Part shown: one piece after another, positions 1 to 63,171 of the stretch | How the letters are laid out: the number at the start of each line of letters is the position of its first letter | Numbering within the stretch: position 1 is the stretch's first letter | The notes under the pieces: model-generated | Told to the model about the DNA's origin: nothing | Databases searched by the model: none | Seen by the model: the letters and a program-made list of their open reading frames with translations, nothing else | Translations under genes and position numbers: made by a program | Source of the DNA: a virus | Strand: one strand, 5' to 3' | Virus record (IMG/VR): IMGVR_UViG_3300031949_000033 | Location: 1-63,171 of that record | DNA length: 63,171 nucleotides

Positions 1-559
1 TCGTCGCCGTCGGCGAACCCGTCGGTCCTGCGATGAAGGAGGTCGCTCCACTCGATAGCGATACCGTGTTGCCGCCGCTCACCGAAGATAGCGAGGTGGA
101 GTCCAGCGTCCAGCCGCCGATCGTTCCGAGTCTGGCGATGATGTTGCCGTTGGTGGCGCTCAACGCGAAATTCGTCGTCCCGGCGCCAACGCCCAGGATT
201 CCATCGACTGTCGTCACAACCCCGCTGCCGCCGGTAACCGTCCCTGTCGCGCTGTCCCAGGTCACGTCTCCAACCCGGATACCGGCGTCGAACGTATCGA
301 CATCGATATCCATGATCCCGGTCAGGATGTCGCCGCCCGCCTTGTTCAGTTTGGCGTCAAGCCCTGCCGTCAGCGAGGTCGATGCGTCTCCGGTGAACGT
401 GCCGCCGAACTGGCTGTCAGGATCGTTCGACTTCACCAACCCGCTGGACAAAAACGCCTGCTTGTAGAGATCCCACAGGTATTCGTGGATGCCTCCTATG
501 TCGGCACTGACGTTCCCGGTCAGGCGCGGTGGTTCCTGGAAACTGACGACGTTTGCCAT
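1..559 (-). CDS. Tail fibre, N-terminal part (ATG at 559; frame runs off nt 1 and continues at the window end, see 61616..63171)
   Basis: Manual reverse translation from ATG 559..557 gives MANVVSFQEPPRLTGNVSADIGGIHEYLWDLYKQAF...ARLGTIGGWTLDSTSLSSVSGGNTVSLSSGATSFIAGPTGSPTAT with no stop down to nt 1. Nt 1-72 equal 63100-63171. 559 + 1484 nt (61616..63099) = 681 codons, so the frame closes across the junction. Confidence 0.75.
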   Translation of the reverse strand, partial: MANVVSFQEPPRLTGNVSADIGGIHEYLWDLYKQAFLSSGLVKSNDPDSQFGGTFTGDASTSLTAGLDAKLNKAGGDILTGIMDIDVDTFDAGIRVGDVTWDSATGTVTGGSGVVTTVDGILGVGAGTTNFALSATNGNIIARLGTIGGWTLDSTSLSSVSGGNTVSLSSGATSFIAGPTGSPTAT

Positions 560-561
560 GA

Positions 562-1956
562 TCAGCTCTGCTCGTTTTCTTCAACTTGCACCTGCATGCG
601 TACCAGTTCGACCGGAATGTTGTCGGTCACCATCCATTCGAACTGCCACGTCTTCGCGGCGCCCATCGGGCCGAATTCAAGCGTGTTGTAGGTGTCCCCC
701 GCCGATCCCATGCTCTTCCACTGCCAAGCCGTCCAATACTTGTTGTCGCGCTTGGCTCTCAGGCCAAACAGCGGCGCAGCGCTGTTCTGCGCCACGGCCC
801 CGCGTTTGATGCGGATGCGCACGTTGTTGACCCCAACGTCTCCCCACACGTCGATATGCGCTGTGCGCCCCAGCATTCGCTGCGTGGCACCGTCGTTGGT
901 ATGCGTGGTCGTGACCAGTTCGAGTACCTTGCCGTTGCCGCCCACGAAATGCCGCCCCCACAGGTTCCTGTACGACCAGCCCGGCCAGCGCTGCGGAATC
1001 CCTTGCGTCAGACCGTACAGATTGGACCATCGCCTTGCCCGGTAGTCATAGAGAAACGTCCAGCCCTGCGTGTTGTAGGGATTGGTCGCGTAGGGCATCT
1101 GAAGGATGATGAACTTCTGTCCGTTCACGGCGAGCGATGCCGTCCATGCATCGCGCCAGTCGTCAACGCTTTCCAAGGCGACCCCGATATCGTCGGACTT
1201 CGACTGCCCGGTCTGGCCGACCAAGCGCACGAATTCCTTCTTGCCGTTGACGGCGAAGAAGCCTTGATCCTCGGCGATCAGCGTGTAGGGCGCGTAGACG
1301 CCTTCGCCGGTGGCGTAGCGCCGGTAAAACGGCGTCGATCCCTGCGGCAACGGCTGATAGAGTTCAATGGAATCAGGCCCCACGGTCAGGATTTCGCGGT
1401 ACGGCGTGACGATCATCCCGGTCAGATTGTCCGGCTTGCCGTTGGCAGCGAAAATATCCACAGGGTCCCAACTACCCTCTGCATCCAATGCGGAATGGAA
1501 AAAGTAGCCGGTATGCGGCTCGATCGCCAGCACGTAGCCGTCGATGACGCCGATATGCGTGCTGTTCGGCGCGTCCGCCGAGAGCAGCGATGTCGTGCTG
1601 CCGTTGAACTTGATGATCGGTCCACCGGCCGCCATGAGCAGTGATAGCCCGGTGCGGTCGAACATGACGCGACTGCCGCCGGTAATCGGCACACCAGTCA
1701 CGTCTTCCGCTACCCCGTCCTTGGGGATCCGGTAGAGCCTCGATTGGCTGGCAGCGATCAAATCCCCCTGCCAGTCGTCCAGATAAACCGGGGCGTCTCC
1801 AGGCAGGTCCACAAACTCCGTCAGTCCGGGAAATCTGGTATGCCCCTTGGCATCGTTCAGGTAACTGTTTTCGATGGCCGCCGAGGCGTGACGCAGACTG
1901 GCTTCATCGACATTTAGTACGAGCTTGCCGAAGTCAATGTCCTTAAACTCAGCCAT
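562..1956 (-). CDS. Virion tail-hub-like protein (P22 gp10-like by size, position and overall pattern); ORF-track start 1998, ATG 1956 preferred
   Basis: ORF 562..1998. Met15 (MAEFKDIDFG) lies 4 nt after the tailspike stop. It is about 464 aa and has a repetitive beta-rich body with a C-terminal ...TWQFEWMVTDNIPVELVRMQVQVE. It sits beside a gp4-like adaptor and the tailspike. Family call is from memory only. Confidence 0.5.
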   Translation of the reverse strand: MAEFKDIDFGKLVLNVDEASLRHASAAIENSYLNDAKGHTRFPGLTEFVDLPGDAPVYLDDWQGDLIAASQSRLYRIPKDGVAEDVTGVPITGGSRVMFDRTGLSLLMAAGGPIIKFNGSTTSLLSADAPNSTHIGVIDGYVLAIEPHTGYFFHSALDAEGSWDPVDIFAANGKPDNLTGMIVTPYREILTVGPDSIELYQPLPQGSTPFYRRYATGEGVYAPYTLIAEDQGFFAVNGKKEFVRLVGQTGQSKSDDIGVALESVDDWRDAWTASLAVNGQKFIILQMPYATNPYNTQGWTFLYDYRARRWSNLYGLTQGIPQRWPGWSYRNLWGRHFVGGNGKVLELVTTTHTNDGATQRMLGRTAHIDVWGDVGVNNVRIRIKRGAVAQNSAAPLFGLRAKRDNKYWTAWQWKSMGSAGDTYNTLEFGPMGAAKTWQFEWMVTDNIPVELVRMQVQVEENEQS

Positions 1957-1960
1957 CGGT

Positions 1961-3829
1961 CTATCCCGATGTGACTGTCGCTGCGACGGTCCATTCAAAG
2001 GTCTTGGCTGCCACGCCGGTCACGATGACGCGCACCTTCCCGCCGGTCACACCGAAGATGCAGGCAGTGTTCGCGTCGCTCTCCACGGCTGCGATCAGGC
2101 TCGTAATGGTGCCGAGCAACGCGGCGTTCTGGTGACTCAACACCCCGTTTGCCGCCGCACTTCCCCCTGAATCGTCGGTGATTATTTCGTCGTCCTCGAA
2201 TTCGCCGACTATCTCGCGTAGCGTCAGCGTGCCCGTCACGCCCGCATCGGAGTCCGCAGTGATGGTCGCCGTCGCCCCGGAGGTACCTCCGGTCAGGGTA
2301 TCGCCCAGCGTGAAGTTCACGGTTTGCGCGTCGTAGTTGAGCGTCGAGCCTGTCCGATGCGCACCTTGGCAAATCCTGAATATCGCATAGTCGATGACGT
2401 TTTTGCCGTTGGCAATGACCGTCGCATCGACGACGACACGCTCACCCGGCGCCAGATCGTAGGCCCAGGCTTCCGTTACCGTGGCGTCGGTTGTCGTCCC
2501 GGATGGCCCCGGCGCGTCGTCGATCGAACGCCGCGTGCGCATCCAACGCGTCGTGTCGGTCCCCGCCAGCGTCACGGTATCTGACTCCAGGCAGTCCTGG
2601 ATGATGATCGCGTTATCCACCGATGTCAGCGTATAGGTCCCGGCCAAGAACTCCACGCCGTCGAAACAGATGTCCTGACAGGTGCCGGTGAAGGTCATGT
2701 TCGATGAAATCGTGCCGCCGTGTACCTTGAAGTCGACCACCGTATTTTCAGTGAACGCAGAGGTGTCGCTGCCGTCCTCCACGGTAAGGTCCGTCGTGTT
2801 GCCGCTGAACCAGCAGCGACGCCAGAGATCGGTATGACGCGCCCCGATGATCTTGAGTGCGACTCCCGTATTGTCCGTGAAAGCGACGAAATCCAGCCCG
2901 TTATGCCAGACCTTATCGTCGACGTACTTCAACTCCACACCGACCGTCGTGCAGTTCGACACCTCGCCGCCGGACCAGAGATTGTGCGAGAATTCCGCGG
3001 CGTTGCCGTGCAACAGCGCGCCGTTGGTGCAGGTGTCGATCGAGAGATTCTTCCAGTTGTTGCGCTGCCCGCCCAATGCTTCCAGGCCGGTCACGAAGCG
3101 CTTGACGAGAACATTGTCGAGGACGATGTTGTCGATATCCACTGCGGCCACCCCTACCGAGCCGGCCGTCGTCGTCACGCCGTCGAGGGTGATTTCCCTG
3201 AATCCGCCCAGCGCACCGCTGATCGTGTAGACATCCGATCCCGCCGAGCATTGCAGCACGGTTGCCGACCTGCTCGCCCCTTGGACAACAACGTCCGCCG
3301 GTACGGTGGTTGCGTTGTGCCCGTAGGTGCCGGGCGGAATGACAACGATTCCACCGCCGTAGCCTGTTGCCGCTCCTATGGCCGCGTCCAATGTCGTCGT
3401 GTTCGTCGAGGCCGAATAATTGGGGTCGGTCGTCTCGAGGAAAACGCCGAAATCGGTGACATAGACGTAGCGCGCGAACAACGACGCGATGGTGTGTGCA
3501 GCCGATCCCCCGGTCGCCAAGCCGGTTGCCGCGCTGGCGTCTGCCGCCGAAAGGCTCTGAAGCGGTACGCGTATCTCGCCGCTCGTCTCCGTGGTGTTGA
3601 TGTTGAGCTTGTAGTCGACATCGATGTACAGCGGCGCGGCGAATTTACCGTAGGTGACCGACCCCACGGTTTGCGAACTCAGCGTTTGCGGATTGTCCGC
3701 GGCGACCGATAGCGCCTCATCGGTGTACACGCTCGCCAGCGTTGTCGTACCGGCGAGCCATATCTTCACCGTCGCGCCGGCGTATCCGGCCCGCCAGGTA
3801 TCGAATTCAAGTATGCGGTGTGCCGCCAT
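1961..3829 (-). CDS. Tailspike / depolymerase with pectate-lyase-type right-handed beta-helix
   Basis: 622-aa ORF. It has the cap motif TTLDAAIGAATGYGGGIVVIPPGTYG followed by a long G/N/V/T-rich beta-helix-like region (ITLDGV, VLDNVLV, NLSIDTC, GNAAEFSHN). GGGGG RBS lies before ATG 3829. Confidence 0.8.
   Translation of the reverse strand: MAAHRILEFDTWRAGYAGATVKIWLAGTTTLASVYTDEALSVAADNPQTLSSQTVGSVTYGKFAAPLYIDVDYKLNINTTETSGEIRVPLQSLSAADASAATGLATGGSAAHTIASLFARYVYVTDFGVFLETTDPNYSASTNTTTLDAAIGAATGYGGGIVVIPPGTYGHNATTVPADVVVQGASRSATVLQCSAGSDVYTISGALGGFREITLDGVTTTAGSVGVAAVDIDNIVLDNVLVKRFVTGLEALGGQRNNWKNLSIDTCTNGALLHGNAAEFSHNLWSGGEVSNCTTVGVELKYVDDKVWHNGLDFVAFTDNTGVALKIIGARHTDLWRRCWFSGNTTDLTVEDGSDTSAFTENTVVDFKVHGGTISSNMTFTGTCQDICFDGVEFLAGTYTLTSVDNAIIIQDCLESDTVTLAGTDTTRWMRTRRSIDDAPGPSGTTTDATVTEAWAYDLAPGERVVVDATVIANGKNVIDYAIFRICQGAHRTGSTLNYDAQTVNFTLGDTLTGGTSGATATITADSDAGVTGTLTLREIVGEFEDDEIITDDSGGSAAANGVLSHQNAALLGTITSLIAAVESDANTACIFGVTGGKVRVIVTGVAAKTFEWTVAATVTSG
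2138..2344 (-). repeat. 69-aa shared module, copy in tailspike C-terminal region
   Basis: TLNYDAQTVNFTLGDTLTGGTSGATATITADSDAGVTGTLTLREIVGEFEDDEIITDDSGGSAAANGVL. It includes a near-identical 35-nt stretch (atggtcgccgtcgccccggaggtacc.ccggtcag) shared with 4340..4546. Confidence 0.8.
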
Positions 3830-3838
3830 GCTGGCCCC

Positions 3839-4849
3839 CTAGTGCTTCCAGATCCCGCCGTAGGGTCGCCGGCGCATGCCGCCGCCCTCTCCCCAGCGCG
3901 CCGTCCGCCTGCCCTGCGGCGATACTCGTTCGCGGTTGTAGTGCGCCTCCAACTCCTTGAATATCTTGTCGCGCTCCTTTTTGATCCGCTCCAGTTTCTC
4001 TGACTTCAACTGCCGAATCGGGCCGTCGCCGACTTCCAGCGCGGTCGCCGCCACCATCCATTTCTGGACGACGCGATCGAATCCGTGCGCCGTGTCTCCG
4101 GCGCCGGACTGTACGGAGAGGTCCGTCTTCACGGTCTGCGGATAGGTCATCGCGACCAGCCTGAGCGTGGTCGTCGAGTCCGATGGTACCGGGTAGACGA
4201 AGAGGTTTTGCGTGTTGTTCGCCAGACGGTCGATGTAGATCGCCTCGGGGTCGCCCGTTGCCGTCTTGTCCGGTATTTCCTCGTAGACGCCCCTACGGAT
4301 GATTTCGATAGGCGTGATGGCATCGCTCGCCGAGGACGGCGTTCCGTTCGCCGTAGCGCTGCCGCCCGCCGCATCGGTAATGGTTTCATCGTCCTCGAAG
4401 TCGCCAAAGATGCGCCGCAGCGTCAGCGTGCCGGTTGCGCCGTCATCGTCATCGGCGATAATGGTCGCCGTCGCCCCGGAGGTACCGCCGGTCAGCTTGG
4501 AGCCTACTGTAAAGGCCGCGCTCTGCGCATCGTAGTCGAGCGTCGCCGCCTTGCCGATATACGCCTTCATCGGATAGACGACGCCCAGGTCCGGGAAAGC
4601 ATCGCCGGCGATGGTCGAGAGCAGGTAGTTATCGGTATTCGCCGTCAGCACGAACTCTATCGTCTTCGGAATCAGCCACTGGGCGATGGATGTCCCCGCC
4701 AGCGAGGCGATTTCAATCTCCATGAAGTCCAAGGCGATGAGAAGCAGATTCGAATCTGCTCCGGTATCGCTCGGCGAGTAGGCGCCAACCTTGCGCAGCA
4801 CGAGTTCGCACAACTCTCGTGCAGTGTACAAGCTGACCGGCGTCGTCAT
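3839..4849 (-). CDS. Head-to-tail adaptor, P22 gp4-like N-terminus, with an inserted 69-aa module
   Basis: 336-aa ORF. The N-terminus ARELCELVLRKVGAYSPSDTGADSNLLLIALDFMEIEIASL resembles the gp4-type adaptor helix pattern as I recall it. The gene lies between the capsid genes and the tailspike. Confidence 0.5.
   Translation of the reverse strand: MTTPVSLYTARELCELVLRKVGAYSPSDTGADSNLLLIALDFMEIEIASLAGTSIAQWLIPKTIEFVLTANTDNYLLSTIAGDAFPDLGVVYPMKAYIGKAATLDYDAQSAAFTVGSKLTGGTSGATATIIADDDDGATGTLTLRRIFGDFEDDETITDAAGGSATANGTPSSASDAITPIEIIRRGVYEEIPDKTATGDPEAIYIDRLANNTQNLFVYPVPSDSTTTLRLVAMTYPQTVKTDLSVQSGAGDTAHGFDRVVQKWMVAATALEVGDGPIRQLKSEKLERIKKERDKIFKELEAHYNRERVSPQGRRTARWGEGGGMRRRPYGGIWKH
4340..4546 (-). 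repeat. 69-aa shared module, copy inserted in adaptor-like protein
   Basis: ATLDYDAQSAAFTVGSKLTGGTSGATATIIADDDDGATGTLTLRRIFGDFEDDETITDAAGGSATANGT aligns residue for residue with tailspike aa 496-564. Confidence 0.8.
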
Positions 4850-4864
4850 GGCGCGGCCCTACGC

Positions 4865-5476
4865 TTACGCGGCTTGCCGATCGAGCATCTGTGAGCGCGG
4901 GAACATCTTCTCTGACATCGCCGGCGTCATCTGGTCGGCCGTCAGGTCTCCAGAGGCGATCTTCTCGGCAAGTGCGCGCTCGCCATCGGTCATGCCTTTC
5001 TTGGAGCGATTCCACGCCGTCAGGAAATCCGCGAGTTCCTGATCGCTGGCATCCATCGAGACGTTTTCGCTCCCCGGCAGCACCTTGACGCGCCGCAGCA
5101 ACGCCTCGCGGGAGAGTTCGTCATGCTTGACGACGATCTGGTCGTCGGCGAGCACGGTGATCGGTTTGGATGCGTCGTGTTTGCTGATCGGCTCGATCCT
5201 CGTGCCGCTCGGACCCAGCACCTTGAAGGCGGGATCGCAGAGCAACTTCAGGGCGTGCTCCATGGGCATCTTGCAGGGCTTGCCGGAATACAGTTCGTAG
5301 CTCACGAAGTCGAGTACTTCGATGCGACCGTCGACCGTCTTCGCGGTCTTGGTGATGATTTCGTGCTTGCGCGGCTCCTTGCCCCGCTGGTTCAGATCGT
5401 AGACGTGGTATTCCGGTCGCTTCTCGATCTCCGGTTTTCCGTTGTCCTGTTCTTGCTGCGTGGTCTTGGTCGCCAT
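4865..5476 (-). CDS. Hypothetical protein in the head/tail module
   Basis: 203-aa ORF with AAGGAG RBS (cgaaaggagtagttATG). No recognisable motif. Confidence 0.6.
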   Translation of the reverse strand: MATKTTQQEQDNGKPEIEKRPEYHVYDLNQRGKEPRKHEIITKTAKTVDGRIEVLDFVSYELYSGKPCKMPMEHALKLLCDPAFKVLGPSGTRIEPISKHDASKPITVLADDQIVVKHDELSREALLRRVKVLPGSENVSMDASDQELADFLTAWNRSKKGMTDGERALAEKIASGDLTADQMTPAMSEKMFPRSQMLDRQAA

Positions 5477-5494
5477 AACTACTCCTTTCGTTGG

Positions 5495-5521
5495 AAAAAG
5501 CCCACGGCTCGCGCCGTGGGC
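5495..5521 (-). terminator. Rho-independent terminator (minus strand) after the capsid gene pair
   Basis: Minus-strand RNA reads GCCCACGG-cgcgag-CCGUGGGC followed by UUUUU. It lies in the 84-nt gap between genes 5561..6262 and 4865..5476. Confidence 0.6.
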
Positions 5522-5560
5522 ATGAGGTACCGCCTTGCTGCGCCGCCTTGTTGCCTGCGG

Positions 5561-6262
5561 TTAGTCGAGCGTCGGCGTTCCAGTCGTCATCAACAGGTAC
5601 GGCAGGAAGGCATACGCCTCACCCGTGTCCGCACCCGCCGAGAACGTGAACGTCAAGCTGTCTCCGGCCGCGATGTAGTTCGTGATGGCCGTAATGAGCG
5701 CGCCGTCCACGTCCGCCACCAAACCGGTATTGGTCAGCGACACAGCCGACATCAGACCGTCGGCATCGCCGCCGTCGGCGGGCACCACTTCTCCGGTGCC
5801 TACGTCCAGCGTTTCGGTTGCGTCCGCGGTGTGGACTTTCAGGTGAGGCCACGGCAGGAAGATCATCCCGGTAATGTCGTCCATCCCGGTATCGACTTCC
5901 GTATTGTCACTCACCTGATCGTCGATGCTGATCGGAAGGATGAGCATCTGGCTGCGGTTGCCGCGATCCACGGCGATTTCGTTGACTTCATCCGCCCCGA
6001 CGCTCCACAACTGCACGGAGAAACCCTCGCCGGTCAGGATGAACAAATCGACCGCCGTCAACGTGTTGGCCCCCCAGAACTCGCCGCTTCCCCTGGTGAG
6101 GGAAATCGGGTTGCTCAGGGCGGTACCGTCCTCGTTGTACAGCGTCGCCTTCGCCGGATCGCCTGCAGCGGTGACAGTGCATTTGCCGCCGGCGCCCATG
6201 ATTGCCGGGCCGGAGAACGCACCGATGGGACGATCAACCAGTTGGAATTTGTAGTGCAACAT
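5561..6262 (-). CDS. Hypothetical virion protein immediately downstream of the major capsid gene (possible decoration/auxiliary capsid protein)
   Basis: 233-aa ORF with GGGAGGAG RBS. It is followed by a terminator. The functional suggestion rests on position only. Confidence 0.55.
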   Translation of the reverse strand: MLHYKFQLVDRPIGAFSGPAIMGAGGKCTVTAAGDPAKATLYNEDGTALSNPISLTRGSGEFWGANTLTAVDLFILTGEGFSVQLWSVGADEVNEIAVDRGNRSQMLILPISIDDQVSDNTEVDTGMDDITGMIFLPWPHLKVHTADATETLDVGTGEVVPADGGDADGLMSAVSLTNTGLVADVDGALITAITNYIAAGDSLTFTFSAGADTGEAYAFLPYLLMTTGTPTLD

Positions 6263-6277
6263 GATTGTCTCCTCCCT

Positions 6278-7072
6278 TTAGCTTGCCGCGGCCGCAGTCT
6301 TGACCGACACGATCGAATAGTCTTCGACCGCATTGGCGTCATACCTCGACTTGTACTGAGGCTTGAGCATGCCGATGATGCGTGAAATGCCGATGGCCGG
6401 CCGATTTCCGTAGTCGGTGTTGTCCGACTCGTCCATCCCCGGAGTCCCGTCGTCGAGGCTTGCGAACCCCAACGCCTGCGCGCCCATCAGCAAGGCTTGC
6501 GCGCCGTGCACCGTTCCCGTTGCTCCCCACCGGCTCCCTGAATCCAGGCCAAGGGTGTTGTAGACCTTCTGATGGTCGTAGAGAACGACCTCGTTGATGA
6601 TCTTCTTGGCGTTGGCGAACAGCGGGTTGTTCATGCCGCGCGGCATTGCGGTGGCCTGCAGCGTCTTGTAGTCCGCTGTCTTTTCCAGGTCTCTGCATTG
6701 CTCGGTTGACAGAACCAGAATGTAAAACGACTTCCCGCCTTGGCGAACCGGACGAATCCGCTTGCGCTTAGCGAACGCCTTGGCTTGGGTAACAACGTCC
6801 CAGCTCATGGTGTCGGATGTCGTGAACGTCGCCTCCGATGTCGCCGCCCCGGCATACATCAGCCGGTTCGTCGACGCGGCCACAACGTCTGCGGCGAAGC
6901 TGAGCGACGGAATCTGACTGGTGGCGCGCGTCGAGCCGTCTGTGTTGACGGTGAACGCACGGCCAGCCGACATCAGGAACAGAAGCTCGTCGGCCAGATC
7001 TGCAATCCAGAAGGAAAGCGCGTCTTTCGCCTGCACCCGGAACCGCAGCACGGTCGCTTGCTCGGACATTCT
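6278..7072 (-). CDS. Major capsid protein (N4-gp56-type), exon 2
   Basis: Family-like sequence resumes at RMSEQATVLRFRVQAKDALSFWIADLADELLFLMSAG and runs to ...GAQALLMGAQALGFASL...VKTAAAAS. The first 86 codons of ORF 6278..7330 are not protein-like. Confidence 0.8.
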   Translation of the reverse strand, partial: RMSEQATVLRFRVQAKDALSFWIADLADELLFLMSAGRAFTVNTDGSTRATSQIPSLSFAADVVAASTNRLMYAGAATSEATFTTSDTMSWDVVTQAKAFAKRKRIRPVRQGGKSFYILVLSTEQCRDLEKTADYKTLQATAMPRGMNNPLFANAKKIINEVVLYDHQKVYNTLGLDSGSRWGATGTVHGAQALLMGAQALGFASLDDGTPGMDESDNTDYGNRPAIGISRIIGMLKPQYKSRYDANAVEDYSIVSVKTAAAAS

Positions 7073-7396
7073 CAATGTGTTCACCACGAGTCGCTGGTTC
7101 GTGGCCGTTCCGGAAACCGTGAGTTCCGGAACCGCTGCATGTCGCCATACAGAGCAGACTATATCATCGCCCACGTGGGGCGTTGGGTGCTTCGGGCCGC
7201 TTGGCCCTACGAACTTTCGTTCTAGTCGTTGAACCTTACGATGGCATCGTGCATGTCCATCGTCTCGGCTGCTGATTGTCTGGCATGATATCGCCGCCTG
7301 TTCAGTCATGTGAAGTTGGCGGTATACCATGGCAGAGTTCCCAGCAATTCTCCCAATTTACTCTGCGATTTTCCAATCGCAGGGGGCAAAATGTCT
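7073..7396 (-). mobile_element. Putative ORF-less group I intron interrupting the major capsid gene
   Basis: The 5' exon ends in GGU and the insert ends in UUG. GCCC near the intron 5' end can pair with exon GGGU (U.G pair), giving P1. ACAUUUU pairs with 3' exon AGAAUGU, giving P10. Hairpins include GCGAUU-GGAA-AAUCGC, GAAC-GAAA-GUUC, GGGCC-AAGC-GGCCC, UCCGGAA/UUCCGGA, ACGAUGG/CCAUCGU and CCACGA/UCGUGG. There is an in-frame TAA at 7358-7360. Confidence 0.7.
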
Positions 7397-7717
7397 ACCC
7401 TTCGAGCGCACACCATGGCGAAGCTGATCGATGCGTATGGTTTGGGCGTCGGTGATCAGTGTCGCCTCGTTTCCTTCCAGTTGGTTGTCGCCGACGATAC
7501 CCCCTGAGATATCGCCGACCAGCGGGATGACTGCTTGGGTCCCGCGTTCGGTTTTGGTCAACTCGGTGACCTTGTGAATGGGCCTTGAGGCATCATCGGT
7601 GCTACCACCCATGAAACCGTTGGACATGAAGAAGTTGTCGTCTCTGCCTTGCTTCCTTACGGCAAGGCTCCACGCTTTCTTCTGCAGGTCCGTCAAAGCC
7701 CCGAAGTCTGTAAGCAT
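7397..7717 (-). CDS. Major capsid protein (N4-gp56-type), exon 1
   Basis: MLTDFGALTDLQKKAWSLAVRKQGRDDNFFMSNGFMGG...VTELTKTERGTQAVIPLVGDISGGIVGDNQLEGNEATLITDAQTIRIDQLRHGVRSKG matches my memory of the N4-gp56 capsid family N-terminus. GGAGAA RBS. Exons 1 and 2 joined give 371 aa. Confidence 0.8.
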
Positions 7718-7729
7718 GTTGTTCTCCGG

Positions 7730-8944
7730 TTACCTGGAGACCCTTATTGCGTTGGTCCCCAAGAGCTTGTTGACGTAATTCGGGTTTGCTTCCATCCAGC
7801 GCATGGCTTCGTCTTCGTTGCCACTCAGAGCGGCGTTTGCTGCCGCTTCGCTGATCTCGCCGGCTTGCGCCCCCGAGCCTAGATTTCCGATATCAGGCGG
7901 CATGTCCGATTGCAACCTGAGCTTGGCCTCGCGTTGTTCCGCGGTAGGCTGCGGCTTGAGCGGTTGCTGTGCCGCGGGCGGCTGTGCGCCTGCGGTCGGC
8001 TGCCCTGATCCGGCAGTGTTCGCGTTGCCGGGCGTTCCCGCCGCACGCAGTTTCGCGCGCTCCGGGTCGAATTTCCGCTCGGCCAAAATGGCAATTTGCT
8101 GGCGCAGATACTTGGTGCCGTTGGGCCCCGGCTGAATTTCGCGGCCGTCGAGGTATGCCTGGTCGTAGACCATGCGGGTGATGGCATCGATTTGCCCTTC
8201 GCTCAGCTTGTAAAGGACCGGAAAGTCCTTCGCCAACTGCTCGGCGTGCTCGTCGAGTCCCATCCCGGTCGCCGTCGCGGTTTCCGCGAAGCGCTCGGCT
8301 GTCTCCCTGGCGATGGCTGCTTGGCGGGTATCATGGATCTGCCTGGCTTTCGCCTGCAGTGCCAATTCCTGCCGTTTCCACTCACCAGCGAGCAGATCCC
8401 CACTCTCGAACTTGTCGGCAAGAGCTACGATCTCGGCGTCAATGGCTGCCAGTTCCTCTTCCGGTGTTTGCTTGGCTGGTGTTTCTTTTCCAGCCTCGCC
8501 TTCGCCGGTCGGTTTCTGCGCCGCCATGGCTTGGAATGCCTGCGCTTGACCTTGCGCGAGGAGTTTGGCTTCCCGTTCCTCTGCAAGTGACTTGCGCAAC
8601 GCGATAATCGCTGCGGTCTGCGCGTTCTGGCTCGCCGCTTTTGCTCCTGTCTCCGCTGGCGTCGGCTGCTCGGTCGCTGGTTTATCCGCCGGCTTGCCCT
8701 GTGACGGCTGTGCTGCGGCCGCCGCTGGTTCCGCCTGCGGTTCACCCGCCCCTTGCTCTGCCTTCGCCTTGGCTTCCTTCTCGGCCTTGATTTCTGCCTC
8801 TATGCGCTCAAGCTCGGCATCCTCATCGGCAAACGCGTTGTACAGCGGCTGATCTTCCGGTGTCCCGGCTGTCGTCCCCTGTTCGAGTTCTTCCGGTTTG
8901 GGCGCCTGCTCTGCGATGCCACTTTGTGCTGTTGCTGCCGTCAT
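7730..8944 (-). CDS. Scaffolding protein (putative)
   Basis: 404 aa from Met87 of ORF 7730..9202, with AAGGA RBS. It is extremely A/E/K/Q-rich and coiled-coil-like (ELERIEAEIKAEKEAKAKAEQ). It lies directly upstream of the capsid gene. Confidence 0.6.
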   Translation of the reverse strand: MTAATAQSGIAEQAPKPEELEQGTTAGTPEDQPLYNAFADEDAELERIEAEIKAEKEAKAKAEQGAGEPQAEPAAAAAQPSQGKPADKPATEQPTPAETGAKAASQNAQTAAIIALRKSLAEEREAKLLAQGQAQAFQAMAAQKPTGEGEAGKETPAKQTPEEELAAIDAEIVALADKFESGDLLAGEWKRQELALQAKARQIHDTRQAAIARETAERFAETATATGMGLDEHAEQLAKDFPVLYKLSEGQIDAITRMVYDQAYLDGREIQPGPNGTKYLRQQIAILAERKFDPERAKLRAAGTPGNANTAGSGQPTAGAQPPAAQQPLKPQPTAEQREAKLRLQSDMPPDIGNLGSGAQAGEISEAAANAALSGNEDEAMRWMEANPNYVNKLLGTNAIRVSR

Positions 8945-9096
8945 ACCCTCATCCTTTTTCTGGTTGGAGAACCGACACGCCCGTAGTTTCCCCCCGGCGA
9001 CGGGTCGAGACGGATTAAGGTGCTGTCTCGCGCACCGCAGGACCGATTGCCGCCGTCCACGCGGTCGAACAAATTCTGTTGTCTGGCGCCGTCCAT

Positions 9097-9480
9097 CTAG
9101 TCGCGCTCGATCTCGATAATCAGGTGGCCGCGCGGCGATCCGCCGGCCCCGCCACCGGTTACCGTGAATTGCAGGTAATTGCCTGGGACCAGGCGCGGAC
9201 ATGACTCCGGTACGGCTGAATCCACGTCACCGGCGCCCGAGCCAGCAGTGGCGATGGTGAGAACACCACCGACGATTGTTCCGGCATCGGTGCTCGGCGT
9301 GATGGTGACATTGGCAGTCGACACCGCGCCGTCGATCACCGAGCGCAATTGGCGGTAGTAGCCAACGCACGGCACAGGCACGCAGTAGGCCGCTTCCGCC
9401 GAAAGGTCGGCTATGTCCAAGCCGATGCGAACGGTACGCTCTTCGCTACCTATGCTCGCCGATTGGGTTTGTCCCGTCAT
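9097..9480 (-). CDS. Hypothetical small beta-rich virion-module protein
   Basis: 127-aa ORF with AAGGAG RBS. Confidence 0.55.
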   Translation of the reverse strand: MTGQTQSASIGSEERTVRIGLDIADLSAEAAYCVPVPCVGYYRQLRSVIDGAVSTANVTITPSTDAGTIVGGVLTIATAGSGAGDVDSAVPESCPRLVPGNYLQFTVTGGGAGGSPRGHLIIEIERD

Positions 9481-9494
9481 GGCCGTGCTCCTTT

Positions 9495-10088
9495 TCAGAT
9501 TCCTATGGCCGGCGCCTTGGTGAAGTGCTCAGGCGACACCTGCTCACCCTGAGCGACAGCCTTTTGCTGGGACTTAGAATACTCCATGTGTTTTTGCAAC
9601 TCTACCCACCGCAGATGCGCGGTCGCGCAGATGTGCTCGAAATCGGTCGGCAACCAGTTGCGGATGACCACGTATGGCTTGTCGCACTCGATTGGGATCT
9701 GAAAGTCGCCCCCGGAATCTTTCCACAAGAGGTAAAACTCGCGCCCGCCGCGCACCCAACCGACCAGCCAGGCACCATCGAACGGGACCTGCTGGTTCAG
9801 GTGCTTTGCAACGCGCATGGCGTAGTCGATCCTGAACTGGGCCGGGCGCCACTGGTCGAAGTCCGACGAGCACCAGATCCACTTCCCCTCGGCCGTGTAG
9901 GCGCCGATCCAAAAAGCGAGATCGGGACTTTCCTGCAGCTCCATCCAGCCACGCACGCGCGCCCGCAGCCATGGCTCGGGTACGTTGTGTCCTCCGGCAG
10001 AGAGTTTTTCGGCGACGATAATCCCCGCCGGTTGATCCGTACCCGTAAACGCCCTGTCGTCGTACTGTCCTGCCCTTGCGTCTGTCAT
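9495..10088 (-). CDS. Hypothetical protein
   Basis: 197-aa ORF. Its ATG overlaps the stop of the upstream gene (ATGA coupling). Confidence 0.6.
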   Translation of the reverse strand: MTDARAGQYDDRAFTGTDQPAGIIVAEKLSAGGHNVPEPWLRARVRGWMELQESPDLAFWIGAYTAEGKWIWCSSDFDQWRPAQFRIDYAMRVAKHLNQQVPFDGAWLVGWVRGGREFYLLWKDSGGDFQIPIECDKPYVVIRNWLPTDFEHICATAHLRWVELQKHMEYSKSQQKAVAQGEQVSPEHFTKAPAIGI

Positions 10089-12235
10089 CGCCCATTCACC
10101 CTTTGCAAATAACTGCGGTCATTCGCCGCCTCGCGCCGGTACTCGTCGATCCATGCCACGCGGTAGGGCATGAAGGCTTCGTTGAAGACGGTCTGCGTCG
10201 TCAGTTGCGAGGACGAGAGGGCGGAAAGCCAAACTCGCGTGTTACGGGTTGAACAGAAGCAGCCTAGTCCGATGCCGATGCTCGACAGGTTCCACGTCGT
10301 ATCGTAAGTCCCAGCTACCGCGGCGGTCCCACCGGCAGCAACGGTCATGTCCGTTCCGGTCCAGGTGACGCCCATCTTGACCACACCAGAAGGCGTACCA
10401 GCCGTGCCATTGACGGTATTGGTGCCGTCGTAGCCCTTCACACCTGAATTCGTAGCCAAGGGCATCATGCCTTGCGTTGCGCTGCCGATGATGGAGCCTG
10501 TCGCATTCGCCCAAGCGTCGTAATGGACTTCAGCGTACATCGTGCCTGCCGTGTCGCTGAAGTTGCTCGCCGTCGGGTAGGTCAGACTATCCGCCGCCCT
10601 CGTCACGGCTACGGTGGTTGTCGTGATCCGTGAGGATGGGAAAGTTCCGACTTCATGCTGCACCATTCCCGCGCCGAGCGTTTCCGTTCCTGCCCTCGCC
10701 GCGCTTTCCAGTGTTGCCGTGTCCGTCGCGTTCAGGCTGATCTTGACCGTACCCGCAGCAGCTGCGGCGTTGGCCGTGTTCGTCGTGCAGGCTCGGTACA
10801 CATTCGCTGTTCCCGTCGCTTCAATGGTGCTGGTAGCACCCGCAGATACAGCGCCGACCACGCCATTCAGCAGATCGAAGCTCGCGCCCCATGTCGTCGT
10901 GCCATCGTTGTTGATGATCGCTACCCACCGCTGCGGAGTCGCGGAGACATAGCGCAGATCAGCGCAAGTCGTGTACTTCGCCGCCGTGAACGTGAAGGCT
11001 TGATCGAGCGAATGAACCGCAGTCGTGGCCTTCGGCTGCAACTTGTCCATCGTGGTCGTGCCATCGACGGAGACATACTGATCCGCGACAACAGCTTCCA
11101 TGTCCGCTGCGTTGCTGATGGTCCATGTCGTGCCGAGCGTGTTTGATTGCAGGATTACATTTTCGCGGCTACCCTCCGCCTGATAACCGAACGGCCCGCC
11201 TGCGTCTGTGGTGAGGGCAGAACTGTTCGCGGAGGTGATCGGCGCGCCAGTGGCTTCGGTGACGACGTTATCAGTGACCGTGTTGCCGTTCAGGGTGTCG
11301 AAATACTTGACGCCATCGACATTCGCGCCGTGGTAGGGGGCGGAGAGAACGCCAACACTGACGTACTCAGATGGGTTCTGGTTGGATTGGCCGATGACAA
11401 ACTCAATCTGCCCAGAACCAATTTCAAACTCATCGGATACAGCTACTGTCCCGCCCCCTTCTCCAGTTACTCCAACGCGAAAATTGTCGATCGGCGCCGA
11501 AGTTGCGGCCGTGTCGGTGACGGAATATCTTTTCCATTCCGAGGTCAACGTAACAACTTTTCTCTGATCGCCTTCACCCAACGCCCATACAGGAATTGTT
11601 TTCCCTATCGACCCGCCAAAACCTCGTAAAAAAATAGAGAAAACATTCAACTGCCCAACAACAAATCCGTTAGAAGGCCAGTACACTCTATACTCAGATG
11701 TTCCAACAGAAACACGGTAGGCGGTTGCCGTCCCGTCAGGGGATGTGACGCCAGTGGCCGTTATGGTCCCATTTGCAATAGCTGGTGTATTTACGGAACT
11801 TAACAAGACGTTACTAACCCTTCTCGCCCCCCTGAACCTCGCCTCCCCACTCAACACCTGCTTATGCAGCGCTTCCCAGTCCTGCACGTAGGCAGTCGAG
11901 GCGCGGGTGAAGGTGGGCGTTCCGCTGCCCGCGCTCCACGATGGAACGAGCGTGGTCTGGAGCGGCCAGAATCCATCAGGAATGGGGACTGGAGTTCCGC
12001 TGGTCCCAAACGGCAGCGTTAGCAGCGCGAGCCGATCCGGGGGTGCCTGATGTTGTTGCCACGGCAGCAGCCCATCTTCTCCGGCCGCGTGCCGGAGCCG
12101 GAAGTTCAGCGCCTCGAAATCAATGCCCTGCTCATCCTGTACGACGGGTGCGTTCGGTGCCGCCGGTATCGCCGACCACAGCAGCGACAGCAGGACTACG
12201 AGCAGGAAAGAGAAGAAGCGTCTGAACATGATCAT
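10085..12235 (-). CDS. Large secreted-looking protein (N-terminal signal-peptide-like segment) in the structural module
   Basis: 716 aa from MIMFRRFFSFLLVVLLSLLWSAIPAAPNAP. ATGA coupling to the 12232..12930 stop. The rest is T/G/A/S-rich and beta-like. Confidence 0.65.
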   Translation of the reverse strand: MIMFRRFFSFLLVVLLSLLWSAIPAAPNAPVVQDEQGIDFEALNFRLRHAAGEDGLLPWQQHQAPPDRLALLTLPFGTSGTPVPIPDGFWPLQTTLVPSWSAGSGTPTFTRASTAYVQDWEALHKQVLSGEARFRGARRVSNVLLSSVNTPAIANGTITATGVTSPDGTATAYRVSVGTSEYRVYWPSNGFVVGQLNVFSIFLRGFGGSIGKTIPVWALGEGDQRKVVTLTSEWKRYSVTDTAATSAPIDNFRVGVTGEGGGTVAVSDEFEIGSGQIEFVIGQSNQNPSEYVSVGVLSAPYHGANVDGVKYFDTLNGNTVTDNVVTEATGAPITSANSSALTTDAGGPFGYQAEGSRENVILQSNTLGTTWTISNAADMEAVVADQYVSVDGTTTMDKLQPKATTAVHSLDQAFTFTAAKYTTCADLRYVSATPQRWVAIINNDGTTTWGASFDLLNGVVGAVSAGATSTIEATGTANVYRACTTNTANAAAAAGTVKISLNATDTATLESAARAGTETLGAGMVQHEVGTFPSSRITTTTVAVTRAADSLTYPTASNFSDTAGTMYAEVHYDAWANATGSIIGSATQGMMPLATNSGVKGYDGTNTVNGTAGTPSGVVKMGVTWTGTDMTVAAGGTAAVAGTYDTTWNLSSIGIGLGCFCSTRNTRVWLSALSSSQLTTQTVFNEAFMPYRVAWIDEYRREAANDRSYLQRVNGR

Positions 12236-12930
12236 GCCGTGCAGGTGAAGTTTTGGGCGTCGACAGTGCCGTACCACGTCGTCCCGCCGTCGTAGGTGAA
12301 CCACGTATATTTGTCGCATTGACCACTGGTGCTGGTCGGCGTCGGCGCCGCACCGCCGTTATTGATCCACGTCGCCCCGGACATCCATGCGAGCGTGCGT
12401 GGCGTACCGTCGGCGCGGTAAATCAAGATAAACGAGCTTACCGTCCCCGTCGCCGCCGGGTTGCTCACCGTGGTTGTCGTCACATTGGCATCCAGGGGGA
12501 CAACGAAAAAATTGCTCAGCGCAAGATTGAGGGTGATTACGCCGGCCGCAATCGCGGGCGCAGTTTTCGCAAGATCCGCGCGGATCGCGGTCAGGCTTTT
12601 ATTCGTCAGCGCTTCCGCCCCTGCCAGCGTGCTCAGCGTGCCCGTCGTCGGGAGCGTGACTCCGGTGGTGGCGGTCGTCGTAACAGTCAGCGCGTGATTG
12701 CCGCTACGTGTCAACGTCGCCGCTGAATTGTTCGCAACGCCGGTACCCCCGTAGGCCGGGCCAACCACATCGGCATTCCAAGTTCCGGTCGTGACCGTAC
12801 CGAGCGTATCGATTGTCGTCGATCCCGTGCTCGGCATGAGCGGCGGTTTCGTGTAGATATTCACCTGCCCGACGACGAGCGTGCTGACCGCCGCCAGCGC
12901 TGCAAGCATCCATAGCGTGAGTTTCTTCAT
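12232..12930 (-). CDS. Fibre-like protein with signal-peptide-like N-terminus
   Basis: 232 aa. MKKLTLWMLAALAAVSTLVVGQ is followed by GTVTTGTWNADVVGPAYGGTGVANN, a motif I associate with tail-fibre repeats. Confidence 0.6.
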   Translation of the reverse strand: MKKLTLWMLAALAAVSTLVVGQVNIYTKPPLMPSTGSTTIDTLGTVTTGTWNADVVGPAYGGTGVANNSAATLTRSGNHALTVTTTATTGVTLPTTGTLSTLAGAEALTNKSLTAIRADLAKTAPAIAAGVITLNLALSNFFVVPLDANVTTTTVSNPAATGTVSSFILIYRADGTPRTLAWMSGATWINNGGAAPTPTSTSGQCDKYTWFTYDGGTTWYGTVDAQNFTCTA

Positions 12931-12939
12931 CGTGCGCTC

Positions 12940-13344
12940 CTACTTGTAAAATGCGCCGGTCACCACGCAAGTCGTTGGTGCGATGACCGATATGCTGGTT
13001 ACATCCCTGAGTCCCCACCCGCTTGGGTTGAGCATGGCTGCCGTGCCGTCCGTGGTGTCCCCCGGAACGGTCGCTGTCGCATCGACTCGTGCGTAGAAAT
13101 TGCACGTCGAACTGAAGACGACGCGCGTCGCCCCCGACGGTATCGTGAAGGATTCCGCAACATTGGCCGCCAGCGATAGCGCGTTGACAAAGGTCGGCGC
13201 CTCGGCGAGAAACGAACTGTACTGTCCGCCGGACTCCGAGAATACGTGAAGCGCATTGGCCGCCGCCCTGCCTTGGGTCGGAGCGGTCAAGAAAAGCGCC
13301 ATGCCAAGCAGCAGCGATACACCGATATTCAAGATTCTCATCAT
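12940..13344 (-). CDS. Small secreted-looking protein
   Basis: 134 aa from MMRILNIGVSLLLGMALFLTAPTQGRAAA, with AAGGAG RBS. The ORF-track start at 13398 is less likely. Confidence 0.55.
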   Translation of the reverse strand: MMRILNIGVSLLLGMALFLTAPTQGRAAANALHVFSESGGQYSSFLAEAPTFVNALSLAANVAESFTIPSGATRVVFSSTCNFYARVDATATVPGDTTDGTAAMLNPSGWGLRDVTSISVIAPTTCVVTGAFYK

Positions 13345-13406
13345 GTCTGTCTCCTTATGTGCTCGACGGGCACCCGTTTCCGGGCACCCGTCAAGCATCG
13401 TTTCTA

Positions 13407-16400
13407 CTACTTCTCTGCTTTGGCTTGCGCCAACTGTATCCGCAGTTCGTCGACCTGCGCCCTCAATTCCTTGACGGCGTTGATCAGCGGGTACACGAAC
13501 GCAGCCTCACCCAGCATTTGCTGGCCGTTATCGCATTCCGACCAACCGTGGAACGCCGACTTGTCCGACTGCGCGTCCAGCGCTGCCTTCACGTCCTGCG
13601 CGAACATGCCGAGCACCGTCCTCTCAGTATTGACTTTGTTCTCCGGATCGACGCCCCATTCCTTCGGCCATTCGCTGACCGGCTTGAACGTGAACTCCAC
13701 GGGTTGGAGCATGCAGACGAAATCCAGGCCAAGGCGTGAATCCCACAACAGGTTTTTCATGCGCTTGTCCGAGGGTGCGTCCCAGGTCTGGTCGGTATCG
13801 TAGTTGCAGGTGATCGCCCGCGTGCCGTTGCCGAGCGTGATGGCACCGTCAGCGATGCCGGTTACGCCTCTACCCAGCACGATCTGGTCGATGGCGCCGC
13901 CCGCGGAAACCGTTGAATCCGTCCCGACTACGACGTTCCCGGTACCGCTGGTGAGCGTCGTCCCGCCCGCCAACCGACCTACGAGCGTGTTGTTGACGCC
14001 TGTGGTGACCGTTGCCCCCGCCTCGCTGCCGACCGCCGTATTCTCGCCTGAGGCCGTGCCGTTCATGGCCCGCAGCGCGCCGGTGCCGACGGCCACGCAA
14101 TCGTCATCGGTTGCACCAGCGGCGAGAAGCATGCTGTCCGCACCTACGGCGACGTTGGAATTGCCGGTCACGTTCGCGGTCAGCGCATTGAACCCGACGG
14201 CTACGGTATCGATTGCCGTAGTCGAAGCGAGCATCGCATTGCTGCCCAGCGCAGTATTCCCGCCCGAGGCGGAACCGTTCGCCACTTTGCCTGCGTTTGC
14301 ACCGACGAACACATTGTCATCGTCCGTCGCCCCGGCCTGAGCCGCACCGGCGTCCTCACCCATGGCCACATTGCGCAGACCCGTGATGTTCGCAGCGAGA
14401 GCCCTGGCGCCGACTGCCGTGTTGCCGTTCGCCGTCGAAGCTGAGAGCGCCGCGAAGCCAACCGCAGTTGCATCAATGGTAGTCACCGCAGCGTCGAGTG
14501 CCGTCGAGCCGACCGCCGTATTCCCGCCGCTCGCTGAACCGTTGGCGAGCAGACCGGCGTTGTGACCGATAAACACGTTGTCGTCATCGGTCGCCCCGGC
14601 CTGAGCCGCACCGGCGTCCTCCCCGACCGCTACGTTCCTCAGCCCGGTCACGTTCGCCGTGAGCGCGCGTGCACCGACCGCCGTGTTGCCATCTGCGGTT
14701 GAGGCATTCAACGCTTGGAAGCCGACGGCAGTGGCGTCAATCGACGTTACCGCAGTGGCCAGCGCACCGCTACCTACAGCCACGTCACCGCCCGAGGCCG
14801 TGCCATTCAGCAGCGTGAGCGCTTGGAATCCTACCGCCACGCAGTCGTCATCCGTCGCACCGGCTGCGGTCTTCATCGCATCGGCCCCGACTACCGTGTT
14901 CTGGTTGCCTGTGACCTGCGCGGCAAGGGCATCGAAGCCGACGGCGACGCAATCAATGGAAGTCGTCGAAGCCGTCATCGCGTTACTGCCGACCGCCGTA
15001 TTCCCGCCGCTCGCCGAGCCGTTCGCTGTGGCGCCAGCCAAGTTGCCGAGGAAGGTATTGTCGTTGTCGTTCGCGCCTGCGGACGCCGCGCCCGCATCGA
15101 CCCCCACTGCGACGTTACGCAGTCCAGCGACATTGGCCGTGAGCGCCCGCGCACCCATCGCCGTGTTGCCGTTTGCGGTACTGGCGCCCAGCGCGTTGAA
15201 TCCAACCGCAGTCGCATCGACCGAAGTCACGGCTGCATCCAAGGCTTTCGACCCCACAGCTGTATTGCCGCCCGAAGCCGAACCATTGGCGAGCAGACCG
15301 GCGTTATAGCCGATAAACACGTTGTCGTCGTCCGTTGCACCGGCCTGCGCGCCGCCTGCGTCCTCTCCGACCGCTACGTTCCTCAGGCCAGTCACATTGG
15401 CGTCCAGCGCGCGTGCCCCGACTGCGGTGTTTCCATTCGCCGTGCTCGCCGAAAGAGCGTTGAACCCGAGCGCCGTTGCATCAATCGTGGTAACAGCCGC
15501 GTCCAGTGCGTTCGCACCGACCGCCGTGTTTCCACCTGAAGCGGTACCGTTGATCAACTTTCCGGCGCCGTCCCCAATGAGGGTATTGTCGTCATCGGTT
15601 ACCCCTGCCATCGCCGCACCGGCGTCAACCCCGACCGCGACATTGCGCAAGCCCGTGACATTGGCCGCGAGAGCCCTGGCGCCAAGCGCCGTGTTGCCGT
15701 CAGCCGTTGAAGCCGAAAGGGCGTTGAACCCGACGGCCGTGGCGTCTACGGTCGTGACCGCCGCATCCAGCGCCTTGCTGCCGACCGCCGTGTTGCCACC
15801 CGAAGCCGAACCATTCGACAGTAACCCGGCGTTGTAGCCGATGAACACGTTGTCGTCATCCGTCGCCCCGGCCTGAGCCGCACCGGCGTCCTCGCCCATC
15901 GCCACATTGCGCAAGCCAGTGACATTGGCCGCCAGAGCGCGCGCCCCGACTGCGGTGTTCCCGTTGGCGGTTGAGGCTGAGAGCGCATTGAAGCCGACGG
16001 CAGTCGCATCGATTGTCGTGACTGCGGCGTCTAAAGCTTTCGACCCCACAGCCGTATTGCCGCCCGAAGCCGAGCCATTAGCGAGCAGACCGGCGTTGTG
16101 ACCGATGAAGACGTTGTCGTTGTCGTTCGCCCCGGCCGCCGCACCGCCTGCATCGAGGCCGACCGCGACGTTCCTGACGCCAGCCACATTAGCATCGAGG
16201 GCCCCGGCGCCGACCGCCGTATTCCCCGCTGCCGTGCTGGCTGCCAGCGCATCCTTGCCGAGCGCCGTTGCGCCAGCGCCGGTCTGATTCGCACCCAGCG
16301 CGTTGAACCCAACCGCCGTGCAGTCAATCGCCGTCGTGCCTGCGTTGAATGCCGTCGAGCCGACCACCGTATTGCCGCCGCTGGCACTGCCGTTCGCCAG

Positions 16401-17504
16401 CAACCCGGCGTTGTGACCGATAAACACGTTGTCGTTGTCGTTCGCCCCGGCCGCCGCACCGCCCGCATCAACGCCAACGGCGACGTTGCGTACGCCAGCG
16501 ACATTGGCGTCCAGCGCTCGCGCGCCCACGGCTACGTTCCCGCTCGCCGTGCTGGCACCCAGCGCGTTGAACCCGACAGCGGTTGCATCAATCGATGTCA
16601 CGGCTGCATCCAGCGCCTTGCTGCCGACCGCCGTGTTGCCGCCGCTGGCACTGCCATTCGCCAGCAGACCGGCGTTATAGCCGACGAAGACGTTGTCGTC
16701 GTCCGTTGCACCGGCCTGCGCGCCGCCTGCGTCCTCTCCGACCGCTACGTTCCTCAGCCCGGTCACATTGGCGTCCAGCGCTCGCGCCCCCATCGCCGTG
16801 TTGCCGTTTGCGGTGCTTGCGCCCAGCGCGTTGAATCCAACCGCCGTGGCGTCAATGCTGGTGACTGCCGCATCGAGGGCTCCGCTTCCTACTGCGGTAT
16901 TCCCGCCGCTCGCCGAACCATTGGCCAGCTTCAGCGCGTTGTAGCCGACGGCGACGTTGTTGTCGTCCTCGGTACCAGCTGCCGTGAGCAAGGCATCCTT
17001 GCCGAGCGCAGTGTTCTGGTTGCCGGTAATGTTGGCGCTGAGCGCGCCGATACCGATGGCGACATTATTGGCACCCGTGGTATTGGCGTCCAACGCCGTT
17101 CCGCCGAGCGCCTGGTTCGTCGCCACCGCTCCGGCACCGAGAATGTTCACGAGGCGGAAATCGCCGATATCCTTGTTGCCGTCGACGACCACGGCCTTGC
17201 TGGCGGCTACCGTGCCAGGAGTTACGCCGTCGACCACGGTCCCCACACCGAAGTCGCCGTTGTAAACCCAGTCCGCCGAGGTCGGACCGATGGCGCGGTA
17301 GAAGTCCAAGGCGTCCGCACTGGACGTATTGGCGCACCATTCTCCCCGGAAGTTCGGCGTGATGTTGTTGGTCGGATCCCCTGCGTATTCCCTGTAGCCC
17401 AGCACGCTTGCTACCTCGCCGCGGTTCACCATCGGCGGGACGATTTCCTCCATCACGTCGACACTGCTTTTGCCCTTCTGCTGCATCTTGGTTTGAATTG
17501 CCAT
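13407..17504 (-). CDS. Giant fibre protein: YadA-head-like tandem repeats plus C-terminal S74-type intramolecular chaperone domain
   Basis: 1365-aa ORF. About 12 tandem units read like NTAVGxxALxAxxxxxxATAVGFNAL...NVAVGxDAG...DDDNVFxGxNAG..ANGSASGG. The C-terminal 121 aa start SDKRMKN (SDxRxK auto-cleavage motif) at 13407..13772. Confidence 0.8.
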   Translation of the reverse strand: MAIQTKMQQKGKSSVDVMEEIVPPMVNRGEVASVLGYREYAGDPTNNITPNFRGEWCANTSSADALDFYRAIGPTSADWVYNGDFGVGTVVDGVTPGTVAASKAVVVDGNKDIGDFRLVNILGAGAVATNQALGGTALDANTTGANNVAIGIGALSANITGNQNTALGKDALLTAAGTEDDNNVAVGYNALKLANGSASGGNTAVGSGALDAAVTSIDATAVGFNALGASTANGNTAMGARALDANVTGLRNVAVGEDAGGAQAGATDDDNVFVGYNAGLLANGSASGGNTAVGSKALDAAVTSIDATAVGFNALGASTASGNVAVGARALDANVAGVRNVAVGVDAGGAAAGANDNDNVFIGHNAGLLANGSASGGNTVVGSTAFNAGTTAIDCTAVGFNALGANQTGAGATALGKDALAASTAAGNTAVGAGALDANVAGVRNVAVGLDAGGAAAGANDNDNVFIGHNAGLLANGSASGGNTAVGSKALDAAVTTIDATAVGFNALSASTANGNTAVGARALAANVTGLRNVAMGEDAGAAQAGATDDDNVFIGYNAGLLSNGSASGGNTAVGSKALDAAVTTVDATAVGFNALSASTADGNTALGARALAANVTGLRNVAVGVDAGAAMAGVTDDDNTLIGDGAGKLINGTASGGNTAVGANALDAAVTTIDATALGFNALSASTANGNTAVGARALDANVTGLRNVAVGEDAGGAQAGATDDDNVFIGYNAGLLANGSASGGNTAVGSKALDAAVTSVDATAVGFNALGASTANGNTAMGARALTANVAGLRNVAVGVDAGAASAGANDNDNTFLGNLAGATANGSASGGNTAVGSNAMTASTTSIDCVAVGFDALAAQVTGNQNTVVGADAMKTAAGATDDDCVAVGFQALTLLNGTASGGDVAVGSGALATAVTSIDATAVGFQALNASTADGNTAVGARALTANVTGLRNVAVGEDAGAAQAGATDDDNVFIGHNAGLLANGSASGGNTAVGSTALDAAVTTIDATAVGFAALSASTANGNTAVGARALAANITGLRNVAMGEDAGAAQAGATDDDNVFVGANAGKVANGSASGGNTALGSNAMLASTTAIDTVAVGFNALTANVTGNSNVAVGADSMLLAAGATDDDCVAVGTGALRAMNGTASGENTAVGSEAGATVTTGVNNTLVGRLAGGTTLTSGTGNVVVGTDSTVSAGGAIDQIVLGRGVTGIADGAITLGNGTRAITCNYDTDQTWDAPSDKRMKNLLWDSRLGLDFVCMLQPVEFTFKPVSEWPKEWGVDPENKVNTERTVLGMFAQDVKAALDAQSDKSAFHGWSECDNGQQMLGEAAFVYPLINAVKELRAQVDELRIQLAQAKAEK
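13960..17060 (-). repeat. In-frame tandem coding repeats, about 264 nt (88 aa) per unit, some units longer
   Basis: Long near-identical DNA blocks recur through the region. One example is gttgtcgtcgtccgttgcaccggcctgcgcgccgcctgcgtcctctccgaccgctacgttcctcag at about 15320 and about 16690. Boundaries are approximate. Confidence 0.75.
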
Positions 17505-17576
17505 GGCTAGCTCCTGTTTTCAGTCAATCAATCAAATATGCCGAGTTTGCCCGCCCGGCTCTCGGGGGTGCTACTC

Positions 17577-19760
17577 CTATACCGGCGGCCCTTTGGTTGG
17601 CGGTGCGGCGAGTCGCCCCGACGCCCCTCTGCCCTCTGGCATGCCATGAATGATTCCTGCCGGACTCTCCGGCGGCGCTCCCGGCGTGCCCATCGGTGGC
17701 TCCTGTTTGCCGGGTACGCCGTGCGGCTGCGGTGCCGGGATCTGGTTCGGCAGGATGAGTTGCCCTTGCTTGAGCGCTGCCGCCAAGTCGTCTGCCGTCA
17801 GCAATCCCTGCGCCCGCAAATAAGCCGAGAGCCGCGCCTTGATGAGCGTCTTCTGCGGCGCGCTCGACAGGTCGACGGCGATATCCTGGATCATCGGGAT
17901 CGGCAAGATGCCTTTCTCGATAAGCTCCATAAGCTCCTCGAACTGCGCGTTGAGGAAGGTCGCCGACAGGCTGGTTTCGTCGACCGCCACGTCGTAGCGA
18001 CCGATGGTTACGTCGTTTACGATGCGCCCTGTGGCATCGGCGATGTTGATGCCGACCGCGTTCCAACTCCCGTTGATGTCCTGCACGCGCAACAGGCGCG
18101 GTTCGGTGTAGAAGCTCTGGATGAGTTCGAGCTTCTTGCGGCCACACATGCGCTTGCTGCGGCGCGCGTTGTCCATGTAGATTTCGATGCCGAGGACGGA
18201 TTGTCTCTGCCTGGCTTCGATGGCCCGCCCCGATTGGACGCGATCCAATTGGCCGAGCGCGCTGTCGTTGATGCCGAGTATTTCCTTGAGGTCGCCGGTA
18301 TTGGCTTTCTCCAGACGCTCCAAGGCGTTCGGCGGAAGGGGCGGCCGGATCTGTTCCGGTTTGCCGTCCGAGCCCCCTTTCCACTCAATGTTGATTCCGG
18401 GTGCCGCACCGAAGTTTTCGATCTTCTCTTTCTCGGCGTCCTCGAGCGCGTTCACATGCCACATCCACCCGGCGAAGGCCTGACGGGTGATGACATCCGT
18501 TTCAGCGGATCGGCGCTTGTTGATCTCCGTTTGCGGGTCCAAGCCGTCCTCCACGATGCCGCGCGTCTTGCCGCGCCGGAAGTACGGAAAGAACGGGATC
18601 TGCGTGAAGCTCTTGTACTTGCTCCAGTCGTCGTAGATGATGATATCGCCGAGAATGGTCGTCCAGCGCACACGCTTGGTCGGTCGCCATTGCACGCGCA
18701 GCGGATTGGCCTTGCCCTGTCTGGCGTACTGTTCGGCGCCCCACATGAGAATTCTTTGCACCGCGGCTTGATCCAGGCGATCTGGAAGCGGTATCTTGTC
18801 GCCGGTCTCCAGGTTGATGATATGCCTGACCATGCTGCGGATACGGTGCTGCATTTCGATCAACCTGATGTTCTTGCGGTAGGGATCGACGACGTTGGCG
18901 ATGTAGTTGTGCACGCTGTAGCCGCCCACCATGCCGTCAGGCTGCTGACCGCCAAAGGTGCGCCATGGCGTGACCTCGGCAAGAGCATCCATCATGTCAG
19001 AGGGCACCCCGCCACGGTACCCGGAACTCCGCACCAGCGGTTCCACCAAACCCGATATCTGCCGCCCGTAGGTGTACTCGACCTCATCCAGGTTGACCCA
19101 TCGGCCCTCGCTGACATGGCCCCAGTCGTCCGGGTCGTAGCTGTCCGCATCGGCGTCCGGCCGGATCGTAAACGGGTCCTTCGAGGTTACCCGCGCGTCG
19201 CCGAGATCGTTGCGCTCGAAACTCAGCCGCCAGTCGTAATAGCCCCTGCCGCCGACGATACCGTCCAGGAAGCACTCGGCATCGACATAGGCTTCGTCGC
19301 AGTTCATGGCGATTTGCTTGGACTGCTTGGTCAACAGATCGGCGACGGCCTCGTCGCTCGCCGTATCGTCGGTGGGCAGATAACGGTTGTCGACGCGGTT
19401 GTTACGGTGATAGCCAATAACCAAACGTACCAGGGCACCGAGCTTGTTGAGGGTGAGCGTGGGGCGGTCTTCCTCGATCGCCTGTCTTATCTCGTCCGCG
19501 CTCCACTGTTTCCCCTCCACGAAGTCGAAGCACTTCTTGGCGATATCCGACCACGCCTGCAAGGCCATGTCGTCGCGCTGGTAGCGCTCGACCATGAGCA
19601 GCAACAGTTCCGGGTTGTGAGCTGCCGGTAGAATCCCGTTGGCGCCCATCATCGGGTTCCACGTCGGATCTTCCCCCCAGATCGGGTCGGTTTTCGCACC
19701 CGGGATCGGCGGCGCCCAGGAAAACCTGCTGGGTATGAAGAGGTTGTCAACGGCTCCCAT
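17577..19760 (-). CDS. Portal protein
   Basis: 727 aa from Met52 of ORF 17577..19913. Its ATG overlaps the TerL stop (TGATG). It contains FVEGKQWSADEIRQAIEEDRPTLTLNKL, a portal/connector-like motif, and lies downstream of the terminase. Confidence 0.75.
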   Translation of the reverse strand: MGAVDNLFIPSRFSWAPPIPGAKTDPIWGEDPTWNPMMGANGILPAAHNPELLLLMVERYQRDDMALQAWSDIAKKCFDFVEGKQWSADEIRQAIEEDRPTLTLNKLGALVRLVIGYHRNNRVDNRYLPTDDTASDEAVADLLTKQSKQIAMNCDEAYVDAECFLDGIVGGRGYYDWRLSFERNDLGDARVTSKDPFTIRPDADADSYDPDDWGHVSEGRWVNLDEVEYTYGRQISGLVEPLVRSSGYRGGVPSDMMDALAEVTPWRTFGGQQPDGMVGGYSVHNYIANVVDPYRKNIRLIEMQHRIRSMVRHIINLETGDKIPLPDRLDQAAVQRILMWGAEQYARQGKANPLRVQWRPTKRVRWTTILGDIIIYDDWSKYKSFTQIPFFPYFRRGKTRGIVEDGLDPQTEINKRRSAETDVITRQAFAGWMWHVNALEDAEKEKIENFGAAPGINIEWKGGSDGKPEQIRPPLPPNALERLEKANTGDLKEILGINDSALGQLDRVQSGRAIEARQRQSVLGIEIYMDNARRSKRMCGRKKLELIQSFYTEPRLLRVQDINGSWNAVGINIADATGRIVNDVTIGRYDVAVDETSLSATFLNAQFEELMELIEKGILPIPMIQDIAVDLSSAPQKTLIKARLSAYLRAQGLLTADDLAAALKQGQLILPNQIPAPQPHGVPGKQEPPMGTPGAPPESPAGIIHGMPEGRGASGRLAAPPTKGPPV

Positions 19761-22700
19761 CAGAGGCGCCCTCCACGCCGGCGCCATGGCTTGGTTCCTG
19801 CCACGCCACGCGCGGTCAATCGCCTCTGCCATTGCGGCGTTGTGTTCAACATGGCCCCCACGGATTCGACGGTGACATATTTCAACGCCAGATACTGTAA
19901 CCCATCGTGACAATTCGAGACGAGCACCCCGTTTGCGTAGAATGTGTGGGTATCCTCGACGGTCAAGTCATAGACGCGCTCTCTTCGACCGTGACAGGGC
20001 TTTACGCCAGCAACCGTTAGAGCATGTTCTGGTGCGTGCGTAGCGGTTGATCTTGAAAGCTGACCCGCAGACTGCACAGCTTCGTTCCTCGTCGTCGACT
20101 CCTGAATCGCGTCTCGCCTTTGACTGACAGGCTGCCGAACAATATCCCTTCTTCGGCGCAAGGGTAACATATCGTTTTTCGCATATCCTGCAAATTCTCT
20201 CCACTGGCTGTCGATTGCTCCAAGCGCGCTTTGCCTGCTCTGCATGCCAACGTCTCCCTTCGTCGCTCGCGTGCCATTGCCTTGCCGCCGGGATAACGCA
20301 GTCGAGCATGTGTCGTTTTGCCTCGTCGGGGTTTTCTCTGACGCGTTTTCGTGAGTGATATGCTGCGTGCGCAGTGTCGCTAAGTAAGTGAAGATTTTCG
20401 ATCGCGTTATGGTCTTTATCTTCGTCGCCGTGATGAATGTCGAACCCGTGAGGGATCGGCCCATTGTGATGCCGCCAAATATCCCGATGCAGATACGTGC
20501 CGCCGAACCTATTGTCGCAACGGTAGTATCCTTCAGGCTTGCGATAATACGTGCGAGCGTTGAAGACAACGGCTTTGTTCTTTCTTGGTCTTCCCATTGT
20601 GCCCCGGCCATCGTTTTCAATACGTCGCCGTATTGTAGTGCATCTGCTCTGACCCTGCCGCGATCCAGGATAAACTCGTGGTCCGCCGTGCAGCACACCG
20701 AATCACAATTTGAGAATCGCACGGTGACGAGGTTGTTAGACATCCTGTTCATCGTCGCCGTTACCCTGCGCGCTCCGTTATGCGTTAGCACCACGTCGCC
20801 GACACTGATCGATTCGATTGGTACACCACCCTCTGCCGTGGCTACGAGCGTGCCCGCGACGAAACAGTGCGAGTATTTGTTTTTGTAAGCCTCATTCTGG
20901 TATCTGGCCTCTCCTGTGACCTGAATGCGCCTATAGTGGTAGCCTCCCTTGAATCCCTTGAGCAATGTTTTCGCGGAACTGTCGATGAGGATGGCCGGTT
21001 CACCGTCGGTCAGTTTGGTGAGAAACCAGGCCACCGCCTCGCGCCGCGGCTGGAATTCGTAGGCTTTGGCCTTCTCCCATTCCCAGTGCCCCTCGTCGAG
21101 AATATCGGCGCAACTGACCTCATCGGACTGCGCCCGCTCTCCAACCTGCGGATCGCAGACGATCCTGTAGCGCCTGTCAACACCGAATCGGTTGGCAAGG
21201 TAGGGCTTCAGAGCGTCGCTCAAAAACGCGCGCAACCCCATACTGCGTTCCCTGGCGCAGCACTCTCCCAATACGAGTAGTTGCCCTTTCGGGCTGCACT
21301 GCCCGGGGACCGCCGCCGGCGACAGTCCGAAGTCCAGGCCGATGTCGATCGGCATGCCTGATATCGGCGTGAGATCGCGTTTCACCCCATGGATTCGCTG
21401 ATTGAATTCCGGGTAACACGGGATGCCGTCAATGACCTTGCCGTAGTTGTTCAGCAGGTAGGTGCTGATCCAGTCCTCGCTCTTGCCGGCGACCAGTTGC
21501 AGCCAGTAGGCCATGCCCATCGGCTGATTGACGACGTTCTCCGCCTCAGGATTCGGGAAGTAACTGCCGTCGATCTTGAGCAGCGCCGGTGGCTGGTCGA
21601 AAAATTCGATGAGCGGTCGATGCACACCGATGCTGGCCAGAACCGCGCGCAGCTTCGCCATCATTTCCTGAATTTCCTTTCCGCGCTCTTCGTCGTCCGG
21701 TCCGACATCCAGGTCGTGCCACCAGTGGTCGTCGTCCATGGAGTTCGTGTCCATGATCACGCCCGCCCAGGTGAACGGAGCACCATCCTTCTTCAGCGGG
21801 AAGCGGCCGACCCGGGCGCTGCCGTCGTCCAATACGAGCTTGTCGAGTTGTCCGGCCTCGTTCAACCATAGCCCGGTCAGGTCCAGCGATTTCAGCTTGC
21901 CGATCGCCGCAGGGTGATCACAGGACATGAAGAGCACTTCCAAATGCATGATGGTGCCGTCGTCCAAAGCAAGCTTGACCGTTGCCTCAATCGGGGCCCC
22001 CCAATTCATCTTGACAACGTCTTCCCCAAACCATGACAAGAACGTGAAAATAGTTGTCGACTCAAGCTGCGGGTAGGTATTACGTATAGCCGCCCAGCGC
22101 GTCCGCCGTATGCCGCGGTCATCCGGTTCCTGCTGGACTGCGCGTAGCGCTATCTCGGCGACGCAGGCGACCGATTTGCCGCTGTTTCCAGTGACGCAGA
22201 TCGAGTCGTTGCGGCGCGTGACGAAAAACCCGGTGGATGTGTGGAAGCAGTATTTCTTGCCGTCCACGGAAGGCACGCGCTCGATGGGTATTTTCCGGCT
22301 GCCGTTGCGGATACCGGCGTATCCTCGCGACGATCCTATCACCCTGTATGACCGACTCCAGCCCGGCTTACGTCCTTCTTGAGTTCCAACCGATGCACGC
22401 CGTCCGCACGCCGAAAACGCGTAGGCGACGAATTCCGCGCAGGCACGATCGGTCGTGTAGTAGCCCCAGTCGCCGTAACCCTGGTCTTCGCTGCCGTCCC
22501 AGCGCAAGCATTCGGCGGCGATGATCTTTAGTTGCGCCGCGCTCGCCTGCCAGTATTTGGCCAAACTCTTGTTGCGCTCCGGCGCTTCGAAGCGAAACGT
22601 GGTTTCGGTAGGACGGTTCGGGTTGTCGTATTCGCTCCATGCGATGCCGGCCATGACAAGCAATTGTCGGACCCGCAATTTTTTGTCGGCGCGACGCACG

Positions 22701-23263
22701 CAGACCGTACAACGCGTCGTTTTTGTGCGCTGCGAAAACGAGCCGTCCGCGCAGACCATGACCATGACGCGCAGCTCGGCGTCGTTGAGGCCGACACCCA
22801 CAGCGTTCTCCGGCGGCGGGAAGCAGCACGGAACCAATCCGGGCCAGCCGTCTTTCAGGTGCTGGTGCTGGAATGCCAAGCCGGCCGCCCTGATTTGCCT
22901 GAGCACGCCGGGTTTGGCTTTGACGAAATACGGGATCAAGTGCTCGTCGCTCGCCATGATGTCGAGCCCGCGCGACTTCAGATGGATGAAAGCGTCGCAG
23001 TCGGCCACGATACGCGAGACCGCCTCGAACCATGAACGGTTGTTCTCCGGGTCGACGACGAGAATTTCCTCGCCTGCCCAGCGATCCATGCGCACCCAGC
23101 CGGTGCGGGTCATAACCTCGTGGTCTGCGGAATTGCACCCGTATGGACCGCGGATACCGCGGATGAACGCGTTGCTCTTGTGAAATCGGGCCGGAGTTTT
23201 CTCGGCGCGGTAGTGGAATCGGAATTCCTGACGCCTGCTGCCGTAGCTTTGGATGGATGTCAT
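19760..23263 (-). CDS. terL: Terminase large subunit precursor (1167 aa) carrying two inteins; mature extein about 531 aa
   Basis: Walker A GPYG/SGKS is split by insert 1. Walker B-like LDLTGLWLNEA is present. The nuclease motif KNKYSH/CHDGLQYL is split by insert 2. The gene lies upstream of the portal. Confidence 0.85.
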   Translation of the reverse strand: MTSIQSYGSRRQEFRFHYRAEKTPARFHKSNAFIRGIRGPYGCNSADHEVMTRTGWVRMDRWAGEEILVVDPENNRSWFEAVSRIVADCDAFIHLKSRGLDIMASDEHLIPYFVKAKPGVLRQIRAAGLAFQHQHLKDGWPGLVPCCFPPPENAVGVGLNDAELRVMVMVCADGSFSQRTKTTRCTVCVRRADKKLRVRQLLVMAGIAWSEYDNPNRPTETTFRFEAPERNKSLAKYWQASAAQLKIIAAECLRWDGSEDQGYGDWGYYTTDRACAEFVAYAFSACGRRASVGTQEGRKPGWSRSYRVIGSSRGYAGIRNGSRKIPIERVPSVDGKKYCFHTSTGFFVTRRNDSICVTGNSGKSVACVAEIALRAVQQEPDDRGIRRTRWAAIRNTYPQLESTTIFTFLSWFGEDVVKMNWGAPIEATVKLALDDGTIMHLEVLFMSCDHPAAIGKLKSLDLTGLWLNEAGQLDKLVLDDGSARVGRFPLKKDGAPFTWAGVIMDTNSMDDDHWWHDLDVGPDDEERGKEIQEMMAKLRAVLASIGVHRPLIEFFDQPPALLKIDGSYFPNPEAENVVNQPMGMAYWLQLVAGKSEDWISTYLLNNYGKVIDGIPCYPEFNQRIHGVKRDLTPISGMPIDIGLDFGLSPAAVPGQCSPKGQLLVLGECCARERSMGLRAFLSDALKPYLANRFGVDRRYRIVCDPQVGERAQSDEVSCADILDEGHWEWEKAKAYEFQPRREAVAWFLTKLTDGEPAILIDSSAKTLLKGFKGGYHYRRIQVTGEARYQNEAYKNKYSHCFVAGTLVATAEGGVPIESISVGDVVLTHNGARRVTATMNRMSNNLVTVRFSNCDSVCCTADHEFILDRGRVRADALQYGDVLKTMAGAQWEDQERTKPLSSTLARIIASLKDTTVATIGSAARICIGIFGGITMGRSLTGSTFITATKIKTITRSKIFTYLATLRTQHITHENASEKTPTRQNDTCSTALSRRQGNGTRATKGDVGMQSRQSALGAIDSQWREFAGYAKNDMLPLRRRRDIVRQPVSQRRDAIQESTTRNEAVQSAGQLSRSTATHAPEHALTVAGVKPCHGRRERVYDLTVEDTHTFYANGVLVSNCHDGLQYLALKYVTVESVGAMLNTTPQWQRRLTARGVAGTKPWRRRGGRL
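19913..20866 (-). mobile_element. Intein 2 (aa 800-1117 of TerL), inserted in the nuclease motif
   Basis: Begins CFVAGTLVATAEGGVPIESISVGDVVLTHNG, contains CTADHEF (block B), and ends VYDLTVEDTHTFYANGVLVSN followed by Cys. The in-frame middle part is not protein-like. Confidence 0.75.
19968..20597 (-). CDS. HNH homing endonuclease ORF nested out of frame inside intein 2
   Basis: MGRPRKNKAVVFNARTYYRKPEGYY...GFDIHHGDEDKDHNAIENLHLLSDTAHAAYH (HNH motif) plus two C-terminal CxxC...CxxxC clusters. The frame is offset by 2 relative to TerL. The full ORF-track extent is 19968..20696. Confidence 0.7.
   Translation of the reverse strand: MGRPRKNKAVVFNARTYYRKPEGYYRCDNRFGGTYLHRDIWRHHNGPIPHGFDIHHGDEDKDHNAIENLHLLSDTAHAAYHSRKRVRENPDEAKRHMLDCVIPAARQWHASDEGRRWHAEQAKRAWSNRQPVERICRICEKRYVTLAPKKGYCSAACQSKARRDSGVDDEERSCAVCGSAFKINRYARTRTCSNGCWRKALSRSKRARL
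22184..23137 (-). mobile_element. Intein 1 (aa 43-360 of TerL) with LAGLIDADG-type endonuclease, inserted in the Walker A P-loop
   Basis: Begins CNSADHEVMTRTGW and has a SDEH block. It carries two LAGLIDADG-like motifs (LRVMVMVCADGSF and IAAECLRWDGSE) and ends FFVTRRNDSICVTGN followed by Ser. Excision restores GPYGSGKS. Confidence 0.75.
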
Positions 23264-23532
23264 CGGCGCCTGAGTTGGTATAGGTCTGCTTTACCGACAA
23301 AGCCGGTGCGCTCTATCTGGTGCTTGGCGGCTTGGATGGCCGAGTAGGCGACGAAACGGTTCAGCCCGGTCCTGACTGCGATTTCGTTGACGGTAAGAGG
23401 GCGCTTTGTTTTCTTCAGCGCTTCTATGACCTGGTTGATGTGTTTTTTAACTATTGAGATCTGCGGCTGCCATGGCGGCGAGGTGATGAGGGCCAGAAAT
23501 GGGTTGGTTCCCACTGCCGGCCGCCTCGCCAT
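23260..23532 (-). CDS. Winged-helix DNA-binding protein immediately upstream of TerL (candidate small terminase or packaging specificity factor)
   Basis: 90 aa from Met29. HINQVIEALKKTKRPLTVNEIAVRTGLNRFVAYSAIQAAKHQIERTG looks like a wHTH. Its stop overlaps the TerL ATG (ATGA). Confidence 0.5.
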   Translation of the reverse strand: MARRPAVGTNPFLALITSPPWQPQISIVKKHINQVIEALKKTKRPLTVNEIAVRTGLNRFVAYSAIQAAKHQIERTGFVGKADLYQLRRR

Positions 23533-23540
23533 GGCCGCTC

Positions 23541-23810
23541 TCAAGCCGCAGACCCCGACAATCGCCTGACCACCATGCGCCAGAACGTCTCGCCTATGAC
23601 GGCCTTGCGTAGCCAACTACCGTCTATGCCCAGCATTGTGCTGGTGCCGGTCCATGATGGGAGTGGACCCCATTGCGCCCAGCCGAACGAGACGCCGATC
23701 CAGTGCCGCCACCGATAGCCGACAAAGAGGTCGAAACCGACGACGGTCACGGTGACCCCCCATTTTCTGGCGTAGTCTTCCTCGCCGATGTCGATGGCAG
23801 CAATCCTCAT
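23541..23810 (-). CDS. Hypothetical protein (Trp-rich, hydrophobic)
   Basis: 89-aa ORF in the operon, coupled to its neighbours. Confidence 0.5.
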   Translation of the reverse strand: MRIAAIDIGEEDYARKWGVTVTVVGFDLFVGYRWRHWIGVSFGWAQWGPLPSWTGTSTMLGIDGSWLRKAVIGETFWRMVVRRLSGSAA

Positions 23811-24040
23811 AGCCGTCTCCCGGCATCGATGACGGCGATGCGCGCGGCGAGGATTGCGCTGTAGTCCTGCATGGCGCCGCGCTGGGCGAGCAGCCGATAA
23901 TACTCGTCTGCCGTGATGGTGCTCGAAGCCCTATCGCGATTGGCTTCGATGAATGTACGCAGGCTGGCGAGCTTCTGGTCGAGTTCGCGCTTTTCCTCGA
24001 CTACCCGCTCGTACCACGCTAAGCCTTTGGCTTCGGCCAT
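23807..24040 (-). CDS. Hypothetical helical protein
   Basis: 77-aa ORF with an ATGA overlap to the downstream gene. Confidence 0.55.
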   Translation of the reverse strand: MAEAKGLAWYERVVEEKRELDQKLASLRTFIEANRDRASSTITADEYYRLLAQRGAMQDYSAILAARIAVIDAGRRL

Positions 24041-24351
24041 GGCTTTCTGCCGTGGACCACGGCGCCCTCGGTGATTTCAGCGGTGGGCGGCATATCGCGG
24101 GCGCGGATTTCGCGGTACGTGAACTCCGCCGAGGGTATCTTGTCCTCTGCTTCGACGTAGAAAACCCGGCCGCTGTTGTGCTGCGCCCGATAGACTGTTC
24201 GGTTGGGATCCCGCCCGACCGTCGCGCCCGTCGCGTTCATTTCGCCTGTCCGCAATAGGCCGAATGTCGAATCAACGCTCCCGAAACGCACTACGCTGGG
24301 TGCCGAATCAACGCTCCCTAGACCGTCGCCACGGTCGTCCTGTCTCGCCAT
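24019..24351 (-). CDS. Hypothetical protein
   Basis: 110-aa ORF with an internal GSVDS duplication. Confidence 0.5.
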   Translation of the reverse strand: MARQDDRGDGLGSVDSAPSVVRFGSVDSTFGLLRTGEMNATGATVGRDPNRTVYRAQHNSGRVFYVEAEDKIPSAEFTYREIRARDMPPTAEITEGAVVHGRKPWPKPKA

Positions 24352-24368
24352 AGCTGCCCCCTTTTTTC

Positions 24369-24674
24369 CTAGATGAGTTGACCCAGGGAATCGAGCGTGT
24401 CCTCGAAGCGCAGCCTGAGGTCATTCAGGCGATCCAGGACCATGCCCAATTCGGTGTCGAGCGACGGTTTTGCTGCGACGACATTCGAGTCTGCGGGCCG
24501 CGGTGCCTGGGCATTATGCCTTACCGGATTGCCAAGGCGATGCACGGCGTTTTCGAGTTTCGACTGCAACTCGTTTTGAGTCGTTATTGCTGCGTGGATG
24601 TTTCTTGCCAACGAAGAAAGTGTCGGCGGTAGTTTCTGCTCAGCCTGTTGATCTGGCTCTTTGTACATGGTCAA
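24369..24674 (-). CDS. Hypothetical helical protein
   Basis: 101-aa ORF. Confidence 0.55.
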   Translation of the reverse strand: MTMYKEPDQQAEQKLPPTLSSLARNIHAAITTQNELQSKLENAVHRLGNPVRHNAQAPRPADSNVVAAKPSLDTELGMVLDRLNDLRLRFEDTLDSLGQLI

Positions 24675-24692
24675 TCTCCTGTTTTGGTTGAA

Positions 24693-24947
24693 CTACGATC
24701 CGACCCTCTCGTCAGTCCCGGTCCAAACGTAATGCGCCACCGGGAAATGGCTCTTGCAGGTCGGGCAAAACGTGGTCGAGTAGTGCCCGGTGTCGCGGGC
24801 GAAGTTCTCCGCGGTGCGCCCCGGGATCGTCGTCGGTTTCCCGCAGCCCGGGCTCGACCCATCCTCAGGCCCTACGTGGGTGTAACTCGGTCGCACGGGG
24901 CGCACAAAGCCCTTGGCACGCTCGTCATCGGTCAATGTGATGTTCAT
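24693..24947 (-). CDS. Small Cys-containing protein, paralogue A of 25842..26210
   Basis: 84 aa from MNITLTDDERAKGFVRPVRPSYTHVG...GCGKPTT...TTFCPTCKSHFPVAHYVWTGTDERVGS, with AAGGGAGA RBS. The pattern is shared with the 122-aa paralogue. Confidence 0.6.
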   Translation of the reverse strand: MNITLTDDERAKGFVRPVRPSYTHVGPEDGSSPGCGKPTTIPGRTAENFARDTGHYSTTFCPTCKSHFPVAHYVWTGTDERVGS

Positions 24948-24957
24948 CGTATCTCCC

Positions 24958-25224
24958 TTAGGGATTCTGATATTCCAGCCGCCGATCGTTCCCGATGGCG
25001 TGCCCGGTATGAAAGTCCCGCGTTTCGCCATTACCCACTCCTTGGTTGGTCTTCGCATTGCGCACTGGCAGGATGCACGCCACCACGCCTTCGCAGATTG
25101 TTTCACGTGGAACCCTGTCCTGCCTTGGTTTGACGTTCAATACCTTCCCCAGCACGTCGCAGGCGCGCTCTTCGTAGAGATCGTCCGGCGTGAACAACAA
25201 ATCGAGCACTGTGCGCGGTTTCAT
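24958..25224 (-). CDS. Hypothetical protein
   Basis: 88-aa ORF that fills the gap between the HNH gene and paralogue A. Confidence 0.4.
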   Translation of the reverse strand: MKPRTVLDLLFTPDDLYEERACDVLGKVLNVKPRQDRVPRETICEGVVACILPVRNAKTNQGVGNGETRDFHTGHAIGNDRRLEYQNP

Positions 25225-25325
25225 CGGTCGCTATCATCCCATCTTTTTGGCAATACGGGAAGCCTTTTGGGATAAGTACGGTTTCTCCAACCGCACGCGG
25301 GCTTGGTAGTGCTGAGCGGCGGCGT

Positions 25326-25670
25326 TCATGCGAATAAATCCCGCACGGCCTTGCGCTTATGCCGTGTCTGGCTGGCATTGCGCATGTGGTGCTCGTGATC
25401 GTAGGCAAGATGGCACCTGTTACACCATGCCTTGAGGTTCGGCCTGTTACCTGGGACTCCGACATCTTCGGGAACATGATTAAGGTGGGCAACGGTAAGT
25501 ACAACTTTTGATCCAGTCACCGGATGTTTCGCATAGTTCGCCACCCGACAATCTGGAAACATCGGCGATCCTTCGCACTTATGACCGGCACGCTCCAGCA
25601 CCTCCTGTCGGATCTGTTTCCAGTCCCTCGGGTAGCGCACGGCGTTCTCTTTTTTAATCGGCATTGCCAC
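25326..25670 (-). CDS. Free-standing HNH endonuclease
   Basis: 114 aa: ...RAGHKCEGSPMFPDCRV...VLTVAHLNHVPEDVG..NRPNLKAWCNRCHLAYDHEHH. This gives a CxxxxxxxC ... H-N-H ... CxxCH layout. Confidence 0.7.
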   Translation of the reverse strand: MAMPIKKENAVRYPRDWKQIRQEVLERAGHKCEGSPMFPDCRVANYAKHPVTGSKVVLTVAHLNHVPEDVGVPGNRPNLKAWCNRCHLAYDHEHHMRNASQTRHKRKAVRDLFA

Positions 25671-25841
25671 AGCCCAGCTTTTCCAAAATTCGCTTCGCCA
25701 CGTCCGAGAGCGTACCTTCAGCCTCCAGAATCGACAGGAGGGAGAAAAGTGGCATGGTATACTCGCATCGGCGCTCGGTAGCCCGCTTGACCTTTGCGAT
25801 ACGCAGGAAAAATCTGCTTCTCGCGCGTCTGGCTAGAACGC

Positions 25842-26210
25842 TCACGACCCAACCACCTGCCCGTCCGCAGACCACACAAACTCAGCCACTGGCCGATGCA
25901 TCTGACACCCGCAGCAGTACGTCGCTCCGTAGAACTCCGGATCGCGAGCATAGGTCGCGGACAGTTTCTCGCCCATCGTCGTCTCGACACCACAGGCATT
26001 ACCTGTCCTACCGTGCTTGGCTGGATCGTTTGGATCAACCTCGTGGCCACCGATGCCGACGTGGATGTATTTGTCGCGGAACGGGCGCACATACCCCTTC
26101 GCCAACTCCGCGTCGCTCAGCACGAGATATTTCGTGTTTTGCGGTACGGGCTTGTTGTCGCTGCCGTGACCGAGTGCAGGATCATTCGGATCTGTAGTCA
26201 AGTCGCTCAT
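25842..26210 (-). CDS. Small Cys-containing protein, paralogue B of 24693..24947
   Basis: 122 aa: ...LSDAELAKGYVRPFRDKYIHVG...GNACGVETT...ATYCCGCQMHRPVAEFVWSADGQVVGS. Confidence 0.6.
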   Translation of the reverse strand: MSDLTTDPNDPALGHGSDNKPVPQNTKYLVLSDAELAKGYVRPFRDKYIHVGIGGHEVDPNDPAKHGRTGNACGVETTMGEKLSATYARDPEFYGATYCCGCQMHRPVAEFVWSADGQVVGS

Positions 26211-26265
26211 TGCTTTCTCCTTAGCTCATGATGTGCCGTGCAGATGTATTTGGCGGTCATTCACA

Positions 26266-26736
26266 TCACCACTGATGAAACCGCGAAGCGTAGATTGTCT
26301 TCGGAACAATCGTCCCGTCCCCGCAGTCGATCCAATCGGTCGCGTCCTCGCCGGGATGGTCGTAGCCCATCGCGTGAGAATACAGAACGCCTTCTGCCGG
26401 TGTACCGACTTCATGGCGACGGACGCATTCCTTGTCTTCAGGCGACAGTCCGCGACGGATATAGGCGATACCCATGTAGGGCACATAGCAGCCGTTGCTC
26501 CGTGTCGTATCTGCACGCGTCCATTTGGTGCAGATCGCGGTAGGATCGTCAATCTCCAAGACGCGCGCATGCGGGTTCGGAAGACGCGCTGCTTGGACCC
26601 AGTAGCCATCAGGGGCCCGCCACGCGACCGGAGTCAGAAGCACGGCACTCCCGGCGAGCAGGAGCACGGCGATGACGAGCGCGCCGACCATGGCGAGGCT
26701 GGGACGGCAGGAGAGAGCGGATAGAAGGCGCTTCAT
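26266..26736 (-). CDS. Signal-anchored / secreted Cys-containing protein
   Basis: 156 aa. MKRLLSALSCRPSLAMVGALVIAVLLLAGSAVLL is a hydrophobic N-terminus. Confidence 0.55.
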   Translation of the reverse strand: MKRLLSALSCRPSLAMVGALVIAVLLLAGSAVLLTPVAWRAPDGYWVQAARLPNPHARVLEIDDPTAICTKWTRADTTRSNGCYVPYMGIAYIRRGLSPEDKECVRRHEVGTPAEGVLYSHAMGYDHPGEDATDWIDCGDGTIVPKTIYASRFHQW

Positions 26737-27293
26737 GTCGATCTCCTAGCAGTGTCGATTGCAACATCCAGGGCTTCTTCGCACAGTATTTCAAGCCCGT
26801 ACTCGTCTATGCGGCGCTGAATAACTTCTGCCGTTGGCGATTCTTTCGCACGCAACCATCGATACCGCTCGGCATCTTCCTTGTCCCTGTGCGCCTCGGC
26901 TGCGAGGTCTGCGGGGATGAGGGCGCGGATGGCGAGTGCATGTTGCAGACAGTCCCAAGCGTATGACTTCGCGTTTCGGTCTAGTCCATTACCCTCGTCT
27001 TCCCCCCACTTATCTACGTAGTCCTTACCATGTCGCTCAATTAGTGCTGCCGCCTGCTCAAGCGCCTGCGCGACGGCGAGGCTGTCTGGTAGAGAAGCAT
27101 TGCTCAAATATTCGCGCGACATGCGAACAGAATCACATAACAGTGCAATTAGCGCATTGTCTGGAGCGATTTTAGCCTGTTCCTCGACGATGTAGTGCTC
27201 GGCACGCCTTACGTGCTCAGCGATGGTCTGCTCCATCCAGTTGCCACCGACTATTTCTTGCTGGTCGGCTCTGCCAGTGCGGTCGGTGGTCAT
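26733..27293 (-). CDS. Hypothetical helical protein
   Basis: 186-aa ORF with an ATGA overlap to the downstream gene. Confidence 0.55.
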   Translation of the reverse strand: MTTDRTGRADQQEIVGGNWMEQTIAEHVRRAEHYIVEEQAKIAPDNALIALLCDSVRMSREYLSNASLPDSLAVAQALEQAAALIERHGKDYVDKWGEDEGNGLDRNAKSYAWDCLQHALAIRALIPADLAAEAHRDKEDAERYRWLRAKESPTAEVIQRRIDEYGLEILCEEALDVAIDTARRST

Positions 27294-27472
27294 CAGTTGA
27301 ATCCTTGTATGTATCGCGTAATGCGTTCTTCAGTCGGGTTGTTCATCAACTCAAATATTCCTAATTGAGCTAGAACACCACCAGCAGATGTTTTCGTTTC
27401 CTCGTGCTTGTTTAGATCCGAAAGCATTGAAGTAACCGCCTGGTTGAAGTCGCCAACCTTCACATATTTCAT
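27293..27472 (-). CDS. Hypothetical small protein
   Basis: 59 aa from MKYVKVGDFNQ. Its ATG overlaps the stop of the zinc-ribbon ORF (ATGA). The alternative start at 27514 cannot be excluded. Confidence 0.45.
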   Translation of the reverse strand: MKYVKVGDFNQAVTSMLSDLNKHEETKTSAGGVLAQLGIFELMNNPTEERITRYIQGFN

Positions 27473-27612
27473 TGCTCGCTCTTTGCACAGTTGCAAGTGT
27501 TCTGCTCGTGCCATTTCGTCCTCCAGGTTGTCCAGCAAACGTGGCACTTGTGCCTGTAGCCGTAGCACCAGCGTTGGAACGGTGCTGCACCGCAGCGCGG
27601 ACACTTGGTCAT
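27469..27612 (-). CDS. Zinc-ribbon mini-protein
   Basis: 47 aa: MTKCPRCGAAPFQRWCYGYRHKCHVCW... Coupled on both sides. Confidence 0.5.
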   Translation of the reverse strand: MTKCPRCGAAPFQRWCYGYRHKCHVCWTTWRTKWHEQNTCNCAKSEQ

Positions 27613-27731
27613 GTTATTACCTTTAGTCCTCTCAGTATTAGCAGAATGCCGTTGACGGTCAGACATATGCCTAACCCTGACATTGCGATACCGGCGATAT
27701 ACAGCAAGGCGAATCGTATGACCTCGGTCAT
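27609..27731 (-). CDS. 40-aa transmembrane mini-protein
   Basis: Manual translation gives MTEVIRFALLYIAGIAMSGLGICLTVNGILLILRGLKVIT. ATGA overlaps on both sides. Confidence 0.4.
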   Translation of the reverse strand: MTEVIRFALLYIAGIAMSGLGICLTVNGILLILRGLKVIT

Positions 27732-27904
27732 TGTCCTTTCTCCTCATCTTTCAACCGTTCGCCGAGAATCACCAGAGCTTTGACCTGCCCCGGCCTACAA
27801 CCAACCAACCTAGCGATATGACGCGTAGTAAAGCCTAACGCGCGCATCTTGGCGGCACGTTTGGCATCGGCGTGCGCCCGTTTTCGTGCTCCTGATCCAG
27901 GCAT
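27728..27904 (-). CDS. Small HTH protein
   Basis: Manual translation gives MPGSGARKRAHADAKRAAKMRALGFTTRHIARLVGCRPGQVKALVILGERLKDEEKGQ. AAGGAG RBS (tgtaaggagaatgtgATG). Confidence 0.5.
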   Translation of the reverse strand: MPGSGARKRAHADAKRAAKMRALGFTTRHIARLVGCRPGQVKALVILGERLKDEEKGQ

Positions 27905-27986
27905 CACATTCTCCTTACACCATCAATTTGGTTTCGCGGAGTATGGCCCGTGCAGACTTTGAGGTCGTCTTCAGTAGCGACGAGTC

Positions 27987-28547
27987 TCAGCGCCAAGGCA
28001 TCCCAAGCGCTTCCAACTCGGTCGCCAACTGCGCGGTAGCTTCCCTTAGAGATTCGAGTGTGGTCACTTCCAGACCGACGTCTTCTGCCATCTGAAGGAT
28101 AGCTGCCACGCGCCTGTCGAACGCATTCTCGGATTCTTTCATGCCTTCCAACTCGCGTTTGGCGTCGGCGAGTTCAGCTTCCGCTTTTTCTGCGCGTTCG
28201 TGTGCAGCCTTCAGCACTTGCGCCAGGTCTTCTTCGCCAATGCCTAGATCGATTGGCGGCGGAAGATGCATTGGGTCGAATGTACCCAGTATCCATGCCC
28301 TGAGCAGTTCGCGCGCCCGGCCGGTACTGATGGTCCATTCCTGCACGGCGCTCAAGATCGGTTGCGCGTCTAGGGTATCGAGCCCGAGAAGAGTCACGGC
28401 CCGAATATTTGCCTTGAACGCCTCGGTGGATTCGTGCATCAGTTGCTTGCGCTCGGCCACAAGTTCGCACCACGGGCAAACGGAATATGCACCAAAGCCG
28501 ATGTACGCGTGCCCCTTGTAGCATTTGAGAATTGGTGTATCACTCAT
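27987..28547 (-). CDS. Hypothetical protein with N-terminal Cys/His cluster and C-terminal coiled coil
   Basis: 186 aa from MSDTPILKCYKGHAY...CPWC. ATGA coupling. Confidence 0.55.
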   Translation of the reverse strand: MSDTPILKCYKGHAYIGFGAYSVCPWCELVAERKQLMHESTEAFKANIRAVTLLGLDTLDAQPILSAVQEWTISTGRARELLRAWILGTFDPMHLPPPIDLGIGEEDLAQVLKAAHERAEKAEAELADAKRELEGMKESENAFDRRVAAILQMAEDVGLEVTTLESLREATAQLATELEALGMPWR

Positions 28548-28693
28548 ATCGAACCATCCACAAGAACGTACATCCACCGTGTTTGGTCATCAGCGGTGTC
28601 GAGCGAATCTACGATAATACGTATGGTAGCTCGTTCGTGATCCTTCCACGCTCGGTACGCGACGTATATGCTGTACAGCGATAGGTCGCTCAT
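28544..28693 (-). CDS. Hypothetical mini-protein
   Basis: 49 aa (MSDLSLYSIYVAYRAWKDHERATIRIIVDSL...), coupled on both sides. Confidence 0.4.
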   Translation of the reverse strand: MSDLSLYSIYVAYRAWKDHERATIRIIVDSLDTADDQTRWMYVLVDGSI

Positions 28694-28959
28694 AACCCCT
28701 CCTCTTCCGCGACGAGCGCGGCCAGGTCTAGAAACTGGAACCGCGCGCCTTGGCGCTGTTTGATGTCGTGGAATTCGGTGAACTCGCGATTTCCCAGAAA
28801 GTCCACTCCACATCGGTTCACGAAAAGCAGAATGTCCCAGCACGAAAGAGAACTGGCCATGGAGGCATGCGCACGGCGGATGGCGTCGCACGAATAGTCG
28901 TCCTCGAACGGATTGAGTTCTTCATCCGCCGCACGTCGCAGGACTTCGCTTATTTTCAT
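28690..28959 (-). CDS. Hypothetical protein
   Basis: 89-aa ORF (MKISEVLRRAADEELNPFEDDYSCDAIRR...). Confidence 0.55.
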   Translation of the reverse strand: MKISEVLRRAADEELNPFEDDYSCDAIRRAHASMASSLSCWDILLFVNRCGVDFLGNREFTEFHDIKQRQGARFQFLDLAALVAEEEGL

Positions 28960-28975
28960 GGCTTCTCTCCTCTGA

Positions 28976-29143
28976 TCAGCGCCCCCTCGGCTTCAGATCC
29001 CTGCGATTCCAGTTCGGCGACTGACAGCGCGGACACTTCACCGGAACACCCGCCAGCCGCGGAATCCAGCCGTGCCCGCAACGCAGGCACTCCCACCTCG
29101 GCAATTCAATCGGCTTCGACGTTGCTCTTTTTGCCGGTTTCAT
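28976..29143 (-). CDS. Zinc-ribbon mini-protein
   Basis: Manual translation gives MKPAKRATSKPIELPRWECLRCGHGWIPRLAGVPVKCPRCQSPNWNRRDLKPRGR (CxxC...CxxC). Confidence 0.5.
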   Translation of the reverse strand: MKPAKRATSKPIELPRWECLRCGHGWIPRLAGVPVKCPRCQSPNWNRRDLKPRGR

Positions 29144-29148
29144 GCCAC

Positions 29149-29517
29149 TCACATCGGCTCCAGATGCTTCAGTTCCCCGCGCACGAAATACGCGGAGAAG
29201 TTCATGTGCTGAAATGACCCGCTGTAGAATCTGATCTCGCCAGTCAGGATGACACGCTCCCAGCGGTACTTGTACGGCTCGCCCATGCCTGCTCGTTTCC
29301 TGATGTTCATGTTGGCTTTAGTTGCCCGATCTTCAAGCCTACGCATTCTATTGTCTACATCGTAGGCTTGGTGCCACAGTGTCCCGTCCTCGCGGATTTC
29401 GTAGAGGTCCAGAGACTGAGCGTTCGTGTCCTTGGTCTGGAACTCCAAGTCGTTCACACCCTCGACACCGTCAACCGGCAGCGGGTACTTGCAGATGAGA
29501 TAATCGGATAGTTCCAT
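29149..29517 (-). CDS. Hypothetical protein, first gene after the 29.85-kb promoter
   Basis: 122 aa from MELSDYLICKYPLPVDG, with AAGGAGG RBS (gcaaggaggtatataccATG). Confidence 0.6.
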   Translation of the reverse strand: MELSDYLICKYPLPVDGVEGVNDLEFQTKDTNAQSLDLYEIREDGTLWHQAYDVDNRMRRLEDRATKANMNIRKRAGMGEPYKYRWERVILTGEIRFYSGSFQHMNFSAYFVRGELKHLEPM

Positions 29518-29552
29518 GGTATATACCTCCTTGCTCTTTGACGTTCGTGGAA

Positions 29553-29730
29553 AAATTTGGCTCACTTCCGCCAATTGGTTGTCTATCTGCTTTTGGTCTC
29601 GCTATTTCTTAGCGGCTGTCTTCCGGGGTCCGGCGCGCTGGCCTTGAATGGTTTTCTCTAAGAATGTGGCGCGCTGCAAACATGTGGTTGTCTTGCCTAC
29701 TTTGGCTCGCTTCCGCGCCCTGGTTGTCTC
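29553..29730 (-). repeat. Iterated motif cluster in the leader: AGACAACCA x3, two of them extended to AGACAACCA-N3/4-GCGGAAGYGAGCCAAA
   Basis: Plus-strand tggttgtct occurs at 29576-29584, 29685-29693 and 29721-29729. tttggctcacttccgc and tttggctcgcttccgc lie at about 29556 and about 29701. Confidence 0.6.
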
Positions 29731-29825
29731 AAGCAGTGTGGCTCCTGGTGGCCGGGATCTGTCCTGACCTCGGCGAATAGAGGGGATGCGGATCACAAAC
29801 TCTCCGATTCCTCCACGATGACCTT

Positions 29826-29853
29826 ATATTATCATCATGGAAACGATTGTCAA
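29826..29853 (-). promoter_or_regulatory. Sigma70-type promoter (minus strand) for the long late/structural operon
   Basis: The reverse complement reads TTGACA-atcgtttccatgatga-TAATAT, with a 16-nt spacer and TG immediately upstream of the -10. It lies about 300 nt upstream of the first gene. Confidence 0.6.
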
Positions 29854-30116
29854 GCCCCTTCCACATCCGCGCGCGCGTAACAGTTTTTTGAAACCCGGCT
29901 ACCACCAGTATCAGTCAAGCATCTTGTTCACGTCAAAACCCGGCCCGACGTGCACACCGGCTCGCGTAACGGCTTCGCGAAAGATCCGTGCGGCAAAAAG
30001 TGTGGAGGGAGAGGGAAGGACAGCCCCAATACTGATCTCGCCATGGGGACCCCTGCTGAAGAGACATCGGTTTTCCCCGACGGTCGGGGCGGGAGCGATC
30101 GCGGGTGAGGGCGGAT

Positions 30117-30932
30117 CTAGGCGGGCCAGGGCTTGGTCGGATCTGGCGTCGAACTGGGGATAACTGCGGGGATATCCTGTGGATATGTGGGTGGAGTGCC
30201 GATAACGGGCGTTATGTCAAGCGCGTCCTGCCCTGCCCGATCCGTAGGCAACTGATCGATGACCCGGCCGCGGATGTCGGTCGTCCTGCCATCGACAATG
30301 AACGTGAACGAGGCCCTGAGCAACCCTCCCCCGGGCGCCACCTGGCCGCCGAACTCGGACGGGAATCGGCGCTCAGCCACCCACTGCCAGTATCGGGCCG
30401 TGCGTTCGGCAATCTCGGCGGACACCTTGGCGACCTTGGCCAGGCTGTCCCCGAGGAGGGCCCACTTTTCCATTTTTCCGCCGCCGACTTGGACCATTTT
30501 TTCATCGAGAATCATCTCGGTCGCGGCCTGAGCGTCGGCTTGGGCGCCCTCGAGGGCCCGGCCGGCAGCTGACATACGTTCGCCGACGTGTGTCCGCAGA
30601 GCGTCCGTGTACTCCTGGTTGGCGCCAGCGATCAGCCAACCACTGAGCGTTGCGCAGCTGATCCCGAACTGCTCGGCGACCGCGTAAACGGGTTGGCCAG
30701 CCGCAATTAACGGTAGTGCGCGCTCACACATTGCGATTCGCTGCGACGCGGAATAGACGACGCGACCGCCAGTTTTGATCCCTAGCGGCGATAGGCCGTA
30801 GTATTCGCTATTCGGCCGCGGTCTATCTGGCCGAGATTTCGAGTTGGTCGCTACTGCCGTAGGTTGCTCGGCGTCGACGCTGGCATCAGAGTCGAACGCG
30901 GCTGGCATGCTATCGAGGATTGAAAGGTCCAT
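30117..30932 (-). CDS. HTH protein resembling small terminase subunits
   Basis: 271 aa. HTH QPVYAVAEQFGISCATLSGWL and the later motif WQWVAERRFPSEFG resemble small-terminase families from memory. The gene is separated from TerL by about 7 kb. Confidence 0.45.
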   Translation of the reverse strand: MDLSILDSMPAAFDSDASVDAEQPTAVATNSKSRPDRPRPNSEYYGLSPLGIKTGGRVVYSASQRIAMCERALPLIAAGQPVYAVAEQFGISCATLSGWLIAGANQEYTDALRTHVGERMSAAGRALEGAQADAQAATEMILDEKMVQVGGGKMEKWALLGDSLAKVAKVSAEIAERTARYWQWVAERRFPSEFGGQVAPGGGLLRASFTFIVDGRTTDIRGRVIDQLPTDRAGQDALDITPVIGTPPTYPQDIPAVIPSSTPDPTKPWPA

Positions 30933-31007
30933 CGGTAATGGCTTAAGAAAGACCCACCCCCCGGCCCCCTCCCTTATTGTACTGAGGGGAACCGTGAGGT
31001 GGATAGG

Positions 31008-31493
31008 TCAGGATTCTGGGCCAATGTGGATAACTTTGTCAATACCTGGTTCGGATTCCGGGGTTTCGCACCTGAGTTTGTGGATCAGGACGACTAGAGT
31101 ACGAATAGGGACAAGGGGGGGGATGAGCTTGAGCTTGAGCTTGCTCTTGGCTCGGACGGTTCGGCGGGCGAACTCGACCGCAACGAGGCAGGCGGGTTTG
31201 TGCTGGTAGGGCCTGGGACGGCGGACCGCGACGACCAGGGCGATGCGCCCGCGGTAGGCGTCCGGGGTGCCTCGGCTGTCGACGCGCTCCCGGGTCGACG
31301 TCAGAAGGCCGTGCTGCCGGCATTCCGCTGCCAGCGCTCGGCGGATCGCTGCGGGGCGGCTTGCCGTGCCGCCGTGCTTGAGGTCGAGGGCGAGCCTGCA
31401 GACCAAGTCTAGGAGGGCGTCGACGTCCATTACTGCGATAGTGTGCACGGGATCGGCGGAGGGGTCAAAAAAATCGTCATCTGGCCTTGACAC
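31008..31493 (-). CDS. Hypothetical protein, divergent from the early plus-strand operon
   Basis: 161-aa ORF. Its start overlaps the -35 of the divergent promoter. No recognisable motif. Confidence 0.4.
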   Translation of the reverse strand: MSRPDDDFFDPSADPVHTIAVMDVDALLDLVCRLALDLKHGGTASRPAAIRRALAAECRQHGLLTSTRERVDSRGTPDAYRGRIALVVAVRRPRPYQHKPACLVAVEFARRTVRAKSKLKLKLIPPLVPIRTLVVLIHKLRCETPESEPGIDKVIHIGPES

Positions 31494-31515
31494 TGGCCCA
31501 TGGGGATACTACTAT
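31487..31515 (+). promoter_or_regulatory. Consensus sigma70 promoter of the plus-strand early operon
   Basis: TTGACA (31487-31492), 17-nt spacer, TACTAT (31510-31515). Confidence 0.7.
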
Positions 31516-31529
31516 GATAGTGTGATAGT
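31515..31529 (+). promoter_or_regulatory. Operator-like direct repeat TGATAGT x2 at the transcription start
   Basis: tgatagtgtgatagt lies immediately after the -10. Confidence 0.4.
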
Positions 31530-31574
31530 ACCCCGATGCTGGCGGGATGACCGGCACAAACAGGAGTAGCGAAA

Positions 31575-31730
31575 ATGACCGAATACCGAGTAATTATCCT
31601 CCCGACCGGCGCGCATTACGACTGCGCTTCGTTGGACGAGGCCAACGATGTGTTTGACAACGCGCCGCAGTCTGACGAGGAGACCGGCCGGCAGATCACC
31701 GCTGACGGCATCGTTATACGGGAAGAGTAG
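31575..31730 (+). CDS. Hypothetical mini-protein
   Basis: Manual translation gives 51 aa: MTEYRVIILPTGAHYDCASLDEANDVFDNAPQSDEETGRQITADGIVIREE. CAGGAG RBS. Confidence 0.5.
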   Translation: MTEYRVIILPTGAHYDCASLDEANDVFDNAPQSDEETGRQITADGIVIREE

Positions 31731-31766
31731 ATTCCCCCCCGTCACCTAAACCCAATGGAGAAAATC

Positions 31767-31931
31767 ATGCGCAGAATGACCCACGCGGACGTGATCGCCG
31801 GCATCGACGCGATCGCGAAAAAGTACAAGCAACACACGCGTGACCAGATTCTTGGCTGGTACGCCGAGGGCCTGATAACCGAGACCGAACGCACCGTCTG
31901 GCTCGCGGAAATCGAGGAGCCCGCACCATGA
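31767..31931 (+). CDS. Hypothetical mini-protein
   Basis: Manual translation gives 54 aa: MRRMTHADVIAGIDAIAKKYKQHTRDQILGWYAEGLITETERTVWLAEIEEPAP. GGAG RBS. Its stop overlaps the next ATG (ATGA). Confidence 0.5.
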   Translation: MRRMTHADVIAGIDAIAKKYKQHTRDQILGWYAEGLITETERTVWLAEIEEPAP

Positions 31932-33505
31932 CCGAAACCCTTTCCGCCGGTTCGCGTGCCGCCGCTGATGTAGCGGCCTTGCTGCGCGCGAGGAATCCGT
32001 TGATCTGGATTACCAGTCGCGAGGAGGCGCGCGTTGAGCGCCTTCTGATGGAAGCGGCACAGGCGGCCCAGTACGAGCCCCGATTTTGGGACTGTGCAAA
32101 CGGTATCACGGACTACGCCGGAGCCCCACAGGAAGGCGGCGCGAGCGGCACGGACCCGGCGCAGGCGATATCCGTTATCCGCGATAGTCGCAGGCGCCAA
32201 GTGTGGATACTGCGCGATCTGCCGGCGTGGTTGCGGGATCCAACCGTGAACCGTGCGCTGCGCTCGTTGGTCCGAGGGCTGACGCTCTCACCCAGGGACG
32301 AGGCGCGCGCCGTGATTGTGCTAACGCCTTCGAGCGAGGTCCCGCCCGAGCTGGCCGGGCACGCCGTGGTGATTGACTTCCCGCTCCCGGACCGCGCGGA
32401 GATAGCGCAGATCCTAGACGCGGCGATTGCCGCCCTGCCGGATGAGATCCGCGACCAGGCAGCGCCAAACGGCGCCCGCGATGCGGCGATCGATGCCGCC
32501 GTCGGGCTCACCGCTGAGGAGGCGCAAGCCTGCTATGCGAAATCGCTGGTCAGCACACGCCGGATAGATCCGGCCACGGTGGCCGCCGAGAAAAAGCGCG
32601 TCATCGCCAGGGAGAAGATCCTCGAATGGATCGATCCGATGCCAGGCGGGTTAGACGCCGTTGGAGGACTGGAAGCGCTGAAGGCGTGGCTCACCTCACG
32701 GCGCGCCGCGTTCGGCCCGCGCGCGCGCGCCTACGGCCTGCCTGCACCCAAAGGCGCCTTGCTCGTCGGTGTGCCGGGGTGCGGGAAGTCCCTCACCGCG
32801 AAGGCGATCGCTACCGCTTGGGGTATGCCCTTGTTGCGACTCGACATGGGCGCTCTTAAGTCGAAATGGGTTGGCGAAAGCGAAGGGAACATTCGCAAGG
32901 CGTTGCGCGTCGCTGAGACCGTTGCGCCGTGCGTGCTCTGGCTCGACGAAATCGAGAAAGCGCTCGCCGGCGCAACCCAGGGCGCAGCCGACGGTGGCAC
33001 GTCCGCCGATGCGCTGGGTGCCGTCCTATCCTGGATGCAGGACCGGGCCGGCAGTGTCTTCGTTGTCGCGACCGCGAACGACGTAACCGCCCTGCCGCCT
33101 GAACTGCTACGCAAGGGGCGGTTCGACGAACTTTTCTTTGTCGACCTGCCGAGCGCCATCGAGCGCGGCGCCATCGTACAAGCGGCGCTACGGCAGTATG
33201 GGCGCGACGCTGGCCCCGGTGCCGAAATCTATCTAGCCGACGTGGCAACGGCTACCGCTGATTTCACAGGCGCCGAAATCGCCGCCCTAGTCCCCGAGGC
33301 CCTCTATTCAGCCTTCGCGGACGGTGAGCGCGCCATTACGACCGCCGACCTAGTCGCCGCGGCGGCCGCTACTGTTCCTCTCGCCCGCACCGCAGCCGAG
33401 AAAATCGACAAGCTGCGCGCCTGGGCGAAGGGACGTGCCCGGCCGGCGAGCGTCACCCCGATCACCAGGACGAGCAGCGCCGCGCGCGCGTTGGATATCG
33501 CCTAG
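31928..33505 (+). CDS. AAA+ ATPase (classical clade, CDC48/FtsH-like module) with a degenerate N-terminal half
   Basis: 525 aa. Walker A GVPGCGKSLTAKA, Walker B VLWLDEIEKA, and sensor/arginine-finger region VFVVATANDVTALPPELLRKGRFDELFFVDLP. Confidence 0.8.
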   Translation: MTETLSAGSRAAADVAALLRARNPLIWITSREEARVERLLMEAAQAAQYEPRFWDCANGITDYAGAPQEGGASGTDPAQAISVIRDSRRRQVWILRDLPAWLRDPTVNRALRSLVRGLTLSPRDEARAVIVLTPSSEVPPELAGHAVVIDFPLPDRAEIAQILDAAIAALPDEIRDQAAPNGARDAAIDAAVGLTAEEAQACYAKSLVSTRRIDPATVAAEKKRVIAREKILEWIDPMPGGLDAVGGLEALKAWLTSRRAAFGPRARAYGLPAPKGALLVGVPGCGKSLTAKAIATAWGMPLLRLDMGALKSKWVGESEGNIRKALRVAETVAPCVLWLDEIEKALAGATQGAADGGTSADALGAVLSWMQDRAGSVFVVATANDVTALPPELLRKGRFDELFFVDLPSAIERGAIVQAALRQYGRDAGPGAEIYLADVATATADFTGAEIAALVPEALYSAFADGERAITTADLVAAAAATVPLARTAAEKIDKLRAWAKGRARPASVTPITRTSSAARALDIA

Positions 33506-33580
33506 AGTTTCCATTCTCGCGCCCCGGAGGAGGGGCGCCGGAATGCGGAATTCACCGCAGACTATTGTGGAGACCATGCC

Positions 33581-34375
33581 ATGAAAACGTCAGTGCTGAA
33601 ACCGGGCTACCTCGTTAGCCTGAAAACCTCCTTGCGTGGAGGTGTGAACTACGCCCGTATCGATATCGAACCCGACCACGAAACCGCAGACGGCGCCCGC
33701 GTCGCGAAATGGGAAACCCGGCGCGCCATTCCCGACCCTGAAGAGTTCGAGCGCGCCAGTTCGGCGCGATCCAAGGCGCGCGCGCTCGTGGCGTCGGTGT
33801 GCTGCACATCGAGCTTTGGCCTGCTCTGTCCCTCTTCCGATGAGGAAAAATTGTTCGATGCTATCGGCGCCGCGCGCGAAGTCGCGGACGCTCATAACGG
33901 CGGGGCCAGCCTTACCCGCGTCGAGGTGTTTGTCTTAGTCGGGCGCGTCGCGCAGGACGACGCAGAGGCCGCGCGGGCGATCGGCTCAGAAATCCGCGAA
34001 TTGCTTGAGGCTATGCGTGCGGGAATCGCCGCGGCTGACCCACGCGCGATCCGCGAAGCAGCCACGAAGGCGAAAAATTTGGGCGCCATGCTGAGCGCAG
34101 ATGTCGCCGCCCAGGTGAGTGGCGCAATCGTTGAGGCCCGCGCTGCCGCGCGCGCAATTGTCGCCCGCATCGAAAAAGCGGGGGAGACCGCCGCTAGCGT
34201 GGTCGCGCAATGCTCAACGGCGCGTATCGAGTCCGCCCGCTTCGCGTTCCTGGACTTGGACGAAGGCACCCAGGCAACAAGCGAGGCCCCGGCAGCGCGC
34301 GGGATCGATATCGATATCTCAGCGTCAGCCGCCGAAGTCTACGCGACACCGGCGCCGATGCTGGAGCTTTTCTAA
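33581..34375 (+). CDS. Hypothetical protein (Ala-rich helical C-terminal half)
   Basis: 264-aa ORF. Its stop overlaps the next ATG (TAATG). Confidence 0.6.
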   Translation: MKTSVLKPGYLVSLKTSLRGGVNYARIDIEPDHETADGARVAKWETRRAIPDPEEFERASSARSKARALVASVCCTSSFGLLCPSSDEEKLFDAIGAAREVADAHNGGASLTRVEVFVLVGRVAQDDAEAARAIGSEIRELLEAMRAGIAAADPRAIREAATKAKNLGAMLSADVAAQVSGAIVEARAAARAIVARIEKAGETAASVVAQCSTARIESARFAFLDLDEGTQATSEAPAARGIDIDISASAAEVYATPAPMLELF

Positions 34376-34695
34376 TGCCCTGCATCGCAGCGGCAACCAC
34401 TCCCGAGGCGCGTGTGCGCCAGCAATCGGCAATCGAGCGCCTTGAGCGCGCCCTCGGGAGTAACGAGGCGCAACTCGTCATCGGTGCGTCCGGGTCCATC
34501 GCCTTCAAGGGCTGGACCGATCGCGCCGGAGTATCCGACCTGTGCGCTTACCGCAAGCTCGCTAGTTCGAATAGCGCGACCTTGCGACGCGCCATCATGC
34601 GCGCCGAGGCGATGGCCGGTCGGAAGATCGACGCGCGCGCCATCGCTACAGGACACCATTCGCACGACGGAGGTGCTACCTGGGGCACGCACTAG
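34375..34695 (+). CDS. Hypothetical protein
   Basis: 106 aa from MPCIAAATTPEARVRQQSAIERLERAL (Met56 of ORF 34210..34695). Confidence 0.55.
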   Translation: MPCIAAATTPEARVRQQSAIERLERALGSNEAQLVIGASGSIAFKGWTDRAGVSDLCAYRKLASSNSATLRRAIMRAEAMAGRKIDARAIATGHHSHDGGATWGTH

Positions 34696-34772
34696 CAGTT
34701 CAATCCTCATTCTCGGCCGGCTGGAGACCGGCCCGGAATGCGCGATTGGCGCAGATACAAGGAGACACTGAC

Positions 34773-35207
34773 ATGACCAAACCGCAACATACGCCGGAGC
34801 CGTGGGAAAACGCGGGCCGTACCATCTATACCGTGGGCGGGAACTGCATCGCATCGGTATGGTGCGAGCGCGACATGGAGGACGGATTGATGACGATTGA
34901 AACGACCATCGACGACGACGAAGCGGCTGCCAATTCCGCGCGCATCGTCGCCTGCGTCAACGCCTGCACGGGGATCGACGATCCCGCTGCCCTTCGCGCA
35001 CAGGGGGACGGCAACAGCCTCGGACCCTTTCAAATGATCTATGAATGCCGCAAGTGCGGTACCGAAGCAAATCACAACACACAGTATGTCAGCATGACCG
35101 ACTTCATGTCCTCGTTTTTCATTCTGGAGGAACCGCTTAGCGAGTACCTTAGGCGCATCTGCATTAAATGCGGGCATGTTGTGTTACAAAAGTGCAGGGA
35201 GGAATGA
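34773..35207 (+). CDS. Hypothetical protein with TPEPW N-terminal motif and C-terminal CxxC pairs
   Basis: 144 aa from MTKPQHTPEPWENAG, with AAGGAG RBS. ...ANSARIVACVNAC... recalls a common phage early-protein family. The C-terminus has CRKCG...CIKCG. Confidence 0.55.
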   Translation: MTKPQHTPEPWENAGRTIYTVGGNCIASVWCERDMEDGLMTIETTIDDDEAAANSARIVACVNACTGIDDPAALRAQGDGNSLGPFQMIYECRKCGTEANHNTQYVSMTDFMSSFFILEEPLSEYLRRICIKCGHVVLQKCREE

Positions 35208-35374
35208 TGCTCAGCGAACAAGACCTATCCGTAATCAAAAGTATCTCTTTGTCCGGTCTCAATCCCTTTGATTTCAGGGCTTCATAAAAACCTACGCCCG
35301 GCAGCATGGCGGGGTCGTCTATGCGGTCGACGGCCCCGACGACCCACAGCAACAGTCAAAGTCAAGGAGTTCCA

Positions 35375-35677
35375 ATGCCGTTGATCCTGCTACGCCAGCC
35401 CTCACAGATCATCTTGGCTTCTGACCGCGGTACCGGGTTGACGCGGCGCGAGGCGATCGTGCCAGGCACCGGCGAGCATGAAGCGGCTCAAGCCGAGCGC
35501 TTGATGATGTCGTACAACAGTTGCGAAGCGCTCAGCGTGTCGCGGCTGGCGAGCTTGTCCCGTCCTGATCTGAGCGTACCTCTTCAGGACATTCTTGCCG
35601 TGCTCGATTTACTCGTCAAGCACAGCCCGAACGAAGTCCACCGCATGCTGCAAATCGTAAGGAGACCTAAACTATGA
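35375..35677 (+). CDS. Hypothetical protein
   Basis: 100 aa from MPLILLRQPSQ, with AAGGAG RBS. Confidence 0.5.
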   Translation: MPLILLRQPSQIILASDRGTGLTRREAIVPGTGEHEAAQAERLMMSYNSCEALSVSRLASLSRPDLSVPLQDILAVLDLLVKHSPNEVHRMLQIVRRPKL

Positions 35678-35874
35678 GCGCTAGAGAGGGAATTGTCTAT
35701 CTCAAACACACAGATTCGAAAGGCCACAGTTACATCGAAGCGCATTACTGCTGGGATGTGGAGCGCTTCCTGCAACACAGTGACGAGGCGGCCCGTGCCG
35801 AAGGCGGCAGCATCAGCGTCGCTACGGCTGAAGACTATCGCAGACAGATGTTAGCCGATGCGCGCAAATCCTGA
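35674..35874 (+). CDS. Hypothetical protein
   Basis: 66-aa ORF with ATGA coupling. Confidence 0.5.
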   Translation: MSAREGIVYLKHTDSKGHSYIEAHYCWDVERFLQHSDEAARAEGGSISVATAEDYRRQMLADARKS

Positions 35875-36088
35875 CTTCCGTCAAAGGCGCCTGCTGTCGG
35901 TGCTCGCCCATGTCGGCGTGGTCTACGCCGAGGCTAGGCGCATCGGCGCCAGGGCACAAGAGAGCACCTGCGCGAGCACGTACTATCTTCGCTTACTCGT
36001 TGCCGCCGGCCGAGTCCAAGCTCGTTACAACTGGCGCCGGAGACATTACGAATACAGGTTGATCGTGACAAGGAGGAAGAAATCATGA
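35858..36088 (+). CDS. Hypothetical basic protein (possible DNA binding)
   Basis: 76-aa ORF. Confidence 0.4.
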   Translation: MRANPDFRQRRLLSVLAHVGVVYAEARRIGARAQESTCASTYYLRLLVAAGRVQARYNWRRRHYEYRLIVTRRKKS

Positions 36089-36324
36089 ACGAATTGGGGT
36101 TAGAACTCGCCATCGTATTAGCGCATCTTCGCCGCTGGTGGGTCGCGCGCACGCTGCGCGCCACCTACCGCAATATCGCCATGTGTGAGCGCGAACTCGC
36201 GCAGGCGGACGCCGATGCCGAGTTCTATACACAGCTGCTGAGCGAAGCTCGGTTGCGGATCTCTCGCCTTCGACATGAGCGGCGCACCTCTACACGCAAT
36301 GCACCGCAGCGGGGCAGCCGATGA
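36085..36324 (+). CDS. Hypothetical protein with N-terminal hydrophobic helix
   Basis: 79-aa ORF with ATGA coupling. Confidence 0.45.
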   Translation: MNELGLELAIVLAHLRRWWVARTLRATYRNIAMCERELAQADADAEFYTQLLSEARLRISRLRHERRTSTRNAPQRGSR

Positions 36325-36506
36325 CCTGGGATGATTTCAGGCGTCAGTTGTCCGAGCGTGGACTCACGCAAGCGGAGTTCAGCCGCCACACCGGGTACGA
36401 TGAGCACACCATCAGTCGATGGCGTCACCGTGCCCGCGGCGTCCCCAAATGGGTTACTACGTGGTTGCGCCTGTATCGAATACCACGGGTAACGGCAGAT
36501 CGCTAA
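36321..36506 (+). CDS. Cro/XRE-like HTH protein
   Basis: 61 aa: GLTQAEFSRHTGYDEHTISRWRH. Confidence 0.55.
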   Translation: MTWDDFRRQLSERGLTQAEFSRHTGYDEHTISRWRHRARGVPKWVTTWLRLYRIPRVTADR

Positions 36507-37458
36507 GGGCGTAGCGGGCCCCCTCGACCCCGTCGATGTTCAGGCCGATGCTCTTGGCCGACATCAGGGAGAGCATTTTCTGGTTGCGCGCTGCCACGTG
36601 CTTCGCGATCTCGAAGAGGTTGAGCTTGTGTTTCGTAGTTTTGACCGTGGTGATCGTCCTGCCGAGTTGATCGGCCGCAGCGTAGCCGACAATGACAATC
36701 ATGACCTGCTTGTCGGCTTCGCGCTCGGCGCGCTTTAACTGGCCGACGTACTTGCTGAACTTGGTCGCGTTAAAGAGCGTATCCGGGCTCAACCACTTCC
36801 TGTTTTCCTGATCGGTTCCCCAGTCCGCTGTCTTGGCGTCGATGACGGCGCGGCATAGTTCCTCCGTGGCGCCTTCGAGTAGCCTCGAGGTGATCAGCTT
36901 GACGTGCGCCTTCGCGCCTTCGTACTGGAACCCAGCCCGCTGGTTCAGGTACTCGATCAGGCGCCGTGCTGTTTGCTCGGCTTGGCGGCGTTCCTCGTTG
37001 GGGGGTAGGGGGGTGTCTTTATTATTGGTTATTGGTTCTTGGTTAGCTTGCCCTTGAGCTTGCCCTTGAGCTTGAGGTGAACCCCTCCCATAAGCTTGGC
37101 TTTGGCTGGGGATAACAATCATCTTTCGGCGACTCGATGTCATACCTCCAATGCGCCCTCCTGCTATCCGTTTTTCGTTCAAAATCCTGTACTTCTCTAT
37201 CTCGGCGTCGCACTTGGCATGTCTCCAGTAACCGTCCTGCTGGTAGAAAAATCGCGCCAGCATCTTATCCACAGTCACCTGCTCCTCTGGTGTCAGGGCG
37301 CCGGCGATCCGGTAGGTTGCGGAAGCATAAGGTATAGCATAACCTTGCTCGGTCGCGTAGTAGTGGTCCATCAGTCGGTCGTACGCGCCCATTTCTGCGA
37401 GCGTCAGCCCAGACGTGGCGGTTGTGACGTCGCCGATGTGCCGCGTGTACCACTTCAT
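36457..37458 (-). CDS. Replication protein: DUF1376 (YdaU-like) N-domain plus conserved phage C-terminal domain
   Basis: 333 aa. MKWYTRHIGDVTTATSGLTLAEMGAYDRLMDHYY is a DUF1376-like pattern. The C-terminal LIEYLNQRAGFQYEGAKAHVKLITSRLLEGATEELCRAVIDAKTADW resembles the phage replication C-terminal domain. Confidence 0.65.
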   Translation of the reverse strand: MKWYTRHIGDVTTATSGLTLAEMGAYDRLMDHYYATEQGYAIPYASATYRIAGALTPEEQVTVDKMLARFFYQQDGYWRHAKCDAEIEKYRILNEKRIAGGRIGGMTSSRRKMIVIPSQSQAYGRGSPQAQGQAQGQANQEPITNNKDTPLPPNEERRQAEQTARRLIEYLNQRAGFQYEGAKAHVKLITSRLLEGATEELCRAVIDAKTADWGTDQENRKWLSPDTLFNATKFSKYVGQLKRAEREADKQVMIVIVGYAAADQLGRTITTVKTTKHKLNLFEIAKHVAARNQKMLSLMSAKSIGLNIDGVEGARYALSDLPLPVVFDTGATT

Positions 37459-37615
37459 GCAGTCAGGCTCTGTGACGTGGACCGACGCTTGGCCAGCCCA
37501 CGGGTCGCTATCAATGAATGCTGCGTTCAGCGCGGCTTCTTGCCGCCGCCCCTGCCCTTACCTTTTTGCTTTGGCTTGGCCATACGGATCACCTCCTTTC
37601 GGTCGTTGTGGTTAA

Positions 37616-39304
37616 TTAAGCTGCCTGCGCTTGCGCCTGCGCGAGCGGGTCAGCGTTCCCGTCCTTCATCCAGTACGATGCCCCGAGTCCAGCAGTGGCC
37701 AAGTCTGGCAGCTTGTCTCTCGACGATACCGTCATGGCCACCAGGAAGTACAGCTCCTCGTCTGACGCCAACATGTCGATGAGCCCGTTGCGGCCTTCGG
37801 CATCCAAGATATCGGCGCCGTCGAGGACGACGAGAACGGAACCATCGAGCTTTGCGATCGCCACCTGCAGGACTGCCCGGGCCCGCCACTTCTCGGATTC
37901 CGAGCACAGATAGTACGGGCGCCCGCCGTAGACGATGTCTAAGTCGTCGTTCAGCGCGACCAGTGGATACCCGGCAGCCCGGCAGAGCGGGTCCAGGTAT
38001 TCCCCGTTGAAGCGGGTCAAGGCTTGCGCCAGCTTCTGCCGCCGCAGACCGTCCGGTGCCAGAATCTCGACAATCTTCAACTGCTCGACGATCTCACGAT
38101 AGGCCAGATCGGCGTGCGACTTGGCTGTCATCGCCGAGCGGCGCTGCTCCAGGCTTGCGTACAGGTCCCTGGCGATGTCCAGAGCTTCTTGGCTACCCGA
38201 GCGCTTGCCAAGGGCCCGCCAGCGCTCCGTGGCGCCAGCGACTGCCCCTAGTTTCATTTTGAGCCCTTGCAGTTCCTTCCCGGCAATATCCATGGCGAGA
38301 CCGGCCTCACCGGCGGTTTTCTCTGCTGCACTGCGGCGACACTGTAAACCGACGACCTGATCGGCACTCAGCGACGCCTTCTTGACACCCTCAGCGCCGG
38401 TCTGCAACGGTTTGCTGCAGTGCGGGCATTCAAAGATGCGCGGTACGACGATGACCTCGACGGTCTTTTTGCAGTTCTCGTACTCCTGGCGGGCGCGCTG
38501 ATGTTCGAGTTCCTGCTTCTGGACCGCGGCGAGCAATTCTTTTTCTTGTTTGGCCTGCTCCCCGATGTGCTGGAGTTCTGCGGTGTCCACCGCCAGAGCG
38601 CCGATCGCGTTGTCGACCTGTTGCTTCGCCGTGGCACACTGTTCCTCGAGCTGGGCCAGCGTGGTCTGGTTGAGGTCCGCCGGAAAGTCCGGGGGCAGCC
38701 AACCGGCAGCCTTCTTCAGGCCGAAATCCGTCCCGGTGGCTGCTTCCCAGCGGCCCTTGATCTTGGCGCCGCGTTCGCGTGCCAGCCGGTGCGCGACATC
38801 CCATCCCTGCTGTCGGATCTGGCTCCACGTCTCGTTGGCCGTGTCGACGCCGAGCCCGACATCGGTGCAGGCGAGCAACAGGTGCTGTTGGCTCGGTGCG
38901 GCATCCAACAGGACCGACAGAAACTTTTGGCGCTCGACGTCTTCCATTTCCGCCGGGCTGATCAAGCCCGCCGCGACCTTACTGGAGACCGGCGGTTCCC
39001 CCTCACTCTTGATCTCATGTCGGGGCCAGCCGACGGTTGTCCGGCCCGAGCCGGATGTGAGGGTGATGACACCTGTGTCCATGCCACCGCGCACGAGCCC
39101 CTTGGCGTCGGTCTTGGTCAGCAATGCCTTGTCCGGGCGGGTGCTGCGAAAGAACGGGATCGACTCCATGGTGAGCGCTGCGGCGACGGCTTGGCAGACG
39201 CTCGACTTTCCGTGAAAATTGTTGCCTCCGATCAGCGCGATCGGATCGATTGTGATATCGGCGCGTTCGGCGCCCCTGAATCCCTTCACCAATGCCTTCA
39301 TCAT
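37616..39304 (-). CDS. SbcC/Rad50-like coiled-coil ATPase
   Basis: 562 aa from MMKALVKGF, with AAGGAG RBS. Walker A GGNNFHGKSS, long coiled-coil middle with CPHC, and Walker B VLVVLDGADILD. Confidence 0.55.
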   Translation of the reverse strand: MMKALVKGFRGAERADITIDPIALIGGNNFHGKSSVCQAVAAALTMESIPFFRSTRPDKALLTKTDAKGLVRGGMDTGVITLTSGSGRTTVGWPRHEIKSEGEPPVSSKVAAGLISPAEMEDVERQKFLSVLLDAAPSQQHLLLACTDVGLGVDTANETWSQIRQQGWDVAHRLARERGAKIKGRWEAATGTDFGLKKAAGWLPPDFPADLNQTTLAQLEEQCATAKQQVDNAIGALAVDTAELQHIGEQAKQEKELLAAVQKQELEHQRARQEYENCKKTVEVIVVPRIFECPHCSKPLQTGAEGVKKASLSADQVVGLQCRRSAAEKTAGEAGLAMDIAGKELQGLKMKLGAVAGATERWRALGKRSGSQEALDIARDLYASLEQRRSAMTAKSHADLAYREIVEQLKIVEILAPDGLRRQKLAQALTRFNGEYLDPLCRAAGYPLVALNDDLDIVYGGRPYYLCSESEKWRARAVLQVAIAKLDGSVLVVLDGADILDAEGRNGLIDMLASDEELYFLVAMTVSSRDKLPDLATAGLGASYWMKDGNADPLAQAQAQAA

Positions 39305-39318
39305 TTCCTGCTCCTTGT

Positions 39319-39492
39319 TCAAAGTTTGCTGCGTAGCCACGGTCTGGCCGTAAGCTGGCTGCATGCGTCCAAGTAGGCGTAGTGCACCGTCAGGCCGCGA
39401 CCTATGACCGTGGGCTCCTTGCCCTCGATTTTGACCTTCCAGCGTCCGTTACTCTTGGTCCAGTAGACGCTGATGCGCCAGACGCGCTCCAT
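39319..39492 (-). CDS. Hypothetical mini-protein
   Basis: 57 aa from MERVWRISVYW, coupled to the upstream stop. Confidence 0.4.
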   Translation of the reverse strand: MERVWRISVYWTKSNGRWKVKIEGKEPTVIGRGLTVHYAYLDACSQLTARPWLRSKL

Positions 39493-39719
39493 CAGTCCGG
39501 GGTCTTGCGCACCGGCCAATCCCGCATGGCTTGTGCGATGTGTCTGGCTTCATCGCACTTTTCCTTCGGGCAGCCGCGTTTCTCGGCGCGGTTCGCCCAT
39601 TGTTCGACGAGCCCGTCGGCTGTGAGATCCTGCGCCCGTAGAATGAATATCGGCTCATCGGCGAACGCCTTGTTGAGCGTACTTGTCGGGTCGGTCAATT
39701 CAAAGTTTTTCGTGCCCAT
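39492..39719 (-). CDS. Hypothetical protein
   Basis: 75-aa ORF (MGTKNFELTDPTSTLNKAFADEPIFILRAQD). Confidence 0.55.
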   Translation of the reverse strand: MGTKNFELTDPTSTLNKAFADEPIFILRAQDLTADGLVEQWANRAEKRGCPKEKCDEARHIAQAMRDWPVRKTPD

Positions 39720-39848
39720 GATTTCCTCTCGAAATTAGGTGGAGGCGCCGACCGGATTGGTTGCCGGTCAGTGCCTCTCAAGAGTTCCCGGAGACCAGCG
39801 TTCCCTTGAGTCGGTGCTGCGCGCACCCCGCGGCGCCCCCGTTGATCG

Positions 39849-41120
39849 TCAGTCCGGCGAAAACAGGGATCCGCCCCCGCGTCTGCCGCGCTTTGCCGGC
39901 TGCGGCTTGGCTTCCTCGGCGACTTCTCGCTCCGGAGGACCGGCATGCGACTGGTCATTCGTCGGCCATTCAGAGTCCATTTTCGCTTCCGAAAGCGGTT
40001 CTTGGTGTGTGGCTTGGACCGACGGCATCGGTGTCACGATGGCCACGTAGCGGTCTCCGTCCTCGGAATACTCACTGATGCGATACTGAGCGTTCTGGAA
40101 GTCGACGATCAACCCGGTGTCAATGCCGCGGACTTGCATGCTGCCCAGCGCCTTCCCTGACGTGAGAAACAGGTGAACCGACTTCTCCGGCGCGCTCGGT
40201 TCTTCGGTCCTTGCTTGAGGTGGGGCTTCTTGTGGTGCCTGCGGTTTCGCTGCCGGTGCCGGGGCGGCTTGGCTTGGTTTCGCGGTGCCGCGCCTGGGCT
40301 TGGTTTCCTGTTCGTGCTGCGGCTTCGTTCCCTCGTCGTCGTCAGGCCAGACATCTTCCGGGTTGACCATGCCGTCGATGACCCCGCGCAGCTCCGTGTA
40401 AATCTTCGCCATGTCCGGTACCGTCCAGTTGGCCGACTGCCGGCCGTAGATACGCTCGACGCGCCTGCGATCGATCTGCAACTTTTCCAGTTGCTGAACG
40501 ATGTAGGTGCGCGCCTCTTCTGGACTCTTCGCGATGCGTCCGACGATGGCGCGTTTGGCCTCCTCGACGGTGAATTCCGAGAGGGTCTGCAGGGCGTTCG
40601 TGACGACGTTGCGGATGGCCTTGGATTGGCCGATCTGCAGGATCATGTCCATGGCGCGCTGCTCGTCTTCCATGCCGACCTTCTGCGCTTTGCGCTGCTG
40701 GTAGGCGCGCGTCATGTTGGCCCCGGTTTCCAGGTCGATGAACCTGGCATAAAACATCCAGTGCGCGCCCTCGTCGCGGACCCTGACATCGACGACGCAA
40801 TTCCCGAATTCGCGCCAGAGGTCGTTGGCGAGCTTGATGGTCGGGCCCTCGATTCGCACGACGCGATTGTTGCGCCGGTCCTTCACGTCCCAGCCGTAGA
40901 CGTACTTGTCCCCTGCTGCGGCGGCGAGCGCCCGCATGCGTTCCATGATGAGCCCGTACTTGCGCGGCTGCGGCACGCGCTGGGCGACGATGAATTCCGC
41001 CTGTCCCATGGGTGGCATCTGCGGCGCCGCCACTGGGAGGTTTTGCAACTGATGGCCTGCGTTATCGAACGCCGAGGCGTCCAATATTTGAGCCATTGGG
41101 TCCATTGTCTGCTGATTCAT
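39849..41120 (-). CDS. Putative single-strand annealing / recombination protein
   Basis: 423 aa from MNQQTMDP, with AAGGAG RBS. Core is YGWDVKDRRNNRVVRIEGPTIKLANDLWREFGN...IGQSKAIRNVV, with a Pro/Ala-rich acidic tail. It lies two genes downstream of the exonuclease in the same operon. Assignment is tentative. Confidence 0.4.
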   Translation of the reverse strand: MNQQTMDPMAQILDASAFDNAGHQLQNLPVAAPQMPPMGQAEFIVAQRVPQPRKYGLIMERMRALAAAAGDKYVYGWDVKDRRNNRVVRIEGPTIKLANDLWREFGNCVVDVRVRDEGAHWMFYARFIDLETGANMTRAYQQRKAQKVGMEDEQRAMDMILQIGQSKAIRNVVTNALQTLSEFTVEEAKRAIVGRIAKSPEEARTYIVQQLEKLQIDRRRVERIYGRQSANWTVPDMAKIYTELRGVIDGMVNPEDVWPDDDEGTKPQHEQETKPRRGTAKPSQAAPAPAAKPQAPQEAPPQARTEEPSAPEKSVHLFLTSGKALGSMQVRGIDTGLIVDFQNAQYRISEYSEDGDRYVAIVTPMPSVQATHQEPLSEAKMDSEWPTNDQSHAGPPEREVAEEAKPQPAKRGRRGGGSLFSPD

Positions 41121-41320
41121 GCGTTTGTCTCCTTGTTGAAAAGTCTCAGCCACCACAACGGCGGCCAATGCCACTGCATCCACCATGCTCGTACGCTGAC
41201 ATCGCCACGTGTTGACAGCGCGGAATGGTCGTCGTCGGGGGGCTCCTCGACAACTTTCAATAACCGTTCTCCTTTCAGCATGTAAACGTCTTTATGTTCC
41301 AGCCACTCCATTCCGATCAT
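41117..41320 (-). CDS. Hypothetical Trp-rich mini-protein
   Basis: 67 aa, with ATGA coupling on both sides. Confidence 0.4.
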   Translation of the reverse strand: MIGMEWLEHKDVYMLKGERLLKVVEEPPDDDHSALSTRGDVSVRAWWMQWHWPPLWWLRLFNKETNA

Positions 41321-42114
41321 CGTCTGTACTCCATGCAAAAATCAGTATGCCTGCAAGGACAAAATTTGTCGGCGCACAGTACACTATTCGGATTCGCCGG
41401 AAACACCATGTTATCTCCGGTCGCGATAAATTCGTCGTACATCTGCTCAACCCGTGCAACCGCATTCGCGGCGACGCGCTCGGCCAAGGCGACATCGTAG
41501 GCGATCTCGACCGGCGCTGGCTGCTCGTCGTCTACCTTGACGCGCGCAATGTAGTCCTCGATGATGTGCTGCACCGATCTTCCGCCAGCCCGTACCAGCA
41601 TGCTGTAGCATCCGTATTGGGCGAGATTCGAGCGCGCCGTGACCCCGGTTTTCAGATCCCGTATGCCATCGTCTGTCAGGTCGATGCCTCCGGAGAGCAC
41701 GTTACCGCGTCGGGTCCTGCATTCGATGCGCTGCTCGACCGCGATTGGAATGACGCGATTGGCTGTCGTACCACGATAGGCCCGGTATTGCCTCACCACC
41801 TGCCGCTTGCCGGTGCCTGCATTCGGCGTCGTTGCATCCCAAGACACACCATAGCTGATCTGCTTGCCGAATTCCTCGACCCCGCGGTCCTCGTCTTCGC
41901 TCTGGTTGCCCAGTTCACCGGTCGCCATCTTCGCCGTCATGCAGGAGGCCACCGCGCTGTGCGTCGCAGTGCCGACGCTGGCGCCGACACTCGAGGCGAT
42001 CTGGCGCAACTGGTAACCGGCTGAGACGATCTCGACCGGAAACGAGCGTGCTGCTTGACGCCGAGCACAGTCAAAAAACATAGGTAGCGACGATGGGCGG
42101 ATGATGAAAGTCAT
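41317..42114 (-). CDS. PD-(D/E)XK exonuclease, Cas4/RecB-like with C-terminal Cys cluster
   Basis: 265 aa. GGIDLTDDGIRDLKTG (D...D.K), QYGCY (QxxxY), and C-terminal CADKFCPCRHTDFC. Confidence 0.7.
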   Translation of the reverse strand: MTFIIRPSSLPMFFDCARRQAARSFPVEIVSAGYQLRQIASSVGASVGTATHSAVASCMTAKMATGELGNQSEDEDRGVEEFGKQISYGVSWDATTPNAGTGKRQVVRQYRAYRGTTANRVIPIAVEQRIECRTRRGNVLSGGIDLTDDGIRDLKTGVTARSNLAQYGCYSMLVRAGGRSVQHIIEDYIARVKVDDEQPAPVEIAYDVALAERVAANAVARVEQMYDEFIATGDNMVFPANPNSVLCADKFCPCRHTDFCMEYRR

Positions 42115-42464
42115 ACCTTTTTGATCAGTCTTCGCAGCGTTCTTTGCATTCTCTGGCGTTCAGTAGGAATGCGCTCCTGCTGGCGCCCGACTGCATCCAG
42201 CAATTTTCGCACTCTTTGTTCGGCGAGCATTCTTTGACTCGTCCCAGGGATCGCCCTGAATGTCTCGGCGTTCCTGTCAAACGCGGCCTGCCCGCCGACA
42301 CCGCGCGACCACTTCATCAGGCGCCATGCGGCAAACTCGCGCCAGCGCCAAAACAGTTTGGTCAGTTTTTCTCGGATCAAGATTCCACCCATTCCTGAAA
42401 TGTCATCCCGCACCTCGGACACCTCGTTTCTGCGTCCGGCGTCTTGGGCCACTGGTGAGCGCAT
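42111..42464 (-). CDS. Hypothetical basic protein
   Basis: 117-aa ORF. Its stop overlaps the exonuclease ATG. The start is uncertain (42464 or 42392). Confidence 0.4.
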   Translation of the reverse strand: MRSPVAQDAGRRNEVSEVRDDISGMGGILIREKLTKLFWRWREFAAWRLMKWSRGVGGQAAFDRNAETFRAIPGTSQRMLAEQRVRKLLDAVGRQQERIPTERQRMQRTLRRLIKKV

Positions 42465-42871
42465 GGGCCCGCCACTCCCACCGTCTCAGGCTCGACCGTG
42501 TGCTGCGATGGCGCCTCGCTAGCACTCGACACATCCTGCTCGACGATGAGAGGGCGGATTTCACCCGTTTCGTGATCCTTTATGGCGTAGTTTTCGTCCA
42601 TGGTGAAGCGCGGCTTGTTCCCGGGCAGCATCGCGTCGGCGTCTATGCCCAACTGGCGACACCGCAGCTCGAACAACTCCTGCCAGTCGTCGTCCTGGCC
42701 CGCCTCGCGTCGTGCCTCTCGCAATGCCCGGATCGCGGTACGGTGCTTGAGCAGATCAACCGGAGCGCCGTGTTTTCGCGGATTGGTCGCGACGGCATCC
42801 GCTATGATCTCCTCCGGCGTGCGGTCCGGGAGGATATCGTCCGCATCGATGTGTTCGAGAGTGTTGGCCAT
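42377..42871 (-). CDS. Hypothetical protein with C-terminal CxxC
   Basis: 164 aa from MANTLEHIDADDILPD, with GAGGAA RBS. Confidence 0.5.
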   Translation of the reverse strand: MANTLEHIDADDILPDRTPEEIIADAVATNPRKHGAPVDLLKHRTAIRALREARREAGQDDDWQELFELRCRQLGIDADAMLPGNKPRFTMDENYAIKDHETGEIRPLIVEQDVSSASEAPSQHTVEPETVGVAGPCAHQWPKTPDAETRCPRCGMTFQEWVES

Positions 42872-42875
42872 TATG

Positions 42876-43079
42876 TCAGTTCCTCGGCTGCCCCGCGCAA
42901 GTTGTCGTCCATAACGGCCTTCGATACTGGCGGACGCGGAAACGATCATCAGGATTCTGGCGCTGCCACGCGTGCTTGTCATATCGCGCGGCATCACGAG
43001 TCTGGTCAACACTGACAGTCGGCACCCATCGGCGACCAATATACATCTCGACCACCCACACTCTATTCACTCGTTTCAT
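42876..43079 (-). CDS. Hypothetical mini-protein
   Basis: 67 aa from MKRVNRVWVVEMYIGRRW. Confidence 0.4.
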   Translation of the reverse strand: MKRVNRVWVVEMYIGRRWVPTVSVDQTRDAARYDKHAWQRQNPDDRFRVRQYRRPLWTTTCAGQPRN

Positions 43080-43579
43080 CATTTCTCCCATGCCCACATC
43101 GGCATCAGCAGCCCGAGGGCGTCGCCTTTACGAATCCATGCGGCATCCTTATGACCGCCCGGAGATATCTCCCAGCCGGGAATGAGCGCGAGATAGCAGT
43201 GTGCGAATCTCGCATCGCCTATTGCTGTTTGCACCTCGCGGTCAAGTCGCTTGCCGGTCCCATTGCAGTAGCCGCACGGATGGCTATTGCCATCCCCACA
43301 ACTGCACTCATGGAAGCCACTGCCATCACAGGAATGGCAGTCGTCTAACGGCATTGCGACTGTCGGAACCGACTGCCACTCGCAGTCGCGCCCATTTTTC
43401 TCGAATATTAGGGCTGCATCAGGCGCGGCGGGGCAATTCTCGACGCCATCAATCGCCGGCACGCGGACGAGAATTTTCCCGTTTGTCGCCCAGGTATAGT
43501 CGCCACGGGTCCACGGCACCGCGAGGTTGGCCCGACCGGGGTCGGTCGAGCAAAACGTCTGGAGTTCGTCGAGGGTCAT
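43079..43579 (-). CDS. Protein with DnaJ-type CxxCxGxG zinc-finger repeats
   Basis: 166 aa, containing CHSCDGSG and CGYCNGTG. Confidence 0.6.
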   Translation of the reverse strand: MTLDELQTFCSTDPGRANLAVPWTRGDYTWATNGKILVRVPAIDGVENCPAAPDAALIFEKNGRDCEWQSVPTVAMPLDDCHSCDGSGFHECSCGDGNSHPCGYCNGTGKRLDREVQTAIGDARFAHCYLALIPGWEISPGGHKDAAWIRKGDALGLLMPMWAWEK

Positions 43580-44055
43580 GGTCGATTTCCAAGATTGACG
43601 ATCTTTTCTTCGGTCGGTGCTGGCAACATCTTTTGCTCCTCAGCGGTTTCCAGGATCGTTTTGCCGTTCGGCAGGAGTATCTGTCCGAGAAACGCACCCT
43701 CGAAACTGAGCACCCCGGTTTCAATCGCCGTGATCTGGCCCTTGATCCAATCGCGCAGAATCGAGTAGACGGCCTTCGCGCCGATCTCTTTGGCTTTACG
43801 CTCGTGTGCGATTTTGCTGACGCGCGTCCATGAATTGTACGGATGCTCTTTCAGCCATGCAGCGGCGTATCCTGAAACACTTGCCTGCACACTTACCTGT
43901 CGGCCTCGATAATCGAACTGCACCAGCAATACGCCCTTGTCGAAGTCCATCATGTGACCGAACTTACCACAGCCGAATCCGCGCAGGATTTTTTGCATGT
44001 CATTGATGGCGCGCTCGCCGCTCGTCGCTGTTTCGTAGGGTAAGCTCATCAGCAC
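43576..44055 (-). CDS. Hypothetical protein
   Basis: 159-aa ORF with ATGA coupling. Confidence 0.55.
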   Translation of the reverse strand: MLMSLPYETATSGERAINDMQKILRGFGCGKFGHMMDFDKGVLLVQFDYRGRQVSVQASVSGYAAAWLKEHPYNSWTRVSKIAHERKAKEIGAKAVYSILRDWIKGQITAIETGVLSFEGAFLGQILLPNGKTILETAEEQKMLPAPTEEKIVNLGNRP

Positions 44056-44243
44056 ACCTTCTCCGACATCGCGAGCGCCGCGCGCAGCATCGGCAGGATG
44101 ATCGTCTCGCCCGTACCGTTCGTGCCGGTGACGCGCGGCTCCAGATAGGCCAAGGCTTCCGTGGTGGCAGCGCGCAATGCCCGAAGCTGAGCTTTCATGT
44201 CGTCGAATTCGCGACTAGAAATTAGGATTGCACCATGGTCAAT
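44049..44243 (-). CDS. Hypothetical mini-protein
   Basis: 64 aa from MIDHGAILISSREFDD. Confidence 0.4.
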   Translation of the reverse strand: MDHGAILISSREFDDMKAQLRALRAATTEALAYLEPRVTGTNGTGETIILPMLRAALAMSEKVC

Positions 44244-44542
44244 CATCGCCTGACCCCCAGCGCTGTGCAGACGGCCCATCTGAACTCCGGCGAGCCGTCT
44301 TCCCCTGCCTGCCAGACCCCAGTCTTGGCGAGCACCGCGGAACGCTGCATGCGGTACGTTTCCGCCTCGATCGCGGCAGTCGTTTGTCGTTGCTGCTCGG
44401 CTACGAACAGGTCCTGCTCGCTGCGCCAGTAGTTGGCGATTCCGAAGGTCACAGCAGCCCCTCCGACTAGGACACCAAGCAGAAAAACGGGAACGATTTC
44501 GTACTTCCGGTAACTCGTAGAGGGTACCTCTGGATTGTACAT
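44243..44542 (-). CDS. Membrane protein (one TM helix)
   Basis: 99 aa from MYNPEVPSTSYRKYEIVPVFLLGVLVGGAAVTFGIANYW. Confidence 0.5.
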   Translation of the reverse strand: MYNPEVPSTSYRKYEIVPVFLLGVLVGGAAVTFGIANYWRSEQDLFVAEQQRQTTAAIEAETYRMQRSAVLAKTGVWQAGEDGSPEFRWAVCTALGVRR

Positions 44543-44558
44543 AGTTAGTCCCGCCGCT

Positions 44559-45566
44559 TTACAGCTTATCGATCTCTTTGCCGCACGCTTTGATGAACTC
44601 ATATGTCAAATGCGGAGGCAGCGTGATGTTCTCTGGCAGAATCGCGCCCCCCAGGTAGACTAGGCCACCTACCGTTTGCGGCAGCGCGATGTTCTCTGGG
44701 ATAGTCGCGCTGCTCAGGTCGAGCCAGCGACCCACCGTCAGCGGCAGCGCGATGTTCTCGGGCAGAATCGCATAGCTCAGGTCGAGCCAACCGTCCACCG
44801 CCAGCGGCAGTATTATGTCCTCGGGCAGAATCGCGCCGCTCAGGTTGAGCCAACCGCTTACCGTCTGCGGCAACGTGACGCCATTAAGATCACAGCAGCT
44901 CAGGTTGAGCGATCCGTCGGTCGTCTGCGGCAGCGTGACGCCATTAAGATCACAGCAGCTCAGGTCGAGCCAACCGCTTACCGTCTGCGGCAACGTGACG
45001 CCATTAAGATCACAGCAGCTCAGGTCGAGCCAACCGCTTACCGTCTGCGGCAACGTGACGCCATTAAGATCACAGCAGCTCAGGTCGAGCGCACCACGTA
45101 TCGTTAGCGGCAGCGTGACGCCATTGAGATCGCAGCCGCTCAGGTTGAGCCAACCGCTTACCGTCTGCGGCAGCGTGACATCTTTCAGGTCGCAGCAGCT
45201 CAGATCAAGTGATCCACCCCAGTGGTCCTGGCAGCAAAAGGCAAGGGCGTCGACTGCGTCTTTACCGACGTAGAGGATTCGCGCCACCTGCACCTTGATT
45301 TTATTGCCATCGACGCTGATCCTCCGACCAGCGGTCTCGCAGAACACGAATCTGGTGCCACTCGATGCATAGCCCATGCCGCCCGGTCCCTGCCCGAATA
45401 GCCCGCCAGACGTGCAGTCGTCTTTTGTTTTCTTGCTCCATCGCTGGCAAACAGTCCACTGGCCAATTGGAGCCCAAATGAACCCGTTATGCCCGACACC
45501 GTTCATGTCGGTGCGTACCATCCATCGGTCGCCAAGAGCGGCGAGTAGATTTTTGTCGATGGTCAT
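44559..45566 (-). CDS. Repeat protein: N-terminal globular domain plus about 11 tandem 20-aa Cys-Cys leucine-rich-type repeats
   Basis: 335 aa with AAGGAG RBS. It is the first gene of the early minus-strand operon. The repeat consensus is LDLSCCDLNGVTLPQTVSGW. Confidence 0.7.
   Translation of the reverse strand: MTIDKNLLAALGDRWMVRTDMNGVGHNGFIWAPIGQWTVCQRWSKKTKDDCTSGGLFGQGPGGMGYASSGTRFVFCETAGRRISVDGNKIKVQVARILYVGKDAVDALAFCCQDHWGGSLDLSCCDLKDVTLPQTVSGWLNLSGCDLNGVTLPLTIRGALDLSCCDLNGVTLPQTVSGWLDLSCCDLNGVTLPQTVSGWLDLSCCDLNGVTLPQTTDGSLNLSCCDLNGVTLPQTVSGWLNLSGAILPEDIILPLAVDGWLDLSYAILPENIALPLTVGRWLDLSSATIPENIALPQTVGGLVYLGGAILPENITLPPHLTYEFIKACGKEIDKL
44606..45218 (-). repeat. 60-nt in-frame tandem repeats (several copies nearly identical)
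   Basis: gccattaagatcacagcagctcaggt(c/t)gagc(c/g)a.ccg... recurs with a 60-nt period between about 44880 and 45120. Flanking copies are more diverged. Confidence 0.8.
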
Positions 45567-45593
45567 TCTACGGTCTCCTTGTGGCTATGCCGA

Positions 45594-45622
45594 TTGGCTT
45601 TCGGCGATATGTGTTGTATTAT
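45594..45622 (+). promoter_or_regulatory. Sigma70-type promoter for the HTH-RusA pair
   Basis: TTGGCT, 17-nt spacer, TATTAT. Confidence 0.5.
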
Positions 45623-45646
45623 GAGGATAAGCTATGTAGAATGCAA
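45618..45646 (-). promoter_or_regulatory. Sigma70-type promoter for the early minus-strand operon
   Basis: The reverse complement reads TTGCAT, 17-nt spacer, CATAAT. Its -10 overlaps the -10 of the plus-strand promoter. Confidence 0.5.
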
Positions 45647-45666
45647 GTATTATTTTAGGAGCCCCC

Positions 45667-45927
45667 ATGCGCCCACCCCGAAAAGTGACCGCCCGCCCGA
45701 TTACGGCGCCTCAATTCTTCCGCCAGCACATCCTGCGGATGACCGTCTCTGAGCTTGCCGCAGCCCTGCAGATCAGCGGCCCGGTCGTAACCCAGTGCGA
45801 AATCAGGGGAAAATTCCCGATGCGGCACTACGAGACCCTGATTCGAATGGCCAAGGAGCGCGGTCGCAAGATCAAACTGTCCTGGCTTGAGCGCGTTCCG
45901 TGGGCTGACGACGTGCCCAGTGACTAA
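45667..45927 (+). CDS. HTH DNA-binding protein
   Basis: 86 aa: MTVSELAAALQISGPVVTQCEIRG. TAGGAG RBS. Confidence 0.6.
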   Translation: MRPPRKVTARPITAPQFFRQHILRMTVSELAAALQISGPVVTQCEIRGKFPMRHYETLIRMAKERGRKIKLSWLERVPWADDVPSD

Positions 45928-46500
45928 ATGGTGCGGTGGCTTGGCATCGAGACTGTTCGCCGGCTGGAGGCGCAGGGCCGGATCAAAACTCATGTCCTGC
46001 CCCAGGCCCGGCTTGCCTACGCCGATGCCGAGTTGACCAAGCTGGGAGTTCCCGCGGTCCTCTTGGCGACACCGTTGGTTCGCTTGGATCTGCCGATGCC
46101 ACCCTCGGCCAACAAGTATTGGGTTCCGGTGCCGACGTTCTCGGGGTCCGGCAAGATCATCGCAAGACACATCCTCAGCCGCGACGGGAAATCCTATCGG
46201 CGCGAAGTCTGGCTGGCCGTGCGGCAGGCTGGGATTCGCTCTGCCTTGGTCTGTCGGCTGCGCATGGTTACCGTGCTCCACTTTCGCACCCGCGGCATTG
46301 CCGACATCAAGAATCGCTGCAAGTGCTTGGACGATGCGCTTGCGTATGCCGGCGTCTACGTCGACGACAGTCAAATCGACCACGGTGAGCAGATCCGCGG
46401 TCAGATCGTGCGCGGCGGGCGCGTCGTCGTCTACCTGTACGAGAACGACTCGCCCTACCCTGCCTATCCCCCTACGGCGCCTCAAGCGGCGGGCGTTTAG
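45928..46500 (+). CDS. rusA: RusA-type Holliday junction resolvase
   Basis: 190 aa. PPSANKYW near the start of the core and DIKNRCKCLDDALAYAGVYVDDSQI (the D..N..K...DAL....DD.QI pattern). Confidence 0.7.
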   Translation: MVRWLGIETVRRLEAQGRIKTHVLPQARLAYADAELTKLGVPAVLLATPLVRLDLPMPPSANKYWVPVPTFSGSGKIIARHILSRDGKSYRREVWLAVRQAGIRSALVCRLRMVTVLHFRTRGIADIKNRCKCLDDALAYAGVYVDDSQIDHGEQIRGQIVRGGRVVVYLYENDSPYPAYPPTAPQAAGV

Positions 46501-46897
46501 TCGCCGGATCGGCGGCCGGTCCACCACCCAGCCTGACGCCGTGATAGACCCACCAGGCCCGCAGCCATGACATCCCGTCCTCGCGCACCAGTCGTCTGAG
46601 AATCTTGTCGGCCGCCTCTCTGCAGTCCTGGCTCAATCGGCCCTCACGCATGAGCGCGTAGAGCGCGTCATGCACGAGGGAACCACGCATGAAATTCTTG
46701 GTGTCGATTGCTGGCCAACTTGGACCATCAAATGCATAGCCATCCGCAATGCGCAGTTTGCCCTTCATGTCGAGACGGATGTATTCCGTGATGATCGGCA
46801 CCGGCGGTCGAATGTCTACCTGGATGCGGTAGGCTTGGGTGAGCTGGTACTTATAGCCCGATTTGTATCGAATCTTCTCTCGCTGGCGTGTATTCAT
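46472..46897 (-). CDS. DUF1353-like protein, last gene of the long minus-strand operon
   Basis: 141 aa. ...IADGYAFDGPSWPAIDTKNFMRGSLVHDALY resembles the DUF1353 pattern. Confidence 0.55.
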   Translation of the reverse strand: MNTRQREKIRYKSGYKYQLTQAYRIQVDIRPPVPIITEYIRLDMKGKLRIADGYAFDGPSWPAIDTKNFMRGSLVHDALYALMREGRLSQDCREAADKILRRLVREDGMSWLRAWWVYHGVRLGGGPAADPATKRPPLEAP

Positions 46898-47114
46898 AGC
46901 GGTAGGTGTTTGGAGTCGGTTTGTCTTGCGCCTGAGATTCGTTGTCCTTGAGCGCGCCTTCTTTCGTGGCCTCGGTCGTTTCCACTCCCGGCATCATCAC
47001 GCTTTGCGTGACCGCCGGTGTGTTGTAGGAGGCCGTGGCCACCCAGTTCACATGCAGCCCGGAGCACCCGGACAGCATCGCCGCCGCCGTCAGCATGAAC
47101 AAAACATTCTTCAT
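46851..47114 (-). CDS. Lipoprotein (o-spanin candidate)
   Basis: 87 aa from MKNVLFMLTAAAMLSGCSG (lipobox LSGC), with GGGAGA RBS. Confidence 0.6.
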   Translation of the reverse strand: MKNVLFMLTAAAMLSGCSGLHVNWVATASYNTPAVTQSVMMPGVETTEATKEGALKDNESQAQDKPTPNTYRYEYTPAREDSIQIGL

Positions 47115-47133
47115 CGTTTTCTCCCTGTGGTTG

Positions 47134-47355
47134 CTAGAGTGATCGCCTGCCCGTCTCGCGCATGAGCTGGGTAAGCAACTGTACAGCACCTGTTTCCCCG
47201 CGCTGTTTCCTGACGGCGCCGATGTAGGCTCGGCGGTCCTCATAACTCTGTCTGGCCAACCACCGCGCCTCGCAGGCTGCCTTGAATTCAGCCGTGTACG
47301 TCGCGCCCACGTTCCCGGGCGAGCAGTCCTCGCAGAGGCAAGCGCTCGACATCAA
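47134..47355 (-). CDS. Hypothetical Cys-containing protein in the lysis cassette
   Basis: 73-aa ORF. Its ATG overlaps the endolysin stop (ATGA). Confidence 0.5.
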   Translation of the reverse strand: MMSSACLCEDCSPGNVGATYTAEFKAACEARWLARQSYEDRRAYIGAVRKQRGETGAVQLLTQLMRETGRRSL

Positions 47356-47831
47356 CTATCCTCGGCGCCGTATTCGAGGTTGGCCGCGATCCTGTTGCAC
47401 CAGCCGCGACCGAACCGATCGAATACCGACAGGCGCGCCATGTAACGCAATCGTTGGGCGTTGAGGTGCATGATCTGGTCGGTCTCACTCATCGCCTTGG
47501 CTGCCGCCGCACTGATTGGCCCCCAGTAGCCGTCATCGGCAACACCGAGCGCGGCCTGCAGCTTGCGTATTGCGGTCTCGATGCCGCTGTTGACGGCGAA
47601 GTCGAATGTCTGAAAGGCGACGCCATCATACAGCTCGTCGGCATTGATTCGGTGCCAGAAGTCCATCCGGTAAATCTGCTTGGCTCCCTCGCGGGTCAGG
47701 TGCTTGATGTCGACTCCGGGATAGCTGCGTTTGCTCACACCCCAATTCGTCTCTTGCCCTGGATCATCCGGGTCGTTGACATATCCACCTTCATGACCCA
47801 GCAAACGATCGAATGCGGTCTCGAAGTTCAC
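47352..47831 (-). CDS. Endolysin, glycoside hydrolase family 108 N-domain plus PG-binding C-domain
   Basis: 159 aa. MNFETAFDRLLGHEGGYVNDPDDPGQETNWGVS is the typical GH108 opening (catalytic EGGY). The C-terminal part is GYWGPISAAAA...RLRYMARL. Confidence 0.8.
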   Translation of the reverse strand: MNFETAFDRLLGHEGGYVNDPDDPGQETNWGVSKRSYPGVDIKHLTREGAKQIYRMDFWHRINADELYDGVAFQTFDFAVNSGIETAIRKLQAALGVADDGYWGPISAAAAKAMSETDQIMHLNAQRLRYMARLSVFDRFGRGWCNRIAANLEYGAEDS

Positions 47832-48151
47832 GGTCGCCGATCGTCCTGATTGAGGCGCCCACGGACTTCGCGCAACTTGGAAATCGCACGATTGAGCTTT
47901 GCGCGCTGCACGTCGGTGCGCTTGTCCTCGGGCACGAGGTCGAGTTCGAAAATCTTGTCTTCGAGCATCTGCTTGCGCAAGTTGTCCGTCGCCCTCCTGG
48001 AATCCTTCTTGACGCTATCGGCGAGGTTTCGCAGGTCCACGGCTTTGGCATAACGGTCATCGGCGAACAGGGCAGCGGAAATGATGGTGCCGCAGAACAG
48101 CAGCACCCCCACGACAGCCTTGATGCTCGTTTCGCGTTGCGGCATGTTCAT
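47828..48151 (-). CDS. N-terminally anchored coiled-coil membrane protein (i-spanin or holin-associated candidate)
   Basis: 107 aa. It has the TM helix AVVGVLLFCGTIISAALFA followed by a charged helical region. ATGA coupling to the endolysin. Confidence 0.5.
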   Translation of the reverse strand: MNMPQRETSIKAVVGVLLFCGTIISAALFADDRYAKAVDLRNLADSVKKDSRRATDNLRKQMLEDKIFELDLVPEDKRTDVQRAKLNRAISKLREVRGRLNQDDRRP

Positions 48152-48288
48152 CTACGTCCTCCTTCCTTCTTGGTTTTTCTTGGAAAGCAAATGTACCCGC
48201 CCAGCGTCTTGATCGCCGTCGCCAGACAAAGATACGTCCACGTCAAAACGGCAATCAACATCAGGATAGGCGCTGCAACCAAAGCCAC
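48148..48288 (-). CDS. Small membrane protein (holin candidate); start uncertain
   Basis: The hydrophobic ALVAAPILMLIAVLTWTYLCLATAIKTLGGYICF is followed by the basic tail RKTKKEGGRR. GTG 48288 was chosen because the upstream part of the ORF overlaps the giant gene. Confidence 0.35.
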   Translation of the reverse strand: MALVAAPILMLIAVLTWTYLCLATAIKTLGGYICFPRKTKKEGGRR

Positions 48289-48295
48289 GGCTACG

Positions 48296-51200
48296 CTACC
48301 TATCGCTGTTATACAATTCCCCGATTTTCGCTCTTTGTGCTCGCATCTGCTTGGGGACACGTTTTTCCCTCGATTTCGGCCCGATCAACTCGGCTGTTAT
48401 CGCCGCATTTAGCGACTTGTTCGTGATAGTGATGCGCTCGTGATCCGGTCTGCCTTCATTCCAAGCATCGATCTGCGCTTGGGTGGCGTCGATCCGCCGC
48501 TGGTACTCGGTGGCTGCTTTGGCGTCCCTGCGCTCCTCGGCGCGAATCTTCCTGGCATGGGCCACGGCCAGCCGATAGCGATAGGTACGCTTCATTTCGT
48601 TCAGTCCATACGACAGCCGACTTTTCGCGTATTCGGATTCTGTGATTTCGGCGATCTTCCGCGTCCTGGCGCCCAAGCCGCGCATGAGCACGTCCCAGTC
48701 GTTGATCTGGCTCTCATGTATGATCTTGTTGCCGTACTTCTTGCTGCGCAGCCCGCTCTCACGCAAGGCCGATGCCTCGAGCCAATTCTTGATGAAGTTC
48801 GGCGAGGCCGCGGCAATCGCAAGCTTCGGCTCGCCGCGCTGCGACTGTTCCAGCACGCCGCCAGCTCCCAAACCCCGCTTGATCCACAAGTCGAACGGAA
48901 TGCCCAGCATGCTCGCCGGGTCCATGGGACTCGGCAGGATGTCGCCCATGCCGATCCTGCCGCTTATCTCAGGCGCGTGTTTGAAAGACCTGGCGGCGCC
49001 ATAGGATGCAATCTCTGCGGCGCGCGGCGAACCCGTGATCTCGGTCACAAACTGGCGGAACTCAAGCTTCAGGTCTGTGTCAATGTCCCTCGTCGTCTTC
49101 GAGAGCATTTCGATGACTTTGCGGATATTCTCGGCGAACGGGAACGCCCACAAGCCCCCGGTGATCAGAAGCAGCGTCCACATGGCGAGCAGCGCGACTC
49201 TGCCGCGGTTGCCGTGCAGCCCAACCCCCAGCCTCGCGTACAACTCGATGGTCTGCCAACTGAACCCCTTGAACTGAACGATCGGCGCCATCACATGGCG
49301 GCCGGCTTCCGGGCGATTGCCTTTGCCCATTTCGTAATGCGTCTCATAGACGACCCATTCTGCGAAGACTCTGGCGAAGTCCTCTTTGGATGCCTGCCCG
49401 AGTTCACTCGCCGCTAAGGCGTTGTCCTGCAGGATCTCCAGAATCTTCTCGCGCATCCCGGATAATTTGGCGATCCGGTAGGCGGCAATATAAGTCACGA
49501 TCCGGTTGTGCCTCTCGGCGAGCGTGAACATGCTGGCGAGCGCATCGATTGTCTCCCGCGACGCCTTGGAGAGCTTTCTCAACTGTACCTGCCGATGGTA
49601 GGCCGTACCCATCATTTCCATGGTCGCCAGCGGCACGAAGAAGCCTTCGTCTGAGGATAGCTTCATGTCCCGCTGCATGTCCTTCGGCGCCCTGGAGATA
49701 TCGAATACTTCGTCGCTCTTGACCGCGGTGGCGCCGATAATCCCGCCGGCGACGGCACCGGCCGGTCCTGCTGCCCATCCTCCCAAAGCTGCGCCGAGCG
49801 CTGCGCTGCCTGCCAGTCGCATCGCCCCGGCGTTTTTCAGGACCAGCGGATTGATCATGGCAGTCGCTGAGGTGTAGGCGCGCGTCATTTCTAGACCCAC
49901 CCTCCCCGGGCTGGCGAATTGCATCAGGTAGGGCACGGTGATCATCGGAACCTGCGACAGATTGACCATCGCGGTTGAGGGCACCGCCGCCAAGTAATAG
50001 ACGTAGGCGACCTGCCTGAGATACTGGAATTCCTCGGTCGGCGAATTGATGTAGCTGCGGTAGCGTTGCGCGTACTGCCTCAATTTAGGCTTGCCGCTCG
50101 GTATTGCCTGGATCGCCGCGTCCCACTGCGGGGCGAACCGGCGTCTGGCCAGATAGCCGGCCAGCGACACCGTGTAATCGGCAAGCGCACGCTCGAAGTC
50201 GACGCTGTACCCGGCGATGTTTTGAGCGCCGAGGAAGTGCTTTCTGAAACCGCGCTTCTTCAAGGCGATTCTCATTCGTTCTTCGATGTCGTTGCGCACG
50301 GCTTCATCGACGAAGGCCATGCGCATGAGCTGATCGAACGCAGGCATGTCGATCTGCGGCGCCTCGGCACCCGTCACGAGATCGAACGGCTTCGATACCT
50401 CATAGCCTTGGGATGCCGGGAATTCTTTGCGCAAGGCGTCCAAGCGCTTCTGTACGCGGCGCGTCTTGCGCCAGCGCTTGAAGTCTATGCGTGGTTCTTC
50501 GAGCGCCTCGAAATGCGCCGTCCGGTCGTCTTTGCTCACTGCGATACCGACATTGCCGAACCGGGTGAACGGCACATAGCCGCGCCGCTTGCTCTGGTGG
50601 ATTTCCTCAACCTTGTCGGCCAACCATTTCAGTTGATCGCTTTCTACTTTCGGCATGCCAGCCTTGATTGCCGCGAGCACCTGTTTTGCCGTCTTGACGG
50701 TCTTGGGATCGAGTCCGGCCTCAAGCACAAGCTCGGCGATGAAACGATCCAGCGCCTTGTCCATGGCACGCCTGACGCTCCAGTAGGCAGACTTCTGTCG
50801 GTCGGTGAGCGTGATGGTCTCGCCGACCTTTGACAATTGCGCCTGCGGAAACTCGGTATTCTTGGCTGTCGCGACATCTTTACCCTTCCCGTATACCTCC
50901 CCGGCGAGTCGCCCGAGTTCCAGCAAGGCATCGACCGGCCTGCGATCGGCGGCATTCAAGTCCTGATAGCGCCGGTATGTCTCGGCGATCTCGGCGACGA
51001 TTTCATCGCGGAGTTGATACTGCATGCTCTGCGTGCGCTTGACCAGCGTAAAGTCCGAATCGAACGCCGCAATCGTCCGCGGGTGGACCCCGAAGCGCGT
51101 CAGTATCGACAGGTCCACTGTTGGCTCGTATTTACCGGAGGGCTCCGGCAATGCTTCGGTCACGGCTTCCAATGCCGCGTCTTGCTGTTCGGGGCTGAAG

Positions 51201-54200
51201 AGGATGTCCGGGTTCGTTGGGTCGAACGCACCAGTGTTGCCGGTGGCGGACTTAACCTGGGTATTATTCCGCAAGAGCCACGAATCATGTGTTCTTCCAC
51301 CGTCTGGCGCTACATCTTCAAACACGATAGCATCGTAACCTTGTTTGAATGCCTCAGATAGGATTCCTTCGTCCTCAAAGAACCTGTAGATCGCTTTGTC
51401 CTTGTACTTATCCTCTAACTCGTATTTGGCATCTTCGTCGAGATTGACCCACGCATCTTCGGTGGCTAACATCCCTTTGTCTTTTAATGTTGTCCACAGA
51501 CCTTCAACATCACCTACGTCGGTACCAAATTCGCGCAGATCAAGAGGATTGTTGGCTACGGCATACAGAGACGAAACATGGCCGTTTGAATCAGGCGATA
51601 GATCAATGCCATTTGCGTCGGCGATGTCTCGTAATGCTTTTGGTCCAAGATCGGTAATAGATTCGCCACCTTCTTCCGCCAGGATGTCGCTGACAATTTC
51701 ACCGAGAGCGTCATTCTTATCAACTTCAATTTGAAGCGCCTTTAGTTCCGCATATGCCGACGCGGCCGATTCATCGTTTGTTACAAAAATGCCGCCGTCA
51801 AATATATGTCGTTCGGCATCGCTACCGTGATACACCACAAGCGGCCTCCCGCCCGTCTTGCCATCTGCCGTGACGACACTCTTTCCGAACCACCGCTTGA
51901 ACTCCGGCGTCTGCGTCTGGTCCTGCTTCGCGTCTTCTGCGGCATTCATTTTTTCTATAAGAGTGTCCTCCGTTTGCGCCTGTATTCTAGCTATACGCTC
52001 GCTCAGTGGCATCTCTGCTGCGAGAAGCGGCGCCCCAAGATCAACAAACGCGCTCCGCATCAGAGCGGCCTTTATAGTGAGCGGATTTACCCCTTTGGCG
52101 AGCGCAATTGAAACATCAGCGGCCTCTTTTTTTGTTTGACCCGGATAGAACAAAGACTTTCTCAAAGCCGGGTCCTTGCGCGCTGCCGCTTCACGTTCTG
52201 CCATCCTGCGTTTGATAGCATCAAGCGATTCCGGCGTCTGGTCCTGGGAGCGGGAGAATGCCGCTTCGCGCATGGCGTCCAGCTTCTCGCCGTTGCGCTC
52301 AAGCAGGGCGATGCGGTCCTTGGAAACAAATTTGTCGTTTTCAAGGAAACCGACATTACTCGTGTCTTCGGTCTTCTCGTTGTACACATCCCTGCGCAAT
52401 CGCTCACGCACGCCGTTGCCCATAACATCGCTCGGCGCACTGAGAATGGCTTCTTCGTGCGTCGCCCCGGTATAGACCTCGCCGGTTTCCGGGTCGCGCA
52501 CTGCGGCAATACTGCCTTCTGTCGCCCTCTGTTTGGCAAGAATCTGTTCGTATGTATTCTTCTGCCTGCGGCTAAACAGCGTCCCTTGTGTATTAAAGAG
52601 GTCGGCCTGATCTGCCGTCACTTTCTTCCCGGCGCGCGCCTTCTCCGCCTTCCTTTCTTCCGCCGCTTTCTCTTTCTCTGCGGCTTTGGCCTGTTCTTCG
52701 CGCCGTTGCAATGCCTCCGGTGTCGGCTGGTTGAGCAACGGCTGCTCGTCCTGTTTTGTCGCGTATTCAGCTATCGCTTTCGCAATCGCCTCGCGAGCGA
52801 GCTTCATATCCGATACGAACCGCTCTGCGCGAAGGCTGCGCCTGCCCAGCACCGAGTTGACGACGCGCTGGATAAACCGCAGGATTTCCTTCGCCAGTCC
52901 CTGAAACTTTGTCGGATCTATCGCCGCCACGCGCGACCAGAACTGCGGGTCGGTGAAATTCGACCCCACGGCGTCGCCGATCATTTCCTCGGTCACCTTA
53001 TCGACCGGCGCACCAAGCCGTATGCCATAGATGCGACGGAATTCCGCGTGATTGATGAGTACCGGCGCGACAAGGGCGTGCAAATCCTTATAGAGGTCCG
53101 GGCGTTCTGATCGCAGGAAGTGCGTCAGTTCATGCCCGACGATCTGGATGTACGGATGCTTGGTATCGACGGAGACGAAGATGAATTTGTCCCAGCCGGG
53201 CTCGCGCAGAACAGCGCCATTCAGGCGGTACGCTTCGCCGAACTCGACCCACACGACCTCTTTGTTGTGGTGCCTGGCGATTTCTTCGGCGAGGCTGGCG
53301 TCATCCGTTCCGGGCGATGCCACTGCCCTGACTATCGCCTCAGGGTGAGCGATCTTGCGCAACGCCTCTTGAAGTCTGCCGGCCGCGCCATGCCCAGTCA
53401 GCGCTCGGCCACCTGGGGCTGTCTCGCTTCCGCGCTGCTCCTTCGAGAACGGAACATCGGGCAGTTCTTCATCCTCTTCCGGCAACGGTCCCTGCAGGTC
53501 TCCGGGCTCCTCTTCGACCGCGCGGCGGTTTTCGTCCTCGATCTCGGCCCTGATCCTGGCTTCCTCGGCGAGTTCTTCTTCGTATTTCTTGCTGTGAACA
53601 GACCAGTGTTTGCGCAGTCCCATCAATTCGTCGCGGATGCGTTCGCTCAACAGATTGATGGCGCCGTTGTCGCCTGCGCTGTCGATGTCATCCTGCAGGA
53701 TGTAGCTGAGGTCAGGCGAACTCAAGTCGACGGCCAAGTTGTCCAGCGTGTTGCCGTCCTCGCGAAACAGATTCCCGAGACCTGGAATGAACTGCTGGCC
53801 GTTACGTTCTCCCGTCAGGTCGCTGCGCTCGCGGTTCGTGATTCCGCCCATCTTGGCGACCGCCACGAGAATCGAGTCGCGATCAACATCGACAACCTTC
53901 CTGCGCTTGGCTGCCGCGACCTGCGCTGGCGAGGGTGGCCGATTGGCAATCTCGTCTCGCCGGTTCAATTCGTCCTGCGCGACACCCGCATTGGGTCCGG
54001 GACCGGCCGTCAAGCGCTGGAGGATCTGCTTGTTGATCCTGTTTGCCGGGCGCCTCGTGCCGTCCGGTGCGACGAGATAGCCTATTTTTTCCTTGCGTGG
54101 ACCCTCAGCAGCGGGTTGCTCTTCTTCTTGCGCGGGGCGCCCTCCGGGTGCGCTGCCGACATCGGCCGGTTCCTGTGGCTCGCGTTGTAGATAGCCGCCG

Positions 54201-56812
54201 CCTTGGACTGCGCCAGGTTGTAGGCCGGACTGTCCACCGGGGCTCCGTGGGCGAACTTGTCTCGCATCTGGGTATACTGTTTCGGCATAGGTCACCGCCT
54301 TTTTGAGTTTGTCGGACTTGGCGAGCGCAATCCACTGCTCGACTGGCATCGCCGTAATCTCTCCGATCCGCGCCACCGCAAGATCGTCGGAGTCGGAAAA
54401 TGACCCCGTATAGGCTGCAAACGCTTCTGCCTTTGAAGAGAACCCGAGCATCGACTTCGTTTCATCGAACGCGCCGGTCTTCGGATCGATCTGATCGATC
54501 ACGTAGACTTCCTTGACCAGCGGGTTGTCGCCGATGAACACATCAGCCTTGTCACCATCCGACCCTTCGGCCGCCATCAGATGGCCGTAATGCGCTGGCA
54601 TATTGGGCACGCTCCAGGAACCATCGGCAGCCGTCCTAGTTGCCCCTTTTGGCGTCTCGATGGCAATCTGACCGATGCCCTCCAGGGGACCATCGGCGAA
54701 CCGAATCCTCGCCTTTTTGTAGTTGTCAGCCAGCTTCTGGCCCGGGCTCGCGTCGACATCGGTCTGACTGGCAGCAAAATCGGCACCCACGGAGTCGGTC
54801 ACGATGAACGGGTCCTCCGGCGTTCCCTTGCCTTTGGGCAGCACAACAAGTTGGGTGCCGGTTTCCGCGTCGATTTCCAAGCGCGTACCGTCCTCGGTCA
54901 GAAAATCGATCATCGGCCCGTTTTCCCCGGCCCTGACGGCAGTCACCTTCCCCGGTATCCGCTCGCCCGATGGCGTCACGGCTATGGACGGGTAGGGCAG
55001 TTTCGCGATGCCTGCCTGCTCTCTGGCCGCCGCGTCTTGCGCCTCTTTGACCTTGGCCGCCGCGGCATCGCGCTCGGCTTGTGACTGGCCTGGCTGCTGC
55101 GTTCCGGCAACGATCGCATCGAGTTCGGCACGACTGCCTGGTTCCGGGGTTTTGACTGGTTCCGGTGGCTCCGGTGCAGCCTTGGCCGGCGGCGGCTGGC
55201 CCGCCGTCTTGGTCGTCTGCAGGCTGGATACGCCCTCGGAACCGGATAGCGCCGCTACGGCCGCCCGCCTGGCGCCCTCTGGTGAGAAGGCGCGCTCATC
55301 GATATCGCCAGCCAGCGCCCTGCCTACGGCCGCTCCCGGCCTGATTCTCTCGTCTACTCGCTGCGCGAGGCGCGTGGCGCCGATAATCCCGCCGCCCAGC
55401 CCGCCCATGCCGGCTACCGTCAACAGGGTCGGTCCGGCGACTTCCTCAAACGATTTCCACCAGTCCGCTGCGCTCGTGAACGACCTCGGGGCCTCGCGCG
55501 TGATCCCGGCCTGCGATTCGGCGCGTTGCTGGCCCATTTGCGTCGGTACTTCAGTGGCCACCTCGCCTGCCGTACCGCCTGCGATCCCGAGCGCTGGTTT
55601 TATGATGCTCTTTTTCAATGCATGTTCAAGGATGTACTTGCCTGCACCCAGCATGATCAGGTTGCCGACGGCCTCCGATCCAGCCTCCCAGAGACCATGC
55701 CGCAGTGCAATATCCTGTGCGCTACCACTATCACGAATAGCAATGCCGATTTCCTTGGCTGCCGCCTGCATTTCCGGTGCCTGGGCGATATCGATGAATT
55801 CCTTGTCGGTCAGCGCTCTACCCATCTGCTCCTGGGCGGCTTTGTCCATGGCGTCGCGCAGATTTCGCATGAAATCGTTGGTATCCATCCTGTACGAAAG
55901 CATGCCGCCGCCAAGCATTCGTCCTCCGGTGAGGCCAGCGCGTCCGCCTACGGGCCCACCAACGAGCGTACCGACGGCGAGCCCGCCGAGCCCCCCCAAC
56001 AGCGACCCCGCCATCGAGACGACCGAGAACATGAACTGTTGCGGCATCGTGCGCACGACTTGGCGGTTGATCTTGATGCCGAGCATATCGACGTAATTGC
56101 CTTGGGCGTTCGGGACCTTGGAGGCTTCCTCGGCATTGCGCCTTGCGTCCATGATGGCCTCCTCCATCCATCCTGGATCGCTGAAGATTGCCTCCGGGTC
56201 GCCCCCCTGAATCGCTGCGGCCGGTGTGGCGACGAGGTTCGCCGGAACTGATCTGGCCGCCGCCGCTATGTCCTCGCCCAGTTCGCCGATGGTTGGGGTC
56301 TGTGGCGGTGCTGGCGTGGTCAGAGTGTTGAGAACCGCCTCGGCATTGGTCGGCGCGGAAATGTTCTGCCCGGTTCGGACGCGTTCGACATCCTCTATAG
56401 CCCCTGGGATGGCGCTGCGCACCGCGGTGCCGGTCACGTCCGGCCTGAATGCTGCTGCCGCGACGTTTTCGACGGGCATGCGTGGAATCGCCCGCTGGAT
56501 CTGGTCGTAGTAGGACTGGCGCATCGGCGCTACCGGCGATGGCTGGTCCTCTATCGCTATCTGTTCCTGCGGTGGCTGCTCGACTGGTGCCGGCTGAGGG
56601 CGCAGTTCGACGACCGTCTGGATCGGTCGAATCGGCCTGTAATTGAGCGCTGGCTTGGCGGCTGCCTCGAGCTCGTCCGGCGTCGGCTCCGGTTCTGCCT
56701 GCTCTACGGGTGCCGCAAGTCCGAAACGATTCCTGATGGAGCGGGCGACGATTTCATTCGGCGTGCCGTCGGGAAACTCGAAGACGATCCCGTTGGATTC
56801 GACTTCGCGCAC
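48296..56812 (-). CDS. Giant (2838 aa) polyvalent virion/ejection-type protein
   Basis: Single uninterrupted ORF among ejection-protein-like genes. Blocks in order: N-terminal Gly-zipper hydrophobic segment (about 55950-56040), pyrophosphatase-like block, HExxH block, ART-like block, and a C-terminal part with at least three hydrophobic segments (about 49130-50000). Confidence 0.8.
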   Translation of the reverse strand: MREVESNGIVFEFPDGTPNEIVARSIRNRFGLAAPVEQAEPEPTPDELEAAAKPALNYRPIRPIQTVVELRPQPAPVEQPPQEQIAIEDQPSPVAPMRQSYYDQIQRAIPRMPVENVAAAAFRPDVTGTAVRSAIPGAIEDVERVRTGQNISAPTNAEAVLNTLTTPAPPQTPTIGELGEDIAAAARSVPANLVATPAAAIQGGDPEAIFSDPGWMEEAIMDARRNAEEASKVPNAQGNYVDMLGIKINRQVVRTMPQQFMFSVVSMAGSLLGGLGGLAVGTLVGGPVGGRAGLTGGRMLGGGMLSYRMDTNDFMRNLRDAMDKAAQEQMGRALTDKEFIDIAQAPEMQAAAKEIGIAIRDSGSAQDIALRHGLWEAGSEAVGNLIMLGAGKYILEHALKKSIIKPALGIAGGTAGEVATEVPTQMGQQRAESQAGITREAPRSFTSAADWWKSFEEVAGPTLLTVAGMGGLGGGIIGATRLAQRVDERIRPGAAVGRALAGDIDERAFSPEGARRAAVAALSGSEGVSSLQTTKTAGQPPPAKAAPEPPEPVKTPEPGSRAELDAIVAGTQQPGQSQAERDAAAAKVKEAQDAAAREQAGIAKLPYPSIAVTPSGERIPGKVTAVRAGENGPMIDFLTEDGTRLEIDAETGTQLVVLPKGKGTPEDPFIVTDSVGADFAASQTDVDASPGQKLADNYKKARIRFADGPLEGIGQIAIETPKGATRTAADGSWSVPNMPAHYGHLMAAEGSDGDKADVFIGDNPLVKEVYVIDQIDPKTGAFDETKSMLGFSSKAEAFAAYTGSFSDSDDLAVARIGEITAMPVEQWIALAKSDKLKKAVTYAETVYPDARQVRPRSPGGQSGLQPGAVQGGGYLQREPQEPADVGSAPGGRPAQEEEQPAAEGPRKEKIGYLVAPDGTRRPANRINKQILQRLTAGPGPNAGVAQDELNRRDEIANRPPSPAQVAAAKRRKVVDVDRDSILVAVAKMGGITNRERSDLTGERNGQQFIPGLGNLFREDGNTLDNLAVDLSSPDLSYILQDDIDSAGDNGAINLLSERIRDELMGLRKHWSVHSKKYEEELAEEARIRAEIEDENRRAVEEEPGDLQGPLPEEDEELPDVPFSKEQRGSETAPGGRALTGHGAAGRLQEALRKIAHPEAIVRAVASPGTDDASLAEEIARHHNKEVVWVEFGEAYRLNGAVLREPGWDKFIFVSVDTKHPYIQIVGHELTHFLRSERPDLYKDLHALVAPVLINHAEFRRIYGIRLGAPVDKVTEEMIGDAVGSNFTDPQFWSRVAAIDPTKFQGLAKEILRFIQRVVNSVLGRRSLRAERFVSDMKLAREAIAKAIAEYATKQDEQPLLNQPTPEALQRREEQAKAAEKEKAAEERKAEKARAGKKVTADQADLFNTQGTLFSRRQKNTYEQILAKQRATEGSIAAVRDPETGEVYTGATHEEAILSAPSDVMGNGVRERLRRDVYNEKTEDTSNVGFLENDKFVSKDRIALLERNGEKLDAMREAAFSRSQDQTPESLDAIKRRMAEREAAARKDPALRKSLFYPGQTKKEAADVSIALAKGVNPLTIKAALMRSAFVDLGAPLLAAEMPLSERIARIQAQTEDTLIEKMNAAEDAKQDQTQTPEFKRWFGKSVVTADGKTGGRPLVVYHGSDAERHIFDGGIFVTNDESAASAYAELKALQIEVDKNDALGEIVSDILAEEGGESITDLGPKALRDIADANGIDLSPDSNGHVSSLYAVANNPLDLREFGTDVGDVEGLWTTLKDKGMLATEDAWVNLDEDAKYELEDKYKDKAIYRFFEDEGILSEAFKQGYDAIVFEDVAPDGGRTHDSWLLRNNTQVKSATGNTGAFDPTNPDILFSPEQQDAALEAVTEALPEPSGKYEPTVDLSILTRFGVHPRTIAAFDSDFTLVKRTQSMQYQLRDEIVAEIAETYRRYQDLNAADRRPVDALLELGRLAGEVYGKGKDVATAKNTEFPQAQLSKVGETITLTDRQKSAYWSVRRAMDKALDRFIAELVLEAGLDPKTVKTAKQVLAAIKAGMPKVESDQLKWLADKVEEIHQSKRRGYVPFTRFGNVGIAVSKDDRTAHFEALEEPRIDFKRWRKTRRVQKRLDALRKEFPASQGYEVSKPFDLVTGAEAPQIDMPAFDQLMRMAFVDEAVRNDIEERMRIALKKRGFRKHFLGAQNIAGYSVDFERALADYTVSLAGYLARRRFAPQWDAAIQAIPSGKPKLRQYAQRYRSYINSPTEEFQYLRQVAYVYYLAAVPSTAMVNLSQVPMITVPYLMQFASPGRVGLEMTRAYTSATAMINPLVLKNAGAMRLAGSAALGAALGGWAAGPAGAVAGGIIGATAVKSDEVFDISRAPKDMQRDMKLSSDEGFFVPLATMEMMGTAYHRQVQLRKLSKASRETIDALASMFTLAERHNRIVTYIAAYRIAKLSGMREKILEILQDNALAASELGQASKEDFARVFAEWVVYETHYEMGKGNRPEAGRHVMAPIVQFKGFSWQTIELYARLGVGLHGNRGRVALLAMWTLLLITGGLWAFPFAENIRKVIEMLSKTTRDIDTDLKLEFRQFVTEITGSPRAAEIASYGAARSFKHAPEISGRIGMGDILPSPMDPASMLGIPFDLWIKRGLGAGGVLEQSQRGEPKLAIAAASPNFIKNWLEASALRESGLRSKKYGNKIIHESQINDWDVLMRGLGARTRKIAEITESEYAKSRLSYGLNEMKRTYRYRLAVAHARKIRAEERRDAKAATEYQRRIDATQAQIDAWNEGRPDHERITITNKSLNAAITAELIGPKSREKRVPKQMRAQRAKIGELYNSDR
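51113..51850 (-). other. ADP-ribosyltransferase-like block of the giant protein (tentative)
   Basis: GRPLVVYHGSDAERHIFDGGIFVTNDESAASAYAE (VVYHGS at 51821-38) resembles the opening of the ART domains found in phage polyvalent proteins, as I recall them. The catalytic Glu is not assigned. Confidence 0.4.
52913..53305 (-). other. Zn-metallopeptidase-like block (HExxH) of the giant protein
   Basis: IQIVGHELTHFLRSERPDLY. HELTH is encoded at 53120..53134. Confidence 0.55.
54410..54667 (-). other. Inorganic-pyrophosphatase-like block of the giant protein
   Basis: IAIETPKGATRTAADGSW...YGHLMAAEGSDGDKADVFIG...VIDQIDPKTGAFDETKSMLGF parallels the PPase motifs EIPKG...YE, YG.IP and DGDP.DV. Confidence 0.5.
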
Positions 56813-56814
56813 AT

Positions 56815-58038
56815 CTACTCCTCGACGACAGAGAATTCGCCGGTTGTCGCGTCAAATCGCTCGCGCGGCTGTTTGACTGCCGCCGGGTTCGCGCCGGCGA
56901 CTTGCGGTTTCTGAAGGAACGCGTCGGCCACGCGACCAAGTTCATCGAGGCTCTTGCCTTGATTGTTTGGCTGTTGGGCCAATATCCTGATGACATTGAC
57001 TCTCATCTGGTCGGCCTGCCGCGGATTGGTAGCGGCTGTGCGGATTTGCGTCCATGCGTCCTGCGTATCCTTCGCAACGCCTTCGCTGACTAGGAATCGA
57101 ATCAGCTTGACTTGGGCCGGGTCAGGACCGGCGCCTCCTCCCATCTGGCCTTTTGTCGGTCGCGCCTTCGGGAAGGGCTTGCCCGGGGCGTTGATGTTCT
57201 CGCCTCCTTTGCCAACTAAAACCGGAGCATCCCGTTCGTCGAAGTAAAGCTTGCCGACCTGCGGTGTCGGTTTCACTTGCAGCGCTGCCGCGCGTCCGGC
57301 TTCGGTTGCCTTACCGATATCGCCGGATTGGTCGTGCATGAAGGCGCCGACGAACGTCAGGGCCTGATCGCCAGTCAGCTTGGGCATCTTTGAGGCGACA
57401 TTCGTGGCGATCCTCAATCGCGTCATCACGGCGCGATTCGACCAGACCGCATCCGGAATCGCGATCCCGTACTGTCTGGCGAGTACCTTTGCCATTCCGA
57501 CATTGCCATCATTGATCGCCTTGAAGACCAGTTCCGTGCCTTTGATGCGGGTGCTCACATCGGCACTCGCTTGGAGACGCGCTGCTTTCCTGTCTTCGCC
57601 GTAGAGTGTCGCCATCGTCCGACCTGTACCCGGCGTTTGGGCGAGTTCGCGCATCACCGGCGCCATACCGCTGCTCTGCGGCCGGCTATCTGCCGTCACG
57701 GCTGACAATGGATTCGCTGCGGGCGGCGCGGCGGTCGGTGCCGGTGTTGCTGGCGCCGGTGCAGGCATCGGCCCTGCGCTCGGCAGTGCCGGTGCTGGCG
57801 CAGCTGCGGGCGGTGCGGCGGGTGCCATGGTGGGCGCAGTCGTCGCCGGTTGCTGGGTCGCGTAGGGCAGCGAAAAGCCCCTGCGCATGGCCGCGTCGGC
57901 TTCCTGAGCTTGGCGCCATTCGGTGAACGCCCGGTCGTCGATTTCGCGCTGGCGTCGCTGCTGATCGCCCCTGGCAAGTTCAGAGTTGAACCGCGAGATT
58001 CCAGGGCTGTTGCTTGCCATTCGCACGTTCATCGGCAC
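56815..58038 (-). CDS. Internal virion / ejection-type protein (putative)
   Basis: 407 aa with a Pro/Ala-rich linker. The call rests on its position between ejection-like genes. Confidence 0.45.
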   Translation of the reverse strand: MPMNVRMASNSPGISRFNSELARGDQQRRQREIDDRAFTEWRQAQEADAAMRRGFSLPYATQQPATTAPTMAPAAPPAAAPAPALPSAGPMPAPAPATPAPTAAPPAANPLSAVTADSRPQSSGMAPVMRELAQTPGTGRTMATLYGEDRKAARLQASADVSTRIKGTELVFKAINDGNVGMAKVLARQYGIAIPDAVWSNRAVMTRLRIATNVASKMPKLTGDQALTFVGAFMHDQSGDIGKATEAGRAAALQVKPTPQVGKLYFDERDAPVLVGKGGENINAPGKPFPKARPTKGQMGGGAGPDPAQVKLIRFLVSEGVAKDTQDAWTQIRTAATNPRQADQMRVNVIRILAQQPNNQGKSLDELGRVADAFLQKPQVAGANPAAVKQPRERFDATTGEFSVVEE

Positions 58039-58050
58039 GGCGTCCTCCTA

Positions 58051-58746
58051 TTACCCGAAGGGTTTGTAGCCAGAATACCGGCTGGGCCGGTTTTCGTCTT
58101 TGTTCGCGTTGGCTATGACGCTCGCGATCTGGGCGAAGGTATCGACATCGGATTGCGCGTTTGACGTTGCCGCGTTGGCCGCGACGCTCCCGGCGCCGGT
58201 GTTTTCCGCGGCGATGTTCGAGGCGTTACCCGTGGCGATATTGGCGAGTGCCGGTGCTGCCGTGCGTTGGGTTGCCAATCCTTGGTTCACGAGCGTGCCT
58301 GCCGCCTGATCTGCGCGTGACTGATTCTGCGCGAACATGGCGTTGCGCGCGGTATCGACCCCTTTGTTCGTGATGGCCGTTGCCGTGCGCCCCGATCCGC
58401 GCAGCGAAAACGGTACGCTACGCTGGGCGTTCATCGTGATATCGCCCATTGCAGAGCGCTGCTGCTGATTCAGTTGATACGGGTTGCTCGCCGTGACCGT
58501 CTTCAGGTATTGAAGCCCCGGCGCCGCGATCGATTTGCCTTGATGGAGAAGCGGCGTGATGTAGCCGGTGGCCTTGTCGCCTGCTTCCCGAAAGAGTTGG
58601 GCATTGGTGGATGCGGTGTCGCGCGCGATATTTGCCGCCTGGTCGTTCGCCTTGGAGGCGCGATTGGAGCCGATCAGAGACGATCCGATACTCAGAATCG
58701 CATCCCATGCCCACGTCGACGGATCGAGAAAACTGAATGATGCCAT
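58051..58746 (-). CDS. Internal virion / ejection-type protein (putative)
   Basis: 231 aa, A/N/Q/S/T-rich and low in complexity, typical of podovirus DNA-transfer proteins. Confidence 0.45.
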   Translation of the reverse strand: MASFSFLDPSTWAWDAILSIGSSLIGSNRASKANDQAANIARDTASTNAQLFREAGDKATGYITPLLHQGKSIAAPGLQYLKTVTASNPYQLNQQQRSAMGDITMNAQRSVPFSLRGSGRTATAITNKGVDTARNAMFAQNQSRADQAAGTLVNQGLATQRTAAPALANIATGNASNIAAENTGAGSVAANAATSNAQSDVDTFAQIASVIANANKDENRPSRYSGYKPFG

Positions 58747-58749
58747 GGT

Positions 58750-61173
58750 CTATCTCCCAGCAAAAACCTGCCCGAGCGGCGGGCGTTTCTGCATCGGTCG
58801 CCTTGTCGCCATCGGCATGGCTCCAGGCATACCGGGATTCGCCGCCGGACCGACGGCCGGCCCCGGAGCGAATCCGTGCATGGGCGATGGCATCCCCTGC
58901 ATGGGTGCTCCTGGGCTGGCGCTCCCCCCGCCGGTCATCATGTTCCCGGGCCCGTGCATCACCGATGCCTGCGTGTCGGTGACGGTGCCGGTGAATTCAG
59001 GCGAACTGGCCACGGCTTGCGCGGTCTCGCCGAAACCTTCGATATCGGCGTCGATGCCTTCGCCACCGGGCTCGCCGAGGAATTGAGTCACATAGGCGAT
59101 CATTTGCGCGTAGGTCTGGAGCGCCCGCTGGTTATCGCCTGCTTTTGCCGCCTCGACGGCCGGGTCGATGAATTCGCCCTTGATCTGCTGGAATATCTGC
59201 AATCCGTCCGGGCGCTGCGCTATGGCCTCGACTACCATGGGCGCAATGGCGTAATACTCCTGTACCAGTGCCTGCCCCTGCGGTGTGGCTGACATGACGG
59301 TATCGCGGAACTGCCGCAATACCTGAAGTTCTTCAGCGTTGTCGCCGACCCCGGCCGCCGAGGTTACGGCTTCCGTGATGAAACAGTCGTTCGGGTCGTA
59401 GCCTGCGGCGCGCACGTAGTCCGATGCCTGTTGATGACTGACGCCCAGAGCGCGCTCTGCGTCGGCTAGGGTCGCGCCGCTCGCAATACCCTGCTCGATC
59501 AACTGTTGCGGTGTCCCGCCGGACTGCTGCCATGCGGCTTGGATATCCTGATCCGAGGGGCCGCTCGCCTGTGGCTGTACCGTGCCTTGCGTCGTGCCTT
59601 GATCCGTAGCCGACTGCTCTTGCTGCACTGTAATTCTCGGTGCCGATTGCAGCACTGCGTTCACCGTTTCCTGAGGATAACCGAGCGTAGCCACCGCCTC
59701 TTCGGCGAGCTTGCCAAGCAAGGCATTCCACGCCTGATCCAGCGTCGTATCCGGGCCGGAAATGACCTCATGCTGCACCTCGCGAAGTGATGCCTTCATG
59801 TCTTCGGGCAAGGTGCCCATCCAGGTGTTGATGGCGTTGATTTGCGGCGCCAGAACAGCGGAGTTATCGCCGACGTTCGATGCACCGCCGAAGTTTCTGG
59901 CGTCGAAAAACGGCTGATTGGTGTTCGGGTCGGTCAGAATGACCGCCTCGCTCGGCTTTCTGTTGTCCTGGTTGAGAATCGAATTGATTATCGAGTAGGC
60001 TGCAATCGCCCAGCCCACGTAGGGCACCATCGCCGCGGCCTGCGCCCCGATGGTTTCGACAAGCGCCGCGTTGATCGCCGCCGATGCGCCGCTCTGCTTC
60101 ATGATCGTTGCAACCGCTATGTTCTTTGCAGCACCAACCGGATCGTTGTTCACTAGCGCGGCTACGGCGCCAAGAGGGACCGTGAGTCCCAAACTGTCCG
60201 CAGTCGCCAGGTCGTCCATGTTGATGTCAGAACCAAAGGCGTCGGCAAGATTGTCGATTGGTGCTGTGCTCGTGGCTGTCGCGTCGCCAAAGGTCAGCCC
60301 CCCGGCATTCGTGGTGTCGTTCTTCAGCCCCAGGCCGCCGCCATCGAGTCTCAGGCCGGGACCTGTATCGCCAGCACCCAATCCGGGTGCGGTTTCCGGG
60401 CCGGTCGTCGTGATGTCTGCCCCGCTCGCGAAGTCGCTGATATGCTGCGGTCCGGCGGTGAGTCCGCTGCCGAGCGTAGTCGGATCGTCGAAGCCGGGCC
60501 TGATGACATTCGTCGGTACCGTGTTGGTGCCGAAATTGCCGGGTGTCGGTATGGCAGCTTCAACTTGTTGTGGCGAGACTTCGAGCCCTCCTCCGATATC
60601 GGTTTTGTCGAATCCTGGCGCTATGGTCACTGGCCGCTCGCCGGTACCACCGAAGTTCTTCGACGTCGGGTAGAAACTCTCCGCATCCGTATCGCTCGGG
60701 ACAAATCCCTGACCGGGATCCGTCACGCCGAATCCGGGTACCAAGCCCTTGGACCAGCCACTGATTTCGTCTCTGGTGATGAACTTGTCTTTGTCGTCCA
60801 CCACCAACCCGGTGCCAGCATCTTCCCCGGGCGTCCACAAGTCCGCGTCGCCGATGTCTGCACCCGGATCACCGTCATCGGTTGGCGGATTCGTTATGGC
60901 ATCGCCAAGCGTCAGCCCAGGCGCCAAAATCGTAGAAATGATGGGCAGATCAGGTCCCGGCGGTTTAGGCGCAGGCGGCGTTGTCGTCGTGTCCGGCCCC
61001 GGCTCTTTGGGTGCGTCTGGTTTCGGTGGCGGTTCCTGTCCGACGGCGCCCTCGCCTCTGAAACCAATGGCCTTGGAGGTCCCGTAGCGCGTCTCACGGA
61101 TGGCCGACGGCGATCTGGCGTAGACGCCCGCCAGTGGGTTCGGACCTCTTGAACTGACGCCTGTCACAGCCAT
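58750..61173 (-). CDS. Large virion protein with Pro-rich N-terminus and conserved-looking Cys-initiated C-terminal block
   Basis: 807 aa. PPPKPDAPKEPGPDTTTTPPAPKPPGP near the N-terminus. The C-terminal block is NDCFITEAVTSAAGVGDNAEELQVLRQFRDTV...YYAIAPMVVEAI. Confidence 0.55.
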   Translation of the reverse strand: MAVTGVSSRGPNPLAGVYARSPSAIRETRYGTSKAIGFRGEGAVGQEPPPKPDAPKEPGPDTTTTPPAPKPPGPDLPIISTILAPGLTLGDAITNPPTDDGDPGADIGDADLWTPGEDAGTGLVVDDKDKFITRDEISGWSKGLVPGFGVTDPGQGFVPSDTDAESFYPTSKNFGGTGERPVTIAPGFDKTDIGGGLEVSPQQVEAAIPTPGNFGTNTVPTNVIRPGFDDPTTLGSGLTAGPQHISDFASGADITTTGPETAPGLGAGDTGPGLRLDGGGLGLKNDTTNAGGLTFGDATATSTAPIDNLADAFGSDINMDDLATADSLGLTVPLGAVAALVNNDPVGAAKNIAVATIMKQSGASAAINAALVETIGAQAAAMVPYVGWAIAAYSIINSILNQDNRKPSEAVILTDPNTNQPFFDARNFGGASNVGDNSAVLAPQINAINTWMGTLPEDMKASLREVQHEVISGPDTTLDQAWNALLGKLAEEAVATLGYPQETVNAVLQSAPRITVQQEQSATDQGTTQGTVQPQASGPSDQDIQAAWQQSGGTPQQLIEQGIASGATLADAERALGVSHQQASDYVRAAGYDPNDCFITEAVTSAAGVGDNAEELQVLRQFRDTVMSATPQGQALVQEYYAIAPMVVEAIAQRPDGLQIFQQIKGEFIDPAVEAAKAGDNQRALQTYAQMIAYVTQFLGEPGGEGIDADIEGFGETAQAVASSPEFTGTVTDTQASVMHGPGNMMTGGGSASPGAPMQGMPSPMHGFAPGPAVGPAANPGMPGAMPMATRRPMQKRPPLGQVFAGR

Positions 61174-61211
61174 GGTTGCCCTCCCTATGGGCGAATGATA
61201 CCGATTGTGCG

Positions 61212-61343
61212 CTAAGTCGGCACTGCGTCGGCCGCCTCTTCTTTCTTGCCGACCTTCTGCTTTGCCGCCCCGTCCCCATCGTAAATGTGATTTGTGAAGC
61301 GGTCGGCGAGGTTGTTCCAGACGAAGCGGACGTTGGCGGTCAT
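61212..61343 (-). CDS. Possible 43-aa mini-protein
   Basis: Manual translation gives MTANVRFVWNNLADRFTNHIYDGDGAAKQKVGKKEEAADAVPT. It starts 1 nt after the upstream stop. Confidence 0.3.
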   Translation of the reverse strand: MTANVRFVWNNLADRFTNHIYDGDGAAKQKVGKKEEAADAVPT

Positions 61344-61344
61344 G

Positions 61345-61605
61345 TCAGGTTGCGGCCATGCTCAGTTGCGCGTCCAGATCGGCGAGCAGTGCCTCACGCG
61401 TTTCGATTTGACGATCCTGGACAATCAGCATGTTCTGCGCTGTTTCGGCCGTGCGCTGAAAATCGGCGTCCAACGCCTTGTTGTTCACGCTCGTCGCGGC
61501 ATCGGTAACCTTGGCCTGCTGCAGGATTCGGTTCGCATGCAAGCTGCGCAGTTCCTGCTTCAGCGCGTCGCACTGTACGGCAATTCGTTCTTGGTCAGTT
61601 AGCAT
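61345..61605 (-). CDS. Small coiled-coil protein downstream of the tail fibre
   Basis: 86-aa ORF. Confidence 0.5.
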   Translation of the reverse strand: MLTDQERIAVQCDALKQELRSLHANRILQQAKVTDAATSVNNKALDADFQRTAETAQNMLIVQDRQIETREALLADLDAQLSMAAT

Positions 61606-61615
61606 TGTTTCCTCG

Positions 61616-63171
61616 CTAGTGGATGGTGGATAAATGTGCGTCGAATTTGGCGCTTAGCTGCTGAATGGCGTTGACAATAGGTCCAATCAATTGCGGTGCG
61701 CCCATACCGCGCGTGCCATCAGCATTCCGGTGATGCAGTCCATCATGTTCAGTCTGCAACAGGTCCCCGAGATCATCAGCGATAAAGCCGTGGTGAAGCA
61801 GGGCAGGATCATGTCTCATGCGGAAGATGCGTGGCTTCAACGTGCGGATAAAATCTAGCCCGAGCGCCTCGGGCATGATCGCCAATTTCAAACGGCTGTC
61901 CGATATATCCGTTGCCGTTACGGTGTTGCCGGAGCACGCGAACTTGTACCCCCCGCCCAAACTCCCACCCATAGTAAAATAAACGTTAGAGATAATAGGA
62001 GTAGCGTAGGTCCCGTCGTAGCTACTGGTTATACGTTTACACCAATTAACCCAACTGGTCCCTCCCAATGCGTTGGAGTTCGATGCAGTTGTCGCAGTCG
62101 CCGCATTGCCGGAGCACGCGCCAGAGGTGAGCCCGGAAGCCGTGCCCGTGCAGTTCGTGAGTACACCACTCGACGGCGTGCCGAGTGCGCCACCACTTAC
62201 TAGATTGCCACTCGCTGTGCCAATGAGCGTACCGGTAAACGTACCGGCAGTCACCGTTCCGGTACTACCGGATGCTGAAACTGTTGGAGTACCTACGCTA
62301 TTGTAGAGTTGCAGTGCTCCATAAGTTGGATAGTTCGTCAATGTCACGCGAGCTACACCGTTGTTACTCATCGCGAGTTCTGTAACGTTACTTCCGCCAC
62401 TATCGAACGCGTTCAACCGCGCAAAGGCCAAGCCGCGAGTCGTTGTGAATCGACCCAAAGATGCATCTATAGTAATGGTATTTCCACTTGCTGTTGCAGA
62501 AAGAGAATTGGTGGCAATGGTCATGCCGCCAATGGTTCCACTTGTTGAGGTCAGGGCACCCGTACTTCCATTCACGGTGAAGACATTGTTTCCGATACCG
62601 ATACCGTCACTTCCTATATGCACCCCCGCATTGGTATCGTTCCACGCGGTCTTCGAGCCTGTATAGAGATAGGTTCCGATCGTGAAGCTGCCGATAGTGC
62701 CGCTGTTCGCCGTGATCGCACCGCTTACATTCGCGCTTGTTGCTACCAGGGCACCCGCTTCAGAAACTCTAAACGGCGCACTCGCAGGCGTTGCGTGCCC
62801 TGCCCAAAACCGAATGTCGTCCCCGCCAGTAACGGCAGAAGACATTCCAACCAGTCCGGCGGCGTCGGTAAAAGAATCTGCCCCTAGCGTCCAGCCGCCG
62901 ATCGTTCCCGATGTCATCGTGACGACGCCAGAGCGCGTGATCGTCGCCGTCGGCGAACCCGTCGGTCCTGCGATGAAGGAGGTCGCTCCACTCGATAGCG
63001 ATACCGTGTTGCCGCCGCTCACCGAAGATAGCGAGGTGGAGTCCAGCGTCCAGCCGCCGATCGTTCCCGATGTCATCGTGACGACGCCAGAGCGCGTGAT
63101 CGTCGCCGTCGGCGAACCCGTCGGTCCTGCGATGAAGGAGGTCGCTCCACTCGATAGCGATACCGTGTTGC
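61616..63171 (-). CDS. Tail fibre, C-terminal part (continuation of 1..559), with S74-type intramolecular chaperone end
   Basis: Reiterated SGTIGGWT/SGTIGSFT/SGTIGGMT motifs. The C-terminal 95 aa start SDSRLK (61616..61903). 63100-63171 duplicates nt 1-72. Confidence 0.8.
   Translation of the reverse strand, partial: NTVSLSSGATSFIAGPTGSPTATITRSGVVTMTSGTIGGWTLDSTSLSSVSGGNTVSLSSGATSFIAGPTGSPTATITRSGVVTMTSGTIGGWTLGADSFTDAAGLVGMSSAVTGGDDIRFWAGHATPASAPFRVSEAGALVATSANVSGAITANSGTIGSFTIGTYLYTGSKTAWNDTNAGVHIGSDGIGIGNNVFTVNGSTGALTSTSGTIGGMTIATNSLSATASGNTITIDASLGRFTTTRGLAFARLNAFDSGGSNVTELAMSNNGVARVTLTNYPTYGALQLYNSVGTPTVSASGSTGTVTAGTFTGTLIGTASGNLVSGGALGTPSSGVLTNCTGTASGLTSGACSGNAATATTASNSNALGGTSWVNWCKRITSSYDGTYATPIISNVYFTMGGSLGGGYKFACSGNTVTATDISDSRLKLAIMPEALGLDFIRTLKPRIFRMRHDPALLHHGFIADDLGDLLQTEHDGLHHRNADGTRGMGAPQLIGPIVNAIQQLSAKFDAHLSTIH
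62886..63171 (-). repeat. 159-nt (53-aa) in-frame tandem repeat in the tail-fibre gene, spanning the contig junction
   Basis: 62941-63099 is repeated at 63100-63171 and continues into nt 73-127. 62886-62940 equals 63045-63099. The unit is TSGTIGGWTLDSTSLSSVSGGNTVSLSSGATSFIAGPTGSPTATITRSGVVTM. Confidence 0.8.

Follow-up and report, generated by a model that had tools for sequence, protein, structure and literature searches.

Group I introns in phage capsid genes and phage introns without an open reading frame (ORF) are already documented (PMC3706429). Among the Cluster J mycobacteriophages, LittleE has a capsid intron with an endonuclease ORF and BAKA has a tail intron without one, and the splicing of both was verified by RT-PCR and N-terminal sequencing (PMC3706429). 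Lactococcal phage Tuc2009 also has a capsid intron (cited in PMC3706429). A Streptococcus thermophilus phage lysin-gene intron is present at one site as ORF-containing and shortened ORF-less copies (Foley et al. 2000, cited in PMC8541194). Introns of this kind can be moved by separately encoded enzymes. The psbA intron of cyanophage S-PM2 and the free-standing F-CphI carry out collaborative homing, and T4 MobE mobilises the defunct nrdB intron in trans (PMC3984707, PMC2790892, PMC6083498). An intron that occupies the cut site of an endonuclease, as in S-PM2 and T4 nrdB, is thus movable in trans and protects its host allele. Phage PhiPA3 gp210 is an HNH nickase encoded by a group I intron of an essential conserved gene and used in phage competition, and competitors escape by point mutations at the insertion-site homologue (PMC11620839).

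The sequence studied here is the 63,171-nt virus record IMGVR_UViG_3300031949_000033, a metagenome assembly in IMG/VR; the window means this whole stretch. [quoted passage not shown]

The capsid gene is interrupted by 324 nucleotides

On the minus strand, the capsid gene is divided between an ORF of 119 aa (7358..7717) and one of 350 aa (6278..7330), as the preliminary description had reported. Capsid-like sequence halts at ...GVRSKG and restarts at RMSEQ..., and a continuous 371-aa ORF appears once 7073..7396 is deleted. Exon 1 (7397..7717) holds codons 1–107, ends in ...AAG GGU, and aligns without gaps to residues 1–107 of uninterrupted homologues. Exon 2 (6278..7072) starts with AGA AUG UCC and holds codons 108–371 and the stop codon. 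The public gene call P0070 (263 aa) represents only the exon 2 part of the gene. The 371-aa spliced product matches Pfam Phage_capsid_3 (PF13252) at 135.4 bits against a cut-off of 23 and NCBIfam TIGR04387, 'N4-gp56 family major capsid protein', at 64.7 bits against a cut-off of 60. N4 itself is not the nearest isolated relative by capsid. The nearest isolates are Pseudomonas phages KPP25 and phiR18, Acidovorax AP1, and the Bcep22 group, at 29–39% identity. KPP25 and phiR18 are assigned to Kochitakasuvirus, and their capsid identity to the window is 39%.

Uninterrupted genes define the ends of the insert. Sixteen uninterrupted homologues have no gap at ...GVRSKGRMSEQ..., and the uninterrupted homologues that match the 371-aa product gap-free include one at 97% identity. 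The intron-less allele L003 is 95.7% identical in nucleotide sequence, is without exactly these 324 nt, and sets the intron ends. Alignment with uninterrupted capsid genes fixes the predicted junction KG|RMSEQ to the nucleotide. A frameshift or sequencing error was considered and rejected: the homologues contain no residues that match a frameshifted reading, and the 97%-identical allele simply does not have the 324 nt. The capsid exons are free of frameshifts and stop codons, and their differences from the closest allele are mostly synonymous. No second capsid gene was found among the 64 other window ORFs scanned, a set that excludes the 2838-aa ORF at 48296..56812. Because translation of exon 1 by itself would end 12 codons past the exon and these 64 ORFs hold no second capsid gene, it is sound to expect that virion production would depend on splicing.

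The insert folds as a group IA intron

An Rfam covariance-model search matched the insert to RF00028 (Intron_gpI) at 61.9 bits, above the curated gathering score of 50 (E 2.7e-13, computed for the whole window). The match spans 7135..7406, covers the full model (positions 1–253 of 253), and is the sole Rfam match in the 63-kb window. A complete P1–P9.2 core that includes the P3–P9 region can be folded and is supported by covariation. The unconstrained minimum free energy (MFE) fold recovers P2–P9.2 with an energy z-score of −5.74, and none of 100 shuffled sequences folds as well. Covariation was scored in six related capsid introns (57–69% identical) over 65 pairs in 13 helices. In this set, 97.4% of cells are paired compared to 32–42% in slid controls. 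Double, compensatory changes occur in 33 of the 65 pairs compared to 3–9 in slid controls, a count reached by 0/500 shuffles. In the window copy no helix is broken and all cells are paired. P7.1 and P7.2 lie between the P7 5' strand and the P3 3' strand, and these extra helices are the classification criterion for subgroup IA (PMC3984707). The likeness to T4-type and T7-type phage introns may hint at IA2, and we treat this resemblance as a lead only.

The splice-site elements are as the preliminary description gave them. The 5' exon ends in AAGGGU and the insert ends in CAUUG. P1 (7384..7400) pairs exon GGGU (7397..7400) with the internal guide GCCC (7384..7387), and a U.G pair sits at the splice site. 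The guide tracks the exon among siblings (GGGU/GCCC, CGGU/GCCG, AGGU/GCCU). The U.G pair is invariant in 6/6 introns, and wherever the exon differs, both members of the outermost P1 pair are replaced (GC, CG, AU). The P10 guide ACAUUUU (7388..7394) is perfectly complementary to AGAAUGU (7066..7072), the 7 nt with which the 3' exon begins. This 7-bp P10 is present in the window copy only, and the AGA arginine codon that supplies it is derived, as relatives have CGC or CGG. P10 may hold the 3' exon; the pairing is strong in the window copy alone and overlaps nucleotides able to extend P1.

All of the hairpins named earlier are present and correspond to P2, P6a, P7.1, P7.2, P9.1, and P9.2. P2 is the hairpin GCGAUU-GGAA-AAUCGC (7365..7380); five of its six pairs covary, and all five cleanly aligned siblings have GNRA loops at P2 as well. 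The exon 1 frame is closed by a TAA at 7358..7360, 12 codons inside the insert. This UAA lies in J2/3 just 5' of P3, and the exon 1 frame is closed ahead of the P3 strand in 8/8 capsid introns examined. P3 (7183..7356) joins UUGGG (7352..7356) to CCCAA (7183..7187), has four covarying pairs out of five, is recovered by the MFE fold, and encloses P4–P6, the P7 5' strand, P7.1, and P7.2. P4 (UGCUGG/UCAGCA) and P5 (UCUG/CAGA) at 7270..7346 are invariant in the six introns and include the P5a–P5b extension (7283..7332). The 3' strand of this region, CAGACAAUCAGCAGCC, recurs in 59 viral contigs. P6 (GCC/GGU; 7233..7269) contains the P6a hairpin ACGAUGG...CCAUCGU (7238..7263), and siblings house the body of an HNH ORF in the P6 loop. 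The P7 pseudoknot (7157..7227) pairs GACUA (7223..7227) with UAGUC (7157..7161) and has compensatory changes in 2/5 pairs. The stretch 7157..7227 is approximately 80% identical to introns of other phage genes. P7.1 (GAAC-GAAA-GUUC, 7211..7222) and P7.2 (GGGCC-AAGC-GGCCC, 7194..7207) covary at 3/4 and 4/5 pairs, respectively. P7 flanks P7.1, P7.2, P3', and P8 (7168..7182), and P8 has 3–4 covarying pairs. P9 (7135..7152) has a GCGA loop and is followed by P9.1 (7107..7132) and P9.2 (7084..7104), each with 4–5 covarying pairs. The 3' tail UGAACACAUUG (7073..7083) ends in the terminal G at 7073, and its motif GAACA(C/U)A..G is kept in all complete siblings.

Sibling introns carry an HNH endonuclease ORF

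The intron position after Gly107 (...AAGGGU|) is also filled in L108, L109, L112/113, L115, L116, L134, L137, and L152. L108 is the closest sibling, and the comparison with it covers its first 68 nt, the only part known. Nearby insertion sites are located 15 nt 5' in L110, 13 nt 5' in L114, and 18 nt 3' in L120. Each neighbouring site ends in GGU or GCU, and the P1 guide fits its own exon at every occupied site. L137 is a compact ORF-less copy at the same site in a capsid gene that is just 31–37% identical. The intron is sporadic. Among the best 120 homologues listed (at least 63% identity), the capsid gene is split in the window contig only, and 0/77 viral-contig capsid relatives found by protein search are interrupted. 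Interrupted alleles surfaced only in the protein search that used the exon 1 ORF, and the sibling contigs bear 'capsid' stubs of 107–124 aa. The exact P1–P2 31-mer has no match in IMG/VR, and isolated phages contain no close match for the intron 5' half or the P9 tail. The 20-mer GAGTAAATTGGGAGAATTGC matched two metagenome contigs; both were dismissed as chance hits with no intron-like sequence around the match, and the window contig itself was not among the matches.

In the larger siblings (809–965 nt), the P6 loop contains an ORF for an HNH endonuclease. These encoded proteins are 188–253 aa and 50–58% identical. They match phrog_2255 'HNH endonuclease' (E 1.9e-14) and phrog_1035 'endonuclease VII' (1e-9), and their catalytic half matches annotated HNH endonucleases of isolated phages by tblastn. 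Pfam did not recognise these ORFs at E 0.01; PHROGs and tblastn did. The earlier statement that the window intron has no homing endonuclease is right for this copy. The accompanying statement that it has no protein-like coding needs one amendment: a 16-codon stub, AUG-CCA-GAC-AAU-CAG-CAG-CCG...UAA (MPDNQQPRRWTCTMPS*; 7236..7286), coincides in position and frame with the start of the sibling HNH ORFs (M..DNQQPS...). No homing-endonuclease domain was found in the same 64 scanned ORFs (2838-aa ORF again outside the set), and the ORF scan of the window found no transposase or reverse transcriptase. The window copy would therefore not be autonomously mobile, as it has this stub and no endonuclease ORF. 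Siblings at the same site carry the HNH endonuclease, which makes the ORF-less condition one phase or variant within a family of mobile introns.

A wider ribozyme clade shares an invariant P5'-P4'-P6 strand, and some of its members interrupt the psbA, nrdD, and RNA polymerase genes of phages. About 36 of its 59 members are compact with the spacing of the window copy, and only eight have an HNH ORF. The ORF-bearing copies are all in capsid genes, namely these eight in IMG/VR together with L109, L110, L114, and L115. Since most copies in the clade are compact and ORF-less, the stub may be part of the ribozyme core and not the remnant of a lost ORF; either origin fits.

Synonymous changes cluster at the insertion site

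The window and L003 differ at 48 positions, and 12 of these fall within 28 nt across the insertion site, all synonymous (P 2e-10). About eight of the 12 silent differences are derived in L003. In a second near-identical pair, the intron-bearing L110 and the intron-less L117 differ at 25 positions, seven of them in the 16 nt directly 3' of the intron and again all synonymous (P 1e-8). The intron is sporadic among close relatives and synonymous clusters mark the site in two sister pairs, a combination indicative of mobility. We interpret the clusters as the footprint expected of homing, co-conversion, or endonuclease escape. Precedents exist for co-conversion and trans-homing (PMC3984707, PMC2790892) and for target-site mutations that allow escape from an intron-encoded HNH enzyme (PMC11620839). 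Ordinary patch recombination, not endonuclease activity, could also give rise to such patches. Adaptation to P10 was rejected as their origin; it fits the window AGA codon only and neither the L003 nor the L110 patches.

Discussion

The standard group I pathway suggests how the capsid pre-mRNA would be processed once it folds. P1 would form between exon GGGU and the guide GCCC and place the U.G pair at the cleavage site, and an external guanosine would attack after U(−1). With the 3' exon AGAAUGU held by ACAUUUU in P10, the freed 3'-OH of exon 1 would attack after the terminal G (7073) to yield the mRNA for the 371-aa capsid protein. The UAA 12 codons into the intron would halt ribosomes ahead of the catalytic core. 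Splicing activity, its dependence on guanosine, and its efficiency are predictions from this fold.

Two readings that deny a working intron were weighed against this pathway. The element might be a decayed, non-splicing relic in a capsid pseudogene, carried by a phage genome that is defective or a minority variant. Such a variant is possible in a metagenome assembly, and the homing cycle predicts decay at the stage where a copy has no endonuclease. Sibling L109 has a P7 mismatch, and splicing of the window intron is predicted from its sequence. However, all of the window helices are intact and pairing, the Rfam score is that of a full model match, and U(−1), the terminal G, and the perfect 7-bp P10 are all there. 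The open exons with their mostly synonymous differences and the genome-sized contig (63 kb) with a full structural module also speak against decay, and we regard a relic as very improbable. The metagenome source and the fact that the initial pairings were drawn by hand could be held to favour a chimeric assembly, or an insert of a different kind such as a group II intron, an insertion sequence, DNA coding for an intein, or a frameshift region. This reading is effectively refuted. Homologous introns sit at the same nucleotide position in independent assemblies from other samples, and group I is the only Rfam assignment. The insert cannot encode an intein because it contains stop codons in the exon frame, the scan of 64 ORFs showed no transposase or reverse transcriptase, and homologues have no residues at the insert position as a frameshift region would require.

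How the intron family spreads is a separate question. Spread most likely occurs at the DNA level, because many members carry in the P6 loop an ORF for an HNH (EndoVII-like), nicking-type homing endonuclease. During co-infection, the enzyme would cut intron-less capsid alleles, and repair from the intron-bearing copy would co-convert a few flanking codons. The window copy would have lost its ORF or never had one, could still move in trans through the enzyme of a sibling, and could persist by virtue of clean splicing and by interrupting the endonuclease target site. Homing, immunity, and trans-mobilisation in the capsid intron family are thus predictions. There is a substantial chance, somewhat short of even, that the ORF-less form is ancestral and no deletion derivative. 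The ribozyme would have arrived alone, either reverse-spliced into a sequence resembling GGGU or moved by trans-acting endonucleases, and the HNH ORF would have entered some P6 loops later. The predominance of compact copies in the clade and the ORF-less L137 intron at the same site in a distant capsid gene are in line with this order of events. The 'DNQQP' codons are ribozyme core sequence and so are not evidence for a lost ORF, and the neighbouring sites ending in GGU or GCU with matching guides are what reverse splicing would predict. On the other side, all ORF-bearing copies are in capsid genes, and the window retains an AUG at the same place and in the same frame as the sibling start codons. 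The sibling ORFs at different sites are also orthologues, and their divergence is about equal to that of the ribozymes, which suggests that the ORF is old in the capsid lineage.

A broader picture of the site is speculative, and we hold it to be possible at best. The codon block ...QLRHGVRSKG|RMSEQA... may be an inter-phage battleground, where introns home with HNH enzymes, intron-less alleles such as L003 escape by synonymous recoding, and ORF-less introns act as immunity cassettes. The ribozyme would hop among at least four positions within 33 nt, each after GGU or GCU, with its guide re-tuned, and such hops would suggest reverse-splicing-type site shifts in a bacterial virus.

Unrecognised introns break capsid-based classification, marker-gene surveys, and structure prediction in this phage group, since the public call is a 263-aa fragment and the siblings appear as short stubs. 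The window would add a proteobacterial-type, GC-rich uncultured lineage to the few phages whose main structural protein relies on RNA self-splicing. The locus offers a natural series at one site of ORF-bearing, ORF-less, intron-less, and recoded alleles and shifted insertion sites. With this series, synthetic DNA could be used to test directly the homing cycle, the length of co-conversion tracts, escape from the endonuclease, and guide re-tuning. A compact 324-nt ribozyme with strong P1 and P10 might also find use in GC-rich hosts as a splicing cassette.

Comparison with known systems

The window intron is of the same ribozyme class as the T4-type group IA introns (td, nrdB, nrdD/sunY) and the T7-like DNA polymerase/primase introns. 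They share P7.1/P7.2 between P7 and P3', P9.1/P9.2 tails, and an early in-frame stop codon. The window 3' core is approximately 75–83% identical to DNA polymerase/primase-helicase introns of Xanthomonas MK21, E. coli ULINTec6, and others, and the invariant strand of the window clade is found in a phage nrdD gene. The host genes of the T4-type and T7-like introns function in nucleotide metabolism and replication, whereas the window host gene is a virion structural gene. In this respect the window resembles LittleE, BAKA, and Tuc2009, which likewise have a group I-type intron in a highly expressed structural gene. These phages, their capsid family, and their intron sequences are unrelated to those of the window. 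In LittleE the ORF is LAGLIDADG-like and lies on the opposite strand; the sibling ORFs of the window intron are HNH and on the coding strand. LittleE and BAKA splicing was verified experimentally (PMC3706429), and window splicing is predicted from its sequence. The S. thermophilus lysin intron parallels the coexistence of long and short forms at one site, but it lies in another gene, and is of another ribozyme lineage. Its short forms are deletion derivatives, as the window copy may also be.

In both S-PM2 and T4 nrdB, an ORF-less or defunct intron sits at the site cut by a separately encoded endonuclease. Introns with the window's invariant P5'-P4'-P6 strand also occur in phage psbA genes, the gene interrupted in S-PM2. 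The difference is the location of the enzyme: the scanned window ORFs include no free-standing endonuclease, and the candidate enzyme is inside sibling introns of other phages. The escape of PhiPA3 competitors parallels the synonymous recoding of the intron-less L003. The gp210 target is an RNA polymerase gene of jumbo phages, whereas HNH activity and its target at the capsid site are predicted.

A group I intron divides the capsid gene

The amino-terminal half of the capsid protein is encoded by a 119-aa ORF (7358..7717, minus strand) and the carboxy-terminal half by a 350-aa ORF (6278..7330, minus strand), where the preliminary description had placed them. The 5′ exon ends in AAGGGU, the insert ends in CAUUG, and the in-frame UAA reported at 7358..7360 closes the exon 1 frame 12 codons inside the insert. 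Removal of 7073..7396 joins 7397..7717 to 6278..7072 and gives the single 371-aa ORF that had been predicted. The spliced product matches Pfam Phage_capsid_3 (135 bits) and NCBIfam TIGR04387 'N4-gp56 family major capsid protein' (64.7 bits; cut-off 60). The public gene call of the window contig, P0070 (263 aa), is exon 2 alone. The genome is GC-rich (60.4% GC), which gives rise to long spurious antisense ORFs opposite real genes and makes bare ORF lists misleading; a 420-aa spurious ORF (5123..6385, plus strand) runs antisense to the capsid exon 2 region.

The predicted junction was compared with intron-less homologues. Among the matches listed, at least ~120 uninterrupted capsids in the protein database are 63–97% identical to the spliced product, and of the 120 capsid homologues listed with the best scores, the window's own gene is the sole split one. 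The junction ...GV(R/K)SKG(R/K)M(S/A)EQ... is gapless in all aligned uninterrupted capsids. The closest uninterrupted capsid among the matches listed is P0001 (groundwater metagenome; loci L003, L004, and L008), with 97% protein and 95.7% DNA identity. Once the 324 nt are subtracted, the two window exons are colinear with the P0001 gene. Judged from these alignments, the intron boundaries are exact.

The insert matches the Rfam family Intron_gpI at 7135..7406 (minus strand) over model positions 1–253 of 253, with a score of 61.9 bits compared to a gathering score of 50 and an E-value of 2.7e-13 calculated for the whole 63-kb window. This was the sole Rfam family matched within the window. Unconstrained folding of the 324 nt gave -126.8 kcal/mol compared to -97.5 ± 5.1 kcal/mol for shuffled sequences (z -5.74) and recovered P2, P3, P4, P5-P5b, P6-P6a, P7.1, P7.2, P8, P9, P9.1, and P9.2; the hairpins described earlier were all found in place. 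P7.1 and P7.2 are two hairpins between the P7 5′ strand and the P3 3′ strand, which is the criterion for subgroup IA (PMC3984707), and the intron is therefore assigned at the level of subgroup IA. The 3′ core is ~80% identical to introns that interrupt DNA polymerase and primase genes in many phages.

Related introns occupy four sites in capsid genes

A protein search with the exon 1 ORF retrieved truncated capsid amino termini of 107–124 aa on other contigs, and their DNA contains introns. Site A, after GGU of Gly107 at the same nucleotide position as in the window, is occupied in loci L108, L109, L112/L113, L115, L116, L134, L137, and L152. Site B is 15 nt upstream of site A (after AAC GGU; L110/L111), site C is 13 nt upstream (between GGG GU and A; L114), and site D is 18 nt downstream (after CAG GCU; L120/L122/L159). 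The capsids of L134 and L137 are only 29–37% identical to the window capsid. Full-model Rfam matches were obtained with L112/L113 (40.4 bits, E 3e-7) and L110 (33.2 bits, E 4e-5); these scores are below the cut-off, as expected because the ORF splits the fold. All complete siblings share the 3′ end GAACA(C/U)A..G. L137 (IMGVR_UViG_3300009509_000413) carries a second compact ORF-less intron of ~295 nt at the window's capsid site (about 3440..3740) in a gene whose product is only 31–37% identical. This intron starts with AGAUUUUGCCUC, and its guide pairs with its own exon GGAGGU. The exon 1 frame is closed upstream of the P3 strand in 8 of 8 capsid introns, which would keep ribosomes off the catalytic core.

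Covariation was measured in six capsid introns (57–69% identical) with the ORF bodies replaced by a tetraloop and 8 nt of each exon retained. Helices P1–P9.2 were mapped onto the alignment columns as 65 pairs, with P7 as a pseudoknot. Standard pairs occupy 97.4% of the cells compared to 32–42% when the partners were slid by 1–3 columns, two-sided changes occur at 33 pairs compared to 3–9 in the controls, and 0 of 500 shuffles attained any observed covariation measure. P2, P3, P7.1, P7.2, P8, P9.1, and P9.2 each contain 3–5 covarying pairs, and P4 and P5 are invariant. In P1 the guide changes together with the exon: site A has GGGU/GCCC, site B has CGGU/GCCG, and L115 has AGGU/GCCU. The 7-bp P10 (ACAUUUU/AGAAUGU) is peculiar to the window because its Arg codon is AGA, where relatives have CGC or CGG. 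The ORF coordinates, hairpins, Rfam match, fold, gapless homologues, and covariation confirm the original observation and support its interpretation.

By the established group I pathway, P1 would hold U(-1) where a free guanosine can attack it, P10 would position the 3′ exon, and the exons would be ligated after the terminal G to give the capsid mRNA. No other capsid gene was seen and exon 1 by itself is truncated, so virion production should depend on splicing.

The window intron lacks the sibling endonuclease ORF

The complete siblings are 809–965 nt and encode homologous proteins of 188–253 aa on the capsid-coding strand (L109 1861..2622; L111 4422..5177; L114 1946..2686; L112 4368..4976; L115 673..1239) that are mutually 50–58% identical. 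The public gene call of L112 is a spurious ORF on the opposite strand. Pfam gave no match to these proteins at E 0.01. PHROGs matched phrog_2255 'HNH endonuclease' (E 1.9e-14) and phrog_1035 'endonuclease VII' (1e-9), and the catalytic half (C.CC.ET...LTLDH..N.G...QVLCYNCNISK) is 33–50% identical to annotated HNH endonucleases of isolated phages. One or two CxxC...HxCxxC modules are located at the amino terminus. The P5 loop contains the start of the ORF, which encodes D-N-Q-Q-P-S where it crosses the ribozyme strand CAGACAAUCAGCAGCCAAG (P5′-P4′-P6), then fills the P6 loop and ends in E-G-S-T-T read through P6′-J6/7-P7. Overlap of an ORF with the ribozyme core is a known arrangement (PMC3984707). 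The window counterpart (7236..7286) reads AUG CCA GAC AAU CAG CAG CCG and nine more codons before UAA, with a short P6a hairpin where the siblings hold the ~650-nt ORF body. We did not detect homing-endonuclease domains (HNH, GIY-YIG, LAGLIDADG, or other) in the 64 other window ORFs.

The invariant strand CAGACAATCAGCARCCRAG was found in 59 IMG/VR contigs, 57 of which have a matching P4 strand upstream. This ribozyme clade is widespread across viral metagenomes and largely unannotated. Introns with the P5′-P4′-P6 strand also lie in psbA (Photo_RC; L121, L153, L158), nrdD (L163, L165, L176), a T7-type RNA polymerase gene (L142), and a different position of a Phage_capsid_3 gene (L166). The window copy may have lost its ORF, a reading favored by the abundance of ORF-bearing copies in its capsid lineage: the DNQQPS-HNH ORF occurs in 8 of the 59 contigs, all 8 in capsid genes of the window's family. 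Descent from an ORF-less ancestor is favored by the ORF-less majority of the clade, in which ~36 of 59 are compact with a window-like P4′-P7′ spacing (101–136 nt; window, 119 nt), and by DNQQP being core sequence. The two origins are close to equally probable.

Synonymous substitutions cluster at the insertion sites

The window and L003 differ at 48 nucleotides, 12 of which fall within 28 nt spanning the junction (spliced positions 303–330), flanked by 86 and 61 nt of identity. All 12 are synonymous (hypergeometric P 2e-10), and 0 of 20,000 random placements produced a cluster of this kind at any gene position. The recoded patch in L003/L004/L008 is CAC GGG GTA CGG TCA AAA GGA CGT ATG AGT (gene 303–330; locus 3303–3330; compared with window 7063..7415). 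Outgroup polarization assigns ~8 derived changes to L003, many of which introduce rare codons ending in A or T (GTA, TCA, AAA, GGA, CGT, AGT), and GGT(102), GGT(107; U at -1), and AGA(108; the P10 partner) to the window. Either escape from an endonuclease or co-conversion could have produced the L003 patch. A second cluster separates L110, with the site B intron (4313..5277), from the 97.8% identical uninterrupted L117 (4001..5116). Seven of the 25 nucleotides at which they differ fall within 16 nt directly 3′ of the intron (P 1e-8), all synonymous and in the intron-bearing allele (GTA CGC AGC AAA GGG AGG compared to GTG CGC TCC AAG GGC CGC). Both clusters fit homing accompanied by short co-conversion tracts (PMC3984707), and they also fit target-site mutation that lets an allele escape an intron-encoded HNH nuclease (PMC11620839). 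Ordinary patch recombination could also account for them.

The ORF-less window copy splits the presumed endonuclease target, so it should resist the sibling enzymes and could be mobilized by them in trans. MobE mobilizes the defunct T4 nrdB intron in trans (PMC2790892), and collaborative homing is a precedent (PMC3984707).

Other features of the window

A 1167-aa ORF (19763..23263, minus strand) contains an intein matched by Pfam Intein_splicing, Hint_2, and PT-HINT at residues ~800–1117; its extein has no Pfam match. The ~318-aa insert exceeds a mini-intein and may contain an endonuclease or linker domain. With the capsid intron, the genome thus holds two different self-splicing elements. A 2838-aa ORF (48296..56812, minus strand) in the structural region may bear on the question of an N4-like virion RNA polymerase.

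Comparison with known phage introns

As a group I intron in a phage capsid gene, the window intron resembles that of Tuc2009 and that of LittleE, which RT-PCR and protein sequencing have verified (PMC3706429). It resembles the introns of the BAKA tail gene and S-PM2 psbA in having no ORF (PMC3706429, PMC3984707). Capsid-gene and ORF-less phage introns are therefore already known, and the host lineage and capsid family are new here. What distinguishes this system is that a single conserved codon block offers a natural series: introns at four points whose guides are re-tuned, copies with and without the ORF, and intron-less alleles that are recoded.

What the first reader, a model, noticed from the sequence alone, without database searches (positions are those of the whole stretch)
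22184..23137. LAGLIDADG intein inserted in the Walker A P-loop of the large terminase
TerL reads ...IRGIRGPYG | CNSADHEVMTRTGW...FFVTRRNDSICVTGN | SGKSVACVAEI.
- Removing aa 43-360 (318 aa) restores a canonical GPYGSGKS P-loop.
- The insert starts with Cys and has an SDEH block-B-like motif.
- It carries two LAGLIDADG-like motifs, LRVMVMVCADGSF and IAAECLRWDGSE.
- It ends in Asn followed by Ser.
- The penultimate residue is Gly rather than the usual His, which may mean altered splicing chemistry.
Packaging ATPase activity must depend on protein splicing.
Basis: partly seen in the sequence, partly recalled or inferred. Interest (0 to 1): 0.65.

Follow-up and report, generated by a model that had tools for sequence, protein, structure and literature searches.

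The report
Homing intein in terminase ATP loop
The DNA-packaging enzyme gene of this uncultured phage is interrupted, inside its ATP-binding loop, by a real self-splicing protein element (an intein) that carries its own homing nuclease. This is a well-known kind of selfish element, but it belongs to a large family that standard domain models miss and that has an unusual pair of catalytic cysteines.

Summary
Window 22184..23137 (minus strand) encodes a 318-aa in-frame insert in the 1167-aa large terminase (TerL). It reads GPYG|C…VTGN|SGKS.

**It is an intein.**
- The AlphaFold model (pLDDT 92) matches PI-SceI, TliVMA and PI-PfuI inteins, and I-DmoI for the middle part.
- Intein-free TerL relatives read GPWGSGKSVACVAEI without a break.
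- The same element sits in RtcB, SNF2, DnaB/primase, PIF1 and clamp-loader proteins, mostly at G|xGK[ST].
- dN/dS against a relative with about 8% DNA divergence is 0.055, against 0.038 for the extein.

**The penultimate Gly is a family hallmark.** Among 151 full-length members:
- Cys1 occurs in 149.
- Cys at block F:4 occurs in 150.
- Thr or Ser at G:5 occurs in all 151.
- Gly at G:6 occurs in 147.

**Closest relatives.** The only solved relative found by sequence is the AceL NrdHF intein (6ZGQ), a proven class 3 intein that ends TGN|S. Pfam and NCBIfam splicing-domain models miss this insert. A cultured coliphage TerL carries a family member at the same site.

**Verdict.** This is a new member of a known kind. 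Whether Cys1 or Cys F:4 starts splicing is untested.

The parts
19760..23263 (-). Large terminase (TerL) precursor ORF, 1167 aa, carrying two inteins. The spliced product is 531 aa and 59.9 kDa.
   Evidence: The extein hits phrog_2 'terminase large subunit' at 6.4e-14. It is 75% identical over its full length to the 531-aa intein-free P0162.
23138..23263 (-). N-extein, aa 1-42. It ends in GPYG (23138..23149), the first half of Walker A.
22184..23137 (-). Intein 1, 318 aa, running from Cys1 to Asn318. This is the finding.
22844..23137 (-). N-terminal Hint lobe (intein residues 1-98). It holds block A (CNSADHEVMTRTGWVR, 23090..23137) and block B (GLDIMASDEHLIPY, 22928..22969; S63 = B:7, H66 = B:10, L67 = B:11, I68 = B:12).
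   Evidence: The family profile aligns this part to the AceL NrdHF intein 6ZGQ at E=1.4e-9. Conservation is shown. The model's strands are listed.
22283..22843 (-). LAGLIDADG homing endonuclease domain (intein residues about 99-285). Motif 1 is DAELRVMVMVCADGSF (22736..22783, D131). Motif 2 is AAQLKIIAAECLRWDGSE (22487..22540, D214).
   Evidence: Foldseek matches I-DmoI and I-Tsp061I at E around 1e-5. The model has helices 119-131 and 200-214, each followed by a strand. D131 is present in 151 of 151 members and D214 in 146 of 151. dN/dS for this part is 0.044.
22184..22282 (-). C-terminal Hint lobe (intein residues 286-318). It holds block F (GKKYCFHTSTGFFVTRR, 22211..22261; C297 = F:4) and block G (SICVTGN; T316 = G:5, G317 = G:6, N318 = G:7).
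   Evidence: The Cys-to-Asn spacing is 21 residues, as in the MP-Be DnaB intein (C320 to N341, PMC2807308). AceL NrdHF has 22 (C124 to N146, PMC7891396).
22172..22183 (-). SGKS, the second half of Walker A. Ser is the +1 splice nucleophile.
   Evidence: Intein-free relatives read G[PW/PY/PF]GSGKS without a break.
19913..20866 (-). Intein 2 (aa 800-1117; KYSH|C…VSN|CHDG). It is context only and not part of this finding.
   Evidence: Pfam Intein_splicing, Hint_2 and TIGR01443 hits. Relatives without it read KY[ST]HPHD.

Best explanation
Window 22184..23137 (minus strand) encodes a functional, mobile intein. It is a Hint protein-splicing domain with a double-motif LAGLIDADG homing endonuclease nested in it, translated in frame inside the phage's TerL gene.

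**Position and consequence.** The intein sits between Gly42 and Ser361. It splits the Walker A P-loop, GPYG|SGKS. After translation it must excise itself and join the two halves before TerL can bind ATP and package DNA. This step is inferred.

**Splicing residues.**
- The start of splicing uses Cys1 (class 1 route), Cys297 at block F:4 (class 3 route), or both.
- His66 (B:10), Ser63 (B:7) and Thr316 (G:5) assist.
- The acyl group passes to Ser+1.
- Asn318 cyclises to release the intein, without the usual penultimate His and without the block F:13 His.

**Mobility.** At the DNA level the endonuclease cuts intein-free P-loop alleles and the element is copied in by repair (inferred). The family has used this to spread among P-loop ATPases and RtcB ligases of phages and bacteria.

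**What is shown and what is inferred.**
- Shown here: the fold, the catalytic residues, the empty site in relatives, the spread across unrelated hosts, and purifying selection.
- Inferred: actual splicing, nuclease activity, and which cysteine acts first.
For: 1. **Fold.** The AlphaFold2 model has pLDDT 92.4 and pTM 0.89. Its best PDB matches are endonuclease-bearing inteins: TliVMA 3.4e-13, PI-SceI 2.3e-11, PhoVMA and PI-PfuI. I-DmoI and I-Tsp061I match the middle part.
2. **Empty site.** P0162 (531 aa, 75% identical, full coverage) and P0163-P0166, P0171 and P0191 read GP[WYFVR]GSGKS without interruption. The deduced extein is also 531 aa.
3. **Mobility.** Homologues of the insert alone lie in TerL, RtcB, AAA_25 and PIF1 proteins. 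They also lie in SNF2, DnaB/primase, DEAD/ResIII, clamp-loader and T4SS coupling proteins. Of 151 members, 94 sit at G|xGK[ST] and 36 at the RtcB DIG|CG site.
4. **Catalytic residues.** All are intact here and conserved in the family: Cys1 149 of 151, His B:10 151, Cys F:4 150, Thr/Ser G:5 151, Asn G:7 151, a Ser/Cys/Thr at +1 in 151, and the two LAGLIDADG Asp residues in 151 and 146.
5. **Selection.** Against the relative in L004, the intein shows 62 synonymous and 14 non-synonymous changes, dN/dS 0.055. The endonuclease part gives 0.044 and the extein 0.038.
6. **Not an RNA intron.** No Rfam family matches 19500..23700.
7. **Precedent.** Escherichia phage 19-1-2 TerL reads GGAAG|CLSKDHEV…VVVTGN|SGKS. 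TerL P-loop inteins splice and home in mycobacteriophages (PMC5050341).
8. **Splicing without a penultimate His.** The related AceL NrdHF intein (E=1.4e-9) ends T-G-N|S and splices in minutes. Its G145H mutant is dead (PMC7891396).
Against: - No splicing or cleavage experiment exists for this protein.
- Pfam and NCBIfam Hint/intein models do not hit the insert.
- Block B:11 is Leu here. The family mostly has Arg or Lys there (113 of 151). In AceL NrdHF that Arg helps to replace the missing penultimate His, and R69A slows splicing (PMC7891396). Splicing could therefore be slow or conditional in this copy.
- The genome is a metagenomic contig, so the viability of this exact phage is not proven.
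Confidence: 0.93

Rival explanations
1. The intein is real but splices by the class 3 route. Cys297 (block F:4), not Cys1, attacks the N-terminal junction and forms a branched thioester, which is then passed to Ser+1. Cys1 would be dispensable, or would serve as a relay or redox partner. This rivals only the 'ordinary class 1' sub-reading, not the intein reading itself.
For: - Cys F:4 is present in 150 of 151 members and Thr/Ser G:5 in all 151, together with His B:10. This is the class 3 catalytic triad (PMC7664689).
- The only solved relative found by sequence is AceL NrdHF. It has Ala1, Met at B:12, C124, and T144-G145-N146|S. C124A and C124S abolish all its activity (PMC7891396).
- Natural family members lack Cys1: P0013 and P0026 have Ala1. 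P0010 has Pro1 and also carries Trp at B:12, which completes a WCT triplet.
- The +1 residue here is Ser, as is usual for class 3 (PMC2807308).
Against: - Cys1 is kept in 149 of 151 members, which argues that it is needed.
- B:12 is Ile here, not Trp.
- Published definitions of class 3 usually require that there is no N-terminal nucleophile (PMC7891396).
- The family profile does not hit the canonical class 3 structures (Msm and Mch DnaB1) at E<=10.
- Grafting WCT onto a class 1 intein did not give class 3 splicing (PMC7664689).
Confidence: 0.35
2. The insert is a decayed or domesticated intein remnant that no longer splices. It would be a permanent insertion domain of TerL, or this contig would be a dead phage.
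For: - Standard intein HMMs fail on it.
- The penultimate His and the F:13 His are missing.
- B:11 is Leu instead of the family's usual Arg or Lys.
Against: - Every residue known to be essential is intact.
- dN/dS is 0.055 across both the splicing and the nuclease parts.
- A 36-kDa domain between GPYG and SGKS would prevent formation of the Walker A loop.
- Most TerL relatives lack the insert.
- The missing His residues are a family trait shared with an intein that splices fast (PMC7891396).
Confidence: 0.04
3. The interruption is removed at the RNA level. It would be a group I or group II intron with an in-frame LAGLIDADG ORF, not an intein.
For:
- LAGLIDADG ORFs are common in introns.
Against: - No Rfam match at E<=1 in 19500..23700.
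- The frame is open and continuous with both exteins for 954 nt.
- The residues on both sides of the nuclease fold into a Hint domain with intein blocks A, B, F and G.
- The boundaries are exactly Cys…Asn|Ser.
Confidence: 0.01

Closest known systems
AceL NrdHF intein (PDB 6ZGQ; Hoffmann et al. 2020, PMC7891396)
   Same: - It is the best and only significant solved-structure match by sequence, at E=1.4e-9 over blocks A-B.
- It has the same signature: Ser B:7, His B:10, a hydrophobic non-Trp residue at B:12, Cys F:4, Pro four residues after that Cys in the family consensus, no His at F:13, and the ending Thr-Gly-Asn|Ser.
- It comes from a phage-like metagenomic contig.
   Different: - AceL NrdHF has Ala1 and is proven to be class 3. 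The window's intein has Cys1.
- AceL NrdHF is a 146-aa naturally split intein with a free-standing GIY-YIG gene between its halves, and it sits in a ribonucleotide reductase. The window's intein is contiguous, 318 aa, carries an in-frame LAGLIDADG domain, and sits in TerL.
- B:11 is Arg69 in AceL NrdHF and Leu67 here.
Mycobacteriophage TerL P-loop inteins TerL1-a and TerL1-b, and the RDF intein with a penultimate Gly (Kelley et al. 2016, PMC5050341)
   Same: - These are LAGLIDADG inteins in the Walker A loop of phage TerL.
- TerL inteins from other insertion sites spliced efficiently, and two had active homing endonucleases.
- The penultimate His is often replaced, by Gly among others, in phage class 1 inteins. 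In the RDF intein the natural Gly splices completely and G316H causes precursor to accumulate.
   Different: - TerL1-a lies between the invariant Lys and the Thr (GK|T), and TerL1-b lies one residue away. The window's site is G|SGKS, three residues upstream of the Lys|Ser bond.
- Sequence similarity to mycobacteriophage inteins is weak. Only primase inteins match, at about 24% identity and E around 1e-4.
- The host is a P22-portal-type phage from environmental metagenomes, not an actinophage.
Escherichia phage 19-1-2 / Av-05 group (Avunavirus) TerL intein, GenBank OK181858.1
   Same: - It is the same intein family at the same P-loop position: GGAAG|CLSKDHEV…VVVTGN|SGKS.
- It is full length and carries the LAGLIDADG domain. 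It is 29.6% identical to the window's intein at E=4e-33.
   Different: - The TerL backbone is different (rV5-like myovirus).
- The record annotates the pieces only as 'terminase large subunit', with no intein feature.
Canonical class 3 inteins (MP-Be DnaB, Msm/Mch DnaB1; PMC2807308, PMC7664689)
   Same: - They share Cys at F:4, Thr at G:5 and His at B:10.
- They prefer helicase and terminase hosts, have a phage association, commonly have Ser or Thr at +1, and mostly carry LAGLIDADG nucleases.
   Different: - They lack an N-terminal nucleophile, have Trp at B:12 and keep the penultimate His. The window's intein has Cys1, Ile at B:12 and Gly at G:6.
- The family profile finds no detectable sequence hit to their structures.
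PI-SceI / TliVMA / PI-PfuI (solved endonuclease-bearing class 1 inteins)
   Same: - They have the same two-domain architecture. They are the best structural matches, at TM 0.57-0.64 and E from 3e-13 to 1e-9.
- They share Cys1 and a C-terminal Asn.
   Different: - Sequence identity is only 10-13%.
- They have Asp at F:4 and a penultimate His, and they carry extra DNA-recognition regions.
- They sit in V-ATPase or ribonucleotide reductase genes of archaea and yeast.

Membership tests
Intein (Hint-fold protein-splicing element) | In-frame insertion in a conserved host protein whose orthologues lack it, with precise restoration of the host motif on removal | tested here: met
   Removal gives GPYGSGKS and a 531-aa extein. 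P0162-P0166, P0171 and P0191 are uninterrupted at this point.
Intein (Hint-fold protein-splicing element) | Hint fold formed by the N- and C-terminal parts | tested here: met
   The model has pLDDT 92.4. Its top PDB matches are inteins, with probability 1.00 and E down to 3.4e-13. Pfam and NCBIfam Hint models do not hit.
Intein (Hint-fold protein-splicing element) | Splice-junction residues: Cys, Ser or Thr at 1 (or a class 2/3 substitute); His at B:10; C-terminal Asn (or Gln/Asp); Cys, Ser or Thr at +1 | tested here: met
   Cys1, His66, Asn318 and Ser+1 are present. They are conserved in 149, 151, 151 and 151 of 151 members.
Intein (Hint-fold protein-splicing element) | Penultimate His (G:6), which is common but not obligatory | tested here: not met
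   Gly317 is at this position, and Gly occurs there in 147 of 151 family members. Functional inteins with Gly here are documented (PMC5050341, PMC7891396), so this does not exclude membership.
Intein (Hint-fold protein-splicing element) | Actual protein splicing: ligated exteins plus free intein | not testable with these tools
   This needs expression followed by SDS-PAGE or mass spectrometry.
LAGLIDADG homing endonuclease (double-motif, monomeric) | Two LAGLIDADG helices, each ending in a catalytic acidic residue, within an alpha-beta-beta-alpha-beta-beta-alpha repeat fold | tested here: met
   Helices 119-131 and 200-214 end in D131 and D214. Foldseek matches I-DmoI and I-Tsp061I at E around 1e-5. 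Pfam LAGLIDADG_3 gives only E=0.05.
LAGLIDADG homing endonuclease (double-motif, monomeric) | Site-specific cleavage of the intein-free allele | not testable with these tools
   Indirect support only. dN/dS of the nuclease part is 0.044, the element is sporadically distributed among TerL relatives, and it occurs in many host genes.
Class 1 intein | The N-terminal Cys or Ser is the first nucleophile; F:4 is usually Asp | tested here: inconclusive
   Cys1 is present, but F:4 is Cys, not Asp. Which residue acts first cannot be told from sequence.
Class 3 intein | No N-terminal nucleophile | tested here: not met
   Cys1 is present here and in 149 of 151 members. Class 3 inteins do not need an N-terminal nucleophile to splice (PMC5222942). 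From memory of Tori and Perler 2011, which could not be read, some class 3 inteins carry one.
Class 3 intein | WCT triplet: Trp B:12, Cys F:4, Thr G:5 | tested here: inconclusive
   Ile68, Cys297 and Thr316 give two of the three. The proven class 3 AceL NrdHF intein also lacks the Trp and has Met there (PMC7891396).
Phage terminase large subunit | N-terminal Walker A/B ATPase plus C-terminal nuclease; gene placed next to the portal gene | tested here: met
   phrog_2 hit at 6.4e-14 over residues 27-498. Pfam Terminase_3 is weak, at E=0.022. A P22-type portal gene lies directly downstream, at 3.7e-95.

The most novel reading that the evidence does not exclude
This intein represents a large, mostly phage-borne lineage. 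The best 150 hits, each a 50%-identity cluster, all match end to end. Of the 151 members tabulated, 149 keep the class 1 nucleophile (Cys1) and 150 the class 3 nucleophile (Cys F:4), with the His B:10 and Thr/Ser G:5 triad.

Under this reading the lineage would be the natural bridge between class 1 inteins and AceL-NrdHF-type class 3 inteins. It would splice through Cys F:4, either as a Cys1 -> Cys F:4 -> Ser+1 thioester relay or as two redundant or redox-gated routes.

Rare members that have lost Cys1 (Ala1; or Pro1 with a gained Trp at B:12) would be snapshots of the class 1 to class 3 transition.
Probability: 0.3. Interest if true: 0.55.

Novelty: new member of a known kind. Interest (0 to 1): 0.33.

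Why it matters
**For annotation.** The 1167-aa 'giant' TerL of this phage is a 531-aa enzyme carrying two selfish elements. Its P-loop intein belongs to a family that Pfam and NCBIfam intein models do not see. None of 58 host proteins scanned hit a Hint model, and only 4 hit LAGLIDADG_3. Such genes are therefore routinely mis-sized, split or left unexplained in phage records, for example OK181858.1.

**For phage biology.** It adds a non-actinophage case to the rule that TerL ATPase motifs are the favourite landing site for inteins. The same family uses at least two sites in this TerL clade.

**For intein mechanism.** The family offers many natural Cys1 + Cys F:4 inteins in which to test how the class 3 pathway arose. 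That question is currently argued as divergence against convergence (PMC7664689). Fast inteins of this type that tolerate different exteins are also of practical interest as ligation tools (PMC7891396).

Tried and rejected
- **Pfam and NCBIfam scans of the insert.** No Hint or intein hit appeared. This was rejected as evidence against an intein once the structure model and the family profile were in hand.
- **phmmer of the single insert sequence against PDB.** Only a chance enoyl-CoA hydratase match at E=0.36.
- **A 34-position profile of the C-terminal blocks F-G against PDB.** The aim was to align Cys F:4 to 6ZGQ residue by residue. It matched only repeated DGKKYYF hairpins of cell-wall-binding repeat proteins. 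That is a chance short-motif match and is uninformative. The F:4 assignment therefore rests on three things: the YCF versus Y-D-L pattern, the 21-residue Cys-to-Asn spacing, and the residue numbers published for AceL NrdHF and MP-Be DnaB.
- **Active-site distances** (Cys1, Cys297, His66, Thr316, Asn318). The model's coordinates are not exposed, so this was not possible.
- **RNA-intron reading.** No Rfam match.
- **Recent acquisition.** dS of the intein (0.35) is not lower than that of the extein (0.25) against L004. GC content is similar to the flanks. The intein was therefore already present in the common ancestor of the two phages.
- **Tori and Perler 2011** (class 3 inteins that carry Cys1 or Ser1). 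The paper is not held. What I say about it comes from memory and from citing papers.

Full report
**Observation**

The window is a complete 63,171-bp contig of an uncultured phage. ORF 19760..23263 on the minus strand encodes 1167 aa. Residues 43-360 map exactly to 22184..23137 and give 318 aa with no stop.

The junctions read FIRGIRGPYG|CNSADHEV…ICVTGN|SGKSVACV. A second insert, also 318 aa, lies at residues 800-1117 (KYSH|CFVAG…VLVSN|CHDG). Removing both leaves 531 aa and 59.9 kDa.

The extein is a large terminase (phrog_2, 6.4e-14). A P22-type portal gene follows it directly (3.7e-95).

**Is the insert an intein?**

Library HMMs say nothing useful. Pfam and NCBIfam find Hint and intein signatures only in insert 2. 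In insert 1 they find only LAGLIDADG_3, at E=0.05. The first positive hint was a PHROG labelled 'PhoH-like', which matched the insert at 8e-29.

Searching with the insert region alone found homologues in other TerLs. It also found them in RtcB ligases, an AAA_25 ATPase and a PIF1 helicase. In every case the homologue is bounded by …G|C…TGN|[SCT]G….

An 11-sequence alignment (A1) gave an AlphaFold2 model with pLDDT 92.4 and pTM 0.89.
- The best PDB matches to this model are the endonuclease-bearing inteins TliVMA (3.4e-13), PI-SceI, PhoVMA and PI-PfuI.
- I-DmoI and I-Tsp061I cover the central domain.

No RNA family matches the region.

**Empty site**

A search with the deduced extein found about 120 close TerL relatives, almost all 480-560 aa long.
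- The best is P0162: 531 aa, 75% identical, full coverage.
- P0162 and six others read GP[WYFVR]GSGKS…, continuous across the insertion point.
- Only a few clusters carry the P-loop insert (P0003-P0008).

The element is therefore sporadic within the clade, as expected of a mobile intein.

**Selection**

I compared the window with the relative on L004, which has about 8% DNA divergence.

| Region | Synonymous changes | Non-synonymous changes | dN/dS |
|---|---|---|---|
| Intein 1 | 62 | 14 | 0.055 |
| Endonuclease part of intein 1 | 39 | 7 | 0.044 |
| Extein | 76.5 | 11.5 | 0.038 |

dS is 0.35 in the intein and 0.25 in the extein. It is not lower in the intein, so the intein was inherited together with the gene. 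Both the splicing part and the nuclease part are under strong purifying selection.

**The family**

A profile of A1 scored 12,955 clusters at E<=1e-3 among 1.84 billion representatives. The best 150 all match end to end. I tabulated 151 full-length members.

| Position | Residue and count (of 151) |
|---|---|
| Position 1 | Cys 149, Ala 2 |
| B:7 | Ser 122, Thr 15, Cys 14 |
| B:10 | His 151 |
| B:11 | Arg or Lys 113 |
| B:12 | Hydrophobic, never Trp |
| F:4 | Cys 150 |
| G:5 | Thr 138, Ser 13 |
| G:6 | Gly 147 |
| G:7 | Asn 151 |
| +1 | Ser 65, Cys 60, Thr 26 |
| LAGLIDADG Asp residues | 151 and 146 |

Insertion sites:
- G|xGK[ST]: 94
- Another P-loop register: 10
- The RtcB DIG|CG site: 36
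- Other sites: 11

In a sample of 58, the hosts include RtcB (19), SNF2 (11), DnaB/primase (6), DEAD/ResIII, AAA_25, clamp loader, T4SS coupling proteins and UvrD/UvsW-type helicases.

Among cultured phages, 134 records hold a relative. One is the TerL of Escherichia phage 19-1-2, which has the same site: GGAAG|CLSKDHEV…VVVTGN|SGKS.

**The penultimate Gly and the chemistry**

It is a family hallmark, and it comes together with Cys297 and Thr316.

Using the block numbering of PMC2807308 and PMC5050341, these three residues are F:4, G:5 and G:6.
- Cys297 lies 21 residues before the terminal Asn, as in the class 3 prototype MP-Be DnaB (C320 to N341).
- Cys F:4, His B:10 and Thr G:5 form the class 3 catalytic triad (PMC7664689).

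The only solved structure that the family profile finds with significance is the AceL NrdHF intein 6ZGQ (E=1.9e-6 with A1, 1.4e-9 with A2). According to PMC7891396, that intein:
- has Ala1, Ser B:7, His B:10, Arg B:11, Met B:12 and Cys124 at F:4;
- has no His at F:13 and ends T144-G145-N146|Ser;
- splices with a half-time of about 4 minutes by the class 3 route (C124A and C124S are dead);
- is killed by G145H;
- uses Arg69 (B:11) to help replace the missing His.

Kelley et al. (PMC5050341) likewise found that a phage intein with a natural penultimate Gly splices completely, and that Gly-to-His causes precursor to accumulate. The Gly therefore does not argue against splicing.

What stays open is which cysteine starts the reaction.
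- Cys1 is kept in 99% of members. The published class 3 definitions I read require its absence.
- Three natural members have lost it. P0013 and P0026 have Ala1. P0010 has Pro1 and has gained Trp at B:12.

This copy has Leu at B:11. The family-invariant Arg308 is a candidate compensator (inference).

**Comparison with catalogued sites**

TerL is the commonest intein host in actinophages: about 40% of inteins in PMC5050341, and 293 of 784 in bioRxiv 10.1101/2025.01.02.630785.
- The P-loop sites TerL1-a (GK|T) and TerL1-b are one residue apart.
- The window's site, G|SGKS, is three residues upstream of the Lys|Ser bond.
- It is the family's most common site across many ATPases.

**Verdict**

The finding is correct and well supported. 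It describes a known kind of element. The modest added value is threefold:
- the family membership, which standard profiles cannot see;
- the two-cysteine signature;
- the link to AceL NrdHF.

Earlier notes of this scan reached the same family picture for mini-intein versions in coliphage TerL P-loops. Those are leads, not independent evidence. I re-derived the residue counts and the 6ZGQ link here.

Noticed in passing
window 19968..20696 (-), inside intein 2 (19913..20866): A 242-aa ORF on the same strand but in another frame hits Pfam HNH_3 at 2.1e-12. The in-frame middle of intein 2 is low-complexity sequence. Against L004 it evolves at dN/dS about 1.0 in the intein frame, while the intein's ends give 0.24. 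So an out-of-frame homing nuclease gene lies inside the intein.
   Followed up: partly
proteins P0006 and P0194 (TerL relatives), after ..IRN: A third intein site occurs in this TerL clade: IRN|C[FY]DD[QK]TEILTE … [SG]Q|TYG.LK.TT. That intein ends in Gln rather than Asn, and P0006 has a LAGLIDADG_3 hit.
   Followed up: no
protein P0187 (TerL relative), at NKY|C…VTGN|SHP: A member of the intein-1 family (CVDTETEALTPCGW…RVIVTGN) sits in the C-terminal nuclease motif, two residues upstream of where the window's intein 2 lies. One family therefore occupies two different TerL sites.
   Followed up: no
protein P0010 (AAA_25 host protein), residues 168-479: This family member has no Cys1 (its N-terminus reads PLPGSAQF). 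It has Trp at B:12 (CENHRW) together with Cys F:4, Thr G:5 and Gly G:6. That makes a complete class 3 WCT triplet inside a family that otherwise has Cys1.
   Followed up: partly
L005 (Escherichia phage 19-1-2, OK181858.1), locus 2411..5987: The record annotates TerL as three separate 'terminase large subunit' CDSs with an 'HNH homing endonuclease' gene between two of them. It has no intein feature. The first piece contains the P-loop intein.
   Followed up: partly
window 23260..23616 (-): A 118-aa ORF with weak HTH hits overlaps the TerL start by 4 nt. In relatives the equivalent called gene is 90 aa. It may be the small terminase.
   Followed up: no

Follow-up and report, generated by a model that had tools for sequence, protein, structure and literature searches.

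A class-1 intein in the terminase of a phage, with an HNH endonuclease gene nested in its +2 frame

We analyzed a 63,171-nucleotide stretch of viral DNA (IMG/VR record IMGVR_UViG_3300031949_000033), which we will call the window. Its gene for the large subunit of terminase (TerL) contains two inteins, and the second of these (intein 2) contains another gene. Very probably, intein 2 is a functional class-1 intein in the nuclease domain of TerL that has been overprinted, in the +2 frame, by a gene for an HNH homing endonuclease. What we show is the anatomy of the element, its predicted folds, how selection acts on each frame, that alleles with and without the intein exist, and that the layout is conserved. 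The features are:

19760..23263, minus strand: TerL precursor gene, 1167 codons plus stop (open reading frame and translation; matches phrog_2, terminase large subunit)
22184..23137, minus strand: intein 1, TerL aa 43-360, a separate element in the Walker A P-loop (GPYG/C...N/SGKS, with slashes for the splice junctions)
19913..20866, minus strand: intein 2, class 1, 318 codons, TerL aa 800-1117 (Pfam, invariant residues, Hint fold)
20600..20866, minus strand: N-terminal Hint splicing module, intein residues 1-89 (all-beta, pLDDT 94-97)
20030..20599, minus strand: linker in the TerL frame, intein residues 90-279 (open, rich in T, R, A, and S, predicted to be disordered)
19913..20029, minus strand: C-terminal Hint splicing module, intein residues 280-318 (pLDDT 91-93; the Intein_splicing match reaches residue 318)
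19968..20597, minus strand: putative HNH homing-endonuclease gene, 209 codons, in frame +2 (equivalently -1) relative to TerL (HNH_3, phrog_15471, fold)
19910..19912, minus strand: Cys+1 codon TGT, the first residue of the C-extein (Pro, CCG, in intein-free alleles)
19760..19912, minus strand: C-extein, TerL aa 1118-1167 plus stop, starting with C-H-D-G-L-Q-Y (includes the nuclease's third conserved acidic residue)

The initial annotation had proposed a second intein in TerL at 19913..20866. These coordinates are exact; the strand is minus, and the element corresponds to TerL aa 800-1117. Intein 2 scores above the curated Pfam cut-offs for Intein_splicing (40.2 bits vs. 35.8), Hint_2 (37.2 vs. 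28.4), and PT-HINT (32.7 vs. 27.7). In context it reads ...KNKYSH/CFVAGTLVATAEGG...CTADHEF...VYDLTVEDTHTFYANGVLVSN/CHDGLQYLALKY, and every motif that had been quoted for blocks A, B, F, and G is present. The N-terminal module includes block A (CFVAGTLVATAEG) and block B (T60-A-D-H63, at about 20678..20689), and it matches Hint_2 at residues 1-40 and PT-HINT at residues 7-91. The C-terminal module includes blocks F and G (RVYDLTVEDTHTFYANGVLVSN). Block F is VYDLTV, and the intein ends with the terminal Asn318, which is followed by Cys+1. When we aligned 31 homologous inteins, C1 (encoded by TGT at 20864..20866), T60, H63, and N318 were invariant. The +1 residue is Cys across the relatives, or Ser in a few of them. 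The penultimate residue of intein 2 is Ser, whereas His is common at that position. In the AlphaFold2 model of intein 2, pLDDT is above 90 at residues 1-88 and 280-318, and the 15 best matches to the model in the PDB (Foldseek, probability 1.00) are all inteins or Hint domains. The Hint fold, which had been proposed as a check on the annotation, is thus modeled with confidence. Sequence and model together confirm that intein 2 is a genuine class-1 intein, which we predict to splice.

The annotation of aa 800-1117 as one ordinary intein holds for the two ends (residues 1-88 and 280-318) but not for the middle. In the TerL frame, the linker of about 190 amino acids has no family match, its pLDDT is just 30-44, and the alignment of 31 inteins shows only two conserved columns within it, both Gly. 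The intein proper is the two ends only, and the middle is unstructured filler that arises from reading through the HNH gene and is not itself under selection.

The HNH gene begins with an ATG at 20597..20595, directly after the N-terminal module. Its stop codon (TGA, 19970..19968) lies inside the TAT-GAC (Y-D) codons of intein block F, and the first 20 or so codons of the C-terminal module are dual-coded with the C-terminus of the HNH protein. The product combines an HNH_3 nuclease domain (2.2e-12) with a helical linker and a pair of zinc-ribbon modules of the Cys4 type, and it matches the HNH endonucleases of phrog_15471 (1.9e-37). Alignment of its homologs shows that H37, H55, H56, N64, N68, H77, and H81 are invariant, as are the Cys clusters. 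The model of the HNH protein has a mean pLDDT of 91.8, and its top match in the PDB is I-HmuI (1u3e, probability 1.00). The two proteins have in common the catalytic motif of HNH_3 and an elongated architecture in which several modules serve to bind DNA. I-HmuI has its gene inside a group I intron and nicks DNA, while the protein from the window is nested in an intein and is a putative nuclease, with the two Cys4 modules in place of the C-terminal domains of I-HmuI.

Across the family, there is an SD-like motif before the ATG of the HNH gene in 19 of 29 loci (4.7 expected). In the window and in its relative L001, the ATG lacks a good Shine-Dalgarno sequence (ccggggcacaATG), and we did not find an internal sigma-70 promoter on the coding strand, so expression of the HNH gene in this phage may be weak.

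The pattern of substitutions also separates the middle from the ends. We pooled six independent pairs of loci and compared synonymous to non-synonymous substitutions in each frame. Within the overlap, the ratio was 389:285 in the HNH frame and 142:533 in the TerL frame (p = 3e-44). In the Hint modules, the pattern was reversed, with purifying selection on the TerL frame (226:159 vs. 58:325, p = 2e-37); in the N-terminal module, substitutions track the TerL frame. Similarly, between the window and L001, 26 of 41 substitutions are at the third position of HNH codons (26:15, vs. 11:30 in the TerL frame). By these counts, the selected frame within the overlap is that of the HNH gene, and the TerL frame is relaxed.

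Although the TerL frame is relaxed, it is not free to acquire stop codons. Each of 40 distinct loci (40 of 40) has a host frame with no stops, against an expectation of about 2-4 per locus. At L060, which uses the other frame, there are also none, vs. 9 expected. These counts indicate that selection keeps the host frame free of stops. For the window alone, an open host frame, given the HNH protein, is only mildly improbable (P of about 0.02-0.12 by resampling), so the argument from the open frame rests on the comparative data.

We also asked where in TerL the intein lies. Removing aa 43-360 and 800-1117 from the precursor gives a predicted mature protein of 531 amino acids, which aligns with the intein-free protein P0074 (also 531 amino acids) along 100% of its length at 75% identity. 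The initial annotation had predicted that excision of aa 800-1117 would rejoin KNKYSH-CHDGLQY, and the corresponding part of P0074, which has no intein, is KNKFSH-P-HDGLQY (its residues read KNKFSHPHDGLQY). At the nucleotide level, the empty allele L149 reads ...AGCCAC CCG CACGATGGG... (the empty site is ...TACAAAAACAAGTTCAGCCACCCGCACGATGGGTTACAGTATCTG...), and the window reads ...TCGCAC/intein/TGT CACGATGGG... The 21-nt flank is identical in the empty and occupied alleles.

That this site is in a conserved C-terminal motif of the nuclease, as had been annotated, is borne out by 45 intein-free homologs, in which D326, D386, and H481 never vary and only D or E occupies position 484. Furthermore, for L056, a relative that can be classified with Pfam, the match to Terminase_3C (RNaseH-like) covers positions 1-138 with the N-extein alone and 1-153 of 155 once the exteins are joined. 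By sequence and by analogy, intein 2 appears to interrupt the RNase H-like nuclease domain, with the invariant His of a ...YSH-x-x-(D/E) motif on one side of it and the third carboxylate of the catalytic site on the other. In the TerL of G20c, the catalytic residues are D294, D347, and D429, along with H427 (PMC5389553), and H427/D429 would be the analogue of the region where intein 2 is inserted. Searches of PDB sequences with the spliced TerL and with the 45-sequence profile gave no match to a terminase, so the catalytic residues are not mappable by sequence. An hhalign comparison of the TerL profile to one Terminase_3C-type TerL was uninformative (probability 0.7%), and blastn with the TerL gene, at a setting for distant matches, found zero matches among 50,697 phage records. 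The intein-bearing gene is the sole terL that we detected in the window. Because the insert splits the catalytic motif of the nuclease, unspliced TerL should be inactive. If so, DNA cutting by TerL must await removal of the intein, and packaging would depend on splicing.

The other intein in TerL seems to be unrelated. The initial annotation had stressed that both inteins have 318 amino acids, but their best blastp alignment is just 52 residues long (E = 0.004). We rejected the shared length as a link between the two, as there is no meaningful similarity; going by the sequences, the equal length is a coincidence without significance. Also, P0075 and P0108 have an intein homologous to intein 1 at site 1, and their site 2 is empty.

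To find related viral loci, we used a profile of five HNH sequences (A1), which we also used to scan metagenomes; a scan of viral contigs with the HNH protein alone as the query found nothing. Intein boundaries in the relatives were set with HMMs and by mapping through alignments. The same contiguous layout, with an HNH gene nested in the +2 frame, is present in 79 other distinct loci, so the family includes at least 80 contiguous loci, and the GC content of the HNH region ranges from 0.28 to 0.64. None of the 105 related loci that could be classified has an in-frame endonuclease. Another 8 relatives are split, or "fractured" (L056, L113, L118, L126, L128, L136, L138, and L039). In the first seven of these, the host's open reading frame stops after IntN, and IntC and the C-extein form a separate open reading frame. 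There are also 17 free-standing relatives, and one decayed copy (L051) with a remnant HNH of 77 amino acids. Free-standing relatives were seen in the interval that separates terL from the portal gene.

A survey of empty and occupied sites, which had been suggested earlier, found both: the site is unoccupied in P0074 and L149, and of the 120 top-ranking homologs of the exteins, just 3 contain intein 2. In the closest homolog of this TerL, both intein sites are empty. The sporadic distribution, the empty sites in the closest relatives, and the 21-nt flank that empty and occupied alleles have in common give indirect support to homing.

We considered several other explanations for these data. The TerL frame is open throughout, and homologous inteins align to intein 2 over 100% of its length (31-39% identity), as if it were a canonical bifunctional intein whose center is a divergent homing-endonuclease or DNA-binding domain in the TerL frame, with the +2 open reading frame being incidental. 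But this full-length similarity is only apparent, as it is a by-product of the conservation of the HNH protein. The center lacks a family match, has a pLDDT of 30-44, and is not conserved, and most of its substitutions are non-synonymous when read in the TerL frame (142:533) but lean towards synonymous in the HNH frame, so we think that a bifunctional intein is highly improbable. It is barely credible that the HNH gene is truly in frame and was shifted by two compensating indel errors during sequencing or assembly. For this one locus, the host frame would be open by chance in 2-12% of resamplings, but the same frame relation recurs in the 79 other loci, which come from independent samples and assemblers, and no locus has the gene in frame. 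Also, the HNH gene has its own ATG and stop, and in several relatives, another stop lies immediately before the ATG. Given the penultimate Ser and the long disordered insert between the Hint halves, the intein might instead be decayed and unable to splice, with the insert being tolerated or the gene being dead. This is also hard to believe: TerL is an essential protein, and no other terL was found in the window; all of the catalytic residues are intact and invariant; the Hint modules are under purifying selection in the TerL frame (226:159 vs. 58:325); every contiguous locus has a host frame without stops; and the unspliced protein, with its nuclease motif split, should be inactive.

Two more alternatives concern the HNH protein itself. 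It might lack a start of its own, with ribosomes instead leaving the TerL frame by programmed -1 frameshifting to make a fusion of the N-extein, IntN, and HNH. In the window, 35 codons of the HNH frame are open upstream of the ATG, and the ATG lacks a strong Shine-Dalgarno sequence. However, the open stretch shrinks to 14 codons in L001 and to 0 in L004 and L008-10, which have a TGA immediately before the ATG. With an upstream stretch that varies this much among relatives, we rejected a conserved frameshift fusion. The enrichment of SD-like motifs before the ATG and the alignment to the phrog profile, which points to a protein start close to the ATG, also make frameshifting very unlikely. Or, the HNH protein might not be (or might no longer be) a homing enzyme, and instead could benefit the phage as an accessory nuclease that acts with terminase in packaging, like gp74 of HK97. 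Partnerships of HNH proteins with terminases are established in cos phages (also mentioned in PMC11855218), terL and the portal gene have free-standing relatives right between them, and the layout is ancient and is stably kept across phyla. But the gene is missing from the closest relatives of this TerL (P0074, at 75% identity, and most of the top 120 homologs), so it seems too dispensable to be an essential accessory. The combination of HNH_3 and zinc ribbons, with I-HmuI as the best match, is the architecture of a site-specific homing enzyme; its place, inside an intein that occupies a conserved DNA motif, is the classic one for homing; and there is a decayed copy. Overall, we consider an accessory nuclease to be unlikely.

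For a functional intein with an overprinted homing gene, we propose the following model. Ribosomes on late terL mRNA would stay in the TerL frame as they pass through the HNH gene, and the result would be a precursor with a disordered loop. The two Hint halves would fold together and splice by means of Cys1, T-x-x-H, the Asp of block F, Asn318, and Cys+1. This would release the 531-amino-acid TerL, with Cys in place of the ancestral Pro. Separately, ribosomes would start at the internal ATG (20597) to make the HNH protein of 209 amino acids. During co-infection, this protein would cut intein-less alleles of terL at or near the conserved motif, and recombinational repair would copy the intein and HNH gene, as a unit, into the cut alleles. 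The nested HNH gene probably spreads intein 2. Within this model, splicing, separate translation of the HNH protein, its cleavage specificity, and homing are what we infer.

Intein 2 is similar to a system that was described in 2025, in which contiguous inteins, some of them in terL, have an endonuclease VII-like gene in the +2 frame of a region that is unstructured in the host frame. The authors proposed that this system originated when a free-standing endonuclease gene invaded an intein. In both systems, the intein is contiguous, its middle is unstructured in the host frame, and a homing endonuclease is encoded on the same strand, in the +2 frame. They differ in the endonuclease, which in the window is HNH_3 and I-HmuI-like with two zinc ribbons. 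Also, unlike the 2025 system, the family from the window is found in uncultured and mostly non-actinobacterial phages, and it has at least 80 distinct loci, plus the free-standing and split forms. Another precedent is an intein in cyanobacterial dnaX with a LAGLIDADG endonuclease in a +2 open reading frame (Phillips, DeSimone & Gogarten, bioRxiv 10.64898/2026.09.14.751524); the preprint cites Gorbalenya (1998) as the first to flag it. In dnaX as in intein 2, the endonuclease lies over a disordered linker between the Hint halves, its frame is under purifying selection, and the host frame is relaxed. The dnaX intein has a Shine-Dalgarno sequence upstream of the nested start, which is comparable to the SD-like motif at 19/29 loci of our family. 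It differs in being in a cellular gene and in having a LAGLIDADG enzyme, instead of being in phage terL with an HNH enzyme. Because its endonuclease is HNH_3, and is neither endonuclease VII-like nor LAGLIDADG, the element in the window lies outside of the described +2 sets and is a new variation on them. In other words, intein 2 is a widespread HNH version of a non-canonical type of intein that was first described in 2025-26.

The insertion site sets intein 2 apart as well: a survey of mycobacteriophages found TerL inteins solely in the ATPase domain (PMC5050341), unlike this intein in the nuclease domain. In the fractured genes of Dassa 2009 (PMC2677866), a gene of the free-standing type is found at the intein's insertion point for an endonuclease, as in the window. 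In both, the 3' end of the endonuclease gene overlaps the coding region of the C-terminal intein, and phage terminase is among the hosts. The endonucleases in that study were GIY-YIG and Vsr-like, and HNH was merely predicted. The interrupted layout of Dassa 2009 is shared by the eight split relatives. In the window, the TerL frame is uninterrupted, which is not the split gene of Dassa's definition, so this intein is contiguous and is predicted to splice in cis. The ShiLan domain (Arsenault et al. 2025, PMC11855218) is a zinc-finger HNH gene in the third frame of an insertion in a phage DNA methylase, and as in the window, the host frame is open. But ShiLan is no intein and has none of the Hint splicing modules, while the flanking Hint modules in the window are intact.

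These findings affect how such loci should be read. Gene callers report one "terminase" of 1167 amino acids and miss a whole nuclease gene, and it would be a mistake to take the intein's central 190 amino acids for a protein domain. If the models are correct, the Hint halves tolerate a disordered loop of 190 residues. The overlap is a clean example in which one frame is held open purely to avoid stops, and the split relatives are candidate trans-splicing inteins for protein engineering. The family is also a large natural data set with which two models can be tested: "splicing first, endonuclease later", and Dassa's account of how split inteins originated. More speculatively, and here we lean slightly towards doubt, one HNH lineage might exemplify a full and repeatedly traveled path, which leads to overprinting of a mini-intein in the +2 frame at the lineage's own target and then to a fractured terL with a split intein. 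In that scenario, the density of stop codons, and hence the GC content, would decide which state is stable; and the host frame would always be +1 relative to HNH because that frame is intrinsically the poorest in stops (about 2 expected, vs. about 9). If this is true, then overprinting would be a long-lived and general route by which inteins gain endonucleases, and an origin of naturally split inteins, rather than a rare accident.

Inteins in TerL, the large terminase, are well known, and the initial annotation had claimed that the TerL of this virus contains two. The second of these is real, it has exactly the boundaries that were claimed for it (19913..20866), and its site was named correctly as well, but its non-canonical architecture was overlooked: an endonuclease gene is nested within the intein, in another reading frame.

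Features of the terL gene (^ marks a splice junction, here and below)
19760..23263, minus strand: large terminase gene (TerL), encoding 1167 amino acids
22184..23137, minus strand: intein 1, in the Walker A P-loop (GPYG^C...N^SGKS)
19913..20866, minus strand: intein 2, the exact equivalent of TerL amino acids 800-1117
19968..20597 (from the ATG), minus strand: HNH endonuclease ORF, matching HNH_3 (2.2e-12) and phrog_15471 (1.9e-37)

Intein 2 reads CFVAGTLVATAEGG...CTADHEF...VYDLTVEDTHTFYANGVLVSN and is followed by CHDGLQY. It passes the Pfam cut-offs for Intein_splicing (40.2 bits vs. 35.8), Hint_2 (37.2 vs. 28.4), and PT-HINT (32.7 vs. 27.7), and these matches are confined to its first ~90 and last ~30 residues. 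Once amino acids 43-360 (intein 1) and 800-1117 are taken out, 531 amino acids are left. A search with this spliced sequence found a collinear homolog of 531 amino acids (P0074; 75% identity, 100% of the length covered), along with hundreds of homologs of 480-560 amino acids. Site 2 in these homologs is KNK[Y/F]SH-P-HD[A/G]LQY, so the first C-extein residue of intein 2 (Cys+1) stands where a proline was. In an AlphaFold2 model, built from an alignment of 31 sequences in the TerL frame, the pLDDT is 94-97 for residues 1-88 and 91-93 for residues 280-318, vs. 30-44 for residues 92-279. A check for the Hint fold, which the initial annotation had proposed, came out in favor of an intein: the PDB matches of the structured part are inteins or Hint domains only, including gp41-1, DnaB, a RecA mini-intein, and Hedgehog. 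The emphasis on both inteins having 318 amino acids was misplaced, as the two are essentially unrelated and their equal length is a coincidence.

The normal codon-position GC pattern of TerL is gone between amino acids ~880 and 1100, and the +2 frame is open over 244 codons in the same stretch. The ATG of the HNH gene lies one codon past the end of the N-terminal splicing module (IntN), and its stop codon (TGA) falls within the Tyr-Asp codons of block F. About 20 codons are dual coding, for the C-terminal helix of the HNH protein and for the first strands of the C-terminal Hint module (IntC). The +2-frame product has a confidently predicted fold (mean pLDDT 91.8) whose best match in PDB is I-HmuI, an HNH homing endonuclease, and its C-terminal modules resemble zinc ribbons. 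Across 27 homologs, the catalytic His and Asn residues are invariant and there are two Cys4 clusters.

For the window on its own, the case for two coding frames is no more than suggestive: with the HNH protein kept constant, 7-12% of synonymous resamplings and 1.6% of codon shuffles leave the TerL frame free of stop codons. Comparing other loci settled the question. Each of the first four related terminases, whose gene GC ranges from 0.42 to 0.61, carries the nested ORF with an unchanged frame offset from terL. A broader survey with HNH profile searches added 44 loci from viruses, 17 from genome assemblies (including Thiobacillus, Bacteroidales, Ignavibacteriaceae, Planctomycetota, Chloroflexota, and other MAGs), and 80 of 218 metagenomic matches. 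Among the distinct loci that were sorted by architecture, none has the HNH in frame with the intein.

Architectures of the distinct loci
Contiguous intein, HNH in the +2 frame: 79
Contiguous intein, HNH in the +1 frame: 1 (L060)
Interrupted ("fractured"): 8
Free-standing HNH, no Hint modules: 17
Truncated by the contig end: 6

There are no stop codons in the host (TerL) frame in any of the 40 contiguous loci tested, where ~2-4 would be expected per locus. The sole exception to the +2 frame (L060, 2659-4605) uses a stop-rich arrangement, and its host frame contains 0 stops vs. ~9 expected from the HNH protein, so selection has apparently removed its stops. A comparison of the window with L001, a relative with 93% identity, gives 41 substitutions in the overlap, of which 26 are at position 3 of HNH codons. 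For six independent pairs, the overlap has a ratio of synonymous to non-synonymous changes of 389:285 when read in the HNH frame, vs. 142:533 when read in the TerL frame (p = 3e-44). The Hint modules show the reverse, with 226:159 for the TerL frame vs. 58:325 for the HNH frame (p = 2e-37). These comparisons exclude an assembly artefact as well as an endonuclease domain that is in frame with the intein. Overall, intein 2 has two intact Hint halves that are under selection in the TerL frame, joined by a linker that is open but otherwise unconstrained, and an intact HNH gene that is under selection and has its own start and stop.

The start of the HNH gene is often preceded by a putative ribosome-binding site, with Shine-Dalgarno-like motifs 4-17 nt upstream of the ATG in 19 of 29 loci (4.7 expected). 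The window and L001 do not have the GGAG-type motif of most relatives (ccggggcacaATG at 20598..20620, minus strand, vs. ggagagaatgaATG in the related locus L004), so expression of HNH in this phage may be low. The ATG is formed from Glu-Trp codons of the TerL frame (GAA TGG), which explains why this Trp is conserved in an otherwise unconserved linker. HNH might instead be made as a frameshift fusion, but the ATG of several relatives comes immediately after an HNH-frame stop codon, which argues against this. We found no promoter-like site on the coding strand within intein 2, so HNH is probably made from the terL mRNA. Ribosomes would read through the HNH gene in the TerL frame to give the precursor, whose Hint halves would come together and splice in cis, and HNH would be translated separately.

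Conservation and analogy, rather than structural proof, lend good support to the claim that intein 2 lies in the nuclease active-site motif. The TerL family of the window has no sequence match to solved terminases, and Pfam gives just a weak match to Terminase_3. D326, D386, and H481 do not vary among 45 intein-free homologs, all of which have an Asp or Glu at position 484. The order and spacing of these residues are comparable to those in the nuclease of G20c TerL, where D294, D347, and D429 are indispensable metal ligands and H427 also aids catalysis (PMC5389553). In L056, a relative that Pfam can classify, the match to Terminase_3C ("RNaseH-like domain", 155 positions) covers 1-138 with just the N-extein (37 bits) and grows to 1-153 once the exteins are joined (49 bits). 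Together, these results place intein 2 within the nuclease domain, with the conserved His on one side and the third acidic residue of the putative catalytic site on the other. In contrast, a survey of mycobacteriophages found TerL inteins in the ATPase domain only (PMC5050341). The nuclease motif of this group is an insertion hot spot: some relatives have the intein one residue further along (SH[V/I/P]^C-[D/E]A), and in the homolog P0100 a larger and distinct intein lies two residues upstream of the intein 2 site (KNKY^CVDTET...VTGN^SHPVEA). Another homolog, P0107, has another intein in its ATPase domain (...AIIRN^C...SSQ^TYGELKS). With these two, the clade has at least four distinct intein sites.

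Intein 1 is a conventional intein, unlike intein 2. Its center is in frame and keeps the normal codon bias of TerL (GC3 of 0.75-0.85), and we saw no long alternative-frame ORF with a family match. Elsewhere in the window, 13407..17504 (minus strand) encodes a 1365-amino-acid protein with many near-identical Ala/Gly/Asn-rich repeats (NTAVG..ALDANV...), which yield many long spurious ORFs on both strands; its C-terminal segment resembles the self-cleaving chaperone domain of tail fibres.

Several observations support homing of intein 2, which would be mediated by the HNH. Its distribution is patchy: both intein sites are empty in the nearest TerL, P0075 and P0108 have intein 1 only, and just three of the top 120 extein homologs (P0004, P0017, and P0118) have intein 2. 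A decayed copy in L051 (intein at about 3637..4194), with a 164-amino-acid intein and a 77-codon remnant of HNH, fits the degeneration stage of a homing cycle. Also, the window, L001, and the intein-free L149 (approximately 7450-7470) have exactly the same 21 nt just 3' of the insertion point (CACGATGGGTTACAGTATCTG, 19889..19909 in the window), even though the TerL proteins are only 75% identical. These 21 nt may be the recognition sequence of HNH or a co-conversion tract.

A free-standing homing endonuclease that is aimed at its neighbor usually adjoins the target gene. Some free-standing relatives (L053, L061, and L043) lie between terL and the portal gene, and so adjoin the 3' part of terL that holds the intein site. 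In the eight interrupted loci, the host ORF ends directly behind IntN, HNH comes next, and a short ORF encodes IntC and the C-extein. In L056 (2400-4757), for example, the host ORF ends with ...DVKVLTL and a stop codon, and HNH is followed by MDGEITMRVKSVKKTKKRCSVYDLEV...VIVHN^SIDAVRYG. There, and in L113, L118, L126, L128, L136, and L138, the IntC ORF overlaps the 3' end of HNH; these loci, with their "fractured" terL, are candidate natural split inteins. The split forms are mostly from low-GC gut or rumen samples. The three architectures do not form separate groups in the HNH tree but are interleaved, and its well-supported branches require at least 7 switches between them. The median GC of the HNH region is 0.365 for fractured, 0.38 for free-standing, and 0.535 for nested loci, so the first two are skewed low. 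The host frame is nearly always the +1 frame of HNH, which is intrinsically the poorest in stops (~2 expected vs. ~9). The tree, the GC skew, and the stop-poor host frame suggest, without proof, a history in which a free-standing endonuclease gene entered a mini-intein at the endonuclease's own target. The nested arrangement would have persisted wherever the host frame was open by chance, and in AT-rich genomes it would tend to come apart into a split intein.

Out-of-frame endonucleases have been described in actinobacteriophage inteins (an endonuclease VII-like gene in "frame 3"; bioRxiv 10.1101/2025.01.02.630785), in a cyanobacterial dnaX intein (a LAGLIDADG gene as a +2 ORF; bioRxiv 10.64898/2026.09.14.751524), and in a methylase insert with an out-of-frame HNH but no intein (PMC11855218). 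The endonuclease in intein 2 is of the HNH_3 type. Dassa et al. 2009 described the "fractured gene" layout, which our eight interrupted relatives share, and predicted that HNH genes could produce it (PMC2677866). Our literature search found no description of an HNH_3-type endonuclease overprinted in an intein, of this intein site in the TerL nuclease domain, or of nested, split, and free-standing forms within one lineage. Intein 2 and its nested HNH gene are a new, widespread form of a recently described layout. The intein alone is ordinary; what is noteworthy is the overprinted HNH gene and its link to fractured genes.
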